DNA of 64,000 nt from a virus (taxonomy: Duplodnaviria > Caudoviricetes): positions 24,721 through 88,720 of IMG/VR virus record IMGVR_UViG_3300030372_003714. One strand, given 5' to 3'. The notes beneath the pieces are model-generated. The model was not told the origin of the DNA. It worked only from the letters and a program-made list of their open reading frames with translations, and did not search any database. How positions within the stretch are numbered: the stretch's first letter is position 1; every line of letters starts with the position of its first letter. Below, one piece after another: positions 1-64,000 of this stretch. The position numbers and the translations under genes were made by a program.

Positions 1-3000
1 ACCACAATCAGTACAATCTCCATTTGGATCTCCTGAAACTAAATTTACAGGGTTAATCAGTGCAACTCCTCCTGGACATGGATTTATTATATCAACTTCC
101 CAACATCTTTCGCCTGCTGGATCTCCATTATCCCAAGTTATAATTCCTCCAACATATCCTGCAAGAGCCGGATCATCAGAATATTCTGTAATATACGTAC
201 ATCCAGAACCTTGTAAACACACACCATCTTCACATCCAAAATTTACATTTGGATTTCCATATATACCACATGTAGCTCTTCTATCATATATTCCTTCTGG
301 GCCCATTAAACCTGTAGGGAAATCAGTAGCAAAAGAATTACTACTTGAGAAAGGTCCCATTAATGCATCAGCATTATAAATAGCGCCTGGGCAATTATCA
401 GGTAAACCATCGTTATCATTATCTTGATAAAGATTAGGACAAGTAGGATCACTTTGGAAACAAGGACAATCACAAAGACTATCACATCCATTAGCTGCTC
501 CAAATGTTAACCAATCATGGCCATATCCAAATGCGTGTAGTATTTCGTGTATACCTACTCTAATTAAAGAAAATGAATTTGCTACTACTGCATCTCCTGC
601 TTTTCTCCAGTTTTCATTTGCATCAAATAATAATAAACCTACTTCTGGAGAAGCTTTAGCAATTCCTGGATCATTGAAATTTAAATTTCCTGTAAAGCAT
701 AATCCTAATATTCCTGAAGCTCCTCCAGTATTACCACATCCACTTCCTCCTGCTGGATCTAATGCTCCAAAGTCTGAGAATCCAATTCTAAAGTCTCCTA
801 TTCCTGCTACTCCATTACTATCAGTAAAAGATGTTCCATTGTTACCAGTTATAGTGTTTGTTCCCATTGCTGGATCACCTGCAGTATATCCAGTTTCATA
901 TCCTAAATCTGTAAAGTTAACAGTTAAATTAGCTCCATATCCACAGTTTGTATTAAATACTCCTTCAAGCATTGCTTTAATTTCAGCAAACATTGTTTGC
1001 ATTTCTGCCTTAAACTGTACATGTGTAATCGTATATGTTTTATTATAAGGAGCACAAAATGGCCAAGAACTAATTCCTGTTGTATTAGCTGTACCTGGCC
1101 CTTGTTCACAAGCTAAAGCTGGACCAAAACCAGGAATACCTATTGGGAATGTAGCTCCATCGTTAATGAAACTATAGCTAAAGTCTACTGTTTGTGCTAT
1201 ACCTGGTGCTCCCTGTGTTCCTAATGCTTGTACTGCATTTACTAATGCCGCCCACCTTTGTGGTGTATTATTTATACATGTAGGAGACCAAGTCTTTCCG
1301 TATGTAACCATATTCGGAGGCATCGTTGCTGGATCATTTACTGAACACTGATTAGCTGGTCCAGAAGTTCCTCCTGTACATTCACACTCTGTTAATTTAT
1401 AACAGAAGTTTGGTGGAGGTGCACAATCTGTACAATCATTATGTGTAACTGTAATAACAGGATCTGGGTTAATCACATTAGCCGGATCACATGGACAAGG
1501 CATATTTAACCATGTTGGGAATCTTTCTCCCATAGGTCTATTACCTATATCATAAGAAGGAACTGGATTTATAAGCTCTAGTCCCTGCTCTATTGCTAAT
1601 GCATTATTAGGATCATCTAATCTTAATAATGAATTTGTTATTTGATTTCCTGCTCCTACTTTTAGCATGTATGGATTATCTTGTAACTGTTCTACTATAT
1701 TTAGCCAAAGTTTACCATCTGGTCCTACAACTAAATCATTAATCATAACATTACATCTAGTTACATCTGTCGGAGTTCCATACCATCCTGAAGCAGTAGA
1801 TGCATCAGGGAATGATTTAACATGGTCTGTATAGCCTCCTGCAGAATTTGTAAACCACATAAATGGAGCCGCGTTCGGTCCTGCAGCATCAAATGCAGCA
1901 GCATCATCTGTTTCATTGTAAAATACAAAAGCTTGTTGAGCGGCCATTTCTATAGCTAATCCTTTTAATTTTAAGATTATTATCCCAAATCCACTTTTAA
2001 TTAAGGTATTATTATAAGGATCATTTGTATCATAATATTGAGTCCCTGATAAAATTAAGTTTCTTCCATTAGGACTAAAAGCCATAGAATCTACTCTGTC
2101 AAGAAAATAATCACCTACATATGCTCCAAGTGTAGGAGATTTTTCTCGGTGTATCCCAAGAACAATGGAATTGAAAACTCCATTGTTTGCTCCTCCGTTA
2201 TAACCATTATTGAATGTCCATCCTATTGCTGCAGTCGCTGAATCTCCTGTAACAGGATTTAACCCAAAAGCAAAGGTTTCTGAAGCTACGTTATTAAGAT
2301 CATCCCCTTCAAACCTTACAGCTATAATATCATTTGTTTGATTTACTAATAATTCACCAGATCCTATTGTCTGGGTTCCAGATGCAGCTGAATTATTCCA
2401 TCTACCAGTTACGACATCTACTGCAACAAACGCTGTACCTATTCCGGCACTACTAAATTTAATACCTTTGATATGCTGATTAGCCCAATCTGCACCGTTA
2501 GACATAACAGGAACATAGTAGAAATGCCAGTAAGCGCCAGATCCTATTCCCGTAGTTGTATTTACACACATAACCTCAGATGCTGATGCTGCTAAAGTCG
2601 TATTGTCAGATGCAGCTAGTACTTCTCCTTTTCCTGAATTAAGAGTCATATCAACTATAGACCATTTTATAGGACCATTTCCAGCACTATTTTGTATTAC
2701 ATAATACTGATGCCACACTCCATCTGTTACTCCTCCTGCAGCGTTTGGAATAATTACTGCTCCTTGAGCTGGGAATGTTTTACCATCTGAACTTGTTGCT
2801 CCTTGATTTGCATTTCCCTCATGTACGGGACCTGAATCAAGATTCATTTTAGTGTGAGTTCTATCATATATCCAATGACCGTCTGTATAGAACATTAAAT
2901 CTCCTGCCGCAAAAGCGTGTCCACCTATAGTAGCTGCTCCTGTTGCAGAATGTACTGCTGCTCCTCTAAAAGTATAAGCATCTGAATTTGGTGCATTCGA

Positions 3001-6000
3001 GGAGTTAAAGTTTAACATAGTAGATTGTCCATTAAAATCTGCTACCGGTGCTCCTGTACTAAAATCTATTCCTAGTCTATCTCCATAGAACCAATTTGTA
3101 CCTGCTATTGGATTTCCTTGGCTAGTACATTGTTTCCAACATCCTATTTGTCCTCCTAATTCTACTACATCTGTTCCTATTGTAGCACCAAGTCCTCCTG
3201 ATACAGTTATTGTTGTTCCTGGATTAGTACATGATTCTAATAATGTACATTGAGGATCACATGGATTTACTAAACAATAACTACAATCTGGCATATTACC
3301 TGTTCCTACTGTTGCTGTAGCTATCGCAGTTACATCTGCATCTGGTAGCATACCAGTACAATCAGCACTAGCACTTACTGTCCAACATCCTGTATAAAGA
3401 ATACCACCTACTGTTATATCTGCTTGAACTACAGATCCTACATCAGCAGCTGTAATACCTGTTGTTACATTAACAATTTGATCTGGTACATATGAAGGAC
3501 CACAACAATGTGCTACTTTTACACATGTTTGTCCTGAAGTAGCGCAATCTGCACAATCTGCATAAGACGCAGTTATTGCTCCAGTAGGATATACTACTGT
3601 TGTAGGTCCTAAACAACCTACTAATACTTTATGACAATTATCTTGTGCTACTCCCCCTATTGTAATATCATGAGCATTAGCTGCTCCAATAAAAGGATGA
3701 AGTGTCGGAGAATTCAAATAATCAACACTAGTTATATTTCCTGTAACACAATCTTCAACTCTTAAATAATATCTACAAGAAGCACAATCTACTTGGGTAG
3801 ATGATACAGTTAGAGCTGCCTCAGTTCCTTGAGGACCGGTTGGATTAATTTGTATTTCTCTACAGAAACATTCTCCTGCTAAATGTACTACTACTCCTGC
3901 TGCAAAATAAGCATCTATTAATGGAGTTGATGTAGCTCCTACTCCATTAACTGTATATACAACATCAGTAGGATCTCCACATTTTGGTAATTTATAATAT
4001 ACTGTTGGATCTGGAGTACAAGTAGGACAATCTGAATATGGCCCAGGACTAGTATCTAATATAACTGATACTGGGCTTATACAAGTTGGAGATTTTTCTA
4101 CATACCAACAAGTACCTCCTTGAAGTCTTACATATAAACCTATATAAGGAGATAATATAGCTTGAGTACTATATTGTATAACTCCTGTATCACAATTTGT
4201 TAATTTATAGCAACAATCTTCTGTACCTGGTGCACTTAAACAATCAACACAGTCTGTATATAAAGTTACACTAGGATCTGTATTATTTGGCCACTTAGAA
4301 CATATATCATTATAACCTAAACCTGTAGGAATATTCGTCCAAGCATTTGTTGCTGTAACTGGGTTAATTAAACCTATTACAGCTGTCTGTCCAGTACCAG
4401 CATCATTTAATGTATGTAAAAATAATTCATAATTACCAATACCTACTAGCTTTGCAGATATAATATAAGTAATACTAGTAGCTATACTAAGACCTCTAAC
4501 TCTTTCTATACCATATGCATCTTGTCCTGCAACAAAACTACAAACAGTAGCTAAGTCAGATATTACTGTATGATTACCATTAGCATCATCAATGCTCATT
4601 AATTTATTTAAACCTCCAGCTCCAGTATTATCTCCTAATACATAATAATCACCGCTATTATAATCTACAGATAAATCATATCCTAAACTAATAGTTGCAT
4701 TAGTTACACTACCTGCTATTGCTATACCTCCGCTTAAAGAATTAGTATATCTAGCAAACGTCGCATTTCCTCCTACCATATCACCTGCTACAATATGTCC
4801 TGTTGCACTATAATCATAATCTAAACATTGAGGAACTGTAAAAGCATTGGTAATTAGCTCAGGATCAGATATATAACTTGGCCACGCTGATGCCCAAGAT
4901 ATATCAGTAGCGCCTGATGTATATATAATATTACCATGTTTATCAAATGTTAGATCTTTTAGATTACCTATAACACCATTCCATGTAGTAAATTCAGAAA
5001 TAGAACAAGTACCATTTAGTACATTATCAATAGAATAAATATTTCCATCTTCAGAAGTAAACCAAAAATGCTCTGTTGGAGCTGTTGCTTCACCACAAAC
5101 TGGCGTTCCTCCATTACTAACTGAATATACATCGCCAGCTACTACAGTAGTTAAATCATTAGTAATTATTCCAGGCATTTCTACTGGGCCTAAAGAATAC
5201 GTTCCTCCTGTTGGAGTTGTAGCTTCAATACAACATGGTAAAAATCCTATACATCTATCTTGAAAAACATCTAAACATGCTCTACAAGTATTATAAAAAG
5301 TATCAGGTTGTTGCCAGTCACAAGGTTGAACATGATGTGTAGTAGGAATTTCTGATGTATAACAAAAGAAACATCCTCTATGCTCTCCAGTAGCTGGTAG
5401 TTGCCAAACATCTGTATTAGGATCATTACATTTACCTGCATAGAATGCATAATCTGGATCTATACCTAATATTCTTAATGGGCTGTTCTCAAAATACCAA
5501 GCTGCATTTGCAGTTGAACATGACATAGGAAGACTTGTCCAAGGGAAAAGTCCAGGATCTGTAACTATTGAAGTAGCAAATGCTGCCCAAACTATAGCAG
5601 CACCTGATGCTACATCCCCATTATGTGTTACTGTTGAACCTAAAGCTCCTGTTGTAATCTGTACTTTATCCGTACCACCAATTCTAGAAATTGTTATAGT
5701 AGTAATATTTCCTGGAGCTGCATTTGTACATAAAGTCCAAGCCCCTGCTACTGTATCATATATAGCTACTCTATCACCAAAAGCTACATATACTAACTGA
5801 AGTGATACATCTACTCTACTATATGTGGCAACAGCAGTAGGATGTTTACCTGCTAATGCGCCTCCAAATGCAGATGATATATCAATTTGAGACGCGGCAG
5901 ACCAAGCGCTTACTTCATTAGTATCTGTTTTTATAGCACCAATACTATAAATATTAGTTTCTCCTGCTTTTAATCCTACAAATTGAAATGTATCACATAA

Positions 6001-7887
6001 TAGATCGGTAGTAGGATTTGTTTGTCCTCCACTTGCTGGGCCAGTCCACATCACATGACTTACAGCTTTAATAGATGCCCAATTAGCTAAATTAGCTCCA
6101 CCTATTGCTTGTGGATTTGTTATTGTAGAATTATCACTATTCCATTTTAAATAGCTAACACTATTACCCCCGGTTGGAGAATCCCATATATACAGATTAT
6201 CAGTATATTGATTATGTGCTAATCCTATAACTCCTGCGGCACTTAATTGCCCAATATCTGCAAGTTTATTTACTCTAGCAGTTGTAACAAGATTAGTAAC
6301 GAGCCAAAGACCTTTATCAGTATCTAAGTATACCATGTCACCCTGATTACACTTTTTAATTAAAAGATCAGGATTAGCTGAAGTTGCATATGTACATGGA
6401 GTAAATTGTGGGGCTCCATATCTATAATATGTATTATCTAATAAAGTACCTACCATACTAGCTGTAGGAGCAGTAGTTACCGGAGCGTTTACATTTTCTA
6501 TAATACAGTGTTGTATTGGATTACTTGTTGTTGTATCATTTGTACTGTATATTTCTGGATAATGTGTACTCCAAGTTGGGCTAGTAAAGGTTACTGATAA
6601 AGTCCATTCACCAGTTTTTAATGGTGTAGAAACAAAAATTCTTCCACTTTTTTGTGGATCTCTCCATATACCTGCAATAATTCTTCCGTTATGATTTGGC
6701 TCCCATATATTAATTCCTGCATTATCATTAATATCTATAGCTCCCTTATTTGTTACAGACCATACATTTAAGCTATTTATTTCATTCCAAGCAATTTGTA
6801 AAGTAGGAGAAGCAGCCCCAGAAGAATCTAAATTACCATAATAAAGATGTCCCTTAGTAGCTGTACTATCATGAGACCAAACAGCATACATATTATAATA
6901 TCTAGAATCGTCTCCTGGAGAAGCTGGCCATGGTCTTGGTCCTTTGTCTAATCCATTTGTATTTTGGTATGTTGGATTAGATAGTTGTCCTGTAGTACCA
7001 TCAAAAGAGAGAACTTCAACTTTATCTAAAAGTTGCGGAACATCATTAGTTCCGACAGTAGGTCTATATATTGTTGCTACTTTATGATTATTTACTCCAG
7101 TTGTAGATATTTCTAAAGGTGTAACATCTACTACACCATGAGGACCATTATCTTGCCAGCCAGTATAATTTGTACCTACAGCACTCACAATAGGCACACT
7201 ATAAGATTGATCAATTATAGGCCATCCAGTTGAGTTTACTGCTAGAATTTGCCATGTAAGCCATCCATTATCAGTCCAAGTACCAGAACTAGAAGTAGCT
7301 GACTTTGCAATTATCCAAAATCCACTATCATATGCTGGATTAGGAGCTTTATATGTTCTTCTGCATATTGTTGCCATACGTCCCCCAACACCAGTTTGAG
7401 AACCCGATAATGTACCTAGTGTTCCTCCTGGAGGAGTTTGTCCAGATAATGTATAATTACTAAATGTTCCTAATCCACCATCACCTGACATATCAACTAA
7501 TCCTACTCGTATACCACTGGTTAAAGCATTTGAGAATACCCAATAATATCTACCTTTATCAATTTTTGCTACGTCAGCTAACGTATCTGGAACTTTAACT
7601 ATATTTACAGATTGTGGTAAACTTTTAATTCCTCCAGTAGTACTGGAGCCATTCATTATATTACCAGTTCTATTAAAAATTTGATTACCGTCAGAAAAAA
7701 ACATCAAGTCTCCATCAGCATAAGACTGTGCTCCATGAGTTACTGCACCATCTGCAGTTATTGTTGCACTAGACCAATGAGCAGTACGATCAGGAACACT
7801 TTCATTTATTGGAGGAGTGGCACCATTTATTGTATTAGTTAGTATTTGAGTACCTGTAAACCACTTTTGATAATCTTTTGCTGACAT
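1..7887 (-). CDS. Giant (>2,629 aa, runs off left edge) modular virion/fibre-like protein: two beta-propellers, Cys-rich repeats, matrixin-like M10 metallopeptidase
   Basis: ATG at 7887 (MSAKDYQKWFTG...), 19 nt downstream of the 7906 gene. Every segment I translated by hand stays open in one frame down to base 1. Its absence from the ORF track fits an ORF with no stop in the window. HEILHAFGYGH at 517-549. Confidence 0.9.
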   Translation of the reverse strand, partial: MSAKDYQKWFTGTQILTNTINGATPPINESVPDRTAHWSSATITADGAVTHGAQSYADGDLMFFSDGNQIFNRTGNIMNGSSTTGGIKSLPQSVNIVKVPDTLADVAKIDKGRYYWVFSNALTSGIRVGLVDMSGDGGLGTFSNYTLSGQTPPGGTLGTLSGSQTGVGGRMATICRRTYKAPNPAYDSGFWIIAKSATSSSGTWTDNGWLTWQILAVNSTGWPIIDQSYSVPIVSAVGTNYTGWQDNGPHGVVDVTPLEISTTGVNNHKVATIYRPTVGTNDVPQLLDKVEVLSFDGTTGQLSNPTYQNTNGLDKGPRPWPASPGDDSRYYNMYAVWSHDSTATKGHLYYGNLDSSGAASPTLQIAWNEINSLNVWSVTNKGAIDINDNAGINIWEPNHNGRIIAGIWRDPQKSGRIFVSTPLKTGEWTLSVTFTSPTWSTHYPEIYSTNDTTTSNPIQHCIIENVNAPVTTAPTASMVGTLLDNTYYRYGAPQFTPCTYATSANPDLLIKKCNQGDMVYLDTDKGLWLVTNLVTTARVNKLADIGQLSAAGVIGLAHNQYTDNLYIWDSPTGGNSVSYLKWNSDNSTITNPQAIGGANLANWASIKAVSHVMWTGPASGGQTNPTTDLLCDTFQFVGLKAGETNIYSIGAIKTDTNEVSAWSAASQIDISSAFGGALAGKHPTAVATYSRVDVSLQLVYVAFGDRVAIYDTVAGAWTLCTNAAPGNITTITISRIGGTDKVQITTGALGSTVTHNGDVASGAAIVWAAFATSIVTDPGLFPWTSLPMSCSTANAAWYFENSPLRILGIDPDYAFYAGKCNDPNTDVWQLPATGEHRGCFFCYTSEIPTTHHVQPCDWQQPDTFYNTCRACLDVFQDRCIGFLPCCIEATTPTGGTYSLGPVEMPGIITNDLTTVVAGDVYSVSNGGTPVCGEATAPTEHFWFTSEDGNIYSIDNVLNGTCSISEFTTWNGVIGNLKDLTFDKHGNIIYTSGATDISWASAWPSYISDPELITNAFTVPQCLDYDYSATGHIVAGDMVGGNATFARYTNSLSGGIAIAGSVTNATISLGYDLSVDYNSGDYYVLGDNTGAGGLNKLMSIDDANGNHTVISDLATVCSFVAGQDAYGIERVRGLSIATSITYIISAKLVGIGNYELFLHTLNDAGTGQTAVIGLINPVTATNAWTNIPTGLGYNDICSKWPNNTDPSVTLYTDCVDCLSAPGTEDCCYKLTNCDTGVIQYSTQAILSPYIGLYVRLQGGTCWYVEKSPTCISPVSVILDTSPGPYSDCPTCTPDPTVYYKLPKCGDPTDVVYTVNGVGATSTPLIDAYFAAGVVVHLAGECFCREIQINPTGPQGTEAALTVSSTQVDCASCRYYLRVEDCVTGNITSVDYLNSPTLHPFIGAANAHDITIGGVAQDNCHKVLVGCLGPTTVVYPTGAITASYADCADCATSGQTCVKVAHCCGPSYVPDQIVNVTTGITAADVGSVVQADITVGGILYTGCWTVSASADCTGMLPDADVTAIATATVGTGNMPDCSYCLVNPCDPQCTLLESCTNPGTTITVSGGLGATIGTDVVELGGQIGCWKQCTSQGNPIAGTNWFYGDRLGIDFSTGAPVADFNGQSTMLNFNSSNAPNSDAYTFRGAAVHSATGAATIGGHAFAAGDLMFYTDGHWIYDRTHTKMNLDSGPVHEGNANQGATSSDGKTFPAQGAVIIPNAAGGVTDGVWHQYYVIQNSAGNGPIKWSIVDMTLNSGKGEVLAASDNTTLAASASEVMCVNTTTGIGSGAYWHFYYVPVMSNGADWANQHIKGIKFSSAGIGTAFVAVDVVTGRWNNSAASGTQTIGSGELLVNQTNDIIAVRFEGDDLNNVASETFAFGLNPVTGDSATAAIGWTFNNGYNGGANNGVFNSIVLGIHREKSPTLGAYVGDYFLDRVDSMAFSPNGRNLILSGTQYYDTNDPYNNTLIKSGFGIIILKLKGLAIEMAAQQAFVFYNETDDAAAFDAAGPNAAPFMWFTNSAGGYTDHVKSFPDASTASGWYGTPTDVTRCNVMINDLVVGPDGKLWLNIVEQLQDNPYMLKVGAGNQITNSLLRLDDPNNALAIEQGLELINPVPSYDIGNRPMGERFPTWLNMPCPCDPANVINPDPVITVTHNDCTDCAPPPNFCYKLTECECTGGTSGPANQCSVNDPATMPPNMVTYGKTWSPTCINNTPQRWAALVNAVQALGTQGAPGIAQTVDFSYSFINDGATFPIGIPGFGPALACEQGPGTANTTGISSWPFCAPYNKTYTITHVQFKAEMQTMFAEIKAMLEGVFNTNCGYGANLTVNFTDLGYETGYTAGDPAMGTNTITGNNGTSFTDSNGVAGIGDFRIGFSDFGALDPAGGSGCGNTGGASGILGLCFTGNLNFNDPGIAKASPEVGLLLFDANENWRKAGDAVVANSFSLIRVGIHEILHAFGYGHDWLTFGAANGCDSLCDCPCFQSDPTCPNLYQDNDNDGLPDNCPGAIYNADALMGPFSSSNSFATDFPTGLMGPEGIYDRRATCGIYGNPNVNFGCEDGVCLQGSGCTYITEYSDDPALAGYVGGIITWDNGDPAGERCWEVDIINPCPGGVALINPVNLVSGDPNGDCTDCG

Positions 7888-7905
7888 TCTTATTCTTTTA
7901 TTTAA

Positions 7906-8586
7906 TTATACTTCCTGTTTAGGATAACACTTTAATTCAACCCAGTGACCACTTTCATGGAATCCTGTATTCATAGGATTAGGTTCTGTAATACTAATAA
8001 AATATTTACCTCTTTTAGTTTGATTTGCTCCTACTCCTCCGCCCATAAATCTAACTATATCTCCCATACCATAAACTACTGATGCGTCCCAATCAACACT
8101 TCCTGCAGCTTGCCAAGCTTCTTTTACATGCCCACAAACACTCCATGTTGCTGGACCAATTCCATTAAGTCCTGTCATACAAGGAAAAGCGAAACCAGTA
8201 TTATCAAAACATGTGCCTGCTGGTTGTACCAAAGGGGCTACTCCTTGCCATCTTAAATATAAATATTCTCCTGGATTTGCGTTTGGTTTCATATAAGCTT
8301 TTACTACTTTTCCGTATGGGATAGTTCCATAAGATTGTGTCCAAACAATACTACCATCTAATTCCCACTCACCTTTACAATTACAAGGTAATGGTGAATA
8401 ACATTCTATAATTTCAATATAAGCTCCTAAAAGTTTTAAATTGCATAGTTCATCTTTACACTCTTTTCCAAAGCGTTGTTTATCAACTAGTTCTGCTGCT
8501 TTTGTAGCAAAGCAACATTTTAACTTATTTAATCTATAAGTTATATCATATTCTGTTATTACTGTAGGCGTCGCTGTTTTACTCAT
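7906..8586 (-). CDS. Cys-rich structural protein with C-terminal CBM5/12-like (chitin-binding type 3) motif
   Basis: WDASVVYGMGDIVRF...YFISI...HWVEL resembles the W-x5-Y-x2-GD-x-V CBM5/12 pattern; lies in the structural operon. Confidence 0.5.
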   Translation of the reverse strand: MSKTATPTVITEYDITYRLNKLKCCFATKAAELVDKQRFGKECKDELCNLKLLGAYIEIIECYSPLPCNCKGEWELDGSIVWTQSYGTIPYGKVVKAYMKPNANPGEYLYLRWQGVAPLVQPAGTCFDNTGFAFPCMTGLNGIGPATWSVCGHVKEAWQAAGSVDWDASVVYGMGDIVRFMGGGVGANQTKRGKYFISITEPNPMNTGFHESGHWVELKCYPKQEV

Positions 8587-9428
8587 TACAATTTCATTAT
8601 AAAGGCTAATACATAGTATTTATTAGTAATATCAACATTTGCTCCATTTGGTGCAGAAAGTCCTGATGATGTTCCATCTCCTGTTTGTCCACTTATATTT
8701 GTTGTTGCTTGATGATTGTGTATACCTGCCCAAGTAGTCCAATATTGTCCTACTGAATTACCACCACCTTTATCAGCCATACCTCCTGTAACACCGTTTG
8801 CTGCATCAATCTGGTGTCTGTGATTTCCATTATCTGCAATAGTTGTAATTGCTGTTAAAGTATTTCCGCTATGTGTATGTGCTGGGATTTGAGAAGGCTC
8901 TAGATTTACTGTAAATGATCCTCCACTAGCTCCTAAATTATTAAAGGGACTATAAGCAATATTATCTCCAAAAGCTCCTACAAAATGACCTCTTAAATCT
9001 GGAGTCCCTTGAGTTCCATCACAAAAAGCCCACCCTTGTGGAATAGAGGCAACATTACCTTTCCACATGCATATTACTCCTGCAGGAATTGCTCCTCCAG
9101 GTCCTAATACAGTAGAAATAATATTACCTGCATTATATGTATTTGGGCATGGCGCAGCCGTACCAGTAGTAACTATAACATCTCCAGTAGTATTACCATC
9201 TAAACCATCAGATATATATACATCTGTTAAGGAACATCCGTCTGCTCCATCTGCTCCTGGTAATCCATTTGTACCATTTACACCTGGAGGTCCTTGGGGA
9301 CCTTGAGGTCCTACGGGTCCTGTATCTCCTACAGGAATGTCACAACTATTTGCTTCTGCACATGTGTTACAATCACACGAGCAATGTTGAGGTGTTACAC
9401 ACCCATTTAAACAACTTTCACATGCCAT
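8586..9428 (-). CDS. Fibre protein with collagen-like repeat and phage tail-collar domain
   Basis: G-X-Y run GDTGPVGPQGPQGPPGVNGTNGLPGADGADG; collar motif IPAGVICMWKG...IPQGWAFCDG...TPDLRGHF; IPAHTH and HNH microcystin-dependent-type C-terminus. Confidence 0.8.
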   Translation of the reverse strand: MACESCLNGCVTPQHCSCDCNTCAEANSCDIPVGDTGPVGPQGPQGPPGVNGTNGLPGADGADGCSLTDVYISDGLDGNTTGDVIVTTGTAAPCPNTYNAGNIISTVLGPGGAIPAGVICMWKGNVASIPQGWAFCDGTQGTPDLRGHFVGAFGDNIAYSPFNNLGASGGSFTVNLEPSQIPAHTHSGNTLTAITTIADNGNHRHQIDAANGVTGGMADKGGGNSVGQYWTTWAGIHNHQATTNISGQTGDGTSSGLSAPNGANVDITNKYYVLAFIMKL

Positions 9429-9440
9429 TAAATATCTTTT

Positions 9441-10049
9441 TTATGAAGACGTGCATGATGCACAAGTCCCCTTATAATTACACAATTTATTTACCTGTTT
9501 TGCCATTTTCGCGGCTTTAGTTAAACTTCCACAGGTATAAGCATATAACATGGCTTTATAAAGTGTATAAGCTTCAAGAGCATTTGACTTATCTTCTCCA
9601 CAAGGACACTCATCACATATATCTAGATTTGCTAACATCTTGTGTACACAACATTTAATTACACTAGACATTAATCCATATTTTCTTTTTGTGATTAAGA
9701 ATCCGCCTTGAGTTCCGTCATTTACTAATATTCTATATTCAAATTCATAGATACCTTGAATTACCGTTTGACCTGCAGCTCCTCCTAAAAGACCCATATG
9801 AATATTAAATTCTCCATTTATTCCATTAGGAAGATCTGGAGAAATCATTGTAAAGTCTAATACGTATTTGGTTCCGCTCGGAGTAGTTACAATAATCTCC
9901 GCATCTAAAACGTCCCCTAATTCATAATTAGGTGTACCCCATCCACCAGGAGTGAATTGACTATATACACCTGTTATATCTGTAAATATAATACTTTTAT
10001 TATCGCATGCTTCGTGTATCCTAAAATCTACTTTTGTTATTCCAGCCAT
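9441..10049 (-). CDS. Putative virion structural protein with Cys-rich helical C-terminus
   Basis: Beta-rich N-terminus and CC/CxxC-containing C-terminus; located among structural genes. Confidence 0.5.
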   Translation of the reverse strand: MAGITKVDFRIHEACDNKSIIFTDITGVYSQFTPGGWGTPNYELGDVLDAEIIVTTPSGTKYVLDFTMISPDLPNGINGEFNIHMGLLGGAAGQTVIQGIYEFEYRILVNDGTQGGFLITKRKYGLMSSVIKCCVHKMLANLDICDECPCGEDKSNALEAYTLYKAMLYAYTCGSLTKAAKMAKQVNKLCNYKGTCASCTSS

Positions 10050-10072
10050 TCATATACTTTTATTTAAATACG

Positions 10073-10080
10073 CAAATATA
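10073..10080 (-). promoter_or_regulatory. Bacteroidota sigma-A -7 promoter element (TATATTTG, followed by CG)
   Basis: Exact TAnnTTTG in the intergenic gap, about 25 nt upstream of the 10049 ATG. Confidence 0.6.
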
Positions 10081-10098
10081 GAAGGGATTTCTCCCCTC
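10081..10098 (-). terminator. Hairpin GAGGGGA-GAAA-TCCCTTC, probable intrinsic terminator
   Basis: 7-bp stem with GNRA loop downstream of the 10125 gene; weak U-tract. Confidence 0.5.
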
Positions 10099-10124
10099 TA
10101 TATCTACATATATATTTATAACTA

Positions 10125-10502
10125 TTATCCGTTACCTCTGATGTACGCTATCGTTACGATATGTACACCATTAGCAGTAGATACTGTACCACTAGCAGTT
10201 ACGTGGATTAATCCCGTATGCTGATTTGAAGGAACAAGCACACTAGCTTTTACGTTAGCTGCTGCTATAGCTGCAGTAACCCATTGAGCTGCGCCACCTA
10301 CTGCTACTCTTAAAGCACCAGTACCTGCTAATACAGCACCTCCGTTATTAGTATTTATATAAATACTATCAAGAACTGCGTCAGCTGGAATTTCTACATC
10401 AGATACCATAGCACCACCTGCCGTAGATCCGTCATATTTTATTGCTACAGAGACCGTTTCGATTTTACCTTTGGTTGCTCTGCTTTCTATTACATTTGCC
10501 AT
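10125..10502 (-). CDS. Small beta-rich structural protein (head decoration/fibre candidate)
   Basis: Ala/Gly/Val-rich; abundant-protein codon style; follows the capsid genes. Confidence 0.45.
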   Translation of the reverse strand: MANVIESRATKGKIETVSVAIKYDGSTAGGAMVSDVEIPADAVLDSIYINTNNGGAVLAGTGALRVAVGGAAQWVTAAIAAANVKASVLVPSNQHTGLIHVTASGTVSTANGVHIVTIAYIRGNG

Positions 10503-10533
10503 TATCTTATATTTTTAAAGTTAAACAATTATT

Positions 10534-11511
10534 TTATAGATTCACATCTGCGAAGTTACCTGGTGTAGATCCCATCCAAGGATTAATTTCTGCTTCGAAA
10601 TTAGCCTTTTGTCCTGCACCTGTAGGTATTGCAACCAATGTCATTTCTGGGCTTAAGCCGTCTTTGTTAAGATTAGCTGTAGCGTGTCTATCAGAATGCG
10701 TTACTGCATACATAGCATATTGAGCTCCTGCTGCTGCGTACACTGGGTACGAAGGTACTGGGAATCTCATTAAGTTAGTTACACCATCGTATCCTAACGC
10801 TGCTCTTTCTAGATCTGAAACATGCTCGAAAGTACCTGATCCATAAACTGGAGCAACTTGGTTCTCATCGTAAGTAGTTACACCACCATCAGAGAATCCT
10901 CCTTCCATTACACACTTAAATGTTACTTGCTCATAACCATCAATGATAGCATAAGTTTGTGCTAAAGCTGTAACAGTAAATCCACTATCAGTTGCTACTG
11001 CACCTGTAGTTTGAGCTGCTACTACTAAACCTGCAGCGTAATCATCAGCGTTGATAGCTGCAACCATAGCTGCAGAAATCTCAGCTTGTGTAGCTGTTGC
11101 ATCTGAAGTATAGTAGAAACGTCTTACTAATTGTCTTTCAGATCCGATAACTTTATCATATGTAAATATAATAGAGAATACGTATTCAGTTGAGTTTACT
11201 AAGTTGATAGAACCTGCACCCCCTGCAACTGCACCTACTTGTGCTTGTTGTTGTGTTGCTGCTAAAAATGCTGTTCCGTCCCACTTTTCAACTTGTAGTC
11301 CTTGGATTTTTGCCGAGAACTTTGGTGCTCCTGTTGTACCTTGTACAATGTAAACATATTCCGAATCCGCAATAGTTTCTGCTGGAGCTAGTATAGTCAT
11401 ATCTGACTTTACTAATGCTATCTCACCGTCAGCTAATGTAGCTACAGTTGCTCCTGCAGTTCTTGCTACACCCTTACCGATAAGAATTTTATAATTTTCA
11501 TGTCTTGCCAT
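10534..11511 (-). CDS. Putative auxiliary capsid protein (crAss-like)
   Basis: 325 aa, Ala/Thr/Gly-rich; position downstream of MCP and the ring gene matches crAss-like capsid blocks. Confidence 0.6.
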   Translation of the reverse strand: MARHENYKILIGKGVARTAGATVATLADGEIALVKSDMTILAPAETIADSEYVYIVQGTTGAPKFSAKIQGLQVEKWDGTAFLAATQQQAQVGAVAGGAGSINLVNSTEYVFSIIFTYDKVIGSERQLVRRFYYTSDATATQAEISAAMVAAINADDYAAGLVVAAQTTGAVATDSGFTVTALAQTYAIIDGYEQVTFKCVMEGGFSDGGVTTYDENQVAPVYGSGTFEHVSDLERAALGYDGVTNLMRFPVPSYPVYAAAGAQYAMYAVTHSDRHATANLNKDGLSPEMTLVAIPTGAGQKANFEAEINPWMGSTPGNFADVNL

Positions 11512-11542
11512 TACTCATAATTTTTAAATTAAACAATTTTTT

Positions 11543-12244
11543 TTATTCTCCTGTAATTTCTGTGACCATATGACTCTGGAATCTTGGACTTGCTATATTC
11601 TCTAATGCTAAACCAACAGCTATACTCACAATTTCTATATGTGTATGTTCTGCTAATTCACATGACATTAGTGGAAAATTAGTAATATCCAATCTAATCG
11701 GTTGTCTTATGTATCTCAAAAAATACTGGTTTATTGTAAAAGTCCCGTCTGTAATTAACTCTGCCCATCTTCCATGCATCAAACGTAATACAACGTTCTT
11801 TGTTGGTTTATTAAATGGGTCATCTACCAATTTATCGTAATCATTATGAGACGTCGCATAAACTCCTGTTCTTTCGTCTACCCAACTGCCATTGCAGTCT
11901 TCATAACGTATTTCACATTCTTCATTAATGGCGAACCAATAAATGTCCGGACTTATACTCCCATCAGGCAAATCGAATAATATTCCATTTGGTTTAGTTG
12001 GGGTTTGTATCGCAGACGGAATTATTGTTGCTTCTGTAACAATAGTTCTTAAATCATCAGTACGTTTTTGCGTTTCCTCAAATGTTTCCGTTTTTTGGTT
12101 GTGTACATAACGTGTTTTTACAAAACGATCTTGAGCTCTATTAAGCCAAAGATCGATTTCTTCAGGTTCAAAGTTAGGGTAGTTAAGACTATCTGTCTTA
12201 TCTAACCCTAATTTGAATTCTATGTGCATTTCTGCTAATGTCAT
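11543..12244 (-). CDS. Tail ring/adaptor protein (crAss-like, P22 gp4-like)
   Basis: N-terminal MTLAEMHIEFKLGLDK...FEPEEIDLWLNRAQ pattern of crAss ring proteins; YIRQP and HTHIEIV motifs. Confidence 0.75.
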   Translation of the reverse strand: MTLAEMHIEFKLGLDKTDSLNYPNFEPEEIDLWLNRAQDRFVKTRYVHNQKTETFEETQKRTDDLRTIVTEATIIPSAIQTPTKPNGILFDLPDGSISPDIYWFAINEECEIRYEDCNGSWVDERTGVYATSHNDYDKLVDDPFNKPTKNVVLRLMHGRWAELITDGTFTINQYFLRYIRQPIRLDITNFPLMSCELAEHTHIEIVSIAVGLALENIASPRFQSHMVTEITGE

Positions 12245-13017
12245 TATTTTTTACTTGCTTTAAGTTTTGACTTTAACGATAATACTATATCCTGATTTTT
12301 TGGATCTTTTAAGTATAGTAATGCTGATTCTAAGTCGTGACCAATAGCACTATCACCGAACATGTAGTGACCACCTCTCACGCGAAGAGCATTTATACCT
12401 CTAAGATCTTCGACAAATACTCGAAGTTTGAAATCTGGTTGGTCTACAGTTTCATTAAAACTCCCTGGATCTTTATCTAAAATATCTGCAAGTGTATTTT
12501 CAATTAATGTGTCCGAAGCATTATCTGACTTCTTACCCATTAGTTTTAATACATTACGCATTTCAGTTGTTGTCATTGAGTTAAATGTTTTATAAGCCTT
12601 CCTTTTTTCTTTAATTTTAAGATTATCCTTTTTAGCATCTTCTTCTGCATCATATAATACATATTCTGCTTTTGGCCAATCTTGTAAATTATTAACTGAA
12701 TTAGCTACACGTTTACTAGACATTAAGATTCTATAATCAATAAAATCTCTAGGTCTTTCTAACATTAAGGTTTTATCCTTGTCATTTAATATAACCGTAT
12801 AGTCTCTCCAATATTCTGAGTACTTACCTAAAGTACCAGGCTTCATTTGCAATTCTGATTCTAGATCCTTTTCTTCCTTTTGTGAAAGACCGGTAGCATA
12901 GCCCCCTCGACCGAGAGAAGCTATGACCGTATCTTTACATTTAGGAAATCTATGAAAACCAGACCATGATTGTCTTTCTAAAGCCTTCAAAATTACTTTT
13001 CCTTTTCTATCTTTCAT
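12244..13017 (-). CDS. Conserved crAss-like protein encoded immediately downstream of MCP
   Basis: GYATGLSQKEEKDLESEL...YWRDY...L.L.RPRDFIDY pattern and synteny with MCP. Confidence 0.65.
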   Translation of the reverse strand: MKDRKGKVILKALERQSWSGFHRFPKCKDTVIASLGRGGYATGLSQKEEKDLESELQMKPGTLGKYSEYWRDYTVILNDKDKTLMLERPRDFIDYRILMSSKRVANSVNNLQDWPKAEYVLYDAEEDAKKDNLKIKEKRKAYKTFNSMTTTEMRNVLKLMGKKSDNASDTLIENTLADILDKDPGSFNETVDQPDFKLRVFVEDLRGINALRVRGGHYMFGDSAIGHDLESALLYLKDPKNQDIVLSLKSKLKASKK

Positions 13018-13042
13018 GATAAATTTTTAAATTAAACACTAA

Positions 13043-14494
13043 TTAGCTGTTTGGAGCTGCCTTAGTACAAATCAATTCACCACAAGCCATAGGATTTTTA
13101 ATCATCACACCACACTCAGTTAACATGTGTACTGAGTAACCATCAAGATTATCAGAACGCATAGTGTTAACAGACTTAGCTGTATTTCCAAATGGATCTA
13201 CAGAACCAGCAGTATGCCACATCATATCCTTAGAGTCTTTCTTATGTACTGCTTGGATGTTTGATTCTCCACCAGCCATACCAAAGTCAAGGAATGTGAA
13301 TCTGTAAGACTCTAATGGTCTTCCAGTATCAGCATGTAACTGTCTGTTGATAACTGTGTTGTCATATAATGGTAAGTGCTTAAGAGTAATCTTAGTACCA
13401 TTTAATCCTAGGTAAGTTTTGAATTGTCCACCTAAAGACAAGTTTTGCCCGCTACCAGTAATGAATGTTGAATCAACAAGAGTCCAGTTTGAAGCTGCTG
13501 TTTTCATAGCTTTGTCGAATTCTGCGAATCCGTACTCACCTGTAAACGCAACAAACTCTCTTGAAGACTCAGGCATCACATTATAAGATAGATCAATTAA
13601 GAAATCTCTGATGATTCCTTCTGATAAATCTGTATAGTAACGTCTGTTAGCAGGAGCAATTTGCTCTCTAATTCCTGCTCCTTCGTATACTGGAAGACCG
13701 TTGTTACCTAACATATCTGTAATACCATTAGCATTAGCAGAGAATGTTGAGTACCAGTATGATCTTTCAATTTCTCTATACCACTGAGCCATTGCTTCCC
13801 ACTCAGCGTATCTTGTCCACACTGTAGTTTTCTTTCCTGGGTTAGCAGGGTCAGCTAGTTGAATAACAAGAGCATCAGTTGCTGCTGATCTTGTTACTGT
13901 GTAAGATTTACGTAGAGTTGATAAATGATTTCTCATTTTAAATGGAGCACTGAAAGTCGTGTTACCACCAGTTGAGAATTCAGGAACTGTAGTATACTCT
14001 TTCGAGAACTGTGATCCTGCATCAATCAATAGTGGGTCCATGAATTTCGTTGGGTCTGGACTCGTTAATTTTAACGTGTAGATCCAATCTGATCCATCAA
14101 AATATGGATCTTCCATTACTCTTACTCTGTAATCTCTGTCATCCGCAACCAATACTTCTTGGTTAGCGAACCATTTTTCTCCGAACTTAACTCGGAATGT
14201 TGTACGGTTAAGCCCTGGTTGAGCTCCTCCGTCACCTAAGTTTCCAGTCACTGGAACTGCCTTTTCATCATCTCCTTGTAAGTGCCAGTCGTACTCTCTG
14301 TTTCCGATCTCAGAAGATCTTCCCATACCGCTAGTTAAATATTGGATTGGGTTAGATCCCTGCATTCCGAAGATACGAGTTACTAAAGTACTCATAACTT
14401 CCGGCTCAGTCAAATATGCTGACGAAAGGTGATTTTGTTGGGTCAAGCCCGAGTGCCACTTAGTTTTATAAAGTTGCAATCCGTTTATAGCCAT
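13043..14494 (-). CDS. Major capsid protein (crAss-like, HK97 fold)
   Basis: 483 aa; YDWHLQG, GAGIREQI, FTGEYG, ITLKHLPLYD motifs; biased codon usage; scaffold-MCP order. Confidence 0.92.
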   Translation of the reverse strand: MAINGLQLYKTKWHSGLTQQNHLSSAYLTEPEVMSTLVTRIFGMQGSNPIQYLTSGMGRSSEIGNREYDWHLQGDDEKAVPVTGNLGDGGAQPGLNRTTFRVKFGEKWFANQEVLVADDRDYRVRVMEDPYFDGSDWIYTLKLTSPDPTKFMDPLLIDAGSQFSKEYTTVPEFSTGGNTTFSAPFKMRNHLSTLRKSYTVTRSAATDALVIQLADPANPGKKTTVWTRYAEWEAMAQWYREIERSYWYSTFSANANGITDMLGNNGLPVYEGAGIREQIAPANRRYYTDLSEGIIRDFLIDLSYNVMPESSREFVAFTGEYGFAEFDKAMKTAASNWTLVDSTFITGSGQNLSLGGQFKTYLGLNGTKITLKHLPLYDNTVINRQLHADTGRPLESYRFTFLDFGMAGGESNIQAVHKKDSKDMMWHTAGSVDPFGNTAKSVNTMRSDNLDGYSVHMLTECGVMIKNPMACGELICTKAAPNS

Positions 14495-14522
14495 TCACTT
14501 TCTTTTTTTAGTTAAACATTAT

Positions 14523-15719
14523 TTAAATTTTAAGCGCGTTTTCAAACAAGCTGAAATCAATATCATTACCTGTAGCTTTTGTTCTAGTTTTACTCTTTAG
14601 TTTCTTTGATGAAACTCCAGAAGCTCGTTCTAGACTTGCTTTAAGTGAAGATGTTGCTTTTGTTCTAGCCTTTTTTTCAACTTTTGAAAAATCAAACTTA
14701 TTATAATATAACCAAGCCATCTTAAGCTGAGAATCTTGATCAGCTTCCGAATCCATTACTAATCTTGTTTTTCCTGTCTTCCTATCAGGTTTAGTTATAT
14801 AATCATAGAAATCCTTTTTTGCTTTCTTAGATACTGGGAAACCAGCGATTTCTTCTCTGGATGCAATATCGTCTTTAAGACTAGTAAGAAAATTTGTGTA
14901 CTCAGCTTCTTTAGCTTGAGCAGATTCTTCTTGTTTTTTAAGAAGGTCTTTTCTTTCATTAGCTTGCATAGACTTTAATTTACTTAAAGCTCTGCTTGCT
15001 CTTTTCTCGATTAAACCTCCATCTACAAAATCTTGAATATCAGAAAGGATTTCATCCTGAGTGAAACCTTCACGTCTCATTAGTTCTGCAACTAATTGCT
15101 TTTGTAAATTTTCTTTCCCCTTAACCATCTTTGGGTCAATTCGGCTAAAGTCAACATCACTTGTAGCTTTTACAAAATTTTGAGGATCTCCTCCTTTATC
15201 TATATACTCAATAAATTCTTGTGCTAAAGCAGGAAGGTCTTCTTTGTATTTACTTACACCTTTTTTTATTTCATTCTCAATCAAAGATTTGATCCCATCT
15301 TCTGAGTCTTCAAATTCTTCGTCATCAAAATCAATAACACCTTCTTCCTTTAGGTAATTAGCAAGTACCCCAAGTTGTGATACTTCCTCAGAATCAGATT
15401 CAGCAACAGATTCTTCTGCTACGTCTTCTTCTTCTACCATTTCTTCTTTATACGCGATTTCTAAATTATCAGCCGAAAGAGTTTCTTTTTTCTCCTCTTC
15501 CTTCTTCTCCTCTTTATCATCGTCCATATGTTCTACTTCATCAGTAGTGAGGTCTGTATTTGTTAAGTCTTTGACCCCTGTATCAGCACCTAAAGTTTCT
15601 GTTAAGTTTTCTTCTGGTACTGATGCGACTTCTTGTACTTCTAGATTCTCAGCTGGCATTATTTCTGCAGCCAAGTTTTTAAATCCGTCTAGTGGATTAT
15701 CGTTTGTATTCTCTGACAT
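14523..15719 (-). CDS. Capsid scaffolding protein
   Basis: Very acidic N-terminal half, coiled coil, basic C-terminus; directly upstream of MCP. Confidence 0.75.
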   Translation of the reverse strand: MSENTNDNPLDGFKNLAAEIMPAENLEVQEVASVPEENLTETLGADTGVKDLTNTDLTTDEVEHMDDDKEEKKEEEKKETLSADNLEIAYKEEMVEEEDVAEESVAESDSEEVSQLGVLANYLKEEGVIDFDDEEFEDSEDGIKSLIENEIKKGVSKYKEDLPALAQEFIEYIDKGGDPQNFVKATSDVDFSRIDPKMVKGKENLQKQLVAELMRREGFTQDEILSDIQDFVDGGLIEKRASRALSKLKSMQANERKDLLKKQEESAQAKEAEYTNFLTSLKDDIASREEIAGFPVSKKAKKDFYDYITKPDRKTGKTRLVMDSEADQDSQLKMAWLYYNKFDFSKVEKKARTKATSSLKASLERASGVSSKKLKSKTRTKATGNDIDFSLFENALKI

Positions 15720-15744
15720 AATAATATTAGTTTTTTGAATTCGA

Positions 15745-15752
15745 CAAAAATA
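15745..15752 (-). promoter_or_regulatory. Bacteroidota -7 promoter element (TATTTTTG)
   Basis: TAnnTTTG about 25 nt upstream of the scaffold ATG. Confidence 0.55.
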
Positions 15753-15822
15753 TATTTAATTAATTACATAAAAAAACCTTTTAACAGGAAAAAATAAATT
15801 TTTTATTGTTTATTATAGCTTT

Positions 15823-16872
15823 TTATTCATATCTATAAATCTCATTTTTCTTTACAAAGTTTTCAAAACCATAATTTACATCATTCCACTTAGAGGTCAT
15901 ATAGCCTTTTTTGTGTTTATATGGAGTTGAATAATCTTTTTTGTATGTACCTCTATCCATATTCCACAGTACATACATTTTAGTTTCGTTGTTCATTTTC
16001 TTATACCAAGTTGACCATCCTGCTTTTTTATCTTCAGCAGATAATGATTTCCAGAATATATCAAAATTAGTTGGGCCCATATTATATGCAGCAAATGTTC
16101 TAGCTTTTCTTTCTTCTGTTGTTGTAGCAGATTTTACATTACTTCTATCTTCATATATATAATCCATATAACGTCTTTGAGCTAATGCTTGAGCAGCTGG
16201 ATCTGTTATCTTAGCTGTCTCTGGAATCCATCCTTTTTCTTTTGCCCATTTAAATGTGCTTGGTAAAAACTGTGCTACACCCATTGCTCCTGCATCTGAA
16301 ACTACAGAATTCTTTCCACCAGATTCTTTCCATATTTGAGCTTGGAATTCTTCTTCAGTAAAATATGGATTAGTATAGTTCTCTAACTGTCGGTTTACTA
16401 GACTTTGATTTATTGCACTATAAGTCTTATTACCCCAAGCACCATCAACAGTAATATTTCTACCTTCTGATACTGCTAGGTTTTGTTGATCTGTAATATA
16501 TTCAGTATCATCTTTTTTAGATCTATAATGATCTATATCTGCCCATCCATATTTATTAACTTTAAAATTTGATTTTTTTAATTCTTCTGGAATAACTGGA
16601 CCTATACCACTGAAGTATGGATCTTCTTGTGTAGCCTCTGTAACAGGTATTTGTTGTTCTATTAAACCAACATTTGCTCGTAGTTCTCTTGGATCAACAG
16701 TAGGTACAGGATCTTTAGTACCATATTCTGCTTTAATTCTTTTTCTCCATTCAGGATTAGCCCCAACAAAACCTGATATTTTTGGCATAGATGGAACCTC
16801 CTTTTTAGGAGAACTTTCAAGGTTTCCTCCAAATCTTGCTTTTCTATATTCTGAAAATAACTTACTGTGCAT
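15823..16872 (-). CDS. Lytic transglycosylase (SLT) with putative peptidoglycan-binding motif
   Basis: QIWKESGG (catalytic Glu), AGAMGVAQFLPSTF, FAAYNMGP; upstream ITVDGAWGNKTYSAI resembles a PG-binding repeat. Confidence 0.85.
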   Translation of the reverse strand: MHSKLFSEYRKARFGGNLESSPKKEVPSMPKISGFVGANPEWRKRIKAEYGTKDPVPTVDPRELRANVGLIEQQIPVTEATQEDPYFSGIGPVIPEELKKSNFKVNKYGWADIDHYRSKKDDTEYITDQQNLAVSEGRNITVDGAWGNKTYSAINQSLVNRQLENYTNPYFTEEEFQAQIWKESGGKNSVVSDAGAMGVAQFLPSTFKWAKEKGWIPETAKITDPAAQALAQRRYMDYIYEDRSNVKSATTTEERKARTFAAYNMGPTNFDIFWKSLSAEDKKAGWSTWYKKMNNETKMYVLWNMDRGTYKKDYSTPYKHKKGYMTSKWNDVNYGFENFVKKNEIYRYE

Positions 16873-19354
16873 TCGGTTTCTTTTTAGCTGCTGTTCTCTT
16901 TATAGCTTCTTCTGCTTTATTGGCCCTCTTCTTTTCATTTAGCTCAGCTTTTTTCAATCCTAATTCACCTTGCATTTTTTCTCTTTGTAGTGCCATATCT
17001 GCATTACTCTTGGCTTCAGCTACTCCTGCTTCAGCTTCTTTATGATCTACATAACCATCATTATTTTCATCAGCGTCTATCATTTTTGCCTCAGCATTAA
17101 TCATAGCAACTTTGATTTTAGTTTCATTATCTTGTAGATTACGAGCATCTTCTCTAGCCTCTTTCTCTTGCTCCATCTGCATTTGCATTTGCTGTTGTTG
17201 TTGAGCAGCTTGTTGTTCTGCTTGTTGAGCTTGAGCTTGCTTTTTCTCCATTTCTGATTGAGCTGTTTCTAACATTTTTCTAACCTTAGTCATAGACTCA
17301 GATTGTAAAATAGTAGCCACATCTGTAAAGCTTACTACTCCTGCTTGTAATGCTGCTTGAGCTAAAGACTTCAATGATTCTAATGCTCTATCATCTTTAG
17401 AAGAATTTGAAACAAATACTCCATAACTAGAATTAGTAAAGTCTTCTGCATCTATATTTAAAAAAGTTCTCATCATATCATCTCCTAGATATTGAATCTT
17501 TTTTCCTGTTCTATAAGACATTTTAGCTACATCTAATAATGCAGTTAATACTCTTTTCTTACATTCATTATGAGAATAGAACCAGAATTCAGTAATATGT
17601 GAAGACTGTACTACAGCTCTTTCAGTGTTACCTACTAATTCTGATGTTTGTACTTGACCTTGTCTTTGTCTACTAACTCCTGATAATTCACCAAGTTCAG
17701 TTTTAATTGCATCTAGTAATTGTACATGAGTATTAATATAATTACCCATAGATAAATCTATACTTTGGAATTGATTAAATGGAGCTGCATCTCTAGATCT
17801 ATTTCCTTCTTCTCTAGAATTAATAAACATTACTCCCATAGATTCTAAGTAATACATCCATTTAGATACATCCCATCCTTCAGACGCAGGTATTTGAGAA
17901 ATATCCATTAATGCTACTTTACCTTTTGATTTAGCTATAGCTAATTCTGTTCTATAGTAAATAATATTATATAGATATTGGAAAGGCTTCATTCTATCAA
18001 TTAATGAAATAGATTCTGAATTTCTTTCATTATAGATATAACCAACATATCCTGATTTTACATCACTAGGATTAGACATATCTCTACGTTGGTTTTTCTT
18101 AGGCTTAACATTACAATAAATATCTTCTCCAATTTTAGTACCTTCCCAATACTCACTTATCCAATACCACTTCAGTTCTACGCCATCAAAGAAATAAGAT
18201 CTTCCTTTCTTTTCAGCATAATCCGGCACTTCAAATATTTCATCTACAACATCTTCTTGCGCCTGTCCTTGAGCATCAAAATAAGAAACAATTCCAATTT
18301 TTCTCATAGACTTCCATTCTACTTGTAGAACTCTAATCATTCCATTTCTTCGATACTGTCTAATTTGTCCAGGATCAAAAACTCCACTACCTACTGTATC
18401 TAATCTTTCATAGTTAACTATATTAAACTCGCTATATGGATAATTTAAACCATTACTTTCCATATTATCATTTCTTCCATCTGGTCCTCTTTCGAGTTTA
18501 TCAATCTCAGAAGGTTCTAAATCTTGATAAAATTCGTCAATGACTGTAGATAAAGTTAACCATCTCTCTTCTATTACTGCTTGTGAGTCTTCTATCCACG
18601 GAGAATCTGGATCTAAAATTACTCTTACGTCTAATGGATTTACTAATCTAACTGTAGGATTTCCTGATATATCTCCTACCCAATAAATTTCTTCACCAGC
18701 AATTAATGCATCTTTAAATCCTTGATTAAACTTAAGCTCTAAATCATCCTCTCTCGTTAAAAACTCTAATATACTTTGAGCAGTTATTTCTTTTATATCT
18801 CTATATTCATAGTTAATATATTTTTCAATTTGAGCTGGAGTTTTTGGTTGATAAGTTGCCGCGGCTTCAGGATCTGTTTGTTGTAATTGTTGAAGTTCTT
18901 GTTGTTGAGCTGCCTCGTCTTCTGGGCTAACAACCACAGAATATAGATACTGCATCATCATCTCTTTCTTCATCTCTTCTAATTTTGAAATAGCATCGGG
19001 ATCATGAGATACTACTTTAAAATTAAATGGACGTTTTATTTCTTCACCAATTAATAATTGAAGTTTTGGAGAGATAATATCATAATGCTGCATCTGTGCA
19101 GGGAATTCTCCTTCATTAAATCCAAAAGGATTTAGTACATATTGAAAATCTTGTTGATCTAGTTTACCATTAAACAAATCATAATTAATTTGTTTTTTAA
19201 ATCTAGAAGATCTTCCATTATAATTTATATCTCCATACGTTATTTTTTCAAGCTCATCAATACATGTACGAGCCCACTTCTTGCCTTTCTTATTTCGAGG
19301 TAATTTCTGTCTAGGCAGATCCCCCAAAATATATGATCCCATGTTTTCTTCCAT
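16862..19354 (-). CDS. Portal protein (crAss-like)
   Basis: 830 aa; follows TerL; LSGVSRQRQGQ...VGNTERAVVQSSHITE motif; Q/E-rich coiled-coil C-terminus. Confidence 0.9.
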   Translation of the reverse strand: MEENMGSYILGDLPRQKLPRNKKGKKWARTCIDELEKITYGDINYNGRSSRFKKQINYDLFNGKLDQQDFQYVLNPFGFNEGEFPAQMQHYDIISPKLQLLIGEEIKRPFNFKVVSHDPDAISKLEEMKKEMMMQYLYSVVVSPEDEAAQQQELQQLQQTDPEAAATYQPKTPAQIEKYINYEYRDIKEITAQSILEFLTREDDLELKFNQGFKDALIAGEEIYWVGDISGNPTVRLVNPLDVRVILDPDSPWIEDSQAVIEERWLTLSTVIDEFYQDLEPSEIDKLERGPDGRNDNMESNGLNYPYSEFNIVNYERLDTVGSGVFDPGQIRQYRRNGMIRVLQVEWKSMRKIGIVSYFDAQGQAQEDVVDEIFEVPDYAEKKGRSYFFDGVELKWYWISEYWEGTKIGEDIYCNVKPKKNQRRDMSNPSDVKSGYVGYIYNERNSESISLIDRMKPFQYLYNIIYYRTELAIAKSKGKVALMDISQIPASEGWDVSKWMYYLESMGVMFINSREEGNRSRDAAPFNQFQSIDLSMGNYINTHVQLLDAIKTELGELSGVSRQRQGQVQTSELVGNTERAVVQSSHITEFWFYSHNECKKRVLTALLDVAKMSYRTGKKIQYLGDDMMRTFLNIDAEDFTNSSYGVFVSNSSKDDRALESLKSLAQAALQAGVVSFTDVATILQSESMTKVRKMLETAQSEMEKKQAQAQQAEQQAAQQQQQMQMQMEQEKEAREDARNLQDNETKIKVAMINAEAKMIDADENNDGYVDHKEAEAGVAEAKSNADMALQREKMQGELGLKKAELNEKKRANKAEEAIKRTAAKKKPNAQ

Positions 19355-19375
19355 TATCCGTAATTAATTAATTTA

Positions 19376-19383
19376 CAAAAATA
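19376..19383 (-). promoter_or_regulatory. Bacteroidota -7 promoter element (TATTTTTG)
   Basis: TAnnTTTG in the TerL-portal gap. Confidence 0.5.
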
Positions 19384-19406
19384 TATAAATTTATTTAAAA
19401 ATTAGT

Positions 19407-21425
19407 TTAAAATCTTACTTTTCTCTTTTTAAAGTGAGATGTGCGCCAAAATTTATCACCTAAGCCGTAGTCAAACTGGGCTTCTAAATCAATATGATAG
19501 TTTTCATGTGAGTGTAAAATACATAACATAAACGCTATTGCGCGGTCAAAGTTACCATCTTTATCATATGCTATCAATTCTTTTAGTAATGGTATAGACA
19601 ATATAGAATGTAAATTTAATTTATCATTACCATCTTCACCATCGGCTCTTTTTTCTAGCAACCAATCTCTTAAATATATTTCAGCTTGCACCTTTATTGG
19701 CTGACTCATGTGTACTCCATATCCTCTAGCTACTGTAGTTCTATTTACAATATCTTTTAAAATACTTGGTTGAGACTTCAATAAATGTAAACACTTTTTT
19801 TGCTCAAAATATATCTTCAAACCTTTTAAGTTATTTTCATATAAGGTTTGCGCATTGTAATATGTGAGAAGTTTTCTAATATTCTCATAATATTCTTTTG
19901 CGGTTTCTGGTCTACCAGTATATTCTGCTACTGGTAAATTATAAGTTTTATCAAACTTTTGGAATGTCTTATAAATAAAAGTACTTCCCAAAGAGCTCGT
20001 TGTAGAATCGTCTTGATCATAAGGGTCAGTTCCTGCAATATACAATCCAAACGGACTACTACCAGAATCATCTCTATAAGGATGTTCCCATATAACAATA
20101 CATCCTTGTTTATCTTCGTTTGGTTTTAATGGGAATTTATTAATAGGTTTTAAATCATTATTAGGCATCCATTTTACTGTATCCTTTTCCCAATATAACT
20201 CACCTACCATAGCCATGTCTTGTGCTTTTTTAGTAACTTCAAGTTCAGCTAGCCAAGCATTTAATTCAATAGTAGGGAATATATTTCCGCTTGTTTTTAA
20301 GAAAGCTTCTCTTGGAGTCTTTGGTGACTGTGTGATATATTTTTCCCAAGTAGTTCTAGAATCTGTAGTTTTTAATATCCTGCGCTCTTGATCTAAAAAT
20401 GTTTCAGCCGCTTCTCTATTAGAGTTACCATCTTCATCTACCATACTAACTACCTCGCCCGTTTTCTCTATTGTAACCTTTCCAGGCTTATACCACATAT
20501 CATCAATAAAAAATCCAGCATTAGTTCCAAGACCTCCATCATCCCAAATATTCTCATAAGGTCTTAACCAATACTTTTCTGGATTGTAAAACATCTCAGC
20601 AAAATCATTAGATCCACCATCCATGTCACCCCCTGTTCCAAAGATAAGAGGCATACCAATCATAACATTACCATCTCTAAATACTGGAGCTGTTACCATA
20701 TATGCATTTATAAGATTAGGGAATTTTCCAGCCTCCTCGAATAACATAAGGTCTGCTGTTTTACCAATAGCTGCCGAGAAGTTATCCTTAAACGTTAGTG
20801 TAAATATTTCACTATTATATCCATTCCAAACTTCCTGGCCATCTACCACTTCTTTAAACCTGGCTTTTACAAAATCTCGTCTATCTGGATTTCTACGCTT
20901 TGCCCATGCGGTATGTTTATTTATAAAGTTTAACATTTCAAATGCCATACTCATAGTAGCTCCAGAATATTCATTTAAATAAGCTCCAATAATACTTGTA
21001 GAATCTCTAAAGAAATTATATTGATATACACATAATGCCCCGTTCTTATATGAGAATCCCTTACGTCGGGCTTTTGCTACAATTATTCCTTGCCCGTTTT
21101 GTCTAGCTAATTCTACCTCCATAAAATAATAATAGTCCATATCTAGAAAAGAAGGGAATGTTAAGATCTTTCTTTCTATTTTACCCTGCTTTACTGTTGC
21201 TTTAATCTGTGTAAAATTTAAATAAAAATAATGAGCACCTGTAATTCTAACTCCTCCTATTTCATAACCATCCATACATCTACGGGTTTGTTCATCCCAA
21301 TATTCTCTATATGCATAGGTGCCTGGAGGAGAGTTAGTATAATATCCATTCTTTATGAAGTTTTTAGCTTCACAAGAAAACTCTCTTGTATTAACAAAAT
21401 GTGGTACTATTTGGAAGTGATTCAT
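19407..21425 (-). CDS. terL: Terminase large subunit
   Basis: KARRKGFSYK Walker A, LFEEAGK Walker B, FGTGG coupling motif, GTDPYDQD nuclease motif, NFDRAIA. Confidence 0.95.
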   Translation of the reverse strand: MNHFQIVPHFVNTREFSCEAKNFIKNGYYTNSPPGTYAYREYWDEQTRRCMDGYEIGGVRITGAHYFYLNFTQIKATVKQGKIERKILTFPSFLDMDYYYFMEVELARQNGQGIIVAKARRKGFSYKNGALCVYQYNFFRDSTSIIGAYLNEYSGATMSMAFEMLNFINKHTAWAKRRNPDRRDFVKARFKEVVDGQEVWNGYNSEIFTLTFKDNFSAAIGKTADLMLFEEAGKFPNLINAYMVTAPVFRDGNVMIGMPLIFGTGGDMDGGSNDFAEMFYNPEKYWLRPYENIWDDGGLGTNAGFFIDDMWYKPGKVTIEKTGEVVSMVDEDGNSNREAAETFLDQERRILKTTDSRTTWEKYITQSPKTPREAFLKTSGNIFPTIELNAWLAELEVTKKAQDMAMVGELYWEKDTVKWMPNNDLKPINKFPLKPNEDKQGCIVIWEHPYRDDSGSSPFGLYIAGTDPYDQDDSTTSSLGSTFIYKTFQKFDKTYNLPVAEYTGRPETAKEYYENIRKLLTYYNAQTLYENNLKGLKIYFEQKKCLHLLKSQPSILKDIVNRTTVARGYGVHMSQPIKVQAEIYLRDWLLEKRADGEDGNDKLNLHSILSIPLLKELIAYDKDGNFDRAIAFMLCILHSHENYHIDLEAQFDYGLGDKFWRTSHFKKRKVRF

Positions 21426-21426
21426 A

Positions 21427-21756
21427 CTATTTAAATTTATACATTGCAGAAAACGAATTAGCTACAGGAGTGTTTACTACTAATTTAAATCCAGGAGGCA
21501 TAATAAGCTCGTCTTCAAAAAATTCTATACCTGCCCCATCTAAAATAGTTATTCTATAACATAAAAAAAACTCTCTAATATTAGTAGGATTAGTGTCTTG
21601 CTTTATAGATATATCTATCTCTAGATCTCCACCAGATATATTAGCTATTCTTAAAAAACTAAGCTCTTTATTATTTGTAGGTATTTCTATATCCCCAGGT
21701 CCTGTTCTATGATTGAACAATCCTTGACTCTCATTTATTTCTCCTGTTACTGCCAT
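21427..21756 (-). CDS. Hypothetical beta-rich protein
   Basis: Operonic 109-aa ORF; no motif recognised. Confidence 0.6.
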   Translation of the reverse strand: MAVTGEINESQGLFNHRTGPGDIEIPTNNKELSFLRIANISGGDLEIDISIKQDTNPTNIREFFLCYRITILDGAGIEFFEDELIMPPGFKLVVNTPVANSFSAMYKFK

Positions 21757-21768
21757 TATTATATTATT

Positions 21769-22794
21769 TTAAGTTAGAGTTTGATCTACATTTGTTCTTA
21801 AGTTAACTACATTTACTAATGTATATTCAACTTGAAAATACATATCTGGCTGTTTAACAGCATTTATTACAGAAGGAGTACTTAAAAGCAAAGGTTTATT
21901 TGTTACTGGACCTAACATTGGTGTTCCATGTTTTTCTGCATCTAGTGTTACTTGATACCACCAATCTAGTGGATTTGAACATATTACAACTTGCCTTGGT
22001 ATTCCACCTATAATCCTATCAGCATTTGCTCCTCCAGAAGCTCGCCAACCAAATTGAATAGGATAACTACCCGAACTCCATCCTGATCCTACTGTACCTA
22101 ATTTATTTACTAATATACTTCTAATATACATTACTTGGTTTGGTCCTGGGGTTGGAGTAATAGCTATACCGTTAGCAAGACCAGCTCCTGTTGGCCATCC
22201 CGACGGGTCTGTTGCGGCTGTACTACCAACTACTTTAGTAGTATAGATTCTGCTTGCTTGTACAACCTTACCATTTTTACCAAAACCTGCTGTAGTTTTA
22301 AGTAGGTTTTCTTCTAATTCCATACCTAAGAAATTAGCAGCATTGGTATAAGCTCCCATCTTAACATATCTAGGTCCAGATCCTCCTTCAACAAAAAAGT
22401 TTTGCTCAGTAGTTACTCCAATATTTAATTCATTTCTTGCCCTTAATGTTCCATTTACATCCATAGCAGATCCAGGAGTCTGTGTTCTAAAACCAACAGT
22501 TCTATTGTCTGTATTTATATACAATGTTTCTTGAGCTGTAGCATCAGAACCTATTTTTACAACACTCCCTGTATCTGTAATTTCAGAATCACCTAATGTT
22601 GTTGGATTAATCCATTTAGCAACAGTGTCTCCTGTACCGGTTCCCCCTACAGTTCCCATTGTACCAGTACCTAATTTACCATCAGGTTCTACAACAACAG
22701 CATCTGTAGAAGTAGAGGCATCTAATTTTTTTAGATACACATAATTTCTAAATGTAGAAATCCAATCAAATACATATTCCCCTATTCTTTTCAT
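21769..22794 (-). CDS. Fibre/decoration-like protein
   Basis: Gly/Thr-rich; VAKWINPTTLGDSEITD...VKIG and VGFRTQTPGSAMDVNG resemble Bacteroidota/phage beta-helix fibre repeats. Confidence 0.5.
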   Translation of the reverse strand: MKRIGEYVFDWISTFRNYVYLKKLDASTSTDAVVVEPDGKLGTGTMGTVGGTGTGDTVAKWINPTTLGDSEITDTGSVVKIGSDATAQETLYINTDNRTVGFRTQTPGSAMDVNGTLRARNELNIGVTTEQNFFVEGGSGPRYVKMGAYTNAANFLGMELEENLLKTTAGFGKNGKVVQASRIYTTKVVGSTAATDPSGWPTGAGLANGIAITPTPGPNQVMYIRSILVNKLGTVGSGWSSGSYPIQFGWRASGGANADRIIGGIPRQVVICSNPLDWWYQVTLDAEKHGTPMLGPVTNKPLLLSTPSVINAVKQPDMYFQVEYTLVNVVNLRTNVDQTLT

Positions 22795-23268
22795 CTACAT
22801 TTCTCTATTTTCATATACAACTTTTCCGTCTCTTTTTAAAGCTACTGTTAGTTTTTTTCTATTTTCTCTATGAGTCACATAACTAACGTGTATCCAGTTA
22901 GGGTTTTCTTCATCTCCAAACTCCCATATTAACTGATCAAAATCTAGATGCTCTTTTATAAAATGATACATTTCGGCATTACTACATCTTCCAAATGTAT
23001 CATCAAGATCCATTGCTTGACCTTTCATATGCTGTGATCGCTTACTTCCACCAATAGCAGTATTAACAGGTTCTCCCCTGAAAAAACTATTTATTTTTAT
23101 TGGTCCTCCTACATACGCACGTAATGGTTCGAATACATTTTCTGCAATCTCTTTCATACACTTAAGCTGTTCTGTGTTTGGAACATTTTCCAATCCTAGT
23201 CTATCTGCAGTTCTACTACGAACTCCTTCACGATAACTTACATGTTCACTAATTCTACCTAACTTCAT
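22795..23268 (-). CDS. Endolysin, peptidase M15A family
   Basis: INSFFR...N.AIGGS.RSQHMKGQAMD...NWIHVS: the H, D and H Zn ligands of M15. Confidence 0.9.
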   Translation of the reverse strand: MKLGRISEHVSYREGVRSRTADRLGLENVPNTEQLKCMKEIAENVFEPLRAYVGGPIKINSFFRGEPVNTAIGGSKRSQHMKGQAMDLDDTFGRCSNAEMYHFIKEHLDFDQLIWEFGDEENPNWIHVSYVTHRENRKKLTVALKRDGKVVYENREM

Positions 23269-23381
23269 TACGCTTTACAACATTTATCTCCTGCATCACA
23301 TACTTCAGGTTTTATACACCATTCTAAACAAACTAAACCAAAGGTTATAGCTTTTATCCATTTACAAAATTTAACTTTCAT
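23268..23381 (-). CDS. 37-aa Cys-rich peptide (not in ORF track)
   Basis: MKVKFCKWIKAITFGLVCLEWCIKPEVCDAGDKCCKA; fills the gap exactly; TAATG overlap with the endolysin start. Confidence 0.7.
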   Translation of the reverse strand: MKVKFCKWIKAITFGLVCLEWCIKPEVCDAGDKCCKA

Positions 23382-23386
23382 TATTT

Positions 23387-23611
23387 CTATTTTTTTGCGA
23401 ATTTTTCAATACCCGCTATTCCAAAACATCCTAATACTAAGAATAGGAACGAGTCATAAACAAATTCATTTATTACTAAATCTTTACCACACCAACCTGT
23501 AATCATATCGGCTAGCATTATTAAAATCATAATCACAAATGCAATAAAGCCTACAATAGCTTTTTCATTCCAGTCATTATCATCTTTGAATATCTCTAAA
23601 AATTTTTTCAT
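23387..23611 (-). CDS. Putative holin (2 TM)
   Basis: Two hydrophobic helices, basic C-terminus, next to the endolysin. Confidence 0.6.
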   Translation of the reverse strand: MKKFLEIFKDDNDWNEKAIVGFIAFVIMILIMLADMITGWCGKDLVINEFVYDSFLFLVLGCFGIAGIEKFAKK

Positions 23612-23621
23612 TAATATCTAT

Positions 23622-24017
23622 TTAATTATTAAGTTCATTTACAACACCCTGAACTTTTTTAGGCGCTTTCTTGGGACATAGTTTAAATTTTATATCACCT
23701 TCAAATCTTTTAACTTCTATTCCATCATTAAAAATAATTACTGTTGGTAATACTTTTATTTTAAAGGATTTGGCTTTTTCAGTTTCTACATTCATAATAT
23801 AATACATAGCTCCTGTTATTTCTGATAACCAAGATGTACACATATTAGTTTCATTCCAGGGGGCCCAAAATTCAACAACAGATGTTCCACTATTTACTTT
23901 TGTAAAATTATCATCTGTTAATGTTGCTTGTGCATTACTTGCTGTGCCCATAAGAAACACAAATATCATAATCAAAATATAAGTAATATACGTTTTTATC
24001 TCATTAGTCTCTTCCAT
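23622..24017 (-). CDS. Exported thioredoxin-fold protein lacking CxxC
   Basis: Signal/TM segment ending AQA; VVEFWAPWN and IKVLPTVIIFNDG.EVKRFEG thioredoxin motifs. Confidence 0.7.
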   Translation of the reverse strand: MEETNEIKTYITYILIMIFVFLMGTASNAQATLTDDNFTKVNSGTSVVEFWAPWNETNMCTSWLSEITGAMYYIMNVETEKAKSFKIKVLPTVIIFNDGIEVKRFEGDIKFKLCPKKAPKKVQGVVNELNN

Positions 24018-24295
24018 TATTTATATAATTTTTCTTCTATCTTTTCGATAGACTCCTTAATTTCTGTTACATCATCCTGAGTATTTAAGATCGTTTCGCG
24101 TATCATTTGATCTTTTAAATCATACTCCATTCTAGTTACTTCTGGTTCTGGTGGTATTGGTAATTCTTTCGCTTCTTCAATATCAGCTTGTAGAGCGAAC
24201 CACATTCCCACTAAAGAAACTATTCCAGCTATAATTAAACCTATTGTTTTTAAGTCTAATGTTATTTTTGTATTTTCCCCAATCTCTTTTGCCAT
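24017..24295 (-). CDS. Membrane-anchored coiled-coil protein (lysis accessory/spanin candidate)
   Basis: One N-terminal TM, Pro-rich linker, coiled coil; within the lysis cluster. Confidence 0.45.
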   Translation of the reverse strand: MAKEIGENTKITLDLKTIGLIIAGIVSLVGMWFALQADIEEAKELPIPPEPEVTRMEYDLKDQMIRETILNTQDDVTEIKESIEKIEEKLYK

Positions 24296-24324
24296 TCATG
24301 TTATAATATTATAAAGTTAATAAT

Positions 24325-24879
24325 TTATTGAGTTTGTATTATCCATCCTGTAATAATATACTTATCATCTGATATAGGCATTAATGCTCTATGAGGCCAT
24401 TCCCATGTAGAAGGAAATAAAACTAATTTACCACATTCAGGTTTAATGCTGAAATCTTTAAACTCAGTTTCGCCTCCTTCTTTTACATCATTTAGATACC
24501 ACATGTAAACAATATATCTTTTTTGTGAAGATGTTTCATCTACATGCCAGTCATAAAATCCAGATCCTTTATCATATTTTTGTACCTGATAACCTGAATC
24601 TGCTATATTAGGAGGAAAGTATACTTTGTCTCCTACCATAGTTGCATTAATATATTTAGAAACCTCATCTTTTAATTCTTCATATAATTTATTATCTAAA
24701 TCTTTCCATCCCTCATTAAGACTAATATTCATATCTGTAGTCTTTTTAATATCTTCATTTACTCCTCCAGCCATTTGTCCTGGAGCTTTTCTCTCATCAC
24801 TTTCAAATCTTTCTATCAGTTGTTTACATAATTCTGGTGAAAGGCTATTTTCTTTTATATATAAATTTTCTTTAGTCAT
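24325..24879 (-). CDS. 2OG-Fe(II) oxygenase (prolyl-4-hydroxylase-like)
   Basis: YDWHVD, YLNDVKEGGETEF, LVLFP, PHRA, KYIITGW: HxD...H...K signature. Confidence 0.9.
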   Translation of the reverse strand: MTKENLYIKENSLSPELCKQLIERFESDERKAPGQMAGGVNEDIKKTTDMNISLNEGWKDLDNKLYEELKDEVSKYINATMVGDKVYFPPNIADSGYQVQKYDKGSGFYDWHVDETSSQKRYIVYMWYLNDVKEGGETEFKDFSIKPECGKLVLFPSTWEWPHRALMPISDDKYIITGWIIQTQ

Positions 24880-24882
24880 AAA

Positions 24883-25137
24883 TTAAACTGGTTTTCTTGA
24901 AAAAAATTTTTCATTCTCTAATATTTTCTTAAGTACTGAACATTTTTCATATTCTTCAGTTTCAATAAAATATTCAATCATACCTTCTAGATCTGGCTCT
25001 TCTTGTCTAATGTCATAAGGTAATGAACACTCTCCTTCCTTATCCATTATTTTATCAAAAGTTTTAGCGCCTATAATAATTTCATAGGCGTTGTTCATCG
25101 CTTCGTCTAATATTTCTGAATCATACTTTTCCTGCAT
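24883..25137 (-). CDS. Small protein with UVR-like EEYEKC motif
   Basis: MIEYFIETEEYEKCSVLKKI; paralog at 49877-50248. Confidence 0.6.
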   Translation of the reverse strand: MQEKYDSEILDEAMNNAYEIIIGAKTFDKIMDKEGECSLPYDIRQEEPDLEGMIEYFIETEEYEKCSVLKKILENEKFFSRKPV

Positions 25138-25360
25138 ATTGTTTCTTTTTTATACTACTAATTAATTTTTCTAAATAAGCTGAGAATAATTCTAGAGGCA
25201 TCCATTCTAATGTACATATTGATTTACCTTCGTAAAACATTACATTACCGAATACATCTATTGTGTCTTCTCCACCTACCTTTCTAGTTAATAATTTCTT
25301 ATGATCTTTAGATGGTCTAAACCCATAATTATCTATTAATTGCTTTCTTGTAATTGCCAT
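25121..25360 (-). CDS. Hypothetical protein
   Basis: Operonic 79-aa ORF. Confidence 0.55.
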   Translation of the reverse strand: MAITRKQLIDNYGFRPSKDHKKLLTRKVGGEDTIDVFGNVMFYEGKSICTLEWMPLELFSAYLEKLISSIKKKQYAGKV

Positions 25361-25361
25361 G

Positions 25362-25571
25362 TTATTGTTTTTTTCTAATATATTCTAAAATTATATCTAT
25401 CTTCTTTTTTATTTCATTCATATTATCAGCATTCTTCTCATGGTGTCGAGAAAATGTGTTTTTTACTTCATGTATGCTAAAAAAGAAAAAACGATATAAA
25501 GCATATAAAGCTCCTAGTAATAATACTAAAGGGAGCCCGTATCCTTCTATAAGTTTTAATATTTCTTCCAT
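25362..25571 (-). CDS. Small membrane protein (TM plus coiled coil; holin-like)
   Basis: YGLPLVLLLGALYALYRFFFF TM segment followed by an amphipathic helix. Confidence 0.55.
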   Translation of the reverse strand: MEEILKLIEGYGLPLVLLLGALYALYRFFFFSIHEVKNTFSRHHEKNADNMNEIKKKIDIILEYIRKKQ

Positions 25572-25574
25572 TCA

Positions 25575-25931
25575 CTATTCTGTTTTTGCATTGGGCCAGT
25601 AGCCTAAAGGACAATCCGAGGATCTCCAAGTTGCTTTAGTAGTGAGTATACATCCACATCTATTACATGTTCCTCCATGATTATGTGTACATTTTGAACA
25701 TATATTAAGTCTAGCTGTTAATTCATTTTTATCTACTTTAACCATACCATCTGCTACGTGATCTACTATAGCTTCACCAAAATTTAAAGCCTTTTTCAAA
25801 AGACTAGGGCTGCTAGTATTATTTTCCTTAACAGGCTCTATCTCTTGTTTTGGAACTTCAAATCCTTTTGAAGTAATTGGTGTAACAACAGGTTGTCCCA
25901 CTTTTTTATTTTTATTGCATCCGCATCCCAT
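25575..25931 (-). CDS. Cys-rich Zn-finger-like protein
   Basis: MGCGC N-terminus; RLNICSKC...CNRCGC...K...CPLGYW (DUF6171-like pattern, from recall). Confidence 0.65.
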   Translation of the reverse strand: MGCGCNKNKKVGQPVVTPITSKGFEVPKQEIEPVKENNTSSPSLLKKALNFGEAIVDHVADGMVKVDKNELTARLNICSKCTHNHGGTCNRCGCILTTKATWRSSDCPLGYWPNAKTE

Positions 25932-25942
25932 AATTATTAATT

Positions 25943-26482
25943 TTATCGTTCATATAATCCGATGTCTCCGCCTCCTCTAACACGAGATTCAGTTTTAACT
26001 TCTTTTTTAATTCTAGTTTCTAACTTATCTAAACTGTCTACAATACTTCCTACTTTCTCTAAATTGTAGGCTACATCTTTTGCAGTATAAATAGGCTTTC
26101 CATTATCATCTGTTTTAAGAAAATCTATATTCTCAAAATATCCAGCTAATTTATCAGCTGCTCCTTTTGCCGCCCTCATGAGTCTCATTGTATGAGTCTC
26201 TTGAAATTCCTGGTATCTCTTGATGGCTTCTTTTATTTCAGGAGTTTCTTTCCATTTGTCCTCTTTCATAAAGTCCTTAATAATAACATCCTTTCGTTTA
26301 TGTGTAGGATATACTGCATAAGGACTATTATAATCACACATAAAAAAGATATAAGATATTTCTCTAGTAGCTTTATCTTTACCTTTTGTTTTATCTTTTT
26401 TCCAGATCTCTCTAAACCCAGGCAATGCTAAAGAGTCTGGGTTTAATACTATATTTCCGTTTTTTAAATCAAATAATGCCAT
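25943..26482 (-). CDS. Conserved crAss-like helical protein (terminase small subunit candidate)
   Basis: YIFFMCDYNSPY motif, helical body, C-terminal VRGGG; the TerS role is inference only. Confidence 0.5.
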   Translation of the reverse strand: MALFDLKNGNIVLNPDSLALPGFREIWKKDKTKGKDKATREISYIFFMCDYNSPYAVYPTHKRKDVIIKDFMKEDKWKETPEIKEAIKRYQEFQETHTMRLMRAAKGAADKLAGYFENIDFLKTDDNGKPIYTAKDVAYNLEKVGSIVDSLDKLETRIKKEVKTESRVRGGGDIGLYER

Positions 26483-26485
26483 TTC

Positions 26486-28174
26486 TTAAGCTTGTTGGTT
26501 AGGGGTTGCACATGTTTGAGGAGGTGGTGAACTAGCTCCGCAACAAGTAGGATCTGATGCTGCATCTCCCCCATTATTGTTTGGGAAATATGGATAAGTA
26601 CTATGAACTGGAACTAATGTATAATTTGTTTTATCTATACTCTGAAGGTCTCCTCCGCTATAGAATAAAATTTCTCCAGCCTCACACCACAGTGAAACTA
26701 CAACACTAGTCGTTGCAATACTTCCTAAAACAGTTCCATTTATATCATAATGCTTTATAACATTGGGTTGGCCCATTTGCGCAATCCATATAGTATCAGT
26801 AGTTGGGTCATATACCATATCACCAGCTGGTTGTGTTTGATCTGTAGCAAATAACAACGTTTTTGTAAATGTACTTGTTCCTGGATCTAAGTCTATTTGG
26901 TATATATTAAAACCTTCATTATTTAAAAGCTTATTTACTCCCATTGAACAAAAGGAATTACCCGGCATAAAAGAACCTACATTAATACCATACATATTAC
27001 TAAAAGTTACCGTTGTACCTGTTGGGTCTATTTCAAGCTCATTTATCAACCGTATAGAACTCCCTTGTATTGGTGTATAAGTAAAAGAAGTATATATTTT
27101 ATTACCGAATTTAGCCACACTACCAGTATTTGATGAAAGAGTTCCGTTAAGATTAAAAGGAGGTCCTGAAATAGCAGCATTTATCATATTATAACAATCT
27201 TCTTCATTCATTAATTGAAAACCAACTCCTGGCGCATTCATTGTACTAGGTACAACAAATATTCCTCTGTTTATATTATCCCAACCAAAAGAACCACTTG
27301 TAACATAGGCAGTAACCATTGCGCAAGCATCTAATGCTCCTGATGCTGATCTATTAATTGCCTGTTGTCCTGGTGATGCACATGAAGGTGTTACTGTAGT
27401 AATGCATACAGGATCTTGTTTTAATGATGAGCATTCATTATATGCAGGATTACAATCACTAATTTGTATTGGTATCCATTGAGATCCCCAACAAGTACTA
27501 GCACAAGGATAATGATATGGATTACCTGGAGGAGCGCAAGATACTGGTACTCCTAATATAGCATTAGTTGGGGTACCACCTTCAAATACAGCGCACGGAA
27601 AATGATATGGTCCATTACCATCACAATCATTCACCTTAACATATTTCCCAATTTGGCCTGTGCAGGTTGGACAATTCGACTGACTACTACTATTAGCAGA
27701 TAGAGCCATTGTATATCTTAAATTCTGTGGTAATAATTCTTCTGTTGTATACGGAGGTCCTACCCATGTCTTTACTGGAGTTTCTTTTTTTACTTCTTTT
27801 TCTTTGGCTTTAGGTTTAACATTAGATAGACGTGGATTTGATGCTTGAACTTTTTTAGCATACCCTGCTTCAGGCAGTTTATATTTTTTATTAAACTCTT
27901 TAGTAGGAATAGCTTCAATTTTTGTTATTAATCCGCCAGCTGCTGGTGTAGCGTTAAGTAATGGATTATCATTAGTAAGTCTAACAGCAGGATCTAGATT
28001 TGTTTTTTGTGGCTTATTATCTTTTCCAGGCTGTAATAATAAATCAGATAGATATTGTATTCTTTCTTTATCTTTTTTTGTAGCAAAATTAATCATTGTA
28101 CCTCCCGGTAAAGAGAACGGGTACAATGATTTTTGTTTTGGATGTTCTATAAATCTAGATTTCTTTTTTGCCAT
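26486..28174 (-). CDS. 562-aa protein: basic N-terminus, Cys-rich middle, beta-propeller-like C-terminus
   Basis: GDMVYDPTTDTIWI-type blades; CPTC...YVKVNDC module resembling those in the giant protein. Confidence 0.6.
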   Translation of the reverse strand: MAKKKSRFIEHPKQKSLYPFSLPGGTMINFATKKDKERIQYLSDLLLQPGKDNKPQKTNLDPAVRLTNDNPLLNATPAAGGLITKIEAIPTKEFNKKYKLPEAGYAKKVQASNPRLSNVKPKAKEKEVKKETPVKTWVGPPYTTEELLPQNLRYTMALSANSSSQSNCPTCTGQIGKYVKVNDCDGNGPYHFPCAVFEGGTPTNAILGVPVSCAPPGNPYHYPCASTCWGSQWIPIQISDCNPAYNECSSLKQDPVCITTVTPSCASPGQQAINRSASGALDACAMVTAYVTSGSFGWDNINRGIFVVPSTMNAPGVGFQLMNEEDCYNMINAAISGPPFNLNGTLSSNTGSVAKFGNKIYTSFTYTPIQGSSIRLINELEIDPTGTTVTFSNMYGINVGSFMPGNSFCSMGVNKLLNNEGFNIYQIDLDPGTSTFTKTLLFATDQTQPAGDMVYDPTTDTIWIAQMGQPNVIKHYDINGTVLGSIATTSVVVSLWCEAGEILFYSGGDLQSIDKTNYTLVPVHSTYPYFPNNNGGDAASDPTCCGASSPPPQTCATPNQQA

Positions 28175-28176
28175 TA

Positions 28177-28479
28177 TTATGATATTTCGTATCCTCCACC
28201 TTTTATCGTATCATTGAATTCTGGTGCTGATAGACCAGATGCTGGATTTATTTCCCAGCTATATGTTAATCCATTATAATACGCATTTATATCAGCCTCT
28301 AAGGTAGCTTTTTGCTGTTCTAACTCTTTCTTTACAATGTCTAAATTAATTAGCTCTTTGTTTTCCGGATCAGGATTAGAAGTATAAAAGATTATATCCC
28401 CCTCAACTCTATGCAAAGACTCTGTCACTTGCTGTAGATTTTCTCTCATTATATCTATATTTACGGTCCAATTATTCAT
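28177..28479 (-). CDS. Hypothetical coiled-coil protein
   Basis: Operonic ORF with heptad pattern. Confidence 0.55.
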   Translation of the reverse strand: MNNWTVNIDIMRENLQQVTESLHRVEGDIIFYTSNPDPENKELINLDIVKKELEQQKATLEADINAYYNGLTYSWEINPASGLSAPEFNDTIKGGGYEIS

Positions 28480-28681
28480 TAGCTGTTTCTTGGTTTATTA
28501 TATATAATCTTTTCGGCTTTACTTTAAATACGCCAAAATGATGCAATCTCACTTTAGCGCATTCACCCTCTTCCATTTTATCTTGAACAAATTTAAACTG
28601 CGATTTAACTATACTCTCTACTACAAAATCTGGTAAATCATATTTTTCTGCTAGTTGTTCAATCAAATCTTTATCAATCAT
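28472..28681 (-). CDS. IHF/HU-like DNA-binding protein
   Basis: KDLIEQLAEKYDL...IVKSQF...VRLHHFGVFKVK matches the HU/IHF fold; a crAss-like core gene. Confidence 0.8.
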   Translation of the reverse strand: MIDKDLIEQLAEKYDLPDFVVESIVKSQFKFVQDKMEEGECAKVRLHHFGVFKVKPKRLYIINQETANE

Positions 28682-28683
28682 GC

Positions 28684-29016
28684 TTATTTACACCTTTTGT
28701 AAAAAACTGCATCTGCACCTGCCACATCACATGATTCAATATTCATTTCCCAACTCATAGAATATCTTAAATCGAGATTTAGTGTTGTTACAGGAGCATT
28801 ATTAGCTAGAGCTGAATCATTCCATGGCTCTCCTTTCCAAACGATATTACTTAAAATGAGAGGGGCTGCCGCAAGGCCTTTCATCATGACATAGTCACCA
28901 GCTGGTAAAGCTTGTCCCTTACGTACTAACTGTGCACCACAACCACAACCTGGATCGGTTGAGTTGCTTTGCTTGTTTATTGCACTTACTAATCTGCTAT
29001 TATCTGTTATTGCCAT
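28684..29016 (-). CDS. Hypothetical protein
   Basis: 110-aa ORF with CGCG motif. Confidence 0.55.
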   Translation of the reverse strand: MAITDNSRLVSAINKQSNSTDPGCGCGAQLVRKGQALPAGDYVMMKGLAAAPLILSNIVWKGEPWNDSALANNAPVTTLNLDLRYSMSWEMNIESCDVAGADAVFYKRCK

Positions 29017-29038
29017 TATTCTTCGTTTTTAAATTTAG

Positions 29039-29110
29039 TAGCGGGTGAAGGAATCGAACCTCCGGCTCTGGCTAATGAAACCAGCGAGTTCACCATTACT
29101 CTAACCCGCG
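29039..29110 (-). tRNA. tRNA-Met(CAT), initiator-like, CCA not encoded
   Basis: Cloverleaf: CGCGGGT/ACCCGCT, D stem GAGT/ACTC, anticodon stem CTGGT/GCCAG with loop TT-CAT-TA, T arm GGAGG-TTCGATT-CCTTC. Confidence 0.85.
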
Positions 29111-29469
29111 ATATTATTTTTTTCTAAAAAGTAATTGGTTCTAGGATAGTTCTTCGCATCATCTTTTACATATGCATCACGATCTACTCGTACTTCTAAG
29201 AAATCAAATGCATCTTTCTTAAAGCTATCTTTATTCTTTTTTCCTAAATCCGCTATTGCTGTATACATATATCCACACGGAGCCCCTGAAGGATCTAATA
29301 CGCTCCATATTCTCCTCGGAGTACCATCATTAGCTTCTGCTTTAAACATAACCTTGAGTTTGTGGTTATCGATATAAGTAAAAGCTTCCTCTTTATTCAC
29401 GATACATGCATTAGCTTGTTTATGCGTACAGTAGAATAGTTCTTTCCAGTCTTTTTCCTTTTTTGCCAT
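29101..29469 (-). CDS. Hypothetical protein, first gene of the leftward operon
   Basis: 122 aa; its last codons overlap the tRNA 5' end. Confidence 0.6.
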   Translation of the reverse strand: MAKKEKDWKELFYCTHKQANACIVNKEEAFTYIDNHKLKVMFKAEANDGTPRRIWSVLDPSGAPCGYMYTAIADLGKKNKDSFKKDAFDFLEVRVDRDAYVKDDAKNYPRTNYFLEKNNIAG

Positions 29470-29517
29470 TAACTTTCATTTTAGCTATAGTTTTATACTT
29501 AACTATAATTATGGTGA

Positions 29518-29525
29518 CAAAGATA
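29518..29525 (-). promoter_or_regulatory. Bacteroidota -7 promoter (TATCTTTG) heading the leftward late operon
   Basis: TAnnTTTG about 50 nt upstream of the 29469 ATG, at the strand switch. Confidence 0.6.
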
Positions 29526-29680
29526 TATAAAAAAATCCTATAAAAAATAATTTTTTCTATAAAATTTTTTATGGTATATATTCTAAGATGCAGACCATTA
29601 TTGAAAAGTCCCCCCGGTCTGAAAGAGAAATCAAATCCCCCCACGTCGAAATTAGATCATAACCATTACAGAATATTGGT

Positions 29681-29923
29681 ATGGATAATACATCTACTAC
29701 TACTACAGTTAAGTCTCCTAAGAGATATGGTCGTTATGACATTGTTACTCTTAAGTCTGACGGTTCTAGGAAGATAGTTCTTCGTAGAGACGGACAACTT
29801 AAGTACGACACTGTTACTGACAAGTTCGTATCAACTAAGGGAGATGAGTGGTTTGAGTATACTGAAGAGGTAATTCAGTATCTTGACAAATCCCTTCAAG
29901 AGAAAGGATACATTGAACTGTAG
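29681..29923 (+). CDS. First rightward (early) small protein
   Basis: 80 aa; distinctive codon choice (cgt, tct, ctt, aag, gac). Confidence 0.75.
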   Translation: MDNTSTTTTVKSPKRYGRYDIVTLKSDGSRKIVLRRDGQLKYDTVTDKFVSTKGDEWFEYTEEVIQYLDKSLQEKGYIEL

Positions 29924-29992
29924 TAGATACTAATCATCACACCAGATGAACAGTATTGGAGTCGTTATACACTCTATCAATCAGTATAACAC

Positions 29993-30062
29993 ACAACACT
30001 CGGGTCGTTCCCTAACTCACTGACTAAGGTTTATCCTAAAGGTGAGAGTGTTGTTCTTTTTT
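29993..30062 (+). terminator. Branched hairpin plus U-tract
   Basis: acaacactc/gagtgttgt 9-bp stem enclosing GGG/CCC and AGG/CCT hairpins, followed by TCTTTTTT. Confidence 0.55.
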
Positions 30063-30224
30063 AGATCTATGACCATTACTAAGTTTTGGTAGGTTAAGTG
30101 TTGTTCACTTATAATTGACGACTTAAGAAAGTTATTGTAATACAATAGAAGTTCGACAGATGATCTAATTCAGAAAAGATGTCTTCCTACCTTTATTAGG
30201 AACTAGTGTTGAGTGTGTGTGTGT

Positions 30225-30295
30225 GAGACACAAGGAGAACAAGTGTTATGACCCCTTGAGTAAAATCAAGAACTACTTGTCTCTTCTTTTTTTTT
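30225..30295 (+). terminator. Branched hairpin plus U-tract
   Basis: gagac(ac)aag/cttgtctc stem, inner cttga/tcaag hairpin, then TTC and T9. Confidence 0.55.
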
Positions 30296-30526
30296 AGATC
30301 AACGACCTTTACTAAAATTTGGATACGATTAACCACAATCTGTGTGTGTGTGATACGAATTATATTCCTCATTCCCTTATAAAACAACTCAACACTTAAT
30401 GATATTGATAAGAATGATGAAAATAAGTATACATAGACACTTATGTGTGTTAAGACTACCATTTAACTAACATTTTAACTAATTGTTATTATAGTATATT
30501 AATATATATATAGCTAAAGTGCTACT

Positions 30527-31270
30527 ATGATAACTACAAACCGAAGAGAACAATGTGATAACCGTTCAACTAAACAAATGGCGAAAATACAATATACGCA
30601 ACAAGAGCAAGATGCTATCAAATCATTACAAACTGGTCAAGCACTTGCATTAAACATCAAGAGAATTAACTCTAAGACTGATGTAAAGAACTACAGCATT
30701 GAAGTAAGACAAAGACTGTCTGAAAGTGCATCATTTAATCTATTAGGTTTTATGAATCCAAATAATCCATCATTCTCATCATCTAGTGGTGTAAGAGTTG
30801 GTTGGATGACTGTTAGTGCTGAACAAGCTACAAGTTTGTTTGGTGTTGATAGCAATGCTTTAGACAATTTACCTATTGATAGTGGTTTCACTAGAATATT
30901 TATAGGTAAACTTAATCCATCATTCGCAATGCCTGATGGAAGCGAGAAATACTTGCAATTACAAATCAATGCTAAATTCTTGAGTGAGTTTGACCCAACT
31001 ACAGAAAATGGGAAATACAAGCACAATAATGTTGATAGAGTTGCAAAGAAAAATCCTGGTACAAACAAGTTTATAATGGGCTTGAATAAAAATACAGGTG
31101 AGATTGAACATATCATTGAAGAAACAGTGGTTAAATCATCTACAATGCGCGATGGAGTGCTTGTTAAAGATGGTTGGGACCACGTTATCATTGAAGAATA
31201 TGTTGGTGAAGCAGAAACTAAAACAGTTCAACAAGCTGTTGAGCAAATGTCTGAATTACCAACATTATAG
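30527..31270 (+). CDS. Early hypothetical protein (start may be the ATG at about 30578)
   Basis: 247-aa ORF with genuine coding composition; no family recognised. Confidence 0.75.
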   Translation: MITTNRREQCDNRSTKQMAKIQYTQQEQDAIKSLQTGQALALNIKRINSKTDVKNYSIEVRQRLSESASFNLLGFMNPNNPSFSSSSGVRVGWMTVSAEQATSLFGVDSNALDNLPIDSGFTRIFIGKLNPSFAMPDGSEKYLQLQINAKFLSEFDPTTENGKYKHNNVDRVAKKNPGTNKFIMGLNKNTGEIEHIIEETVVKSSTMRDGVLVKDGWDHVIIEEYVGEAETKTVQQAVEQMSELPTL

Positions 31271-31360
31271 TATTAATCTGGTGTGAATAGTTGTGTGTGA
31301 GTGTGTGGCTTCGTGTCACCACTCTACATACATCTAGAATTACCATAAAAACAGTTTGTT

Positions 31361-31594
31361 ATGAGAAATCAATTTAAACATCTATTAGATACATTATTTG
31401 TATCACTATTATACATTGGTATGATAGTATTTCCACTATTCATTGTATTAAACATATTAAATGTATGGGATCTAGGTAGTGGATTGTTAAATTTAATTGC
31501 CATCATATTTGCAGTAATATTTACTATTGCGTGTAAGTATGGTACAAGAGAAGCAAGAATTAGTCATAATCGTGGCGATAGATTCTTGTTTTAA
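31361..31594 (+). CDS. Small 2-TM membrane protein
   Basis: Two long hydrophobic segments. Confidence 0.65.
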   Translation: MRNQFKHLLDTLFVSLLYIGMIVFPLFIVLNILNVWDLGSGLLNLIAIIFAVIFTIACKYGTREARISHNRGDRFLF

Positions 31595-31599
31595 TTAAT

Positions 31600-31648
31600 A
31601 ATAAGGTACAGGGAGTTCCTGCTAAGTTAGTTACCGCTCAGCCTTATT
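31600..31648 (+). ncRNA. Structured RNA motif, copy 1
   Basis: AATAAGG-TA-CAGG..GTTCCTG-CTAAGTT..CAG-CCTTATT; second copy at 31990-32057. Confidence 0.55.
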
Positions 31649-31674
31649 TATCTTTTAATTTAAACTATATTGTT

Positions 31675-31884
31675 ATGATAGTATTAAGATCAGAATCACA
31701 GGTTAAATCATTTATGAAAAGAATGAATAAAGAACATAGTCGTTGTTATTATGATTATGATGAATCGTATGACCAATGGGTATTTAAAGATGGTAATAAA
31801 ATAGTTCTTCGTTATCATAGACAATTTGGAAATTATGAAGAACATAATGATCAGCTTTTAGCTGTGATAAAGAATAAAGCTTAG
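31675..31884 (+). CDS. Small early hypothetical protein
   Basis: 69-aa ORF with AT-rich leader. Confidence 0.6.
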   Translation: MIVLRSESQVKSFMKRMNKEHSRCYYDYDESYDQWVFKDGNKIVLRYHRQFGNYEEHNDQLLAVIKNKA

Positions 31885-32690
31885 CGGCTTTATATTGTGA
31901 CATTAGTCAGTCACTCTTAAATAGCATAGGGTGACTCCTATTCAGGGTTAGCAACCCTTATTCCTAGAAGACTAGAATTAAATAAAGCTAATAAGGTACA
32001 GGTATTTGCTTGATGATGTAAATAGTTCCTGCTAAGTTGATGTTATCCAGCCTTATTTATGATAAACTAAAGACTACGTCAATTAGGCGAGCCTTAAGGG
32101 TAACGAAAGTAGAGCGAAAGCTTGTCGTCACACTGCTCTGGTCTTTAGATACAAAGTGGATAAATGTTTAAAAGCCAGGCACCACACTCGGTAACAGAGA
32201 CTGGTTAAGAAATAATACTTCATGGAGTTAATGCAAAAAGCTTCAGTCATTCTAGATGGGCAAGGTATGTTTTGATAGCAAACACAGAGTAATTTATAGC
32301 TGAAGGAAAGTTCCTTTATAAAAAAGACTTAGTTTTATAGCTGAGATTTCAGAATGAACTGTGGGCATATGATAGAAGTATAATAATATTTTCAACCACT
32401 TATAGTAGAGCCTGAGTCTACACTTAATTAGATAGGAACATCTAACCTCTGGTGTGTAAAGTAGGTCTCCATTGTGATGCATATAGTTTTCTATTTGTCG
32501 TAAATAAGAGTATGCATTTTCTTTTGGATCGAAAGAGTATAAAGAAGATGCTATGTAATGTATTACACATGATGGACTCTCTGCATACTATAATCTGGTT
32601 GAATCTCTATGAGTGAGTGACAGTATTGCTTGATGTGCCTTAGATGTGGACGATAGTTGACGCTGTTACTACACTCATATTTAATTAAAT
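31885..32690 (+). ncRNA. About 800-nt ORF-free, hairpin-rich region (candidate large ncRNA or ncRNA cluster); includes motif copy 2 at 31990-32057
   Basis: No sense ORF of 60 aa or more; many stems, including 32067-32074/32141-32148 and 32608-32624/32662-32679; GNRA loops. Confidence 0.5.
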
Positions 32691-32711
32691 GTATAACTTA
32701 AATTATTAATT

Positions 32712-32909
32712 ATGGAAAATATTGCTATATTTGCGCTCATTTTTGTTAGTGGAGTTGTATTAGGAGTTTATATTATGGTTCAAATAAATAATAAATATGA
32801 TCGTAAAACTATGGATCAGTTATTAGAATTAGAAGATCATGTAGCATCTTTAAAAAAGTATAATCGTGCTTTATTAGATAAATTAAAGCCTAAAACACTC
32901 GAAGACTGA
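32712..32909 (+). CDS. Small protein with N-terminal TM and coiled coil
   Basis: IAIFALIFVSGVVLGVYIMV TM segment. Confidence 0.65.
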   Translation: MENIAIFALIFVSGVVLGVYIMVQINNKYDRKTMDQLLELEDHVASLKKYNRALLDKLKPKTLED

Positions 32910-33157
32910 TGAAATTAGAGATAAATAAAGAAAAAAATCCTGTTCAGTGGGCTCTAGATATGGCAGGTAAAGTAGAATGTCCTTATGCAGCTATGGTATT
33001 GTACAATAAACGTGATCAAATTATAAAACAAATTACGGTTATGGAACAAGATCATAAAGGTTATCAAAGTAAAGACATTAAACTTCAATTAACTACGTTT
33101 CGTTCAATGGCTAGAGAATTAGAACGAGCTGCAGAAATAATAATTATTGGTATATGA
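32909..33157 (+). CDS. Hypothetical protein
   Basis: Stop/start overlap with both neighbours. Confidence 0.65.
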   Translation: MKLEINKEKNPVQWALDMAGKVECPYAAMVLYNKRDQIIKQITVMEQDHKGYQSKDIKLQLTTFRSMARELERAAEIIIIGI

Positions 33158-33315
33158 AAAAGATTATAGTCATTTGGCCTAGACTTAAAAAGGCTATGAA
33201 AGAGGTACATCCAGCTGAATTAGGTGTATTTCTTGGATTTACAGGTATTATATTTACAGGATTAGCTGTAGTAGCTTATTCATTAGTTATAAATCTTATA
33301 AATCTACTCTCATGA
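33154..33315 (+). CDS. 53-aa single-TM protein (not in ORF track)
   Basis: MKKIIVIWPRLKKAMKEVHPAELGVFLGFTGIIFTGLAVVAYSLVINLINLLS; ATGA overlaps at both ends. Confidence 0.65.
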   Translation: MKKIIVIWPRLKKAMKEVHPAELGVFLGFTGIIFTGLAVVAYSLVINLINLLS

Positions 33316-33455
33316 CCAAAAATAACTCAGCATTCTTTGATATTAACCTCAATCCTTCTCGTGAAAAAGACGAGTCTTATGAAGATTATAAGAAAAGACA
33401 AAAAGAGGTAAAAAAAAGAATAAAACTACATTTGAAAGGGAGACGTATAAGATAA
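33312..33455 (+). CDS. 47-aa basic protein (not in ORF track)
   Basis: MTKNNSAFFDINLNPSREKDESYEDYKKRQKEVKKRIKLHLKGRRIR; ATGA-coupled to the previous gene. Confidence 0.65.
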   Translation: MTKNNSAFFDINLNPSREKDESYEDYKKRQKEVKKRIKLHLKGRRIR

Positions 33456-33461
33456 TTTTAT

Positions 33462-33469
33462 TATCTTTG
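33462..33469 (+). promoter_or_regulatory. Bacteroidota -7 promoter (TATCTTTG) upstream of the tRNA-like element and RNR
   Basis: Exact TAnnTTTG in an intergenic gap. Confidence 0.55.
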
Positions 33470-33519
33470 TTTCCCTTTTCGAATTACTCAACGCTATTCA
33501 CAATACAATCTTTGTATTT

Positions 33520-33615
33520 GTAGAGTAGGCAATGTTGGAATGTGCTTCAAAAGAGAGAGTATCCGGGTGCTCGAAACTGAACTCAGTTATAGGTTCGAAT
33601 CCTTACTACTCTATA
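33520..33615 (+). pseudogene. tRNA-like element with aberrant anticodon arm
   Basis: GTAGAGTAG/CTACTCTAT closing stem, D-like loop with TGG, long variable arm ACTGA/TCAGT, AGG-TTCGAAT-CCT T arm. Confidence 0.6.
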
Positions 33616-33643
33616 AATACATTATAATAACATTTAAAATTAA

Positions 33644-35503
33644 TTGCAAATGGATATATCTAATCAGATATTGAGCGACATCGTCGTCTTTAATAAATAC
33701 GCCAAGTTTATACCTGAAAAAGGTAGAAGGGAAACCTTCAATGAAATATGTGATCGTTATCAAACTATGATGATTACTAAACATCCTCATGTAGCCAAGG
33801 ATATAAAAAAGGCTATCAGCTATGTAAAAGAAAGAAAAATATTACCTTCGATGAGGGCTATGCAGTTCGCAGGAGCTGCCATAACTAAGTCAGAATCAAG
33901 GATTTATAACTGTGCGTATTTACCAATAGATGATTATAGAGCTTTCTCTGAAATCATGTTTCTACTGTTAGGTGGAACAGGTGTTGGTTATTCAGTGCAA
34001 TTTAAACACGTAAGAAATTTACCAGAAATAGTTAAACCACAAAAGACTCAAAAATATGTAATTGGAGATTCTATTGAAGGTTGGGCTGATTCTGTAAGAC
34101 ATCTCATTGGATCATATATGGGTGTAAGAAAGACAAAACCTGTCTTTGACTTCACAGATATAAGACCAAAGGGATCTAGGCTGGTAACGGCTGGGGGTAA
34201 AGCTCCTGGACCTGAACCGCTTAAAACATGTTTATATCATTTAGAAACATTACTAAACAGAAAACAAACAGGAGACTCTCTGACGCCTCTGGAGGTGCAC
34301 GATATGGTGTGTTTTATCGCTGACGCTGTGCTTGCAGGTGGGATAAGGAGAGCAGCATTGATTTCATTATTCTCAATGGATGATGAAGAGATGCTAACAA
34401 GTAAATATGGAAACTGGTGGGAGCTGAATCCTCAACGAGGAAGGGCTAACAACAGTGCAGTCATTCGTAGACACCGAATCACTCACTCTGAATTTAAGAA
34501 GTTCTGGAAGAAAATCCAAGAGTCTAATTCAGGTGAGCCGGGTATGTATTTCACTAATAATAGTGATTATGGTACAAACCCTTGTTGCGAGATTGCCTTA
34601 AAACCATTTCAATTTTGTAATCTAACCGAGGTTAACGTTTCAAATATTGAGTCACAAGAAGATCTTGAGAAGAGGTGTGAGTACGCATCATTACTGGGAA
34701 CTCTACAGGCGTCCTTCACGGACTTCCACTATCTTCGACCAATATGGAAACAAACAACTGAGAAAGACGCTTTAATAGGCGTTGGGATGACAGGTATAGG
34801 AAGTGGACAAATACTCAAGTATGATTTAAAGGGTGCGGCGCTTGCGTCTAACCGATCTAATGAATACTATTCTGAGTTATTAGGCATCAATAAAGCAGCG
34901 AGGGTAACTACTATTAAACCTTCCGGAACTACGAGCTGTGTATTAGGAACATCATCAGGAATACACGCATGGCATAACGACTATTATATTAGACGTATGC
35001 AATGCACTAAGGACGAGACTTTATATAAGTATTTGGCCAAAACTCATCCTGAACTAGTTGCTGATATGGAGTTAATACCAAACTCTGCAGTGATTGAGAT
35101 CCCTCAAAAAGCACCCGCTGGTTCCATTTTACGACATGAAGAAAGTGCACTTGACATGCTAGACCGAGTTAAAACATTTAACTTAGACTATGTGCGTGTA
35201 GGGCACAGATCAGGTGATAACACTAACAATGTATCTGCTACAGTCTCTATTAAAGAGGATGAGTGGAAACAAGTTGGTGAATGGATGTGGCTCAACAGAG
35301 ATACATTCAATGGGTTAAGTATATTACCATATGATGGTGGTACATACACTCAAGCACCATTTGAAAACATTTCAAAGACTAAATATTATAATATGATTAA
35401 CTCACTGACTGCTATTGATTTACGTAAAGTCAAAGAAACTGATGACAATACTACTCGAAGTCAAGAAGTAGCATGTGCTGGTGGATCATGTGAAATAGTA
35501 TAA
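33644..35503 (+). CDS. nrdJ: Class II (adenosylcobalamin-dependent) ribonucleotide reductase, monomeric RTPR type; probable ATG at 33650
   Basis: ILPSMRAMQFAG, YNCAY, TNPCCEI, TTIKPSGT; C-terminal CAGGSCEIV; no small-subunit gene nearby. Confidence 0.93.
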   Translation: MQMDISNQILSDIVVFNKYAKFIPEKGRRETFNEICDRYQTMMITKHPHVAKDIKKAISYVKERKILPSMRAMQFAGAAITKSESRIYNCAYLPIDDYRAFSEIMFLLLGGTGVGYSVQFKHVRNLPEIVKPQKTQKYVIGDSIEGWADSVRHLIGSYMGVRKTKPVFDFTDIRPKGSRLVTAGGKAPGPEPLKTCLYHLETLLNRKQTGDSLTPLEVHDMVCFIADAVLAGGIRRAALISLFSMDDEEMLTSKYGNWWELNPQRGRANNSAVIRRHRITHSEFKKFWKKIQESNSGEPGMYFTNNSDYGTNPCCEIALKPFQFCNLTEVNVSNIESQEDLEKRCEYASLLGTLQASFTDFHYLRPIWKQTTEKDALIGVGMTGIGSGQILKYDLKGAALASNRSNEYYSELLGINKAARVTTIKPSGTTSCVLGTSSGIHAWHNDYYIRRMQCTKDETLYKYLAKTHPELVADMELIPNSAVIEIPQKAPAGSILRHEESALDMLDRVKTFNLDYVRVGHRSGDNTNNVSATVSIKEDEWKQVGEWMWLNRDTFNGLSILPYDGGTYTQAPFENISKTKYYNMINSLTAIDLRKVKETDDNTTRSQEVACAGGSCEIV

Positions 35504-35541
35504 CATAAAAGATTTTGCAGGCATAATTGTTTAATTTTAAA

Positions 35542-35640
35542 ATGTATGTTATGGAAAAAATAGTATTGATATTAATAATGGCAGCAGCAATGATTGGTAT
35601 CATCGGTCTTTTAACGTCTAATGAAAAATACAAGGACTAA
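35542..35640 (+). CDS. About 30-aa single-TM peptide (not in ORF track)
   Basis: (MYV)MEKIVLILIMAAAMIGIIGLLTSNEKYKD; TAATG overlap with the next gene. Confidence 0.55.
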   Translation: MYVMEKIVLILIMAAAMIGIIGLLTSNEKYKD

Positions 35641-35846
35641 TGGGACATATGAAATGGATCTCTACTCTTAATAACAGTGACCTCGTGAGTATGAGACAAA
35701 TAGTAAAACTAGCAGAACAAGAAGATGAGCAGCGGGCTCAGTTTCAAGGTTCTAGCTATGAGGTTACATATTTAAAAAATGTAATAAACTATCTAGAGAC
35801 GCGAATAGTCAATGGCTATCTTGCTGATCTAGAAGAAAATGAATAA
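35640..35846 (+). CDS. Hypothetical protein
   Basis: Operonic 68-aa ORF. Confidence 0.6.
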   Translation: MGHMKWISTLNNSDLVSMRQIVKLAEQEDEQRAQFQGSSYEVTYLKNVINYLETRIVNGYLADLEENE

Positions 35847-35849
35847 GAT

Positions 35850-37706
35850 ATGATAAAGCTAATCTGCGCACATCAACAGATAGACCCTGTGTTTAAATGT
35901 GCTACAATGGATGAAGCTGTAAACTATCTTTCTCAACAAACTGTTCTTGGTGTCGATACTGAAACTGAAGGAAAGGATTTCACACGAAAGAGAGTCGTGA
36001 TGTTTCAGATCGGTACTAAAGACTTACAGTTTGTTATTGATACAAGATACACTGGTATCGAACCTCTTATTCCTATTCTGGAGAATCCTAATATTGTGAA
36101 GATATTTCATAATGTTAAATTTGATTATAAGTTTCTTAAACGTTGGTGGGGAGCTGACATAAAGAATGTATATGATACTATGTTAGCTGAGTGTGTAATA
36201 AACTGCGGAAGAAAAGCTGTAGGTTATTCACTTAACGCATTGACACAGAGATACTTAAGTAAAGAATTAAATAAGGATGTTCGAAACAAATTTGTTGGAC
36301 TAGATGGTAAACCATTTACTACTGAACAAATATTATATGGTGCTGAAGATGTTGAGCACTTAATTGATATTAGAGACCAACAATTAGTTAAAGTAGAGCA
36401 GTTTGGATTAGCTGAAGTATTAAAGTTAGAAAATAATGTATCTCTAGCTTTTGCTGATATAGAGTTTAATGGCTTACATTTTGATCAAGAAGCGTGGTTA
36501 GCAAATGCTAATGACACTGAAGGTGTAGTACATAAAATGGAGAATGATTTAGATGAATTGGTGAGAGCTTTAGAGCTTAATCGATTTATAAAGAAATCAT
36601 TTCAAACTGATATGTTTATACCTGCTGAAGAAATTCGTAAGATAGATATTAAATGGTCTAGTCCTACGCAAGTGCTGCGAGTATTTAGAGAATATGGTTT
36701 AGATATTGAAAAAGTAAATGCATTCGAACTATCAAAATATAAAGATAGAAAGTTTGTGGATCAATATTTAAAGTATAAAGAAAAGCAGAAAATAGTTTCA
36801 ACTTATGGTAAATCTTTCCTTAAATATGTAATGAAAGATGGTAAGGTACGAACTAGCTTCTGGCAAATATTAAATACTGGCCGTGTATCAAGTGGTAGTA
36901 AGGAAGATAGAAAACCTAATATGCAAAATATTCCTGCAGATAATAAATTCAGAAATTGTTTTAAAGCAAGACCTGGATATAGTTTAGTATCTGTGGATTA
37001 TTCTGGACAGGAATTAGGTATTATAGCTTCAGGGTCTAAAGATCCTGTTTGGATGAAAGCACGTGAAGAGGAGGCAGACCTCCATAGTATATGTGCTGAT
37101 ATGGTATTTCAAGAGAGATGGCGTGAAGCCGATGCTGATGAAAAGAAGAAACTTAGAACTATGATTAAGACTATTAACTTTGGTCTTGCTTATGGTATGA
37201 GTAAATTCAAATTATCAGATACTCTACAAATATCAGTTGATGATGCAGAAGCATTAATTAACAAATATTTTACTGTATTCCCTAAAATCGGTGGATTTCT
37301 AGAGAATTTAGGAAATTATGGTAAATATTATGGTAATATTAGAACGTTTAAGCCTTATAGGCGCATTAGATGGTTTGAAGAGTGGCACAAGGGGTTATCC
37401 CCTCGTAAAGACTTTAAGCTGTTAGGTGCTATTGAACGGGCTAGTAAAAATACTCCTATCCAGGGAACTGGTGCAGATATGATTAAGTTAGCTATGGTTA
37501 AAATAAGAGATTATATTAACGATAATGACTATCCTGCATATATGGTTACTCAGGTTCATGATGAAATTGGTGTTGAAGTAAAAGATGAGCATGCTGAAGA
37601 GTGGGCTCAAATTCAATCTCAATTAATGCGTGATGCTGGTGCTGAAATAATACCAGATTTCCCAATGGGTGTAGATCATACAATTAGTAAAAAATGGTGT
37701 AAATAA
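35850..37706 (+). CDS. polA: DNA polymerase family A (3'-5' exonuclease plus polymerase)
   Basis: GVDTET, HNVKFD, YGAED exonuclease motifs; VDYSGQE motif A, KTINFGLAYG motif B (Phe762 type), QVHDE motif C. Confidence 0.96.
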   Translation: MIKLICAHQQIDPVFKCATMDEAVNYLSQQTVLGVDTETEGKDFTRKRVVMFQIGTKDLQFVIDTRYTGIEPLIPILENPNIVKIFHNVKFDYKFLKRWWGADIKNVYDTMLAECVINCGRKAVGYSLNALTQRYLSKELNKDVRNKFVGLDGKPFTTEQILYGAEDVEHLIDIRDQQLVKVEQFGLAEVLKLENNVSLAFADIEFNGLHFDQEAWLANANDTEGVVHKMENDLDELVRALELNRFIKKSFQTDMFIPAEEIRKIDIKWSSPTQVLRVFREYGLDIEKVNAFELSKYKDRKFVDQYLKYKEKQKIVSTYGKSFLKYVMKDGKVRTSFWQILNTGRVSSGSKEDRKPNMQNIPADNKFRNCFKARPGYSLVSVDYSGQELGIIASGSKDPVWMKAREEEADLHSICADMVFQERWREADADEKKKLRTMIKTINFGLAYGMSKFKLSDTLQISVDDAEALINKYFTVFPKIGGFLENLGNYGKYYGNIRTFKPYRRIRWFEEWHKGLSPRKDFKLLGAIERASKNTPIQGTGADMIKLAMVKIRDYINDNDYPAYMVTQVHDEIGVEVKDEHAEEWAQIQSQLMRDAGAEIIPDFPMGVDHTISKKWCK

Positions 37707-37716
37707 AATTAAAAAA

Positions 37717-38931
37717 ATGGATGCGAATGAAACAAAAGACAAGATTCAACGTGATGGGTTGAACAAATGGTGGTCCTATCCAATAAATGGAAAAGGAACA
37801 TTACAATATGCTACAGGTGTCGGTAAGACAAGATGTGGTGTATTAGCAGCGGCCCTAATAGCGAAGAAGTCTGGTATGGATTGTAACATTTTAGTCCTAA
37901 CACCAACTGAAACTATTAGAGATCGTGCTTGGAAAGATGAATTTAAGAAATGGGGACATATGGATGTATTTAATTCATGTGTAGAATGTGTATGTATACA
38001 AACTGCATATAAATATTTCGGACAGCATTATGATTTAGTAATAGCTGATGAAGTACATAATTATATATCTCCTGAGTATTTTAACTTCTTTGCTAATAAC
38101 AGATATGACCGTGTGTTAGGTCTATCTGCATACATTGATTCAGTTAAATTACCTCTGCTTAATTCTGTGGCTCCTATCTGTGATAGAGTTAATACGAATG
38201 AAGCAAGGAAATTAGCATTAATCAGTGACTTTGTTATCTATAATGTACCGCTAAAACTTAGTGGTACAGAAAAGAGATCATATACTGGTGCAAATAACTC
38301 ATTTAACCAGTTGTTCCCTTTCTTTGATAGGGATCTTAAACTTATGTACTCTTGTATGAGACAACAAAACTATGAAACGTTTCTTCAACGTAAAGGTATG
38401 AACCTTGATGATGAAAATAAAACGTTTCCATACCGATGTAATGCGGCAATGCTTAAGAGAAAGAATTTAATTTATAATGCTAGCTCTAAAGTTGATGCTG
38501 TTAAACATCTATGTGAACTATATCCTGAGAGAAAAGCGATCATATTTTCTCAGACTATTGAATTTGCTGACAAAGTCACAGATGCATTAGGAGATAACTG
38601 TGTTAGTTTTCACAGTAAGATGGGTAAGAAAGCCAGAAAAGCTTCTCTTGACTCTCTTATTGATAATAGAACTAAAGTAACACGTATCTCTACTGCAAAG
38701 GCTTTGAACGAGGGCATGAATGTCCCGGATATTTCAATGGCTATTATAGCCAGTGGAACCAGTAAAGCTAAAGACTTAATCCAAAGGATTGGTCGTGTTG
38801 TTAGATGGGAAGAAGGTAAGCAGGCGCTTATTTTTCATCTATACATTGAAGATAGTCAAGAAGAGAAGTGGGTCCGCTCTTCTCAAGAGGGATATAGTGT
38901 TGAGATAATGAGACTAGAGCAGACGCATTGA
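37717..38931 (+). CDS. Superfamily 2 helicase (ResIII/DEAD-like)
   Basis: ATGVGKT, IADEVH, GLSA, LNEGMNVP, QRIGRVVR. Confidence 0.92.
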   Translation: MDANETKDKIQRDGLNKWWSYPINGKGTLQYATGVGKTRCGVLAAALIAKKSGMDCNILVLTPTETIRDRAWKDEFKKWGHMDVFNSCVECVCIQTAYKYFGQHYDLVIADEVHNYISPEYFNFFANNRYDRVLGLSAYIDSVKLPLLNSVAPICDRVNTNEARKLALISDFVIYNVPLKLSGTEKRSYTGANNSFNQLFPFFDRDLKLMYSCMRQQNYETFLQRKGMNLDDENKTFPYRCNAAMLKRKNLIYNASSKVDAVKHLCELYPERKAIIFSQTIEFADKVTDALGDNCVSFHSKMGKKARKASLDSLIDNRTKVTRISTAKALNEGMNVPDISMAIIASGTSKAKDLIQRIGRVVRWEEGKQALIFHLYIEDSQEEKWVRSSQEGYSVEIMRLEQTH

Positions 38932-39023
38932 TCGTCGCTGAAGCTATTAAAATTAGGATAACCTGGTCGGCGCCTAACTGCTCTAGTCTTCATTATAATG
39001 TTTAATTAATTAAATTCAATACT

Positions 39024-39257
39024 ATGAATATACCTGGTTATGATAACTGGAAATTAGCTTCCCCTCCTGAAGATAGTACAGTTAGCCCATGTTGTGGGTC
39101 AGAATATGAGGAAACAACGAGTGAAGCATTTTGTTGCTATAAATGTTATGCTTGTCAAGATGTATTTGATGAGCCTATAGAACAATATGAATATCATGAA
39201 CAGCAAAAAGAGTCCTGGGCAGACATGATGATGGACGAAGAGCGTTTAAATAAATGA
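39024..39257 (+). CDS. Small acidic Zn-finger protein
   Basis: SPCCG...CYACQD. Confidence 0.65.
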   Translation: MNIPGYDNWKLASPPEDSTVSPCCGSEYEETTSEAFCCYKCYACQDVFDEPIEQYEYHEQQKESWADMMMDEERLNK

Positions 39258-39709
39258 ACATATTTAAAACACTTGCTGAAGCGAAACAATACCTGCGTGA
39301 TAACTTTAAAACTGGAACAGAATGCCCCTGTTGCGGTAAATATGTGAAAGCATATAAAAGAAAGTTAAATGCTGGTATGGCTCGCGCACTTATTATTATA
39401 TATAAACTAACGAAGGATGGTAATTCTGTACATGTACAAAGTGAATTTACCAAATTAGGTCTACGTGCTACTACAATGGATTATGCTTATTTAGAGAAAT
39501 GGTCTCTTATAGAGCAATCTGGCTCTAATGGTTATTGGAAAATAACTCAACGAGGTAAAGAATTTGTTGAAGATGATATAGATCTACCTGAGTATGCATT
39601 AGTATATAATGGTAATGTTTATAAATGGGCAGATAATCTAGTTAATATAGAAACTGCTCTAACTGAAGAATTTGATTTAGATGAAATAATGAAAATTGTT
39701 GAATTATGA
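39254..39709 (+). CDS. Zn-ribbon plus winged-helix-like protein
   Basis: CPCCG; LEKWSLIE...GYWKITQRG wing pattern. Confidence 0.6.
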   Translation: MNIFKTLAEAKQYLRDNFKTGTECPCCGKYVKAYKRKLNAGMARALIIIYKLTKDGNSVHVQSEFTKLGLRATTMDYAYLEKWSLIEQSGSNGYWKITQRGKEFVEDDIDLPEYALVYNGNVYKWADNLVNIETALTEEFDLDEIMKIVEL

Positions 39710-39900
39710 AATGGAAAGAAGATTCTTATGAAAAAGCTTTGAGAATATACGGCTCACAAGCTGAAAAAGAAGTCATTGAAGACGTGTTTTTTGATGACGA
39801 TGGTTATGGTTATGTAACGACGCAAGTCATTGATAATCATAAGATTACAACGTATAAAAAACAGAAAAAAGATAAGAAAAAAGTAGTATATAAGCTATGA
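39706..39900 (+). CDS. Hypothetical protein
   Basis: ATGA-coupled 64-aa ORF. Confidence 0.55.
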   Translation: MKWKEDSYEKALRIYGSQAEKEVIEDVFFDDDGYGYVTTQVIDNHKITTYKKQKKDKKKVVYKL

Positions 39901-39906
39901 TTTTCT

Positions 39907-39914
39907 TATATTTG
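39907..39914 (+). promoter_or_regulatory. Bacteroidota -7 promoter (TATATTTG)
   Basis: TAnnTTTG upstream of the replication-initiator/DnaB genes. Confidence 0.55.
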
Positions 39915-39936
39915 TCAACCTTTAAAACGCCTGCCT

Positions 39937-40524
39937 ATGAACGTAGAAATCAATGTTGAAGGGCTCATTAAAAACAAATTAACCGCATCTCAATATGTAA
40001 TGTTGGTTATGTTATATGAGTCTAACACTGAGTTATTTGTAAATTATATAAACCTTTATGGCTTTGCTAAAAAGGAACTTCAAGGGTTAGTGGATCAGGG
40101 ATATATATTATCGTGTGATCCTAATAACCCTTTAACGTGTATAACCATAGCGAGGGACAAGGTTCGAAAACTCTTAGGAGTAGAAGAATCATATTTCACA
40201 GAATTGTTTAACACATATCCAATTAAAGTATCAAATGGATCGTCGTTAAGAATATTAAGACCTTCTAGTCTATCAGCTAAAGCTGCGAAAGTATGCAAAG
40301 AAAAGTATGATAGATTTATAAAAGGTAATGTTCTTAAGCATAAACATGTTATGGAATGTCTTAATAAAGAATTAGATATTCGAAGACGTGGTGGTAATCT
40401 ACAATTTATGCATGCCCTAGAAACTTATATTAATAAGAATGCCTGGGATCAGTATGAAGGATTACTAGTTGAAAATAATACGATACAATCAGCTGATACT
40501 AAATATGGAGAAGATTTAATTTAA
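39937..40524 (+). CDS. Putative replication initiator/helicase loader
   Basis: N-terminal wHTH-like LVDQGYI; FTELFNTYP motif; directly upstream of DnaB. Confidence 0.55.
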   Translation: MNVEINVEGLIKNKLTASQYVMLVMLYESNTELFVNYINLYGFAKKELQGLVDQGYILSCDPNNPLTCITIARDKVRKLLGVEESYFTELFNTYPIKVSNGSSLRILRPSSLSAKAAKVCKEKYDRFIKGNVLKHKHVMECLNKELDIRRRGGNLQFMHALETYINKNAWDQYEGLLVENNTIQSADTKYGEDLI

Positions 40525-40528
40525 TTAT

Positions 40529-41503
40529 ATGAATAAACCAAGTTTACATTATACTAGTATTAAGAAAGCAGCTTATGATGCTGTTCAGTATATCGATCAA
40601 CGTCGACAAGGGCTGATAAAATCATTAAGAACTCCGTGGTCTAAATATAACCATGTGAGTATGGACGGAATAGAGTGGAATACTATACATACTATAGCGG
40701 GTATGTCTGGTAGTGGTAAAACTGCTATTATCAACCAATTAGAAACAGAGTTATTTAAACTAAACCCTGATGAAAATTTCAGTGTTTTGTCTTTTAACTT
40801 TGAAATGTTAGCTAGACAGTTAGTTAGTAGAAAATTATCGAATGAATTAGATATGACTACTAGACAACTGCATAGTGGTATTGAAGGCTATAATTTATAT
40901 GATGCACAATTTTATAAAGTATTAGCAGCTCAGAAAGAATTTAATAAGCTTCCTATCTGGTATGTAGAAATGCCTGGTACTGTGGAGATGATTAAAAACA
41001 CTATTGAAAAATTCATAGTAGAAGATTTCAATAAGGATAAGGGTATTGTTGTTATGTTGGATCATACCATCTTAGTTCGCGGGAAACAAGGTGAGATGGA
41101 ACGACTAGTATTAGTTGAATTAATGATTATGGCTAATGCATTAAAAAAACAACATAAAATAGCATTTGTATTCTTATCGCAATTAAACCGTGAAATAGAA
41201 CAAGCAGAACGTGTTACAGAACCATCGCAGCAATTTCCTAAAAAGAAAGATCTGTTTGGTGGTGATTCTGTGTTTATGTTTTCGGATTTAGTTATGGTAT
41301 CTATGAATCCTGAGCAATTAGGAATGGAAACATATGGACCAAAATCTTGGCCTACTGGTGGAGCATTGTTCTGGCATTTTATTAAAGTCAGAGAAGGTCA
41401 GCCATGTATAGCTAAGATGAAAAATGAGTTAAAGTATAACCGTGTAATAGACTATGAAGTTACTAGTCCTAATTACCAATTAAAAATAGACGAAAATGAA
41501 TAA
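40529..41503 (+). CDS. dnaB: DnaB-like replicative helicase (ATPase domain only)
   Basis: AGMSGSGKT, FNFEM, MLDH, LSQLNREIE, DLFGGDSV...SDLV, IKVREG. Confidence 0.9.
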   Translation: MNKPSLHYTSIKKAAYDAVQYIDQRRQGLIKSLRTPWSKYNHVSMDGIEWNTIHTIAGMSGSGKTAIINQLETELFKLNPDENFSVLSFNFEMLARQLVSRKLSNELDMTTRQLHSGIEGYNLYDAQFYKVLAAQKEFNKLPIWYVEMPGTVEMIKNTIEKFIVEDFNKDKGIVVMLDHTILVRGKQGEMERLVLVELMIMANALKKQHKIAFVFLSQLNREIEQAERVTEPSQQFPKKKDLFGGDSVFMFSDLVMVSMNPEQLGMETYGPKSWPTGGALFWHFIKVREGQPCIAKMKNELKYNRVIDYEVTSPNYQLKIDENE

Positions 41504-41924
41504 TTATTTTACTAATGATTCATATAATGTACGTCCTACATATACAGAGAAAGGAATAAAGTTAGAAACAACTTTACCTCCCAAAACTGATTATGAGCGT
41601 CATGTTTATGAATTGTTAGATTTAGCTTATGAAATAGAAGAAGCTAAACGTCCTGGCTATACACAAGATAGCTCTGATGTATTAGCTAATTTTAAAAAAG
41701 CAGCTGAAATGACTGGAACTACTGACTTACAAGCTTGGTCTGTATATTTCTATAAACATGTAGCTGCTATTTTATCTTATGCTAAAGATCCTAATATTCC
41801 ACAAGCGGAGGATTTAGAAGGTCGATTTGCTGATGCAATAAACTATCTAAAATTAGGCTTTCATATGATAAAGCAAAAAGAAGAAGAAAACGAAGTTACT
41901 AACCAACAAAAATTACCTTTTTAA
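41496..41924 (+). CDS. All-alpha nucleotide-modification-associated/MazG-like protein
   Basis: GY...DVLANFK...KH...E.LEGRFADAINYL pattern. Confidence 0.6.
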   Translation: MNNYFTNDSYNVRPTYTEKGIKLETTLPPKTDYERHVYELLDLAYEIEEAKRPGYTQDSSDVLANFKKAAEMTGTTDLQAWSVYFYKHVAAILSYAKDPNIPQAEDLEGRFADAINYLKLGFHMIKQKEEENEVTNQQKLPF

Positions 41925-41925
41925 T

Positions 41926-42597
41926 ATGGCAAATTTAGTTATTATTTGTGGTAAGTCAGGCTCTGGCAAATCCACAAGCGGGAGAAATCTCGATCCAAAA
42001 ACAACGCTTTGGTTAAACTGTGATCAGAAAGCATTACCTATTAAAGGTTGGAAAAAGAATTATAGTAAAGAAAATAAAAACTATGCAACTGCTTCCAATC
42101 TTGTAGATATTGTGAATACGCTCAAAGTTATACCAGAAAAAGCAAAGCACATTAAAACTATTGTGATAGACACTATTAATAGAGTTATGACTGACAAAGT
42201 TATGGGTGAACGTCACATTAAAGGTTTTGAAAAGTGGGCTAGCTTATCAGGTGGTATTTATGATATATTCACTGTTATAAACCAAACTATACCTGATGAT
42301 GTTGATGTATTTGTATTAGCGCACTCTGATGAGGGCTATACTGATATGGGTGCTCAATATCGTAAAGTGATGACAGCTGGTAAACAGCTAGACAAGATTG
42401 TTTTAGAATCTATGTCGAGTGTAGTATTGTTTACACATATTGAATCAGATGGTAAAGGTAAGAATGAATATTTCTTCCAAACACAAACTGATGGAGTTTC
42501 AACTGCGAAGTCTCCTGCAGGTATGTTTGAAGAGTTCATGATACCAAACGATCTTGAAGATGTGAAAACTATAATGCATAAGTATTATAACGAGTAA
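41926..42597 (+). CDS. AAA_24/Sak4-like P-loop ATPase
   Basis: ICGKSGSGKST, IVIDT, VLAH, AKSPAGMF. Confidence 0.85.
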   Translation: MANLVIICGKSGSGKSTSGRNLDPKTTLWLNCDQKALPIKGWKKNYSKENKNYATASNLVDIVNTLKVIPEKAKHIKTIVIDTINRVMTDKVMGERHIKGFEKWASLSGGIYDIFTVINQTIPDDVDVFVLAHSDEGYTDMGAQYRKVMTAGKQLDKIVLESMSSVVLFTHIESDGKGKNEYFFQTQTDGVSTAKSPAGMFEEFMIPNDLEDVKTIMHKYYNE

Positions 42598-42626
42598 AAT
42601 ATTGTTTAATTAATTAATTATTTATT

Positions 42627-43208
42627 ATGTATCAAATTGATCAAAAAATTCAATCAGAAGGTACGTCAACCAAAGTATTTAAACTAGGAATTAGTGAAGG
42701 TGCTGAAATGACAAATGTAAGTGTAGAAACTGCTTCTAATGGAAATAGTTTTCTTAAATTCTCTTTTACTGATAGCGAAGGTGCTAATCTAAGTCACTTA
42801 GAATGGCCTATCGATACAGCTAATGAGGGATGGGAAAAGAAAATGACTTCTCAAATGAAGAGAGTTAAGCACATTATGACTAAGTTTTTATCTGAAGATA
42901 AAGTTACTATTAATGCTCAAGATTTTGATGGCTTTTGCAATCAAGTAATTGCGCTTCTTGGTAATTCTTATGTAGGTAAGAAGTTAAGAATAAAAACTGT
43001 TTATAGTTATAATAACTATGTATCTGTTCCTAAATATGTTCCATTTATGGAAGTAATGGATCAGATAGCTAGTGATAAGTCAAGGTTAAATATAACTAGC
43101 TTTGATAAAATGGAAAAAGATGAGGCTGATAATCCTGCATCTTTAACCTCAACTGCTCCATCTAATGGTGCAGCAACGGAGCCTGCAGAATCTGGTCTAC
43201 CATTTTAG
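42627..43208 (+). CDS. Putative ssDNA-binding protein
   Basis: Follows the Sak4-like ATPase; beta-rich body with flexible tail ending ESGLPF. Confidence 0.65.
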   Translation: MYQIDQKIQSEGTSTKVFKLGISEGAEMTNVSVETASNGNSFLKFSFTDSEGANLSHLEWPIDTANEGWEKKMTSQMKRVKHIMTKFLSEDKVTINAQDFDGFCNQVIALLGNSYVGKKLRIKTVYSYNNYVSVPKYVPFMEVMDQIASDKSRLNITSFDKMEKDEADNPASLTSTAPSNGAATEPAESGLPF

Positions 43209-43220
43209 GTAGATGATTCT

Positions 43221-43257
43221 AATAGATGAGGGGGTGTAAAAGCCCCCTCTATCTATT
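43221..43257 (+). terminator. GC-rich hairpin (terminator or processing site)
   Basis: GAGGGGG/CCCCCTC stem flanked by ATAGAT/ATCTAT, followed by TTT. Confidence 0.6.
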
Positions 43258-43262
43258 TACAA

Positions 43263-44276
43263 ATGGGACTCTATAAAATAACGCTTTCGCTAAATAAAGA
43301 TAACGTTCTAAATAAAATAAGTGAATATCAAATATTTAGTTATTATTTAGGATGTGATTTTAAGTCTGGCGCTGTAATGAGCAGTCCGCTCCGACAAGAT
43401 GATAAACCTAGTTTCTCTGTCTTTACAGATCGTAAAGGTGTTCTAAGATTTAAAGATTTTGGAACGGGAGATACTGGAGATGTCTTCAGTTTTGTTCAAC
43501 AGCTATTTAATATCGATTTCTATTCTTGTTTAATTAGAATATGTGAAGATTTTAAATTAGACTTAATGTATGATAAACGAGACGTTGTACATAAACCTTT
43601 TGATGGGTTTAAAACTGCAATTAAAGAATTAAAATTCGATGCAAAGAAAAGTATTAATGTAAAAACACAACCTTTAACTTTTACAGATAAACATTATTGG
43701 GGACAATATGGTATAACGGAAGAAATTCTTAAATATTATAATGTCTTTTCATGTAAATGTGTATTTGTAGGAGATAAAGTAGTAGGTTATTATAAACACA
43801 ATGATCCTATATATGGTTATTTGTTTTATAAAGATAATACTTATACTTGGAAAATTTACCGTCCATTATCCTTAAGTGGTCATAAATGGATGAGTAATAC
43901 TAATCGAACTATATTCCAAGGTTGGGACCAATTACCTGAAAGAGGTGAATTGATAATTATCACAAAATCACTAAAAGATGTAATGGTTCTTAGGAGCCTT
44001 GGATTTATTAGTGCTGCGTTGCAGAATGAAATTACTAGTATCAAAGATACTGTAGCCCGAGAGTTATATGAAAGATTTAATGTAGTTTATATATTAAATG
44101 ATTTTGATTTAACCGGTGTTAAAGGTGCTAACAATCTTAAAAAGAAATATGGGTTTAAACCTATATTCTTACAAGATTTTAAAACTAGAAGTAATGGCTA
44201 CAAAGATATTTCTGATTTTAGAAATGATCATACTGCTGAAGAAAGTAAAATTAAAATTAAAAATTTATTATTATGA
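43263..44276 (+). CDS. DNA primase (crAss-type DnaG with degenerate Zn-finger)
   Basis: SPLRQDDKPSF...FKDFG replaces CPFH; TOPRIM motifs TKSLKD and NDFD; KDISD. Confidence 0.88.
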   Translation: MGLYKITLSLNKDNVLNKISEYQIFSYYLGCDFKSGAVMSSPLRQDDKPSFSVFTDRKGVLRFKDFGTGDTGDVFSFVQQLFNIDFYSCLIRICEDFKLDLMYDKRDVVHKPFDGFKTAIKELKFDAKKSINVKTQPLTFTDKHYWGQYGITEEILKYYNVFSCKCVFVGDKVVGYYKHNDPIYGYLFYKDNTYTWKIYRPLSLSGHKWMSNTNRTIFQGWDQLPERGELIIITKSLKDVMVLRSLGFISAALQNEITSIKDTVARELYERFNVVYILNDFDLTGVKGANNLKKKYGFKPIFLQDFKTRSNGYKDISDFRNDHTAEESKIKIKNLLL

Positions 44277-46714
44277 AAATAGTACGTGAGCACGTAGTCG
44301 ATGAAATTATCGGCGATGTGAAAACCAATAAATTTAAAATTGGTGAAGACTCAATGGGTATTATAATAGACTCATTGATTAATTTATATTCTGACCCTAT
44401 TGGTTCTATTGTTCGTGAAGTAACATCTAATTGTTACGACGCTATGAGAGAAAAAGACCTTAAACTTAAGCATGTTATTCCGATGACAGCTGAAGATCAC
44501 AAAGAATGGTTTTCTTCTAACAAAAAGGTACAAATAGAATTCCAGGAAGAGAATATATTATTAGGTATAGGTAATGCGTTCCTATTCCGTGACTTTGGTG
44601 TAGGCCTTAGTAAAAAACGTGTAGAAGAAATTTATACTCTGTTTGGTAATTCAACTAAACGAGATAATAATCATCAAATTGGTGGTTTCGGTATTGGTGC
44701 TAAGTCTCCTTTCTCGTACACTGATACATTCTATATAATAACTAATCATAATGGACAAAAGTTCAGTTATATGTTATATAGAGGTAATGATGCGTTTCAT
44801 ATGGATTTGCTTAAGCAAGCAAAAACTACTGAACCGAATTCTACTGAAGTTATTATCCCTATTAATCAAGAAGATTCTTATAGAGATATAAAAAACTTTG
44901 TAAAAGCTATTAATAGCCAATTAACTTATTTCCAAAACCTAGAATTTATAAATATAGAAGAAGGTTGTGGTAGAACAGCTACACTTGCTGAAATAACTTA
45001 TGAGGATGATGATGTAGCTATTTCTTCAATAGGTCATGAAGATACTGAACTTCATTTAATGGTTGGTAGAGTTAAATATCCTTTAAATTCTAGTATGGTA
45101 GATGATTCAGTAAGCTGGCGTAGTAATTATATTCCTGCTGCTATCAAATTTGCTGTTGGTGAAATCGATCTGGTTCCTAGTAGAGAAGCAATTAGATATA
45201 CAGATAGAACTAAAGAGGCTATTAAAAACAAAATACTTACTATACAAAAAAATATGAAAGTATTATGTGAGCAAGAATTAGCTAAGTGTAATGATTTTAT
45301 TACTTGGTTAAAACAAGCCCATGCTTTAACTAAGAATGATGGTAATAGATGGCGTACTAATTTTAATAGTGTATTTGCTGTTCAATCTTATCTTGCTAAA
45401 TTAAGAGATAAGGCGCCTGTGTGTAATATTCATGGTAAAACTCTTAGTAGAGATTTCTTTAGTGATGACAATAGATCATTTATGTTGTTCCGCGGCTTTA
45501 CTGTTAATAGAGTAAAGAAAGAAAGAAATGCTAATTATGTTGGTGGTTTTAAATTAAATAAACCTAAGCCAAAGATAGAAGATTTCTATAATTTACCTAT
45601 TTATTTTCAGACTCAGCCTGATCCTAAAACTGATGATCCTAGAAAAGTGTTTACAAAGTCTAAAGATTTTTATTTAGCTAATAAACATGAAAATGGATTT
45701 ATTCAGATAAGGAGAGAGTTTGAGCTAGATTCTAAACATTTTGATAAAGAAAATGAGATGGGATTCTGGGGCTCTGATGATAGTAAGCGTACTGAAGCTG
45801 AAATTCAATCCGATTTCGATGTACTGTGTGAGTACTTTGCAAATTCTACTACTCATTGTTATGACTCTGTTGAGCCTGATGAGGATTTAAGTGAAGAGGT
45901 AGGTACATTTGAAACAGAAGCAGAGAGACGTAAGAGGATGGGTAAAGCATTTCTTAGACGTATATATTTCAAAGATAGATATAATGATCGTGATAAAGTT
46001 GCATTTAGCAATGACGAGTATCATATCCATGATTTAGAAAAATATGTTGAAGAAGATAAAGGTATTATTATTTATGGTAATTCTTCTGATGATAACTTAT
46101 TAAAAAGTGTAGCAGCTATATTTGAGCAAGGGGGCTATTATCCTGATAGAAGAGGATACAGTTCTAGTAGTTTAAGTGTAAAAGATTACCCTGTGGTAAT
46201 TCTTAAAGTTGCGGCTACATTAAATAAGAAAATGACTAAGTTTATTAATATTAAAGATCTGTTTACTATGAAACATCCCATACTAACAAACTGGTATACA
46301 GCTAAACTTACTAGAGAAAATACTGATGATGTTTATTTCTTTTCTTGTTTTGAAAAGTTAAATTCTAATTTATATTATAAATGGAAAGAACTTAAAGAAA
46401 ACCATGAAAAGAACTATGAACAATTTAAGTATTTACATAGGAATGATGAGCAACAAATGGCTGAAATGTGTAAAGCTGCAGATTGTATAAACCATAGAAT
46501 GGTTCAGAATCTTAAAGAACTTACTGATTATTCTAAGGATTTAGATTTGCTTAAGTGTTTAAGTTTTGCTCAGAATGACTGTGACTCTCATAGTGATATA
46601 CCTTCTAAAGAAATTTTCTTAGCCTTAAGAGAATATCTTAAATTTAAAGGTAAAGCTGTTGTTAAGTTTAAGAAACAAAGAAAGAAAAAGCAAGAAAGTC
46701 TTGCTAGTGTTTAA
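44273..46714 (+). CDS. rIIA: rIIA-like protein (GHKL ATPase N-terminus)
   Basis: LYSDPIGSIVREVTSNCYD, RDFGVGLS, GGFGIGAKSPFSYT, IDLVPSREAIRY. Confidence 0.9.
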   Translation: MKIVREHVVDEIIGDVKTNKFKIGEDSMGIIIDSLINLYSDPIGSIVREVTSNCYDAMREKDLKLKHVIPMTAEDHKEWFSSNKKVQIEFQEENILLGIGNAFLFRDFGVGLSKKRVEEIYTLFGNSTKRDNNHQIGGFGIGAKSPFSYTDTFYIITNHNGQKFSYMLYRGNDAFHMDLLKQAKTTEPNSTEVIIPINQEDSYRDIKNFVKAINSQLTYFQNLEFINIEEGCGRTATLAEITYEDDDVAISSIGHEDTELHLMVGRVKYPLNSSMVDDSVSWRSNYIPAAIKFAVGEIDLVPSREAIRYTDRTKEAIKNKILTIQKNMKVLCEQELAKCNDFITWLKQAHALTKNDGNRWRTNFNSVFAVQSYLAKLRDKAPVCNIHGKTLSRDFFSDDNRSFMLFRGFTVNRVKKERNANYVGGFKLNKPKPKIEDFYNLPIYFQTQPDPKTDDPRKVFTKSKDFYLANKHENGFIQIRREFELDSKHFDKENEMGFWGSDDSKRTEAEIQSDFDVLCEYFANSTTHCYDSVEPDEDLSEEVGTFETEAERRKRMGKAFLRRIYFKDRYNDRDKVAFSNDEYHIHDLEKYVEEDKGIIIYGNSSDDNLLKSVAAIFEQGGYYPDRRGYSSSSLSVKDYPVVILKVAATLNKKMTKFINIKDLFTMKHPILTNWYTAKLTRENTDDVYFFSCFEKLNSNLYYKWKELKENHEKNYEQFKYLHRNDEQQMAEMCKAADCINHRMVQNLKELTDYSKDLDLLKCLSFAQNDCDSHSDIPSKEIFLALREYLKFKGKAVVKFKKQRKKKQESLASV

Positions 46715-46734
46715 TTAATTATTATTTTTGTAAA

Positions 46735-47745
46735 ATGACGAATTCGTATTTAGTCTGTAAAGTCGGTAAAGATGATGTTCAAATCATTATCGATGGACTA
46801 CCCAAAAGTATCTCGAAGCAATTTAAAGAAGCTGATCAAGTTGTAGCGCTTGCTCGTAACTTCAATGCTTCTAGAGATCAAGATGAACGTAACGCTATAC
46901 TGGAGAAAGTAAAAACCCTACTAACTCCAGCAAACCGCATTCAGCATGCAACTGATGGCCGTTTTGAGTTTGATGGAGGAAACAAGATGTATCTTAAAGG
47001 TACAACTGATCCTATTCCTAACTTCCTTGCGAAGAAACTTATGAAATGGCTTGAAGAAGATGTGCCGTTAGATGGTTTGATAAACTTCTGGAAGCATCTA
47101 TTGTTAAACCCTGATAAGTCTGTTAGAAGACAATTATACGGTTTCTTAGAGCATAATGGACATCCCATTACAGATAAGGGTTATTTCTTAGCATATAAAG
47201 CTTGTAAAGTAAAGAAAGTATATGATACTGATACCGGTGAGGAGAAGGTTCAGTTCAAATACAATTCTGATACTGGAGAGCAAGAAAAGAAATATACACA
47301 GTCACTAACTTTTGCTCCGTACCATAGTGGTGCGCATGGAATGGTAATTAAGTGTGGTACACCAATTACTATGCCGAGAGAAGATTGTGATCCAGATCCT
47401 GAACGTACTTGTTCCAGAGGCCTCCATGTAGGGTCAATGGAATATGTTCATGATTTTGGATACGGTGATGGTGTAATTTTAGAAGTTCTCGTAAGTCCTC
47501 GCAATGTTGTAGCAGTTCCGACTGATTACAATAATACGAAGATGAGATGTTGTGAGTATTTCCCTATTGCTATTAGTAATGGTGAGAATGAAAATGTATA
47601 TCTTGAGTCTGATTATACTGCATTTGATAATAAGCAAATGAAGACGGATTTACAAGAATATGAGTCCGCTAAAAGAGAGCAGATTAAAGATCTTGAGACT
47701 GAGTTAGCTCAGAACTCTGAGATTGCTGCTAGCTTGATGGCGTAA
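46735..47745 (+). CDS. rIIB: rIIB-like protein
   Basis: PITDKGYFLAYK, MPREDCDPDPERTCSRGLH, VSPRNVVAVPTDYNNTKMRCCEY. Confidence 0.92.
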   Translation: MTNSYLVCKVGKDDVQIIIDGLPKSISKQFKEADQVVALARNFNASRDQDERNAILEKVKTLLTPANRIQHATDGRFEFDGGNKMYLKGTTDPIPNFLAKKLMKWLEEDVPLDGLINFWKHLLLNPDKSVRRQLYGFLEHNGHPITDKGYFLAYKACKVKKVYDTDTGEEKVQFKYNSDTGEQEKKYTQSLTFAPYHSGAHGMVIKCGTPITMPREDCDPDPERTCSRGLHVGSMEYVHDFGYGDGVILEVLVSPRNVVAVPTDYNNTKMRCCEYFPIAISNGENENVYLESDYTAFDNKQMKTDLQEYESAKREQIKDLETELAQNSEIAASLMA

Positions 47746-47828
47746 TTATAAATCGCAAGAGGGCCCCATTACATAGTGTTTCCTCCATTTGTCACTATGG
47801 GGGCCTACCTTGCACCTTACCCTAAATT

Positions 47829-48332
47829 ATGAAACAATTAAAGATTGAGATCCCACATTTTATTACCCATATAGCAAAAACAAAAACTAAATGGGTCAAA
47901 ATTAATGGTCAACGTCTTTATACTGGTATGAACCACCATTTACGTTCTCTTATTGTAAGAAGAATGCACACTTATATTCAGCAATATATCCCAAACGGAT
48001 TGGATATAAGAAAAATGGCCCCTCTTAAAATTAAACTTGAGGTACACACTGTAATAAATCACGGTGATATTAGAATGTATAAAGGCGATTTAAGATGGCG
48101 TCCACCTAAAAAAGATTATAAGCCCAAATGGGATGTAGATAATCTATGGATCTGGATCAAAGCTTTTCAGGATACTATTGTAGAAATGGGTCTCATTGAT
48201 GATGACAACTGCGATATTATACCTAATACGGGAGAAATAGAATTTATACCTGTAGAAAGGCTTGAAAATAGAAAATTAGTATATATAATAACCAATTATA
48301 AAAAGAAGAAACATGGAAATAAGTCACGTTAG
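47829..48332 (+). CDS. RusA-like Holliday junction resolvase
   Basis: DVDNL..IKAFQDTI...GLIDDDN matches RusA DxDN...K...D...DD. Confidence 0.8.
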   Translation: MKQLKIEIPHFITHIAKTKTKWVKINGQRLYTGMNHHLRSLIVRRMHTYIQQYIPNGLDIRKMAPLKIKLEVHTVINHGDIRMYKGDLRWRPPKKDYKPKWDVDNLWIWIKAFQDTIVEMGLIDDDNCDIIPNTGEIEFIPVERLENRKLVYIITNYKKKKHGNKSR

Positions 48333-49335
48333 TCATTCTTCTCTAAGCGCTCTAAAAGTTAGCCCACAATACTTCCAAAAATATATTAATCGAGAATTAA
48401 AACAAGATGATAGTAGGTATCTAGATTTAGGTAGCGCTATCCATTGTTATATTCTGGAAAATAATACATTTAATGATAAATACATTGTATCTAATGTAAA
48501 TGTTATTGGAGGTATGATGGGTAAATTTATAGAAGCTCTTGTAGAGAATGAGAAATATGTATTAGAATCAGTTCATGATTCTACGGAAGATACGCCTGCT
48601 GAGTTTGTGTTACAAAATGAAGATCATTTATATCAACACTGTTATGACTTAGCCGGATTTAAGATTCCGATAGCCACTGTAATAAAAAAGCTAGACCAAT
48701 ATGAAAATAAGAATTATTTATCTTTCTTGTTGGAAGCTAGTGGCAAACATGTTCTATCTCAAGAAGAGATGGAAATAATAATTCAGTGTTCAGATTCTGT
48801 AAGAAGACATGCGGTAGCAAGCCGTGTGTTAAATCCTGTAGGGGCTGAACCAGAAAAAGAAATTCTTTGGACTCACAAAGATTTTACAATTAAATCAATT
48901 ATTGATAACTTAATACTTGATAAAGACAATAAGTTAGTTACAATTACAGATTTAAAAACAACGTCTAAAAACCCATATAGTTTTATAAGATCTTATACAT
49001 CTTATGGATACTATAGGCAAATAGCGATCTATAAACAAGCTGTCCATGCATACATGGAAGAGCAGGGATTAGATCCTATGGACTATGATTTTAAACTCTT
49101 AATTGTAGCGTTACAAACTACCGGTCTTTATGAGTGTGTGGTATATGAGCCTGATAACCTTGACTTGTCTATCGCCATTGATGAGTTTGAGAGCTTGTTA
49201 GATAGGCTTAAATGGCATCAAGACCACAACCAATGGGATTACCCAATGGAGTATTATAAAAATAATGGTATAATTAAAATCAAACTATCGGATGAAGCTA
49301 TCTCAAGAATTAGAGAAACTTCGGAAAGTGATTAA
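48313..49335 (+). CDS. PD-(D/E)xK exonuclease (Exo VIII/DUF3799-like)
   Basis: SHSSL, LGSAIH, KSIIDNL...ITDLKTT, YGYYRQIAIY. Confidence 0.85.
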   Translation: MEISHVSHSSLSALKVSPQYFQKYINRELKQDDSRYLDLGSAIHCYILENNTFNDKYIVSNVNVIGGMMGKFIEALVENEKYVLESVHDSTEDTPAEFVLQNEDHLYQHCYDLAGFKIPIATVIKKLDQYENKNYLSFLLEASGKHVLSQEEMEIIIQCSDSVRRHAVASRVLNPVGAEPEKEILWTHKDFTIKSIIDNLILDKDNKLVTITDLKTTSKNPYSFIRSYTSYGYYRQIAIYKQAVHAYMEEQGLDPMDYDFKLLIVALQTTGLYECVVYEPDNLDLSIAIDEFESLLDRLKWHQDHNQWDYPMEYYKNNGIIKIKLSDEAISRIRETSESD

Positions 49336-49885
49336 ACCTACAAAGACTGTTGATTTTATCTTTCCTTTAACCGGATACTCAAAGGCTGATTTAGATCCTT
49401 ATCTAGTAAACGCATATCTTGGCGATGTAAGTATGCTAGACTGGGATCTAGAATCACCTGATGTATTTGTTTTGCTAAAATATAGCGGACATATTACATT
49501 CTATGAGTTGGAAAAAGAGTTAGAAAGAAATGAACACTTTAAGACATCATATTCGTTGTTTCGTGGTAAATATATAATGTTTGTATTTACTATTGGTCCA
49601 ACATTTATTGATGACTTTAATAAGTTTATGGAGGGGAAGTACTCGAAGCTTTCTCACCCCGCTAAAATTCGTATAATGAGACATCGAAAACCAAATAGCC
49701 CTATGCCGTTAATCCTGGATAAGGATAAGAGCCTTCGTGAATACTGGGAATTAAAACTAGACGCGGAGTTGCCACAAAAATCAGAAGTATGGCCTATTAT
49801 GAATATTGATGATGAATTATTTGATAAAAGCGAGTTCAAAGAATTGATGGGGATAAACGAAGACTTACCACTAAATTTAATCTAG
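49292..49885 (+). CDS. Hypothetical protein, last rightward gene
   Basis: 197 aa; FNKFMEGKYSKLS motif; function unknown. Confidence 0.65.
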   Translation: MKLSQELEKLRKVIKPTKTVDFIFPLTGYSKADLDPYLVNAYLGDVSMLDWDLESPDVFVLLKYSGHITFYELEKELERNEHFKTSYSLFRGKYIMFVFTIGPTFIDDFNKFMEGKYSKLSHPAKIRIMRHRKPNSPMPLILDKDKSLREYWELKLDAELPQKSEVWPIMNIDDELFDKSEFKELMGINEDLPLNLI

Positions 49886-50248
49886 TGGTGAGTCCTCCTC
49901 ATCTCCTAAGTTTATATCAAGTTTATAAGTAAACTTCCCCCTTTTTGTCGCACGGGAGGCGTCCCATCGCTTATGTCTTTCCTTAATATTGACTAGTACT
50001 GCACACTTTTCGTATTCTTCTTGTTCTACAAAGTATTCTAAAAGAACATCAAATACAGATAGCTCATCAAAATCTGTTAGAAGCCAGAATAGCTTATCAG
50101 GAAAAATCTCAAAATCGTAATTATTAACGATAAGAGTATAAGTGTTTTCCATAGATTGTTTTCTTATATATTCACGCTCTTCATCTTTAAGGAGATCTAA
50201 GTCTGGGTCTTCATTATTGTAAAAGTAATTCTCTAAATCGTCATTCAT
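49877..50248 (-). CDS. UVR-like EEYEKC protein, paralog of 24883-25137
   Basis: LLEYFVEQEEYEKCAVL; convergent 9-nt overlap with 49292-49885. Confidence 0.65.
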   Translation of the reverse strand: MNDDLENYFYNNEDPDLDLLKDEEREYIRKQSMENTYTLIVNNYDFEIFPDKLFWLLTDFDELSVFDVLLEYFVEQEEYEKCAVLVNIKERHKRWDASRATKRGKFTYKLDINLGDEEDSPLD

Positions 50249-50254
50249 TCACAT

Positions 50255-53200
50255 TTATTTTAAATCAAAGAACTTAATCTTATCTCTAGGATCTGTCCCA
50301 AGTTCTTTGAATAGTAAGACATTACGTATGTATTTATTAATCTTAGCGTCGCCTTTCTCATATCGTCCTGTTTTTCTCTTATATCTTTCTACATCTCCGC
50401 CTAATATTATAGACCATGAGTCATCCCACGCCTGGCTTAATAATTTACTATACGCTTCTATTGTAGTTAAGTTCGCAGCAGGTGTTCTTAAGATCTCATA
50501 GAATGATGACCCTAATGGATTATAGAATGCAAGCTCTGACTGAATTCTCTTAATTGAGTAAAGAGCATACCAGTCTACTGCTGACCTATCTTCCGGTTCG
50601 TCGTCCATTCCAAAGAACGCTAGTCCTAAGATGGTTAAGAAATAAAAACCTGCTACTTCACCTAAACCACGTTTTATATTTGCTTGCTGCCATGACTCAA
50701 GTTCTCTATAACGTTCTTTCATAGTAAAGAACTGTAATCTTTTGAAGTCTCTTCCTAGCTGGCCTATAAATTTAACAGCTGTTACATAGTTTCCTTCCAT
50801 ATAGGATTCTAGTCTCTCGTTGTAATTAGGCCCTTTTATATCAGATTCTTGATCATAAAATAATTTTTCTGCCCCTTCAAATCTACGACGGTATCCAGGT
50901 CTTAACCACTTACGGAATTGTAATGCCCATCTACCTGCAGCATATTGTTGAATAGCGGCTTTATCTTTCTCATTATAAATACCGTGTAACCTTTGGTATA
51001 ATGCTTGTATTTTTTCTGAGAATAAGATTCTATCTTGTTCACTAAATTGTGATGCTACTTCAGGGTCTAGTACTAATTTACCTTTTTCTCCTATACTGTA
51101 TGCATCCCATAAGTTAATAGTTCCTTTGCTAGTTTTAAATTTCTTATTAAACATCATAGCCATGGCAAGCTGACTTTGTATCATATGCTCACCCGCACTC
51201 ATCATAAAGTATAAAGCTCCTTGATTCATTCTTAATCCTAATTGCTTAGGGTTAAGTTTTCTACCATATTCATCAAACTCTTGAAGTACATTAAATAATT
51301 CATTCATCTGACCTAACTTAGATTTAGGGGCCCTAGCTAGAGTATCTGCTATTAGTCCAGCACCTCCTAGTTGATCTGTTGAAGTATATGCTAAATATTT
51401 TGTTTTCGCTTTAGTCCAATCTTTCATGTTAAAGAACTGCCCAGCCCATGCTTCAGTAAAGTTCATTATAGAACCAAATCCTATATTGGCTACAGCTGCT
51501 TTATCATTCATTGCTAATACTCTTAAACTACCAAGTTGTAGTAATGCATCACTTATCTGATCTGCATTTGTAGTCTTACCAAATATTGTAATAGCACCTC
51601 CCATTTTCTTACGCTTACCATATACAACCATATTAAAATAGTCTTCTAGTCTTTGGTATGCTTTAGAGTCTATACCAGCAAAATCAATATCTTCTCCTGT
51701 AATCGCATCTGGTACTGGCATTCCACTCTTACGCTTTTTAACACGTCTAGTTCTAACTAATTCTTTTGCTGCTTCTATCTCTGGTAGGATTTGTTGCATC
51801 TCATTAAAGTTATTAGCCATTGTGTAATACATTTTTAATCCACTAGATAAATCATAACTTACATCTGCTGGACTTAATTGTCCTTCTGCATTTCCAATTC
51901 TAGATGAATAATGTACAGGTATATAACTCATAGGATCTCCTGCGGCATCAACATACTCACCCCACATAATATTATCCTGTGCTTTACCAAATACTTCTAG
52001 CATCTTTTCACGGATAGCATTAATACTACCTTTAAATACACCATTATGTTCTGGATTCATAAACCATCTCTCTGCTTGAGTCGCTCTTAAACCTGGTAAT
52101 GCATTTCCACGTTGATATGCTTTAGGTAAGAAGTTTTGAGCCTCATTATAATGTTTCTTATAGAAGTCATAATATTGTTTCCTAGGATCAGAAGCTTCCA
52201 TGTTTTGTACCTCTTTGTACTTTTCACTTAAATAAGATTTAGGAGAATTCTGTAACCATTTATTATATTTACCTTTAGTATTATCTTCTTTATAAAATTC
52301 AGCCCATTGTACTTCACTCAATGCGTAACCTGCATCAAGTTTTTCATTCATAAACTTATCTCTAGCTACTTTAAATTCAGGCATATATTCTTGAATTATA
52401 TGTCCTGTTAGATTTCCTGCTTTGTCTGCTTCTAGCATAAAACCAAATAACTCTCGATATTTCCATATAGAAACGCCAAGTCCTGATTGGAAGTCCTCTA
52501 GCTTTTTAGTTAAATCCAATAAGGCTCCTTCACCGTGTACTAAATCATATTCTGCTTTGTTTACTTTACCTCTCTGTATAGTAACCATCTTATCTACCAT
52601 AGCTAATGATGGATCACTTGAGTCTCCTAAAGCATCCATCCATCTAGCAATCCACGTTATATCACTTCCAGCTAGCTGTAATTCCTCCATAAACTTATCA
52701 GGATTATTTTTATACTCCGGATTAGAAGTTAGTGCTGCAAATTTATCAGCAATAAGAGGCCTTAATAATGATTTAATATCCTCTAATACAAGATTTCTCT
52801 TTGCTATAGCTGGTTGTACATACTTCTCTAATAAATTTTCATAACCAGATTCAGCTAATAGAGGGGCCATTAATGTTACCTCTTCAAGTATACCGTACGC
52901 ATTTACAAAATCTTTTATTTGAAGTAGTATTCTAGGATTTAATGCGTCATCTTTCTTTAATTGATTAAGTCTTCTATGCGCATTATTAAGATCTGCTACA
53001 GCACGTTTTGTAAATAATACTAATCCTTCTTTCTCGTTAAGCTCTTCCATCTCATTAAAGATTTCTTTAAGCCTATTAGCATAATCACTATTACCCTTAT
53101 CCTTAGAATATAAAGCAATCTTTCTTTCTAATATTCCTTTAGCTTTTTTAAATACTTTTAATACATTATTGTATTCATCCTGCTTCATCATTGTATCATG

Positions 53201-56200
53201 ATTAGGCGCTATAAACTCAATCATCTTTTTGATTGTTTTATTAGGAACAGCTTCTAGATCCTTAAGCTTGTTTATATTTGGAGTAGTTTCAGTATTTACA
53301 GCTGCATTAGTAAAGAAGATTTCACCATTATTATCAATAGAAACATCTGCTTCTATAGGAACAATGTTAAGTCCATCTACTGTTATACCTTTTTCCTCTA
53401 TTATATATTTGTATAGCGAAAGCTGTATACGATATTTATTTAATAGTGTATTTTGGATTCCTGCTAAAGGCCCTTTAAAATCAGGTAACTTTTTAGTAAT
53501 TGAACCAAATTTACCACGCATTTTAGTTTTAAAGTCATGGATTATTTTCTTATTATTAGAAGTAACCTCTATAATATCTGCTGTACCTGCAATTAGATCT
53601 TGTTTATCTCCTACTTGAACCTCAGAATAAAGACGGCTTCCAGTAGCTTCCTTACTACGAACCCAATCTCTTATAGATGGAATGATTTCTCTAAAGGCAG
53701 TTCTGTGCTGTTCAGGCAAACCTTCTAATATAACTTCCATGTCTGATTTATTTACAATTCCTTCTGCTATAGTATGAATACCAGTACCCATATCATCTCT
53801 TAAGAAATCCCATAGCTTCTGTACTTTGTCCGCCGTGTTAAATGGACTACCTTCTCTTTTATTAATGTTAGCTACCTTCTCTGCCATTCTTTGTTGATCA
53901 AATGGATCTTGGAATATCTCCATTACTCTACTAACACGGTTCATTTTTACACCATCTAGTTCATAGTATGGTGATTGTTCTGTTGGAGATATAATATTTT
54001 CACTTTCATCAATAAGCATGTCCATCTTATCTTTTTCAGTGAATTGTCTTAAGTATGGTACTTTACTACTAGCTGCTTGCGCTCCTTTTGTAATTAAGTC
54101 TCCAACATTTATTTTTTCTCCTTTAGTATTTCTAAATTCAAACTTAGCTTTATTTAAAGCATAATATTTATTTACACCTATATTATCTATACTTAGATTT
54201 CCAGGGTTTATACCGTTAATAATTGCATCAGCTGCGGGACCAAGTATTTCAGTTAATTGCTCATTTAAGGCATTTACCTGACCTTTCCTTCCGCTAAAGA
54301 ATCTTTTAATAGAATCCCATACTTTTCTTAATGTACCAAGAAGCCCATCTCCATAGTCTTCAGTTACCGCTTCTCCTTCATATTTACCTACAATATATTT
54401 AGCTAATATTTTACCTGCTGCCTCTTTCTGGAAGTCTAACTCTTGATTATAAACATGCTTGTAGTCTTCTTTTACTGTCTGGAATGTTTTAGTTTGTCTT
54501 ACCAGTTCTAAAAGCCTTTGCATTGGTGCATTATCCATCATTTCTACATAGAAGTGACCTGCTTCTTCAGATAATGTATATTTATCTCTGTTATTATCTA
54601 CAAGAACTGCACGGTTTAACATGTCTGCCATACCTATTGCATCGATTCCTAATTTAGTCTTAAGGTTATCATATTTCTGTACAGGTATACCAAAATGTTG
54701 CATTAACCACTGCTCAATTCTTTCATCTAATGTATTTAATGTAGCTTCTTTTACCATAGGAGCCAGCTGCATTAGATCATTTAGATTAGTTTGTTGGTTT
54801 TCTGTCATCTCATCTAATGAGATTTCAGTTTTAGTAGGTACTTGAGGATTGATTACCTGATTTATAGGATTCATACTCTGCACCACGGCATTATCTGCCT
54901 GCATCTCAACTAGTCTAAATCTTTCTCCTAATGGTTGTATTTCTTCATAAATAGCACCACGTTCAGTTTTGTATCTAAATTTAAATAGTCTGAATTTATC
55001 ATTCATATATGATTTAAAGTAATTTACATACCCTCGACTATTATCTGCTTTTTCTGTGATTAATTGTGGATTACTATCCTGGTGTAAGAAATATTCATTT
55101 TTAGTAAGATTAAAATCTTTTCTTGTTTGCTCTGAAGTTTCTACACTCTTATTATCTACTGTCATAAGAAGACCCTGTTCTGTAAACATGTTTCTAATGA
55201 TCTGTTCCGAAGCTCCTGCAAAGTAATTTTCATAAGTCATACTACGTTCCTCATTACGGAAGAACTCTGTAAGTCCTGAACTTTTCCAGTATGACATAGG
55301 CACTAAATCAACAAATGAATTAGGCCCCAGCATAAATCCTGATGTAAGTACTGAGTACTTAGCTAGATTCTGAGCTAGTGTTCTAACTTCTTTTCTTGGG
55401 TCAACTAATAATTCTGCCCATCTATTTGTTATAGCATTTATCTGATCTACTCCAAGTTTTGTAGTATTATTAAATGCTATTAATTGTAAGTAATTATCTA
55501 CATTTACATTTGATTCATGTCCAAATAACATGCCTAGGAATATATCATTTTGTAAACCATATTTAGTTTTGATATTTTCCATCTGTCTAATAAGAGATTC
55601 TTCTTTTGTAAATAAAAGTTTTCTTACAGCTTCGTTATTTTCATATACCATAGATGAAAAAGGAGAACTCTTTTTTGTAAGGGCCCAATATAATCCCATA
55701 GAATTAATCACATCTGTAAGTTCCGGAGATAAGATATTATTTTTTTGTCCTGTTGCTTCTGCTATTTGATGCTTAAGTTCTGAGTATCCTGGTTTATTAT
55801 AAGGAACAAACTCAGATACAAAGTCAACAGCTGCTTGTAAACCAAATTTCTGATAAGCCTCTATTCTTTCTGTAGAATTTTCCATGCTTAATGATGACCC
55901 CGGTCCATTTAAGTACTCTACTTTACCTTGATAGTTTTCAATAAAACTTAATCTAGATAAATTCTTTAATGTCTCTGGAGATACAACTGTGTTAAATAGA
56001 GCCAAGTCTCTTCCTACTTTAGCATAATTTAAATAGTCGGATAAAATTTGTATTTGATTTCTTGCTACTCCTGGGTCCATCATATTTGCTTGCAATGATT
56101 CTGATAGATAATTAGCTGTAGGAGTAAATTCTATTTCTCCTTCTCTCATATTATCAAACTCAATTCCTAGGTTATAACTATTTGCAATTTCTTTTGCTAT

Positions 56201-59200
56201 CTGTATATCTGTTACACTTGGTTCAGATTTATACCTCTTTGCAAAGAATTCTCTCATGATAGGCTGATTAATATAATCTAATGTTATAGAGTTATTAAAT
56301 CCAGCTCTGTTAAGAAGCGCTACTACACCACTATTATATACTGTTACATTTACACGTCCAATTCTTTGGTACTTTGCATTATCTAATGATTCATTCTGGT
56401 CTTCTGATAAGTAACTAGAAATAAATTTACCGTCAAATCCTTCGATTTTATTTAGTAATGTATGTGATTTTTTACCTCCTGCACTTATATTAACTGCAAA
56501 TTCTGGATCTATTTTTAATCCAGTTTGTTGTGCAACAGAGTGTCCTGTTGAATGCAATGAGAATATTCCAATTAACATTCCTGCATCTTTGTTGATCTTT
56601 TCAAGATATATATCTGCAGCAAATGAATTAATATTCATATTTGCTAAACTAGGAATCATACCTTTATTTTCATATTCCTCTAGTTTATTTGTATATGTAG
56701 GAGAATCTAGCGGATCCATTTGTTCAACTAAATGATTTCTAGATGTAATGATACCCTGTCTTAAGTCAAACAATACATTTGTTAATGCTTTGTCTGATAA
56801 TTTTTCGAAAGATTGTTTTTCTTTGTACTTACTTAGATTAAAGGCACTAATCTTAGATTTTTCTTTTGATAATTCTGGCATCATTAGATACATTTTATCA
56901 ATATCAAAGTCAGAACCCATCATTGTAGTGATCTCCGCCGGAAGCATAATAACACCACCCATATTTTCAGGTAATATTTTAACTATTTTAAGAGATAGCA
57001 TAGAGTTTTTACCCTGTGTTGGGATTCTATATCCAATTAAATCATATATACTAGACCCATCAACTACATTACCTGGCTTTAATTTTAGCTTGGCAGCTAA
57101 TTCATATGGTAATGCTATTTCAGCATATACTCCACCATTCTCATGAGGTTTTATCTGTAATCTATTATCAATATTATACCCAAACTCAGCTACCTGAACT
57201 ACACTCATGCCGTTAAAGTTCTGCTTAAGTACTTGGTTTTTAAATAGAGATAATAAAATTGATTCAAATCGTTTAGCAAACGGCGGGAAAGATAATGGCG
57301 CTTCAAATCCATATGCATTCACGTCTTGTACTAATCTTTGTATATCTAGAGCCGCATAATAATTATCAGGTAAATCTCTTTGCTCTAGGCTATTTGTAAC
57401 TACATCTCTAACTCGTAATAAAAAGTCTAACTGTGCTTTATTAAATTGTTCTACAGTCATCGTGTTTCTATTAGTAACCGCATCTCTATATGCGCTTACT
57501 CCTAACGAAGTTTCTAGTTTACTATGAGATCTTGCTATACGCTCTGCATAAGCAGCATTATATAAATCTAAAACCTCTGCTCCAGTCATCTCAGACTCAA
57601 ACATTTTGTATACTGCAGATGGACTAATGTTTGCTAATATTAATTTAGCCATTTGTGTTCCATCTAGAGGAGCCTTAGTTTTTGTTTCAATAACTTGTGG
57701 GCTTCTAAGATGTTTAGTTTCTAATTGATTTACTGTTATAGTATCTAAATTATTGTTTAGATTTAATTTACCCGCGGCACCAATCTTAACAGCAGACTCA
57801 AAATTAACCATATCAATAGGACTATTCTTTCTTTCCATACGGATACGTAATTGATTTAGTGTTATTCTGTTTTCCCCTGGCGCTTCTTTAAATTGTTCTG
57901 TAAATTCTCTAAGTAAAGGAATAGTTGAGTGCTTAATTTGCTCCCATACTATACTTTCATTGCCTTGAGAATCAACTACTAGCCTTTCTCCAAAATAATA
58001 TGTTTTTCTAGGATCTAATAGTAATGCTCTTGACTTACTGTCTCCCATTAATCCTTTAGACCAATACCTATCATATGCTATATCATGAGCCGGTGTCCAA
58101 CTACCATCAGATTCCATTTGTTTTTTATGGAACTCTAGAGTAGTATAACCTTGAGCATCTGTAGAATTGACTCTTCTATAAGCAGCTGCTATTCTCTTAG
58201 CTGTCTTACTATCTACGTTAGCATCTGTAAGTATCTTAAGAATAGACTCTTCACTATTAACAAATACATCTTCTATAATAGCATGATTAAATTTAGATGG
58301 TAATCCATACTGCTTCTCTTCATTCCATACTGCATCAATCCCCGGAGTTACACTTTGGTAAGCTCTTTTTCCTGCTTCAATTATTGGATTTCCTGTAGCA
58401 TCAGGCTTATAGTAAGCTAAATCTGGACCAAACACAGTACTTATGTAAGGCTTATACACTAGATCATTAACCGCAAACTCTAATAATGCAGAGTATATAC
58501 CATCTGCTGCCGTAGTTTTACCTTCTAAAGCTTGGTTTGGAAGTAATTCATTTTTATAAACACCAGTTTCAGTAACACTTACTGCCCCGGTTTCTACTAA
58601 TGCACTAATTGTGTTACCTATTTGATCTTCAACATAATCTCTTAGCTTAAGTTTTATGTTTGATAATTGGTCTACTGTAAGTTCTATACTTTCATTTTCT
58701 CTTAATTTACCATCTTCTGTAAAGAATTCAGATGTATTTAAAGATGGGAACTGTACAAATCTTAAACCTTGTCCTAAGTTATCTCCAGGCTTTTTTAAAT
58801 AATGTACATATTCTATTTGTTCTTCTGTTGAAATTGGATTTGGACCAAATAATTGCTTATTTGTTTTAGATATTCTGGCTAATTCTCCTAATACTGCAGG
58901 CATTAATAATGCTATAGCTGTTTCAATATAACCATCTCTTCCCATAGCATTAGATCTCCATAAACCATATCTAGCACGTGGAGATATTTTAGGTAATGTT
59001 ATGTATTTAGATTGTGTTTTATCTCCTTTAGTTCCTGTATTGAACTCTCCATAACTTAAACCACTATTAAAATACATAGAAAATCTAGTAACTGCAGATA
59101 ATGCATCTGACATCTCACTATAAGGAGAAGCCTTACCTCCATTAGATGACTCTCTAACTACATCGAATGTACTTAATTGGAAATTGTTTCTTACTTCTGG

Positions 59201-62200
59201 GTTATTTAATAATAAATCTAAAATAATATGTCTTCCATTTTCACTAGGACTATAGAATTTATCTCTAAATCTATTTAATATAGCGTTTTCATATGTCTCA
59301 TCAGATCTTAATTCTAATGTAGTCTTAGAATCATAAGTATTTAAGTTAATAGCATAGATTGGTTTCTTAGCTCCGCTCATAAAGGAAGCACCATAGTTAT
59401 CTATTCTAAATGAAGCATCTAATTGAGCAAGTCTTCTAAGGGCCCCTGTCTCTGCTGATCCTTTTAAATAAGGATTATTAAATTTATTTAATGCTTTCAT
59501 GATGTGCTCGAAAGAACTATTACCTACCATATAAGAATTTATATCTCTTACTGTTAGGGTCTCATCGTTAAACATTGCTATATAAGCTTCATCAGATAAT
59601 TTTATACCTGCATAATCTAAAGTATTTTTAAATGCTCTTAAATAATCTTTCTTGCTAGCATTTTGTCTAGATAATTTTGTAGTTAAATCGTATAATTCCT
59701 GTAGTTTAGTAATAGCAGCTGGATTCAATGCATCCTCTTTCCCTGTTGTGGGGCTGTAGATTTCTGTTTCACTTCTATTATCAACCCACTTACGGATAAT
59801 TTGTTGTTCTAGGCCATTACGATTAGTGTGTACTACTTTTACTGCTCCATTAGGCGCTAGTATTAATGTTTTAAATCTAATATTTTGCTTATTAAAATGC
59901 GAAACAAATTTATTTTGCCACTGTTTAGTTGCTTTAGTATATATATTAAGCACTTGATCCATCATATAGTGGCCCTGTTCTGCTAATTCAACTAACTTTT
60001 CTGCTACTTTACCTTGAGGAACATTAGCCAGGTTTACCGATAGATAAGCATATACATCATCAAACTCCATAAACATAGGTAGTCCAAGTACTTTACCCTT
60101 TACAACCTCTCCTTTACGATTACGTTCTTCAATAAATCCTAATTCAAACTTAATATCTTTAGATAACGTTTGCTTAACCGGGGTATTATAGAAATTTACT
60201 CCGTGAATTTTTTCTTTAGACACTAGTCCTTCATCAACTATATCAGTATCCTCATCAGTAATAGGATCTTCTACTACTGGAGCAGTATAATTAACTTCTC
60301 CGTTTCTCTTTAATGTATATTTAACACCAAACTGTGATCTTAAGCCTCTTACAGCTATTGATTCAAACCCCGGGCTAGTAATATTACCAAATTCGTCTGG
60401 TACATCATACCATACATCAAGTTTTGTAGCATTAACAGCATTTATTCCTCTGTTCTTGTCATTTTCATTTTCACTTTGTGATAATCTTTTACCTGTAGTT
60501 TCCCATTGTTGTCTTATAGACTCATAAGCACCTTTTATTTCATTAGGTTTTGTTAAAGCATCTCTCCAACCTTCTCTAATTTCATCACGTTCTAGTTCAG
60601 ACACATCTTTAGCCTCCTTAGCCATCGTCGCATATTTAGCTTTCAGAGCTCGTGCTAATTGATAATTAATATTTTTACCTATTTCTTTTGTCTGGTCTGA
60701 GTTATATCCTTTCTTCTCTCTCAGTTTAGGAGCACGTGCCTGTGATAATTCTGCAGCCTCTTTAGCTGTATATTGTGTAAACTCTCTTTTATTAAGATCC
60801 CTGAATAAGTATTCGATTTCACCTCGCATACCTAGCATGTTTTTAATATGATACATCAAGTCTCTAAAGAATCTTTTTATTGCTGCGCCAAATCCTTCTG
60901 CATTCTCAGTTAACATGTAGTCCTTAAAGTCTTCTGCTAGCTTAGTTTCAATATCTACATTTTCTCCATACTTCTCATAAGCTTCTAATTCAATAGATGC
61001 TTTCTCTTCGTCTGTTAAATGTAGATCATATACACGACGGAACGATTCCCAATACGCAGTACCGGCCATAGCCCCTTCTGCAACAGTCATTAATCCATTA
61101 TGATAATAACCCCATGCCTGTCTTCCATCCTTAAGAGTCATATATTTAACTCTATTAACTATATCTAACGCTTCTTCACCAAATCTAGATAGAACCCATT
61201 CCTTTTCTGTATCTGTCATAAGATCATATCCTGGGCCTACTTGCTCGTACTGACGTAGCTTAATATCAAAGTCATCATCTTTACCTGGGTCTACTTCTTT
61301 TATATCTTCTTGCTTAGTCTCTTCTTCTATAACAGGATTTCCTCCTAATATATCTGTTAAACTAGGCTCAACATCATATTGTCCTTCTTCTACTGCTGGT
61401 ACAGGAATAAGCTCTATTTTACTATCTTCCTGTATAAACTTAGGTGCTGATTTTTCTGCCGGAGTAAATGACTCTTCTGGGACATTTAAGAATAATCTAG
61501 TATGACTAAACTGCTGTTGACCCGCTCCAGGAATATCAGTACTAACTATATCCATATCTTTTAAGAATGTGTTATAGTTTTTAAATGCAGTATCTCCTAG
61601 AGGATTTAAATACTGTTCATTAGTATTTATTTTTTGCTTTTGTATATTATATACTTTTCCTTGCAAGTGTTCTTTTAATGCATCTTTTATTTCAGTAGAA
61701 GTTAGGTCTTGTATATTCTTACTATTTCTAAGTACTTGTCTTTTAGCTGTTCTTTGATCTACTCCAATTATAGGCCCCTCCATTGGGATTAAGTTTCCTT
61801 GTTCGTCGTACATTTTATACAAGAACTCTTTCCCTTCTAATGCATTCTGTAGATTATTACGAGCATTACCCTCTTTTCCTTCCATATTATACTGAATACC
61901 AATTACTTTGCCTCTGAAAGGAAACTTAATAACGAAGTTATCCATAGTAACATCAAACTTAGCAGCAAATGTTTTATTAGTTTTACTTCCCAGTTTAAAT
62001 TGAGAATCAGCATTAGATCCTCTTGGAATATAAACTAGTTGTTCTATTAATAATTGTTTATCCTCTGCTGTATAATTATTAGCTACTAATGTATCTAATA
62101 TTATATTTATAGCTTTTTCACTTAATGTGTTGGTTTGCAGTCTAATAGGTACGTACTTTCCATTAGCCGCTTTTATTCTAGCATATAAGTATCCCTGTTC

Positions 62201-64000
62201 TGTGAATTCAGATTCAAAATTATTTTCATTTGTATTATTATAATTTACACCTGAACCTCCTAAATCTATACCAAATACTAAATCTGGTCCTAGTATATCT
62301 AAGTTTTGTTGAATAGACTTACCTTCATGTTTTAAATTAATTATATACCCTCCTGTCTTACCAGAAATAGTAGCTTGTATATCTTCTTCTCTACCTTCTC
62401 TTAATGCCTTAGTTATCTTTTTTCTAATTTCTGTATTTAAAGGCATTTGTTCACTAGCTGAAGATAATACAGATAGAATAACATCAGGATTAGATGCAAG
62501 TCTAATAGTTACTACTCCCATACCTTCTTCAGCTGCTTTAAAGTATGGCCAGTTCTTTTCTGCTCTTAGAACTACTTTAGTACCTACTCCTAATTCAGGG
62601 CTATTAAGCATCTTAGTATCAAATACTTCAGACATCTTAACCGCATCGGATTTAATCTGCACACGAACTGCAGGTTTACCATTAAACTTAAATGGAATTA
62701 AAGTATCACTTTCTAAAACTCGTCCTCCTTCTTTTTGGATATTATTATTAGGCCCAATTAATGGTTCATAGATATATATTTGTTGATACATAGAATCACC
62801 ATTATTCATAGCCTCTAGTTGAGGTCCTGTTAATTGATCTATGTTTACAACATTATAAGCCTTACCTGTAGCACTTATTATTTCTTCTAATAAATTTCCA
62901 TCTTTATCTCGTAAGTTTTGGTATTCACCAAACTCAGTTATGTCACTCATAAACTGCTTATTCCATGCTTGAGGATAAGTTTTTTTGAGGGCCCAAAAAG
63001 TTGTTTCAGTAGGAGTATTAGATGTCTCTATAGGTCTCGCCTGTTCCGAGGTAGTTTGGCCTGATTCCGCACCCGAAGTAGCTTCAACAAGTTCGAGAAC
63101 ACCCAAGTCTTGGTTTGTTTTACCTGCGCTTTGAGGCTCTTGTTCTTCGATGTTATTTTCATTAACAGTTTTTTCTACATTATCTATTAATTTATCTTGC
63201 TCTTCTAAGCTTGTTTTGGTTTGTTCTGGCTGGGGATTCGTGTTACTGGTCTTTCCTGATGCATTGACCCCGGCTTCTTGAAGTCTCTCTGGCTCCTGAG
63301 AAACTTCACTCTGTCCCACTTGCTCTTGGTCGATAATGTCTTTTGTAATTCGTCCGGCAGCATTCGGGTTAGCATTGATAATTTCATTGTATTGTTGTTT
63401 TAAATTATTAATTTCATTTTGTATAGATTGAGATAACATAGAATTTGCTAATCTAAGTATAGCCTCATTTACTTCTCCCGCAGGAACAGCTATACCATCT
63501 ATATCACTAGCCACTAATGTTGAAGTAAATAGATCTGTTTGTCTGTATGAAACAATGTACTCCTTTCCTTGATATTCTACTACTAAGAAATCATCTTTAA
63601 CAAGTTCATTAAATCTAGTTCTTTTAACAGCTTCTAGTGTTTCTATAACATCTGCTAACTCATACGTAACAGCAGGGCTAGTAAATGTAACTGTAGTATT
63701 ATCCCATTTAGTTAATGTTACTGATACTACATTTGCTTCATTATCATACTCAATAGCGCTTGATGGGTCTGAATGTAAGTTATTATATATCTCATCCTCA
63801 ATTATAAAGGTTCTACCATCAGCTTCTATGCTTATATTTAAATTAGCACTTCTCCTCATCTGCATATCTAAATACCCTAATGTAGGCCCGCTAGTAAATT
63901 TTCCTTTACTATCTCTAAATACTTTATCTGAACGATTCTCTGTTACAATAAACTCTTTATTAGTATCAGATTCTCTGAATATAAGTTCGTTTGTATCCGG
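50255..64000 (-). CDS. Giant virion RNA polymerase polyprotein (at least 4,581 aa; 5' end outside the window)
   Basis: GSDFDIDK catalytic motif (DFDID at 56897-56911), RIPTQGKNS, STDAQGY, FESAVK. The frame stays open from the track's 63865 ATG to base 64000. Also carries zincin-like and PD-(D/E)xK segments. Confidence 0.92.
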   Translation of the reverse strand, partial: PDTNELIFRESDTNKEFIVTENRSDKVFRDSKGKFTSGPTLGYLDMQMRRSANLNISIEADGRTFIIEDEIYNNLHSDPSSAIEYDNEANVVSVTLTKWDNTTVTFTSPAVTYELADVIETLEAVKRTRFNELVKDDFLVVEYQGKEYIVSYRQTDLFTSTLVASDIDGIAVPAGEVNEAILRLANSMLSQSIQNEINNLKQQYNEIINANPNAAGRITKDIIDQEQVGQSEVSQEPERLQEAGVNASGKTSNTNPQPEQTKTSLEEQDKLIDNVEKTVNENNIEEQEPQSAGKTNQDLGVLELVEATSGAESGQTTSEQARPIETSNTPTETTFWALKKTYPQAWNKQFMSDITEFGEYQNLRDKDGNLLEEIISATGKAYNVVNIDQLTGPQLEAMNNGDSMYQQIYIYEPLIGPNNNIQKEGGRVLESDTLIPFKFNGKPAVRVQIKSDAVKMSEVFDTKMLNSPELGVGTKVVLRAEKNWPYFKAAEEGMGVVTIRLASNPDVILSVLSSASEQMPLNTEIRKKITKALREGREEDIQATISGKTGGYIINLKHEGKSIQQNLDILGPDLVFGIDLGGSGVNYNNTNENNFESEFTEQGYLYARIKAANGKYVPIRLQTNTLSEKAINIILDTLVANNYTAEDKQLLIEQLVYIPRGSNADSQFKLGSKTNKTFAAKFDVTMDNFVIKFPFRGKVIGIQYNMEGKEGNARNNLQNALEGKEFLYKMYDEQGNLIPMEGPIIGVDQRTAKRQVLRNSKNIQDLTSTEIKDALKEHLQGKVYNIQKQKINTNEQYLNPLGDTAFKNYNTFLKDMDIVSTDIPGAGQQQFSHTRLFLNVPEESFTPAEKSAPKFIQEDSKIELIPVPAVEEGQYDVEPSLTDILGGNPVIEEETKQEDIKEVDPGKDDDFDIKLRQYEQVGPGYDLMTDTEKEWVLSRFGEEALDIVNRVKYMTLKDGRQAWGYYHNGLMTVAEGAMAGTAYWESFRRVYDLHLTDEEKASIELEAYEKYGENVDIETKLAEDFKDYMLTENAEGFGAAIKRFFRDLMYHIKNMLGMRGEIEYLFRDLNKREFTQYTAKEAAELSQARAPKLREKKGYNSDQTKEIGKNINYQLARALKAKYATMAKEAKDVSELERDEIREGWRDALTKPNEIKGAYESIRQQWETTGKRLSQSENENDKNRGINAVNATKLDVWYDVPDEFGNITSPGFESIAVRGLRSQFGVKYTLKRNGEVNYTAPVVEDPITDEDTDIVDEGLVSKEKIHGVNFYNTPVKQTLSKDIKFELGFIEERNRKGEVVKGKVLGLPMFMEFDDVYAYLSVNLANVPQGKVAEKLVELAEQGHYMMDQVLNIYTKATKQWQNKFVSHFNKQNIRFKTLILAPNGAVKVVHTNRNGLEQQIIRKWVDNRSETEIYSPTTGKEDALNPAAITKLQELYDLTTKLSRQNASKKDYLRAFKNTLDYAGIKLSDEAYIAMFNDETLTVRDINSYMVGNSSFEHIMKALNKFNNPYLKGSAETGALRRLAQLDASFRIDNYGASFMSGAKKPIYAINLNTYDSKTTLELRSDETYENAILNRFRDKFYSPSENGRHIILDLLLNNPEVRNNFQLSTFDVVRESSNGGKASPYSEMSDALSAVTRFSMYFNSGLSYGEFNTGTKGDKTQSKYITLPKISPRARYGLWRSNAMGRDGYIETAIALLMPAVLGELARISKTNKQLFGPNPISTEEQIEYVHYLKKPGDNLGQGLRFVQFPSLNTSEFFTEDGKLRENESIELTVDQLSNIKLKLRDYVEDQIGNTISALVETGAVSVTETGVYKNELLPNQALEGKTTAADGIYSALLEFAVNDLVYKPYISTVFGPDLAYYKPDATGNPIIEAGKRAYQSVTPGIDAVWNEEKQYGLPSKFNHAIIEDVFVNSEESILKILTDANVDSKTAKRIAAAYRRVNSTDAQGYTTLEFHKKQMESDGSWTPAHDIAYDRYWSKGLMGDSKSRALLLDPRKTYYFGERLVVDSQGNESIVWEQIKHSTIPLLREFTEQFKEAPGENRITLNQLRIRMERKNSPIDMVNFESAVKIGAAGKLNLNNNLDTITVNQLETKHLRSPQVIETKTKAPLDGTQMAKLILANISPSAVYKMFESEMTGAEVLDLYNAAYAERIARSHSKLETSLGVSAYRDAVTNRNTMTVEQFNKAQLDFLLRVRDVVTNSLEQRDLPDNYYAALDIQRLVQDVNAYGFEAPLSFPPFAKRFESILLSLFKNQVLKQNFNGMSVVQVAEFGYNIDNRLQIKPHENGGVYAEIALPYELAAKLKLKPGNVVDGSSIYDLIGYRIPTQGKNSMLSLKIVKILPENMGGVIMLPAEITTMMGSDFDIDKMYLMMPELSKEKSKISAFNLSKYKEKQSFEKLSDKALTNVLFDLRQGIITSRNHLVEQMDPLDSPTYTNKLEEYENKGMIPSLANMNINSFAADIYLEKINKDAGMLIGIFSLHSTGHSVAQQTGLKIDPEFAVNISAGGKKSHTLLNKIEGFDGKFISSYLSEDQNESLDNAKYQRIGRVNVTVYNSGVVALLNRAGFNNSITLDYINQPIMREFFAKRYKSEPSVTDIQIAKEIANSYNLGIEFDNMREGEIEFTPTANYLSESLQANMMDPGVARNQIQILSDYLNYAKVGRDLALFNTVVSPETLKNLSRLSFIENYQGKVEYLNGPGSSLSMENSTERIEAYQKFGLQAAVDFVSEFVPYNKPGYSELKHQIAEATGQKNNILSPELTDVINSMGLYWALTKKSSPFSSMVYENNEAVRKLLFTKEESLIRQMENIKTKYGLQNDIFLGMLFGHESNVNVDNYLQLIAFNNTTKLGVDQINAITNRWAELLVDPRKEVRTLAQNLAKYSVLTSGFMLGPNSFVDLVPMSYWKSSGLTEFFRNEERSMTYENYFAGASEQIIRNMFTEQGLLMTVDNKSVETSEQTRKDFNLTKNEYFLHQDSNPQLITEKADNSRGYVNYFKSYMNDKFRLFKFRYKTERGAIYEEIQPLGERFRLVEMQADNAVVQSMNPINQVINPQVPTKTEISLDEMTENQQTNLNDLMQLAPMVKEATLNTLDERIEQWLMQHFGIPVQKYDNLKTKLGIDAIGMADMLNRAVLVDNNRDKYTLSEEAGHFYVEMMDNAPMQRLLELVRQTKTFQTVKEDYKHVYNQELDFQKEAAGKILAKYIVGKYEGEAVTEDYGDGLLGTLRKVWDSIKRFFSGRKGQVNALNEQLTEILGPAADAIINGINPGNLSIDNIGVNKYYALNKAKFEFRNTKGEKINVGDLITKGAQAASSKVPYLRQFTEKDKMDMLIDESENIISPTEQSPYYELDGVKMNRVSRVMEIFQDPFDQQRMAEKVANINKREGSPFNTADKVQKLWDFLRDDMGTGIHTIAEGIVNKSDMEVILEGLPEQHRTAFREIIPSIRDWVRSKEATGSRLYSEVQVGDKQDLIAGTADIIEVTSNNKKIIHDFKTKMRGKFGSITKKLPDFKGPLAGIQNTLLNKYRIQLSLYKYIIEEKGITVDGLNIVPIEADVSIDNNGEIFFTNAAVNTETTPNINKLKDLEAVPNKTIKKMIEFIAPNHDTMMKQDEYNNVLKVFKKAKGILERKIALYSKDKGNSDYANRLKEIFNEMEELNEKEGLVLFTKRAVADLNNAHRRLNQLKKDDALNPRILLQIKDFVNAYGILEEVTLMAPLLAESGYENLLEKYVQPAIAKRNLVLEDIKSLLRPLIADKFAALTSNPEYKNNPDKFMEELQLAGSDITWIARWMDALGDSSDPSLAMVDKMVTIQRGKVNKAEYDLVHGEGALLDLTKKLEDFQSGLGVSIWKYRELFGFMLEADKAGNLTGHIIQEYMPEFKVARDKFMNEKLDAGYALSEVQWAEFYKEDNTKGKYNKWLQNSPKSYLSEKYKEVQNMEASDPRKQYYDFYKKHYNEAQNFLPKAYQRGNALPGLRATQAERWFMNPEHNGVFKGSINAIREKMLEVFGKAQDNIMWGEYVDAAGDPMSYIPVHYSSRIGNAEGQLSPADVSYDLSSGLKMYYTMANNFNEMQQILPEIEAAKELVRTRRVKKRKSGMPVPDAITGEDIDFAGIDSKAYQRLEDYFNMVVYGKRKKMGGAITIFGKTTNADQISDALLQLGSLRVLAMNDKAAVANIGFGSIMNFTEAWAGQFFNMKDWTKAKTKYLAYTSTDQLGGAGLIADTLARAPKSKLGQMNELFNVLQEFDEYGRKLNPKQLGLRMNQGALYFMMSAGEHMIQSQLAMAMMFNKKFKTSKGTINLWDAYSIGEKGKLVLDPEVASQFSEQDRILFSEKIQALYQRLHGIYNEKDKAAIQQYAAGRWALQFRKWLRPGYRRRFEGAEKLFYDQESDIKGPNYNERLESYMEGNYVTAVKFIGQLGRDFKRLQFFTMKERYRELESWQQANIKRGLGEVAGFYFLTILGLAFFGMDDEPEDRSAVDWYALYSIKRIQSELAFYNPLGSSFYEILRTPAANLTTIEAYSKLLSQAWDDSWSIILGGDVERYKRKTGRYEKGDAKINKYIRNVLLFKELGTDPRDKIKFFDLK

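What the first reader, a model, noticed from the sequence alone, without database searches (positions are those of the whole stretch)
1..7887. Unlisted >2,629-aa multidomain protein: host-type propellers, Cys-rich repeats and a protease in one phage chain
Seen: one open frame from ATG 7887 to base 1, absent from the ORF track. Approximate order N to C: propeller 1, further propeller-like/beta regions, a Cys-module array, propeller 2, a Cys linker, a matrixin domain, then more Cys modules. It follows the collagen-fibre and CBM genes in the late operon. Inference: a giant virion appendage (adhesin-protease) for binding and digesting host surface or biofilm material. I do not recall this architecture among characterised crAss-like virion proteins.
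Basis: partly seen in the sequence, partly recalled or inferred. Interest (0 to 1): 0.8.

Follow-up and report, generated by a model that had tools for sequence, protein, structure and literature searches.

The report
Giant protease-bearing fibre protein, marine crAss-like phage
A marine crAss-like phage encodes one 3,837-residue, cysteine-rich protein that joins beta-propellers, a matrix-metalloprotease-like enzyme and an adhesion-type end domain; it is probably an external virion fibre that binds and cuts host surface proteins, a design not described for these phages.

Summary
The open frame is real, but the window shows only its first 2,629 residues. On the full 88.7-kb genome it is one 3,837-aa gene (404.6 kDa, 159 Cys).

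At least 13 full-length relatives (34-62% identity) sit at the same place in ~87-89-kb crAss-like genomes, several from Tara Oceans samples. None is annotated.

Domain map:
- N-terminal propeller-like domain.
- Two orphan beta-rich regions.
- Eight full ~70-aa Cys modules.
- A seven-bladed beta-propeller (Z 16.7).
- An M10 (matrixin)-type metzincin with invariant HExxHxxGxxHD and Met-turn, and a Cys-rich insert between them.
- A fast-evolving ~140-aa cassette, duplicated here.
- Five small 4-Cys repeats.
- A vWA-like end domain (Z about 6.9, tentative).

"Host-type" is partly right. A ~130-aa sub-domain of both propeller regions is homologous to the N-termini of Bacteroidota T9SS-secreted surface proteins.

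The gene closes a conserved block of four Cys-rich genes that includes a collagen/tail-collar fibre. The presumed ejected proteins have no cysteine. This supports an external virion appendage, but virion location and protease activity are inferred, not shown.

The scan has not noted this on other DNA. I rate it a new variant of a known kind (enzyme-bearing phage fibres), interest about 0.6.

The parts
1..7887 (-). Window part (aa 1-2629) of the 3,837-aa giant gene. The gene continues 3,626 nt beyond the left edge of the window (to genome 21094). Parts outside the window, in locus L002 coordinates (minus strand): aa 2634-2711, full Cys module, L002:9475-9708; aa 2733-3018, fast-evolving cassette (two tandem ~140-aa copies here, one in most relatives), L002:8554-9411; aa 3021-3166, two full Cys modules, L002:8110-8547; aa 3172-3368, five small 4-Cys repeats, L002:7504-8094; aa 3385-3837, conserved vWA-like end domain (tentative), L002:6097-7455.
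   Evidence: Frame. Outside-window parts: modules and small repeats; cassette; end domain.
6388..7887 (-). aa 1-500: N-terminal propeller-like domain (D1)
   Evidence: hhalign 99.1% between aa 8-146 and the start of propeller 2. The BFVD piece covering aa 1-1279 matches the propeller-2 model at E 4.9e-13. No PDB sequence hit.
7432..7782 (-). aa 36-152: sub-domain shared with Bacteroidota T9SS surface proteins (copy 1)
5488..6390 (-). aa 500-800: orphan beta-rich region (D2), least conserved of the N-terminal regions
   Evidence: no hits
5230..5430 (-). aa 820-886: cluster of nine invariant cysteines
4288..5220 (-). aa 890-1200: orphan beta-rich region (D3); only weak language-model leads to NHL/DUF4394 propeller or Ig-like clusters
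3127..4251 (-). aa 1213-1587: array of four full ~70-aa Cys modules (CYKLTxC ... CW/YxV ... YxDCxxC) plus a partial one
   Evidence: 43-60 bits each
1483..3120 (-). aa 1590-2135: seven-bladed beta-propeller (D4). aa ~1634-1780 is copy 2 of the T9SS-cargo-like sub-domain.
   Evidence: AF2 pLDDT 66, pTM 0.76; VIA Z 14-16.7; Foldseek E 2e-5; host homology
1276..1497 (-). aa 2131-2204: Cys-rich linker (module C-half plus a CYKLTEC start)
208..1275 (-). aa 2205-2560: M10 (matrixin)-type metzincin domain with a Gly-rich loop and a 33-50-aa Cys-rich insert before the Met-turn
514..549 (-). aa 2447-2458: HEILHAFGYGHD zinc-binding motif, invariant H, E, H, G, H, D
352..366 (-). aa 2508-2512: Met-turn A-L-M-G-P, invariant
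4..207 (-). aa 2561-2628: full Cys module after the protease
   Evidence: 40.8 bits
7906..8586 (-). 226-aa Cys-rich (4.9%) protein just upstream; no known family
8586..9428 (-). 280-aa Cys-rich (4.3%) collagen-repeat plus phage tail-collar fibre protein
9441..10049 (-). 202-aa Cys-rich (5.0%) protein, first gene of the conserved four-gene Cys-rich block
11543..12244 (-). Crassvirus tail ring protein 3/4 (context marker)
   Evidence: PF25710, 74.9 bits

Best explanation
The gene encodes a ~405-kDa external virion appendage (a tail fibre, or possibly a head fibre) of a marine crAss-like podophage. It is built as a string of independently folding globular domains separated by small Cys-rich spacer modules.

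Proposed mechanism (inferred): the N-terminus docks on the virion. The propellers, the fast-evolving ~140-aa cassette and the vWA-like end domain bind components of the Bacteroidota cell surface. The embedded matrixin-type zinc protease cuts surface proteins (for example T9SS-anchored adhesins or a protein coat), so that the short tail can reach the outer membrane. The many conserved cysteines stabilise the protein outside the cell, through disulfides or bound metal.

Shown: the gene, its conservation and synteny, the propeller fold, M10-type homology with intact catalytic motifs, the repeat families, and homology of a sub-domain to host T9SS cargo.

Inferred: virion location, adhesion, protease activity and substrate, and the state of the cysteines.
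For: - Real, conserved gene: 3,837-aa frame; 13 full-length relatives plus more distant ones; 11 further viral loci for the end domain.
- Fixed position in the crassvirus structural module, between Ring_3_4 plus a collagen/tail-collar fibre gene and Ring_2, Ring_1 and muzzle. In PhiCrAss001 the tail-hub genes lie between R3/R4 and R2, and fibres dock on that hub (PMC10172136).
- Composition: the giant (4.1% Cys) closes a conserved block of four Cys-rich genes (5.0, 4.3, 4.9, 4.1%). The four large post-muzzle proteins (1,282, 1,139, 996 and 4,536 aa) have 0.0% Cys. PhiCrAss001 external tail parts are disulfide-stabilised.
- No signal peptide or membrane segment; pI 4.27.
- Protease: HExxHxxGxxHD and ALMGP are invariant. 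The family profile finds 85 proteins; 10 of 10 tested carry Pfam Peptidase_M10 above its cut-off. hhalign gives 99%, E 3e-18.
- Binding-type domains: seven-bladed propeller at Z 16.7; propellers occur in other phage fibre and appendage proteins; vWA-like end domain.
- A fast-evolving, copy-number-variable cassette, as expected for a specificity determinant.
- A sub-domain shared with Bacteroidota T9SS surface proteins, E 7e-11 to 4e-5 at a database size of 1.8e9.
Against: - No direct evidence that the protein is in virions: there is no isolate, proteome or map.
- No sequence similarity to any characterised crassvirus fibre, and no PHROG family.
- Classical fibres are trimeric. Propeller, metzincin and vWA domains are normally monomeric, and no trimerisation element was found.
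- The end domain is highly conserved (mean column identity 67%), unlike typical receptor-binding tips.
- The vWA assignment is weak: Z 6.9, model pLDDT 62, and the third MIDAS serine is not conserved.
- This protein's own Pfam M10 score is below the cut-off (18 vs 24 bits).
- The long insert before the Met-turn is unusual and could affect activity.
- About 1,200 N-terminal residues remain without any assigned fold.
Confidence: 0.6

Rival explanations
1. A free, non-virion exoprotein released at lysis. In this reading it is a soluble adhesin-protease that strips receptors or surface proteins from debris and neighbouring cells (receptor-destroying, limiting futile adsorption or superinfection), or digests particle or biofilm protein.
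For: Intact metzincin motifs. No recognisable virion-attachment or trimerisation element, and no PHROG structural family. All domains are of the kind found in secreted bacterial proteins.
Against: The gene is embedded between ring and fibre genes, in a conserved Cys-rich block with a tail-collar fibre protein. Investing 11.5 kb, 13% of the genome, in a non-structural accessory that is kept in every relative is harder to explain.
Confidence: 0.15
2. A capsid (head) fibre or decoration that tethers the virion to particles, mucus-like matrices or cell surfaces, rather than a tail fibre that mediates infection.
For: PhiCrAss001 carries trimeric and dimeric head fibres. The bead-like modular build, vWA-like domain and propellers suit generic adherence. 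The end domain is conserved rather than variable.
Against: The neighbour carries a phage tail-collar domain. The gene lies among tail ring genes, not next to the capsid and auxiliary genes. A protease is not expected for passive adherence.
Confidence: 0.1
3. A polyprotein: the embedded metzincin cuts the 3,837-aa precursor into several separate fibre or accessory proteins.
For: A protease lies in the middle of a very long multidomain chain. Domains are separated by repeated linker-like modules.
Against: No relative encodes the parts as separate genes. The one apparent split (P0010) is a frameshift in a contig labelled 2x coverage. Metzincins are not known as phage maturation proteases (my own knowledge). 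Conserved Cys modules look like structural spacers, not cleavage linkers.
Confidence: 0.07
4. An internal cargo protein packed in the capsid or tail and ejected into the host.
For: Crassviruses carry large cargo proteins, and the protein is very large.
Against: It is the most Cys-rich large protein in the genome, whereas the four large post-muzzle proteins have no cysteine at all. Propellers and Cys-knit modules would be hard to thread through a tail channel. The gene lies upstream of the muzzle gene, not in the post-muzzle block.
Confidence: 0.03

Closest known systems
Flagellinolysins (proteolytic flagellins; PMC5595980, PMC7643111)
   Same: An M10-type metallopeptidase domain is built into a structural, extracellular filament protein, so the appendage itself is proteolytic. 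Two flagellins with an inserted M10 domain are the closest short relatives of the phage protease profile (E 5.8e-17 and 4.5e-16). The segment after the Met-turn (LMxPF ... FPxGL ... YG) is shared.
   Different: The giant has no flagellin N or C domains. The phage enzyme has a 33-50-aa Cys-rich insert between the third His and the Met-turn (7-9 residues in the bacterial relatives). The scaffold is a phage protein with propellers, Cys modules and a vWA-like domain.
Bacterial MMP-like M10 peptidases such as karilysin of Tannerella forsythia (PDB 2xs3)
   Same: The HExxHxxGxxH helix and the preceding FDxxExW strand align; karilysin is the best PDB sequence match. The source phylum, Bacteroidota, is the presumed host phylum.
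   Different: The match is not significant on its own (E 0.5). Asp follows the third His, as in adamalysins, rather than Ser (matrixins) or Pro (serralysins) (my own knowledge of the subfamily signatures). No PRCGxPD cysteine-switch propeptide. The domain is about twice the usual length because of inserts.
PhiCrAss001 tail fibres and fibre-docking hub (gp22, THA gp38, THB gp39; PMC10172136)
   Same: Crassvirus structural module. External tail parts are stabilised by disulfides. The gene interval between Ring 3/4 and Ring 2 is devoted to fibre attachment.
   Different: No detectable sequence similarity. Here a single ~405-kDa chain replaces several small fibre proteins. No protease, propeller or vWA domain is mentioned in the passages of that paper I read.
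Enzyme-bearing phage tail fibres and spikes (depolymerases), and propeller-containing phage appendages (Pectobacterium phage MA13 T7-type fibre, Bacillus phage G gp424-427, GA-1 neck appendage)
   Same: Receptor-binding appendages that carry a catalytic or lectin-like domain; beta-propeller domains occur in them.
   Different: Known fibre enzymes overwhelmingly attack polysaccharide or peptidoglycan, not protein (my own knowledge). My two literature searches found no virion fibre with a matrixin. Size and domain combination differ.
Bacteroidota T9SS-secreted surface proteins (CHU_C / Por_Secre_tail cargo with PKD and SprB repeats)
   Same: Their N-terminal ~130 residues share a signature with both propeller regions of the giant: GDLxFYTDG ... 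YD ... H ... M ... Q ... IVP ... YYxFT ... VDMTLNGGLG. Both are large, modular, surface-exposed proteins.
   Different: The giant has no T9SS sorting domain and no signal peptide. Homology covers only about two blades' worth of sequence at 25-36% identity.

Membership tests
Metzincin clan / peptidase family M10 (matrixin-type) | Extended zinc-binding motif HExxHxxGxxH | tested here: met
   HEILHAFGYGH at aa 2447-2457. H, E, H, G, H are invariant in 14 of 14 aligned members and the motif is present in 16 of 16 scanned.
Metzincin clan / peptidase family M10 (matrixin-type) | Conserved Met-turn downstream of the third His | tested here: met
   A-L-M-G-P at aa 2508-2512 is invariant, followed by the FPxGL ... 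YG segment also seen in M10 relatives. The spacing is unusual: 40-58 residues rather than 7-9. The 3-D position was not modelled.
Metzincin clan / peptidase family M10 (matrixin-type) | Significant match to the curated family model (Pfam PF00413 at or above 24 bits) | tested here: not met
   This protein scores 18 bits, E 0.0028. Eight of 12 relatives match at E<=0.01, best 3.2e-6.
Metzincin clan / peptidase family M10 (matrixin-type) | Homology to bona fide members by profile methods | tested here: met
   The family profile finds 85 proteins at E<=1e-3; 10 of 10 tested carry PF00413 above the cut-off. hhalign gives 99% probability, E 3e-18, over 142 columns.
Metzincin clan / peptidase family M10 (matrixin-type) | Subfamily residue after the third His (Ser in matrixins M10A, Pro in serralysins M10B), and the cysteine-switch propeptide of MMPs | tested here: not met
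   Asp follows the third His in 15 of 16 members, and there is no PRCGxPD motif. The subfamily signatures are from my own knowledge.
Metzincin clan / peptidase family M10 (matrixin-type) | Zinc-dependent peptidase activity | not testable with these tools
   Needs expression and an enzyme assay.
Beta-propeller fold (seven-bladed, WD40/YVTN-like) | Toroidal arrangement of four-stranded blades matching solved propellers | tested here: met
   For aa 1590-2135: VIA Z 14-16.7, 254-295 residues aligned, rmsd 3.5-4 A, 533 chains at Z>=8; Foldseek E 2e-5; TM 0.83 to the independent BFVD model of the same protein.
Beta-propeller fold (seven-bladed, WD40/YVTN-like) | Sequence membership of a named repeat family (WD40, NHL, YVTN, Kelch, etc.) | tested here: not met
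   No Pfam repeat family in any of 13 members scanned. No PDB sequence hit.
von Willebrand factor A / integrin I-like domain | Rossmann-like alpha/beta fold matching solved vWA domains | tested here: inconclusive
   Nearly all of the top 50 rows are vWA or integrin betaI, but Z is only 6.0-6.9 (150-180 residues aligned), and the model has pLDDT 62, pTM 0.74. Foldseek gives nothing at E<=0.001. SGNH hydrolases follow at Z 5.5.
von Willebrand factor A / integrin I-like domain | MIDAS metal site DxSxS ... T ... D | tested here: inconclusive
   D-x-(T/S)-S follows strand 1, and an invariant D-E follows a later buried strand (VILITDEA in one member). The third Ser position is T, V or A.
Crassvirus tail fibre (PhiCrAss001 gp22 type) | Sequence similarity to characterised crassvirus fibre proteins | tested here: not met
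   tblastn of aa 1-2629 against 50,697 phage records: no match. No PHROG family.
Crassvirus tail fibre (PhiCrAss001 gp22 type) | Gene located in the tail/fibre part of the structural module | tested here: met
   Between Ring_3_4 plus the collagen/tail-collar gene and Ring_2, Ring_1 and muzzle, in this genome and in the relatives whose flanks were read.
Crassvirus tail fibre (PhiCrAss001 gp22 type) | Physical presence on the virion, docked to the tail hub | not testable with these tools
   No isolate, proteome or map is available.
Flagellinolysin | Flagellin N- and C-terminal helical domains flanking the peptidase | tested here: not met
   Present in relatives P0034 and P0036, absent from the giant. 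It works like one but is not a member.
T9SS cargo protein | C-terminal sorting domain (Por_Secre_tail / CHU_C) and a signal peptide | tested here: not met
   No such Pfam or NCBIfam hit in the giant. No N-terminal hydrophobic stretch: maximum 19-residue hydropathy is 1.48, at aa 1132. Only the N-terminal sub-domain is shared.

The most novel reading that the evidence does not exclude
This would be the first protein-cutting, rather than sugar-cutting, 'depolymerase' on a phage fibre. A virion-borne matrixin is carried on a single ~405-kDa bead-string chain. It uses a sub-domain borrowed from the host's own T9SS surface proteins to dock into the Bacteroidota surface protein layer, then cleaves that layer to open a path for a short-tailed crassvirus. 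The copy-number-variable ~140-aa cassette would set host range.
Probability: 0.2. Interest if true: 0.8.

Novelty: new variant of a known kind. Interest (0 to 1): 0.6.

Why it matters
Crassvirales are among the most abundant phages of Bacteroidota, yet how they recognise and penetrate the host surface is poorly known, and marine members are uncultured. A conserved 11.5-kb gene, 13% of the genome, that combines a metalloprotease with adhesion-type domains gives a concrete, testable candidate for the adsorption machinery of a marine crassvirus clade.

If the protease is virion-borne and active on host surface proteins, it would extend the idea of fibre-borne depolymerases from glycans to proteins. 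It would also link phage entry to the T9SS-displayed protein coat of Bacteroidota.

The ~70-aa Cys module, the small 4-Cys repeat, the ~140-aa cassette and about 1,200 N-terminal residues match no Pfam family and no PDB sequence. The shared phage/host sub-domain is an uncharacterised N-terminal domain of many T9SS cargo proteins.

Tried and rejected
- Whole-protein Pfam, PHROGs and NCBIfam scans: only a sub-threshold M10 hit.
- tblastn of aa 1-2629 against INPHARED phages: nothing.
- Whole-length profile against PDB sequences: nothing useful.
- Domain profiles against PDB sequences were all non-significant: protease (karilysin, E 0.5), end domain, propeller 2, D1, D2, D3, and the shared sub-domain (staphostatin, E 0.02, judged spurious).
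- Word-indexed searches among shorter proteins, for propeller 2 and for the Cys-module array, returned only fragments of the same family.
- The ESM Atlas gave only sub-0.9 leads.
- The apparent split form in P0010 (3,222 aa plus 447 aa) is rejected as biology. The reading continues in another frame across the gap, and the contig name says 2x coverage.
- The idea that domains are nested inside split Cys modules is only weakly suggested for propeller 2 (module HMM 1-45 before it and 49-72 after it, both individually non-significant). It is not supported for the protease, whose following module is nearly complete.
- A SGNH-hydrolase reading of the end domain was considered (Z 5.5) and ranked below vWA; I saw no GDS / DxxH-type motifs in the alignment sections viewed.
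- No context could be fetched for the distant giant P0032.
- No other ORF in the genome shares any domain of the giant.
Full report
**1. Observation**

With open ends allowed, the window has one minus-strand frame from ATG 7887 to base 1, 2,629 codons. The window is bases 24721-88720 of an 88,720-bp virus record with 92-bp direct terminal repeats.

On the whole record the frame runs on to a TAA at genome 21094, giving 3,837 aa. The protein is 404.6 kDa, pI 4.27, with 159 Cys (4.1%) and no signal or membrane segment.

**2. Genome context**

Pfam places the genome in the Crassvirales:

| Family | Score |
|---|---|
| Crass_capsid | 484 bits |
| Ring_1 | 192 bits |
| Ring_2 | 136 bits |
| Ring_3_4 | 75 bits |
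| Muzzle (crAss_MUZ) | 505 bits |

The nearest catalogued capsid proteins are gut crAss-like phages at under 45% identity.

Gene order on the minus strand is:
- terminase, portal, lysozyme-like protein, 398-aa protein, capsid
- 257-aa protein, Ring_3_4, then 325-, 125- and 202-aa proteins
- 280-aa collagen plus tail-collar protein, 226-aa protein, the GIANT
- small ORFs, a 381-aa nuclease-like protein, Ring_2, a 164-aa protein, Ring_1, muzzle
- proteins of 1,282, 1,139 and ~1,000 aa, then one of 4,536 aa

In PhiCrAss001 the interval between R3/R4 and R2 holds the tail-hub genes, on which the fibres dock. External tail parts there are stabilised by disulfides (PMC10172136).

**3. Conservation**

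Thirteen full-length relatives (3,202-3,844 aa, 34-62% identity) were found, most on 87-89-kb contigs and several from Tara Oceans samples. Nine were fetched with flanks. Every one has the same upstream neighbours (a ~200-aa protein, a ~280-300-aa protein, a ~220-226-aa protein) and, wherever the flank reached far enough, the same downstream genes.

A profile search added P0031, and P0032 (3,595 aa), which keeps the architecture at 25-33% identity. An IMG/VR scan with the end domain gave 11 more loci, all within giant genes of this family.

None carries a functional name. This very protein is UniProt A0A516LFR9, unnamed in the tables at hand. The one apparent split form is a frameshift in a contig labelled 2x coverage.

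Conservation is high along the whole chain except aa ~2750-3000.

**4. Domain map**

*N-terminal domain and propeller 2.* The region aa 1590-2135 was folded with a 12-sequence alignment (pLDDT 66, pTM 0.76). It matches many unrelated seven-bladed propellers:
- Z 14-16.7, 254-295 residues aligned, rmsd 3.5-4 A
- Foldseek E 2e-5
- TM 0.83 to the independent BFVD model of the same protein

The first ~140 residues of the N-terminal domain are homologous to the start of this propeller (hhalign 99.1%). The BFVD piece covering aa 1-1279 also matches the propeller model (E 4.9e-13). No named repeat family fits by sequence.

*Host link.* A scan of one genome per prokaryotic species with the propeller alignment returned 16 loci, all Bacteroidota. 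The ORFs examined are ordinary chromosomal genes for T9SS cargo proteins, with CHU_C or Por_Secre_tail sorting domains, PKD domains and an SprB repeat. The related segment lies at their N-terminus.

With the database size set to 1.8e9, the propeller-2 profile scores them at E 7e-11 to 4e-5, but only over profile positions ~45-190. The N-terminal-domain profile is weaker (best 2.7e-6). A 26-sequence alignment shows seven invariant columns and a shared signature. So 'host-type' holds for a ~130-aa sub-domain, not for whole propellers.

*Orphan regions.* The regions aa 500-800 and 890-1200 gave no PDB or Pfam hits and only weak Atlas leads.

*Cys modules.* A ~70-aa module (CYKLTxC ... CW/YxV ... 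YxDCxxC) occurs in eight full copies of 31-60 bits, plus partial copies. It was not found outside the family. Five small 4-Cys repeats lie at aa 3172-3368. Dozens of cysteines are invariant.

*Protease.* HEILHAFGYGHD and the ALMGP Met-turn are invariant. Pfam M10 is sub-threshold for this protein (18 vs 24 bits) and is matched by 8 of 12 relatives.

The family profile finds 85 proteins among 1.84 billion representatives. All ten short hits tested carry Peptidase_M10 above the cut-off, and the two best are flagellins with an inserted M10 domain. hhalign to one M10 protein gives 99%, E 3e-18, 34% identity over 142 columns.

Differences from typical M10 enzymes:
- Asp follows the third His.
- There is no cysteine switch.
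- A 33-50-aa Cys-rich insert (CxCPC[YF]Q ...) lies before the Met-turn.

*Variable cassette.* Between invariant C2733 and C3018 most relatives have one ~135-148-aa unit. This phage and two others have two tandem units (286-301 aa). Identity to the query there is 27-66%, against 49-83% in the flanks.

*End domain.* The region aa 3385-3837 is well conserved (mean column identity 67%). The model is mediocre (pLDDT 62, pTM 0.74). Foldseek finds nothing significant. Two VIA runs put vWA and integrin betaI domains in nearly all top rows, at Z 6.0-6.9 with 150-180 residues aligned. That is below the level that proves a fold.

A D-x-(T/S)-S motif after strand 1 and an invariant D-E after a later strand resemble a MIDAS site, but the third Ser position varies.

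**5. Where the protein acts**

The strongest indirect argument is compositional. The 202-, 280- and 226-aa proteins and the giant form a contiguous Cys-rich block (5.0, 4.3, 4.9 and 4.1% Cys). This block is conserved in three relatives, and its neighbours are Cys-poor. The four large post-muzzle proteins, about 8,000 residues in all, contain no cysteine.

Proteins that must unfold to pass through the tail should avoid cross-links, whereas parts exposed to oxidising seawater can use them. That step is my inference. Together with the tail-collar neighbour and the ring-gene context, it favours an external appendage.

The domain types suit binding (propellers, vWA-like domain, variable cassette). 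The metzincin suits cleavage of a protein substrate, and the host's T9SS-displayed surface proteins are the obvious candidates (inference). The rival readings (free exoprotein, head fibre, polyprotein, cargo) are weighed in their own sections.

**6. Comparison and novelty**

The protein works like an enzyme-bearing fibre and, in its protease display, like a flagellinolysin, but it is a member of neither. The protease belongs to the M10-type metzincins by profile homology and motifs, and it departs from both classical subfamilies. Two literature searches found no description of such a protein or of a matrixin on a phage fibre. The earlier notes of this scan mention it only on this same genome.

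I rate it a new variant of a known kind. Architecture and conservation are solid. Location, activity and substrate remain to be shown.

Noticed in passing
window 50255-63865 (minus); genome 3-10309 (outside the window, locus L004): A 4,536-aa ORF with no Pfam hit, and three further large proteins after the muzzle gene (1,282, 1,139 and ~996 aa), contain 0.0% cysteine. They are probably ejected cargo or virion RNA polymerase proteins. The ~996-aa ORF runs off the record start and probably continues across the terminal repeat.
   Followed up: partly
L004:17868-19013 (genome coordinates, outside the window): A 381-aa protein lies between the fibre block and Ring_2. It matches a PHROG 'DNA repair exonuclease' family (2e-60) and has weak HNH / I-HmuI NUMOD-like hits. 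It is conserved at this position in all relatives, which is an odd place for a nuclease.
   Followed up: no
L017:10001-20599: A different giant protein (P0033, 3,532 aa) sits on an 80.9-kb contig with no crAss markers in the flanks shown. It also combines an M10 peptidase with a propeller-type repeat (Ldl_recept_b) and Dockerin-type repeats, so propeller plus matrixin in giant proteins may recur outside this clade.
   Followed up: partly
L015:12600-12760: The relative P0010 appears split into 3,222 aa plus 447 aa. The sequence reads through in another frame and the contig name says 2x coverage, so this is probably an assembly frameshift.
   Followed up: yes
window 15826-16872 (minus), compared with L008:553-2448 and L010:1-1955: The lysozyme/SLT-domain protein next to the portal is 349 aa here but 382, 631 and 863 aa in relatives, a large size variation in a virion-associated lysin candidate.
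   Followed up: no
end domain model (aa 3385-3837), row 26: A tail protein of phage N4 (PDB 9lc0 chain I, residues 733-970) appears among the structural matches at Z 5.7, hinting that a vWA-like domain may also exist in an N4 tail appendage.
   Followed up: no
L026:4926-7181, L018:4926-8069, L030:4824-8707 and 13 other Bacteroidota loci: The N-terminal ~130 residues of many T9SS cargo proteins form an uncharacterised conserved domain (no Pfam or NCBIfam model) with the signature FYTDG ... YD ... H ... M ... Q ... IVP ... YYxFT ... VDMTLNGGLG. In L030 two adjacent paralogues carry it.
   Followed up: partly
aa 2489-2497 of the giant (window ~400-425): The DNDNDGLPD calcium-loop-like stretch noted by first readers lies in a part of the protease insert that is absent from most relatives, so it is not a conserved feature.
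   Followed up: yes

Follow-up and report, generated by a model that had tools for sequence, protein, structure and literature searches.

To our knowledge, the virion-borne enzymes of phages mostly cut polysaccharides or peptidoglycan, and depolymerases of protein layers are hardly known. In Listeria prophages, a secreted metzincin, Mtz, has been described; it has a Met-turn besides its extended zinc motif, and by its action on the bacterial envelope it sensitises cells to lysis (PMC8235301). In Clostridium haemolyticum, the flagellinolysin FliA(H) is a gluzincin related to the M9 collagenases, with Glu as the third zinc ligand (PMC5595980). Here we compare with these systems, and with the matrix metalloproteinases (MMPs), a protease-like domain carried by a giant protein of a phage genome. 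In full-text literature searches, we came across no description of metzincins in the tail proteins of Crassvirales.

The giant gene and its genome

The source is a viral record of 88,720 bp with 92-bp terminal repeats. We analysed a stretch of 64,000 nucleotides from it (bases 24721-88720), which is called the window below; positions are those of the window unless stated otherwise. A 483-aa protein (13043-14494) matched the PHROG of the crAss-type major head protein (1e-122), and this capsid protein showed 42-44% identity to its counterparts in many crAss-like phages (Bacteroides, Flavobacterium, Cellulophaga). Similarly, an 830-aa protein (16862-19354) matched the portal PHROG (5e-171). Judging from these capsid and portal matches, the genome is that of a crAss-like (Crassvirales) phage.

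The domain is part of a giant open reading frame on the minus strand. Its part in the window, as an open frame with its translation, occupies 7887..1 (2,629 aa). When the frame was followed in the whole record, it was found to run on for 3,624 nt (1,208 codons) outside the window, as far as genome position 21097, and the complete protein has 3,837 aa. The second gene upstream (8586-9428, 280 aa) has matches to tail-fibre, tail-collar and collagen-like PHROGs, and a 226-aa gene (7906-8586) sits between it and the giant gene, whereas the genes downstream matched virion structural PHROGs. With tail-fibre-type genes before it and virion structural genes after it, the giant gene appears to be a late gene within the structural block. 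It adjoins the fibre genes; the putative region for ring, muzzle and cargo proteins comes after it, as does a further open reading frame of 4,536 aa.

The 3,837-aa protein contains 159 cysteines (4.1%), which are concentrated in repeated modules. Pfam recognised no family in the roughly 3,300 residues outside the domain, and tblastn of the N-terminal 829 aa and the C-terminal 601 aa against 50,697 GenBank phage records gave no match. Modelling of the C-terminal 531 aa with AF2 gave no usable structure (pLDDT 36.8); for the C-terminal region, a weak Atlas lead to VWA (0.85) was recorded. Residues 2200-2700, which enclose the protease domain, rank among the better conserved stretches of the protein. 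A tblastn search with the domain itself against the same set of 50,697 phage records also gave no match, and PHROGs holds no family for it. In BFVD, the sole strong match was a 100%-identical fragment of a UniProt entry, so the protein has already been deposited, though not described.

Family, fold and parts of the protease domain

An earlier note on this DNA had proposed that the giant protein carries an apparently intact matrixin/MMP-like metzincin catalytic domain with a full HExxHxxGxxH motif. The motif is indeed read on the minus strand, as HEILHAFGYGH (549..517). A six-frame translation of the window contains it a single time, compared with 0.0026 occurrences expected from base composition, and it is the sole HExxH of the 3,837-aa protein. 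The elements that the note had listed upstream (TVDFSYSF at 1191..1168, GDFRIGF, ILGLCF and GLLLFDANENW) are present in that order in a single open frame, and downstream of the motif follow ALM, with its Met codon at 360..358, and DRRATCGIYG.

We then compared the domain with known families. Its best and nearly sole Pfam match was Peptidase_M10 (PF00413; E 0.0007-0.0013). As a check of the proposed family, this profile gave a divided answer: it was matched by all eight members of the viral clade, each with an E-value of 0.1 or better (best 1.1e-8), but the window copy by itself, at 19-20 bits, stayed under the Pfam gathering threshold of 24 bits and aligned with profile positions 84-124 of 159 only, a stretch that corresponds to strand V and the active-site helix.

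Relatives were searched for with phmmer/HMMER among 1.84 billion representative proteins. Six close relatives with 49-75% identity were detected; the lengths of four range over 3,639-3,839 aa, while the other two have 1,569 and 1,799 aa. The same search yielded a further, more distant giant protein of 3,532 aa (P0008). Bacterial proteins of 220-530 aa were also matched by phmmer (E 2e-8 to 6e-4). All ten bacterial proteins that were scanned passed the M10 gathering score (35-81 bits); in four of these, which are flagellins, the M10 domain occupies the hypervariable region, and one other has a CarboxypepD_reg domain. The phage and bacterial sequences align over the full length of the domain, beginning with the N-terminal PW..AV helix that precedes strand I and ending with the last IYG, and hhalign of a five-sequence phage profile against a thirteen-sequence bacterial profile gave a probability of 100% (E 1.2e-39, 233 columns).

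Searches of the PDB depended on which sequences were combined. phmmer of the domain against PDB sequences returned chance matches only, and no match was obtained with a profile restricted to the five phage sequences nearest to the domain or with another profile, which was swamped by long proteins. The joint phage and bacterial profile, on the other hand, matched MMPs and karilysin exclusively (about 1e-14). Its alignment places GGDTHFDSAEPW of MT1-MMP on the FDANEDW strand and IMAPF on the Met-turn, in agreement with the strand-by-strand MMP parallels of the earlier note, in which GLLLFDANENW corresponds to that MT1-MMP segment and ALMGPF to IMAPF. Given that the phage-only profile has no PDB match, the sequence link to the MMPs is transitive, via the bacterial intermediates.

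The structure of the domain was predicted with AF2 from a 22-row alignment. The model has a pTM of 0.82 and a mean pLDDT of 72.6, with core blocks at 80-96; pLDDT is low in region 262-296, within the insert by the active site, and in the last 16 residues. It shows a metzincin fold: a five-stranded sheet with helix A, helix B and a lower subdomain that ends in helix C. A model without this fold would have spoken against the proposal, but Foldseek against the PDB ranked karilysin first, followed by serralysin PrtC, MMP-13, MMP-12 and MMP-11. After re-ranking with VIA-align, all of the 50 matches shown were MMPs or karilysin, and alignment with MMP catalytic domains covered the model range 1..347. 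Both the fold and the family proposed for the domain are therefore supported, by the profiles and by Foldseek. In fold and family identity alone, the domain is almost certainly a true but divergent M10 (matrixin-type) metzincin.

In the model, the M10/MMP-fold catalytic domain comprises domain residues 13-346 (about 2211-2544 of the giant protein), encoded at 253..1254 on the minus strand, as are all of its parts. The first strand of the MMP sheet, beta-strand I, is QTVDFSYSF (1168..1194; DSSP strand 33-41), and FTYSF is kept at this place in the bacterial M10 relatives. Helix A, HVQFKAEMQTMFAEIKAMLEGVF (958..1023; DSSP helix 90-111), aligns with the FKxEIxxAFxEWKxLFE helix of these relatives. 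Strand IV, ILGLCF (694..711; model strand 196-199), corresponds to LAHAY/F of the MMPs in the alignments, and strand V, GLLLFDANENW (607..639), corresponds to GGDxHFDxxExW in both alignments and model. The active-site helix B (517..567), which is supported by the sequence, the motif scan and the alignments, ends in the zinc motif. H248, H252 and H258 are predicted to bind the zinc and E249 to act as general base; in the numbering of the giant protein these residues are H2447, H2451, H2457 and E2448.

Between the third His and the Met-turn, the alignments revealed a Cys-rich insert of about 50 aa (367..516), which includes the region of low pLDDT at 262-296. The Met-turn itself, ALMGP (352..366; Met311 codon 360..358), was identified by sequence and alignments and is followed by Phe, as in IMAPF of the MT-MMPs. 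Helix C, GIYDRRATCGIYG (259..300; DSSP helix 331-344), is the counterpart of the DDxxGIQxLYG helix of the MMPs, as its conservation also indicates.

Several features set the phage domain apart from the MMPs. MMP catalytic domains (M10A; MT1-MMP 1bqq, MMP-12 1jk3) and karilysin (2xs4, 4in9) have about 160 residues, compared with about 335 in the phage domain. Four insertions account for this roughly twofold size: one follows strand I, one separates strands II and III, one is part of the S-loop, and one stands ahead of the Met-turn, past the third His. Because of the last of these, the clade-specific Cys-rich insert, Met311 lies 53 residues past H258, whereas the distance is 7-8 residues in MMPs. 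A Ser after the third zinc His is the family-specific residue of matrixins, and Asp is found there in adamalysins. In the phage domain this Ser is replaced by Asp259 (GHD), a residue that all members of the viral clade have and that is frequent among the bacterial relatives. In addition, the strand His residues that bind the structural zinc in MMPs (LAHAF, GDxHFD) appear from the alignments to be replaced by Leu197 (ILGLCF) and Leu221 (GLLLFD). MMPs are secreted zymogens, while the phage domain sits within a 3,837-aa chain and the protein lacks the PRCGxPD cysteine-switch propeptide; karilysin lacks this switch as well, so its absence does not exclude M10. On account of the insert, the Asp, the Leu residues and the missing switch, we file the domain as a divergent M10-type metzincin and not as a matrixin in the narrow sense.

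A serralysin (M10B) identity was also considered and rejected. Serralysins have Pro after the third His, a Tyr in SxMxY that serves as fifth ligand and an RTX beta-roll at the C-terminus, whereas the domain has GHD and ALMGPF, and Pfam saw no RTX repeats.

Conservation and possible role

The zinc-site H-E-H-H is invariant in all 22 aligned sequences as well as in the eight viral relatives. Across seven relatives from IMG/VR (42-80% identity), H248, E249, H252, G255, H258, D259, DALMG, PTGL and the helix-C motif do not vary. Among all viral and bacterial relatives examined, the most distant of which share about 27% identity, no exchange was seen at the four catalytic residues, at the Met of the Met-turn or at the motif Gly. 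The dN/dS values from pairwise comparisons of the domain were 0.28-0.38; the domain is under purifying selection. Eleven of its cysteines are invariant within the viral clade, and so is the core of the insert (CxCPCYQ..C). The second half of the insert is variable and here carries a dockerin/TSP3-like DNDNDGLPDNC (391..423). Neither a propeptide nor an inhibitor was found, and the patterns PRC[GA] and RC[GAS]x[PN]D are absent from all 3,837 aa. The invariance of the catalytic residues, the dN/dS values and the conservation of the domain argue for a working enzyme. Based on these sequence features, the domain is quite probably a working zinc endopeptidase, and we consider it likely that the fold identity and a working, trans-acting protease hold together.

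To approach the location of the enzyme, we considered gene order and the second giant protein. P0008 is unrelated to the giant protein of the window but bears the same M10 subtype. It is encoded on an unrelated 80.9-kb contig, where a baseplate wedge gene stands upstream of its gene within one co-oriented block; no relatives of its domain turned up when viral contigs were scanned. In the tail of crAss001, disulfide bonds have been documented (PMC10172136). Placed by gene order, the giant protein can be regarded, with some reservation, as an external virion appendage. The Cys-rich modules, the crAss001 disulfides, the context of P0008 and the display of M10 relatives on flagella favour such an exposed appendage, with the protease acting in trans.

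A possible scenario is that the enzyme acts outside the cell on protein, which might be the surface layer, anchored adhesins or matrix proteins of a Bacteroidota host. Bacteroidota are the likely hosts, and the contigs of the relatives come from environmental metagenomes. Cleavage would open a route to the receptor or release progeny from debris, much as polysaccharide depolymerases act on capsules. We propose this extracellular action on host protein material, whether it clears a route or frees progeny, as a tentative explanation. The conserved cysteines and the CxCPCYQ insert, which the clade has gained relative to the MMPs, probably take over the stabilising role of the lost structural zinc, and they may tie activity to oxidising, extracellular conditions.

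A more specific version would have an active MMP-type protease on the giant fibre serve as a protein-layer depolymerase, with the CxCPCYQ insert as a built-in redox latch. As long as the protein is in the reducing cytoplasm, the thiols of the insert would cover the catalytic zinc or prevent the lower subdomain from forming; disulfides made after lysis would then open the active site. Such a latch would stand in for the propeptide cysteine switch of the MMPs and also for their structural zinc. We regard this full combination as unlikely.

The protease might also serve the phage itself, by cutting the 3,837-aa precursor or neighbouring fibre proteins around assembly, with no host substrate. The position of the domain in mid-chain of a long modular protein, where it is flanked by repeated Cys-rich modules that are possible linkers, and the absence of a propeptide would suit such self-processing. 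However, the known phage maturation proteases, which are serine proteases of the HK97/herpesvirus type and the ClpP type, have other folds, and enzymes of the M10 type usually act in trans, as extracellular endopeptidases. The closest relatives, which are found on flagellar filaments or together with surface-type domains, also fit action in trans, and self-processing therefore seems improbable.

Another role, and one that we think has little chance of being correct, is that of a soluble effector which is freed at lysis, stays outside the particle and remodels the host envelope or matrix, aiding lysis and spread in the manner of Mtz. A precedent exists in that phage-borne, secreted metzincin, which sensitises cells to lysis (PMC8235301). 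Against it, the giant gene is located within the structural block, between tail-fibre and virion structural genes, and not beside lysis genes; the size and repeat architecture of its product are fibre-like, and the counterpart in P0008 is encoded downstream of a baseplate gene.

The crAss-like phages pack and eject several very large proteins that are encoded late in the same block (PMC10172136), and the giant protein might accordingly be an internal cargo protein, ejected via the tail, whose protease acts on lipoproteins or porins in the periplasm and opens a path for the DNA. Ejection needs unfolding, though, to which a chain with 159 cysteines would be ill-suited if these are disulfide- or metal-bonded, and the gene lies beside the fibre genes, ahead of the putative region for ring, muzzle and cargo proteins and of the 4,536-aa open reading frame; we judge cargo to be very improbable. 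Least probable of all is a catalytically silent module retained for binding or scaffolding: the loss of the structural-zinc site, a 50-aa insert between zinc motif and Met-turn that could distort the cleft, and a moderate dN/dS of 0.3-0.4 would be compatible with it, but catalytic residues, Met-turn and motif Gly that are invariant in all relatives examined would be unexpected for a dead enzyme.

If the preferred reading, an exposed appendage with a protease acting in trans on host protein, is true, a fibre-mounted endopeptidase of matrixin fold would imply that protein surface layers form a barrier and that crAss-like phages of Bacteroidota actively remove it. The enzyme would, in addition, represent a compact MMP fold of a bacterial virus that works without a propeptide or structural zinc. 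The domain is a defined target for expression.

Comparison with bacterial and viral metalloproteases

By sequence, the closest cellular relatives of the phage domain are bacterial M10 domains (P0009-P0022), with 27-47% identity. They share the GHD and FP.GL segments with it and, like the phage copy, have no propeptide; they are found inside an extracellular structural polymer, as the phage copy would be on an external appendage. On the other hand, both these bacterial relatives and P0008 lack the Cys-rich insert, and the Met-turn spacing of the bacterial proteins is MMP-like. Several of the flagellin-borne relatives retain the structural-zinc His residues (LAHGF, GDxHFD), which the phage domain does not. 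A profile search of genome contigs with a narrower alignment detected a single flagellin, in a Candidatus Hydrogenedentota MAG (L008). We found no experimental study of the bacterial M10 relatives in the literature, and nothing in support of capture of the domain from a Bacteroidota host. The presence of this M10 subtype in flagellins as well suggests a metzincin lineage specialised for display on extracellular polymers.

The name flagellinolysin was considered for the M10-bearing flagellins and rejected, as the published flagellinolysins are M9-like gluzincins (PMC5595980). The NCBIfam flagellinolysin model (NF033876) did not match the phage domain, whose third ligand is predicted to be His. 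FliA(H) is an active metalloprotease present in many copies on an extracellular filament (PMC5595980), but its fold and clan differ, and its likeness to the phage domain is a functional analogy only.

Mtz differs in architecture. It is a small accessory protein with a signal peptide and a TIMP-like lipoprotein partner, encoded beside lysis genes (PMC8235301), whereas the phage domain is a module of a giant protein; no sequence link between the two was found. Small phage proteins of the 'matrixin family', such as that of Maribacter phage Colly_1, matched very weakly in BFVD (E above 1). In the same structure search, granulovirus MMPs came next after the window's own protein, at 1e-4; besides that protein, insect-virus MMPs and the small phage entries were the sole viral structures resembling the model. 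The MMPs of insect viruses (granulovirus, nudivirus, ascovirus and entomopoxvirus) are, in contrast to the phage module, stand-alone enzymes of eukaryotic viruses. Compared with these systems, the phage domain belongs to a well-known family of enzymes and is unusual in its setting, and it is not a new kind of system.

Further features of the giant protein

Repeated Cys-rich modules of about 70 amino acids (CYxLxxC ... CWxV ... DCxxC; window 1-4270 and the adjoining locus L006, minus strand) are present on both sides of the protease domain of the giant protein, which contains 17 CxxC pairs. The protease domain's own Cys-rich insert contains a DNDNDGLPDNC motif (window 391-423, minus strand) that is reminiscent of the calcium loops of dockerins or thrombospondin type-3 repeats. 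The motif is shared with P0004, a relative of the giant protein; other relatives have a different sequence at the same place.

The C-terminal domain of the giant protein, approximately 500 amino acids encoded beyond the window (L006:98-1600, minus strand), is well conserved, with 60-64% identity to its relatives. A Pfam search with this domain gave no match. It contains an IYVFLDMTSTFGG stretch that resembles a VWA MIDAS motif, and the closest named clusters in ESM Atlas are VWA families (0.83-0.85), which gives no more than a lead. AF2 yielded an unusable model of the domain (pLDDT 37).

The protease domain is matched at 100% identity by BFVD entry A0A516LFR9_2, a fragment of an unnamed viral protein in UniProt, and therefore the same or a near-identical genome is already represented in public protein databases. 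The deposited protein behind this entry carries no functional annotation.

Other genes of the late block

A 349-amino acid protein with matches to endolysin and lytic tail protein PHROGs (window 15823-16872, minus strand) is encoded between the genes for the portal and the capsid. It could be a cell-wall hydrolase associated with the virion, which would make it a second enzyme in the particle. The giant gene is followed closely, on its downstream side and amid the structural genes, by a 381-amino acid gene (L009:17868-19013, minus strand). Its product has an HNH-like N-terminus and shows similarity to DNA repair exonuclease PHROGs (phrog_704, 2e-60). Another giant ORF of 4,536 amino acids (window 50255-63865, minus strand) was detected at the distal end of the late block, the place where virion RNA polymerase proteins are encoded in crAss-like phages.

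M10 domains in a distant giant protein and in flagellins

P0008, a distant giant protein of 3,532 amino acids (L007:10001-20599) on an 80.9-kb metagenome contig, is a second, independent example of the same M10 subtype within a giant tail-region protein. Its M10 domain has an intact HEIGHSLGLGHD and lacks the Cys-rich insert, dockerin-like repeats are also present in the protein, and a baseplate wedge gene (phrog_6) is located upstream. No relatives of P0008 were found in IMG/VR.

Among bacterial relatives, Flagellin_N and Flagellin_C flank a Peptidase_M10 (metzincin) domain, situated in the hypervariable region, in several flagellins (P0009, P0010, P0012, P0020; L008:2001-3587), one of them from a Candidatus Hydrogenedentota MAG. 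These proteins are distinct from the M9-like flagellinolysins already published and may represent a second, so far undescribed class of proteolytic flagellin.

Follow-up and report, generated by a model that had tools for sequence, protein, structure and literature searches.

CrAss-like phages rank with the most abundant of all phages, and we know of no explanation for their early transcription signals or for the long non-coding stretches of their early regions. Previous studies of the crAss-like phage phi14:2 indicate that its long early intergenic non-coding regions are highly transcribed and that the early transcripts of its virion polymerase carry no detectable common upstream motif (10.1101/2020.03.07.982082). 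In T4-type phages, the promoter-early stem-loops (PeSLs) are mobile regulatory cassettes in which a host sigma-70-type promoter is combined with a terminator stem-loop; a genome contains about 50 of them (Arbiol et al. 2010, PMC2839356; Comeau et al. 2014, PMC4122927). Here we analyzed a 64,000-nucleotide stretch of phage DNA (the window) that contains two copies of a short non-coding repeat, element E, which behaves most like the PeSL cassettes yet is not a PeSL. Like the PeSLs, element E is short, conserved and intergenic, lies beside small ORFans in a hyperplastic early region and is situated at points of exchange; its two direct copies in the window bracket one ORFan, as in the substrates of PeSL mini-circles. 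The features by which a PeSL is recognized that we found in element E are the stem-loop, the stability of which is not above that of shuffled sequences, and the location at ORFan-rich exchange points. In contrast to the PeSLs, element E has only one or two copies in a genome, hardly differs in sequence between genomes that are very distant from each other, and has no host-type promoter. Searches for promoters of the Bacteroidota -33/-7 and sigma-70 types found no TTTG-N17-23-TAnnTTTG, TAnnTTTG or sigma-70-like pair in any copy of the element; within 120 nt of the copies, no such signal is common to them, and a generic promoter scan gave only a context-dependent hit on the minus strand at copy 1. 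The likeness to phi14:2 consists of the same phage order, the location in an extended part of the early arm that is free of ORFs, and the presence of positions 32405-32651 of the window in contigs from RNA libraries; the two are not known to be related in sequence, and the evidence for expression of the window consists of assembled contigs only.

The window comprises bases 24721-88720 of an 88,720-bp IMG/VR record (G000) with terminal repeats. The terminase, the portal and the major capsid protein of this genome match crAss-type families, the major capsid protein is at most 44% identical to those of known Crassvirales, and the close relatives come from marine samples; G000 is a divergent, marine-type crAss-like phage. 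Element E is located in the arm transcribed from the + strand, a few kb past the strand switch, surrounded by small orphan ORFs and by long stretches free of ORFs, and upstream of the genes for RNR, DNA polymerase and helicase. A blastn search with the region of the element against 50,697 GenBank phages gave no match. The features of the locus are listed in Table 1.

Table 1. Positions of element E and of the features around it in the window.
Feature	Position	Strand	Remarks
ORF of 77 aa, predicted membrane-like small protein	31361..31594	+	Its stop is the left edge of the variable slot
Insertion of ~792 bp with both copies of element E	31595..32386	+	Missing in L124 and in a contig of DNA run X3
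Element E copy 1, short form	31599..31651, core 31600-31648	+	P1 of 7 bp, P2 of 4 bp, 5-nt loop
Cassette: leader, ORF69, U1 and long element E	31655..32058	+	90-92% with L302, L303, L304 and a DNA-run contig
ORF69 (P0001), orphan small gene between the copies	31675..31884	+	No Pfam or PHROG family, only three other homologue clusters
U1, hairpin-rich 3' region of ORF69	31885..31988	+	Moves with ORF69 and long element E in four contexts
Element E copy 2, long form	31989..32060, core 31990-32057	+	21-nt hairpin-forming insert in the P2 loop, own 9-nt spacer
D1, non-coding, downstream of copy 2	32061..32386	+	Lineage-specific; in other genomes D2-D5 follow the element directly

The two + strand copies that the original prediction had placed at 31600-31648 and 31990-32057 were verified in their coordinates and in the order of their blocks. 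Copy 1 begins 5 nt past the stop codon that closes the 77-aa ORF, and the ATG of ORF69 follows 26 nt after the copy ends. Three blocks, 13-14, 15 and 13 nt long, are identical in the two copies and follow one another in the same order: block 1 consists of the 5' strand of the closing stem P1, UA and the 5' strand of the inner stem P2; block 2 has the 3' strand of P2 between AGTT and CTAAGTT; and block 3 has the 3' strand of P1 between CAG and TAT. Blocks 1 and 2 are separated by 1 nt in copy 1 and by 21 nt in copy 2, and blocks 2 and 3 are separated by unrelated spacers of 10 nt and 9 nt, respectively. The limits of the element are T-AATAAGG and CCTTATT-TAT, the short form being 49 nt and the long form 65-68 nt in length, and every copy ends in the 7-bp terminal inverted repeat AATAAGG/CCTTATT. 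P1 and P2 pair by sequence in both copies, as had been proposed: P1 forms 7 bp from the inverted repeat, or 8 bp if one U-G pair is counted, and P2 forms 4 bp (CAGG/CCTG). The additional sequence of copy 2 is likewise a hairpin, with 7 bp including one G-U pair, and RNAalifold independently recovered P1, P2 and this extension of P2. A covariance model built from copy 2 and the long copies of other contigs, without copy 1, detected copy 1 with 37 bits (E about 2e-5), which shows that the repeat is real and not a chance resemblance. Mismatch-tolerant searches and the covariance model found no third copy, either in the window or anywhere else in the 88,720-bp genome.

The repeat had been thought to form a three-way junction and to preserve its structure while its sequence varies, and neither idea was confirmed. 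We found no third helix common to the copies; the segment between blocks 2 and 3 is wholly different and has no common pairing in RNAalifold. Since only P1 and P2, with its extension, are common to the copies, element E is not a three-way junction. The apparent variation of sequence within a preserved structure comes down to the single insertion event in the loop: among the five distinct sequences (eight copies) 0 of 18 pairs vary, with one stem mismatch in L212, and because no paired column varies, the zero covariation speaks neither for nor against the fold. Homologous copies do exist in marine crAss-like phages, and they show no covariation. The minimum free energies of the two copies are ordinary for their composition (z = -0.95 and +0.22 versus shuffles), the minimum free energy structure of copy 1 is formed without P2, and in a longer transcript context P1 of copy 2 is absent from this structure and other pairings compete. 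The + strand of the element folds better than the - strand because the helices contain G-U pairs.

No family of Rfam matched element E at the gathering thresholds in a scan of the whole window, and with Rfam 15 nothing overlapped the element at E up to 10 in the region 29000-34000. ARAGORN likewise gave no tRNA-like call at the element. The sole Rfam match that we found was a tRNA-Met at 29039-29110. The absence of a match to known ribozyme cores, as originally judged by eye, was borne out for the self-cleaving classes of Rfam. Two further resemblances were considered and rejected. Part of the insert briefly resembles part of a pistol ribozyme sequence, and the Pistol model of Rfam did not match, while the pistol-like part is missing from copy 1; the CTAAG that follows a short hairpin in the element resembles the tail of type I-F CRISPR repeats, and the core of element E occurs in no prokaryote genome scanned.

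Many small self-cleaving ribozymes are associated with phages or metagenomes, and element E has a similar size, a two-helix frame and conserved unpaired bases. The original prediction had read the repeat as an uncharacterized cis-regulatory or self-cleaving RNA. On such a reading, the unpaired UA, AGUU, CUAAGUU and CAG would be a catalytic core, or one that binds a ligand or a protein, between P1 and P2. These bases are indeed as invariant as the stems among the known copies, only the tip of P2 and one spacer being free to vary in length and sequence, and the insertion of a hairpin at the loop, the G-U pairs on the + strand and the sense orientation throughout fit the same picture. Element E would also be new as an RNA motif, since it belongs to no Rfam family. 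Against these points, the element has zero covariation, no third helix and a weak, non-significant fold, only about five distinct sequences are available, and recent transfer explains the invariance at least as well; the models of the hammerhead, twister, twister-sister, pistol, hatchet and HDV-like ribozymes do not match even at E up to 10, which sets the element apart from the known small ribozymes. What holds of the prediction is a conserved, stem-closed non-coding unit without an Rfam family; positive evidence of regulation or cleavage did not emerge, and we regard a structured cis-regulatory or self-cleaving RNA as distinctly unlikely.

The position of element E in related genomes points to an accessory unit. 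The insertion that holds it in the window begins right after the stop codon of the 77-aa ORF and includes, besides both copies, ORF69 and 330 non-coding nt. In the relatives L123 and L124, in which the neighboring 247-aa protein is 91% and 76% identical to that of the window, the slot contains a different insert of 274 bp and is empty, respectively, and a contig of DNA run X3 has an insert-free join of 31595 to 32406. The covariance model found no element E in 80 loci of related marine crAss-like phages, roughly half of which reach far enough toward the switch region, and, with its filters off, it found none in another 10 relatives in which the gene neighborhood is the same. Eighty RNR loci contained none either; the RNR gene is unfit as a synteny marker because it is too widely shared. 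Two exact patterns of the core were found in none of 185,579 prokaryote genomes, which makes a host repeat, a mimic of a CRISPR repeat or a host MITE unlikely. Exact-pattern scans of IMG/VR, which may omit records of the genome to which the window itself belongs, gave element E only in G001, a crAss-like genome of 113.6 kb that is the same as L205, L208, L209 and L214. The exact 15-mer matches in IMG/VR were set aside as chance, as was a match in L206 inside a coding region.

A second slot, located upstream of a conserved leader, is known in three states. It consists of X and the leader in L210, of X, h and the leader in L320, and of X, element E, h and the leader in G001, where h is another long hairpin of ~75 nt. 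In L210, element E is situated at a different place relative to X; element E and h behave as independent units. The joint in G001 has a 6-nt A/T overlap that includes the 3' end of the element itself, which looks like microhomology and not like a regular target duplication. A possibly conserved leader motif of the G001-type phages was not enriched in the window.

Gapped pattern scans detected long copies, either exact or differing by 1-4 changes, in G001, L210, L211 (identical to L302), L212 and L213, and the homologues of ORF69 led to further long copies in L303 and L304. Except for the stem mismatch in L212, the few changes that distinguish the long copies are confined to the hairpin loop and the spacer. 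There are two copies in G000 and one in G001, and a whole-genome blastn comparison of these two genomes (88.7 and 113.6 kb) gave four alignments in all, one of which is element E with 98.7% identity over 76 nt, while the other three have 65-77%. Since copy 1 shows that the tip of P2 and the spacer can be dispensed with or replaced, the perfect identity of these two parts in distant genomes indicates recent transfer and not selection alone.

The flanks of the element are reassorted. In marine metagenomes, element E is joined to at least five upstream types (U1-U5) and at least five downstream types (D1-D5), and the pairwise blastn homology between the loci starts and stops at the ends of the element. 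The combination U1-E-D1 is found in the window and in L305, L307 and L308, several assemblies of this phage; U1-E-D2 in L302; U1-E-D3 in L303 and L304, which are from two samples; and U5-E-D3 in L213. The cassette that the window shares with L302-L304 sets in just after copy 1 and ends together with copy 2. An exact repeat of 70 nt among co-occurring phages can break or mis-join metagenome contigs, so that chimeras are possible. L306, for instance, is 99.97% identical to the window on its left and 100% identical to G001 on its right with the overlap exactly in element E, and it may be a true recombinant or an assembly chimera; the flank combinations that occur in at least two independent assemblies do not rest on this contig. 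An apparent deletion after the element in L309 was rejected, as a scaffold gap of N directly follows the element there. All copies lie on the coding strand of the neighboring genes. The upstream stop codon is 5 nt away from copy 1 and 18 nt away from the copy in L213, and elsewhere long stretches of non-coding sequence lie in between; the next ORF of at least 40 aa follows after 26-654 nt. With such variable distances to the stop codon and the next ATG, a role at transcript boundaries is not evident from the position of the element.

The sporadic distribution, the near-identity across distant genomes, the empty and filled sites and the terminal inverted repeats of 7 bp could also describe a selfish, MITE-like element without function for the phage. 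Element E is small and non-coding and possibly transcribed, in which it further resembles the MITEs and the Correia/ERIC-type repeats. However, the flanks in eight contexts have no constant target-site duplication, one joint showing the 6-nt A/T overlap mentioned above, and the very low number of one or two copies per genome, the single orientation relative to transcription and the confinement to phage DNA, with none in the prokaryote genomes scanned, differ from what these repeats display. Copy 1, moreover, keeps its three blocks while the rest is replaced, which suggests selection, and we know of no transposase candidate for the element. A functionless mobile element is thus an unlikely account of element E.

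Another account takes element E as a DNA site for a phage protein, either a hairpin or cruciform promoter for the virion RNA polymerase, as in N4, or a recombination site similar to attC. Both strands of the stems are invariant even though the 10-nt spacer has been fully replaced, and in the early arm the element precedes small early ORFs. The virion RNA polymerase of phi14:2 is active on denatured DNA, and its early promoters are undefined (10.1101/2020.03.07.982082). As for a promoter, one that is essential for early transcription would not be expected to be missing, as element E is, from the closest relatives and from about 90 related loci. N4-type hairpin promoters are conserved at the head of the early units of related phages, and element E shows no such conservation. 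The one or two copies per genome, with the next gene 26-654 nt away, and the shift of the block spacing by 17-20 nt, not a whole number of helical turns, argue in the same direction. In the integrons, attC sites end in R'' (RYYYAAC) and R' (GTTRRRY). The arrangement of an ORF followed by a folded, imperfectly palindromic 3' element of variable central length, with cassettes bounded at the element, resembles that of an ORF with its attC, but the ends of element E, as read from the sequence, misfit the R''/R' consensus, only two elements are present, and no integrase was found among 22 proteins scanned against PHROGs. A DNA site of either kind therefore appears rather unlikely.

Contigs from RNA libraries provide a view of the element from the RNA side. 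A 172-nt contig from a marine metatranscriptome spans U1 and element E of a relative and continues about 19 nt beyond the element. The RNA-library contigs identical to the window cover the RNR gene besides the non-coding stretch mentioned at the outset, and none spans element E itself; a part that lacks such cover is uninformative. This cover is weak evidence because the contigs are assembled and possibly derived from DNA. The contig of the relative also bears on the simplest RNA-level account, in which element E would be a plain intrinsic terminator shared by chance. In its favor, a U-rich sequence follows P1, with a run of seven T after the element in L302 and L212, and copy 1 and the copy of L213 are situated shortly past a stop codon. 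Clear hairpin-plus-U9 terminators are found near the element in the window. The closing stem of element E, by contrast, is A/U-rich and encloses 35-54 nt; the tails in the window are interrupted (UUAUUUAUC and UUAUUUAUG), leaving no clean U-tract after either copy; a terminator scan gave no + strand call at either copy; the RNA-library contig of the relative runs past the element; and the conserved unpaired bases would be superfluous. We consider a plain terminator very unlikely.

As to the level at which element E acts, we lean toward RNA, on account of the sense orientation, the G-U pairs, the placement of the changes in loop and spacer, and the neighboring modules: M2, a stem-closed module in the same slots, has two compensatory pair changes, and h contains, as read from its letters, many G-U pairs on the + strand. 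The identity of the stems on both strands could equally reflect a DNA-binding protein or a very recent functionless spread.

Taken together, element E is discrete, sharp-ended and accessory, it lies at joints where the flanks reassort, and in the window its two copies bracket one orphan-gene cassette; this behavior at joints and in exchange is well supported. Our tentative reading, which we prefer to the others, is that element E is a non-coding module, closed by a stem and exchanged horizontally, which is situated at the joints of cassettes in the early region of marine crAss-like phages. It is probably functional, in the manner of a non-coding phage 'moron', because the unit persists in many contexts and copy 1 keeps its three blocks while the rest is replaced. 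As a small unit with a function, element E may pass from one co-infecting phage to another. Its first insertions would result from illegitimate joining, guided by microhomology, within A/T-rich linkers, and once both genomes carry the element, the identical blocks of 13-15 nt could serve as crossover points for the exchange of cassettes. In the + strand early transcript, the element would form a self-contained hairpin domain of P1 and P2, with the optional extension of P2, that some factor might recognize sequence-specifically. A candidate role is the punctuation of the transcript between cassettes, by 3'-end formation or attenuation, by processing or by protection from exonucleases; such a role at the RNA level is a guess. 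A bolder version, which we hold to be hardly probable, makes element E a small functional RNA, self-cleaving or factor-recruiting, with two helices and an invariant internal loop, which is traded as a free-standing non-coding 'gene' and punctuates early transcripts, one of a stem-closed set of E, h and M2 that forms the long non-coding early regions.

On the reading of element E as an exchanged module at cassette joints, the non-coding early regions of crAss-like phages would be built at least partly from small, discrete, stem-closed modules. Such modules would be gained, lost and exchanged independently of genes and would mark the swaps of orphan-gene cassettes between very different phages. 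The element also helps to understand the mis-assembly of crAss-like phages from metagenomes, in which contigs break or are mis-joined at the element because it is an exact repeat shared by co-occurring genomes. Element E thus offers a handle on the origin of mosaicism in this phage order and on the role of the early non-coding transcripts.

A second stem-closed module, M2, consists of two hairpins and a closing stem. In L123, a close relative that lacks the repeated element at the slot after the 77-aa ORF, M2 sits in this same slot within a 274-bp insert. Comparison of L123 with L211 and L311 revealed two compensatory pair changes: the closing stem goes from A-T to C-G, and an inner stem from A-T to G-C. 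A further module, h, is a long hairpin of ~75 nt with several G-U pairs on the + strand, which is found in the distant crAss-like genome G001 and in L320 and is missing from the corresponding slot of L210; its presence or absence is independent of that of the element. In the G001-type phages, the variable module slot lies immediately upstream of a conserved A/T-rich leader of ~38 nt, which directly precedes the start codon (ATG) of the first small ORFs. The leader motif is not enriched in the window.

Locations of the additional modules, leader and tRNA gene
Feature	Sequence	Position	Strand	Remark
h	G001 (L208)	9470-9544
h	L320	about 85-160
M2	L123	1981-2050
M2	L211	about 1035-1110	-
M2	L311	about 1916-1990
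~38-nt leader	G001 (L208)	9545-9580
~38-nt leader	L210	6640-6675
~38-nt leader	L302 (= L211)	2166-2201
~38-nt leader	L317, L318, L320			upstream of 48-aa ORF
tRNA-Met (CAT)	window	29038-29110	-	end of minus-strand arm, adjoining strand-switch region

The left part of contig L306 (ENA NODE_20, 77.8 kb) is 99.97% identical to the window and the right part is 100% identical to G001; their overlap is precisely the 76-nt element (3314-3389). Either L306 arose naturally by recombination between two highly dissimilar crAss-like phages, or the assembly joined them chimerically at the repeat that they share; a scaffold gap in L309 falls at the same point.

Two units (30017-30100 and 30225-30330) located where the + strand arm begins each comprise a branched hairpin, 6-9 consecutive T and a repeat of ~39 nt. 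The repeats are 82% identical and end in a TA-N3-TTTG-like box; the units look like terminator-promoter units. Their sequences are distinct from that of the element, except that one copy shares CTAAGTT with it.

Downstream of copy 2, window 32061-32386 is a lineage-specific non-coding stretch carrying hairpins with GAAA loops; it has no match in Rfam, and no counterpart was found beside the element in other genomes. The following ~325 nt (32387-32711) are ORF-free and 85-90% conserved in L123 and L124, another close relative without the element. Contigs assembled from two marine metatranscriptome runs match window 32405-32586 and 32439-32651 at 100%, alongside contigs of the RNR gene, and no RNA contig among them covers the adjoining small ORFs. 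Early non-coding RNA expression has been reported for the crAss-like phage phi14:2 (10.1101/2020.03.07.982082), and window 32387-32711 may likewise be an expressed early non-coding RNA.
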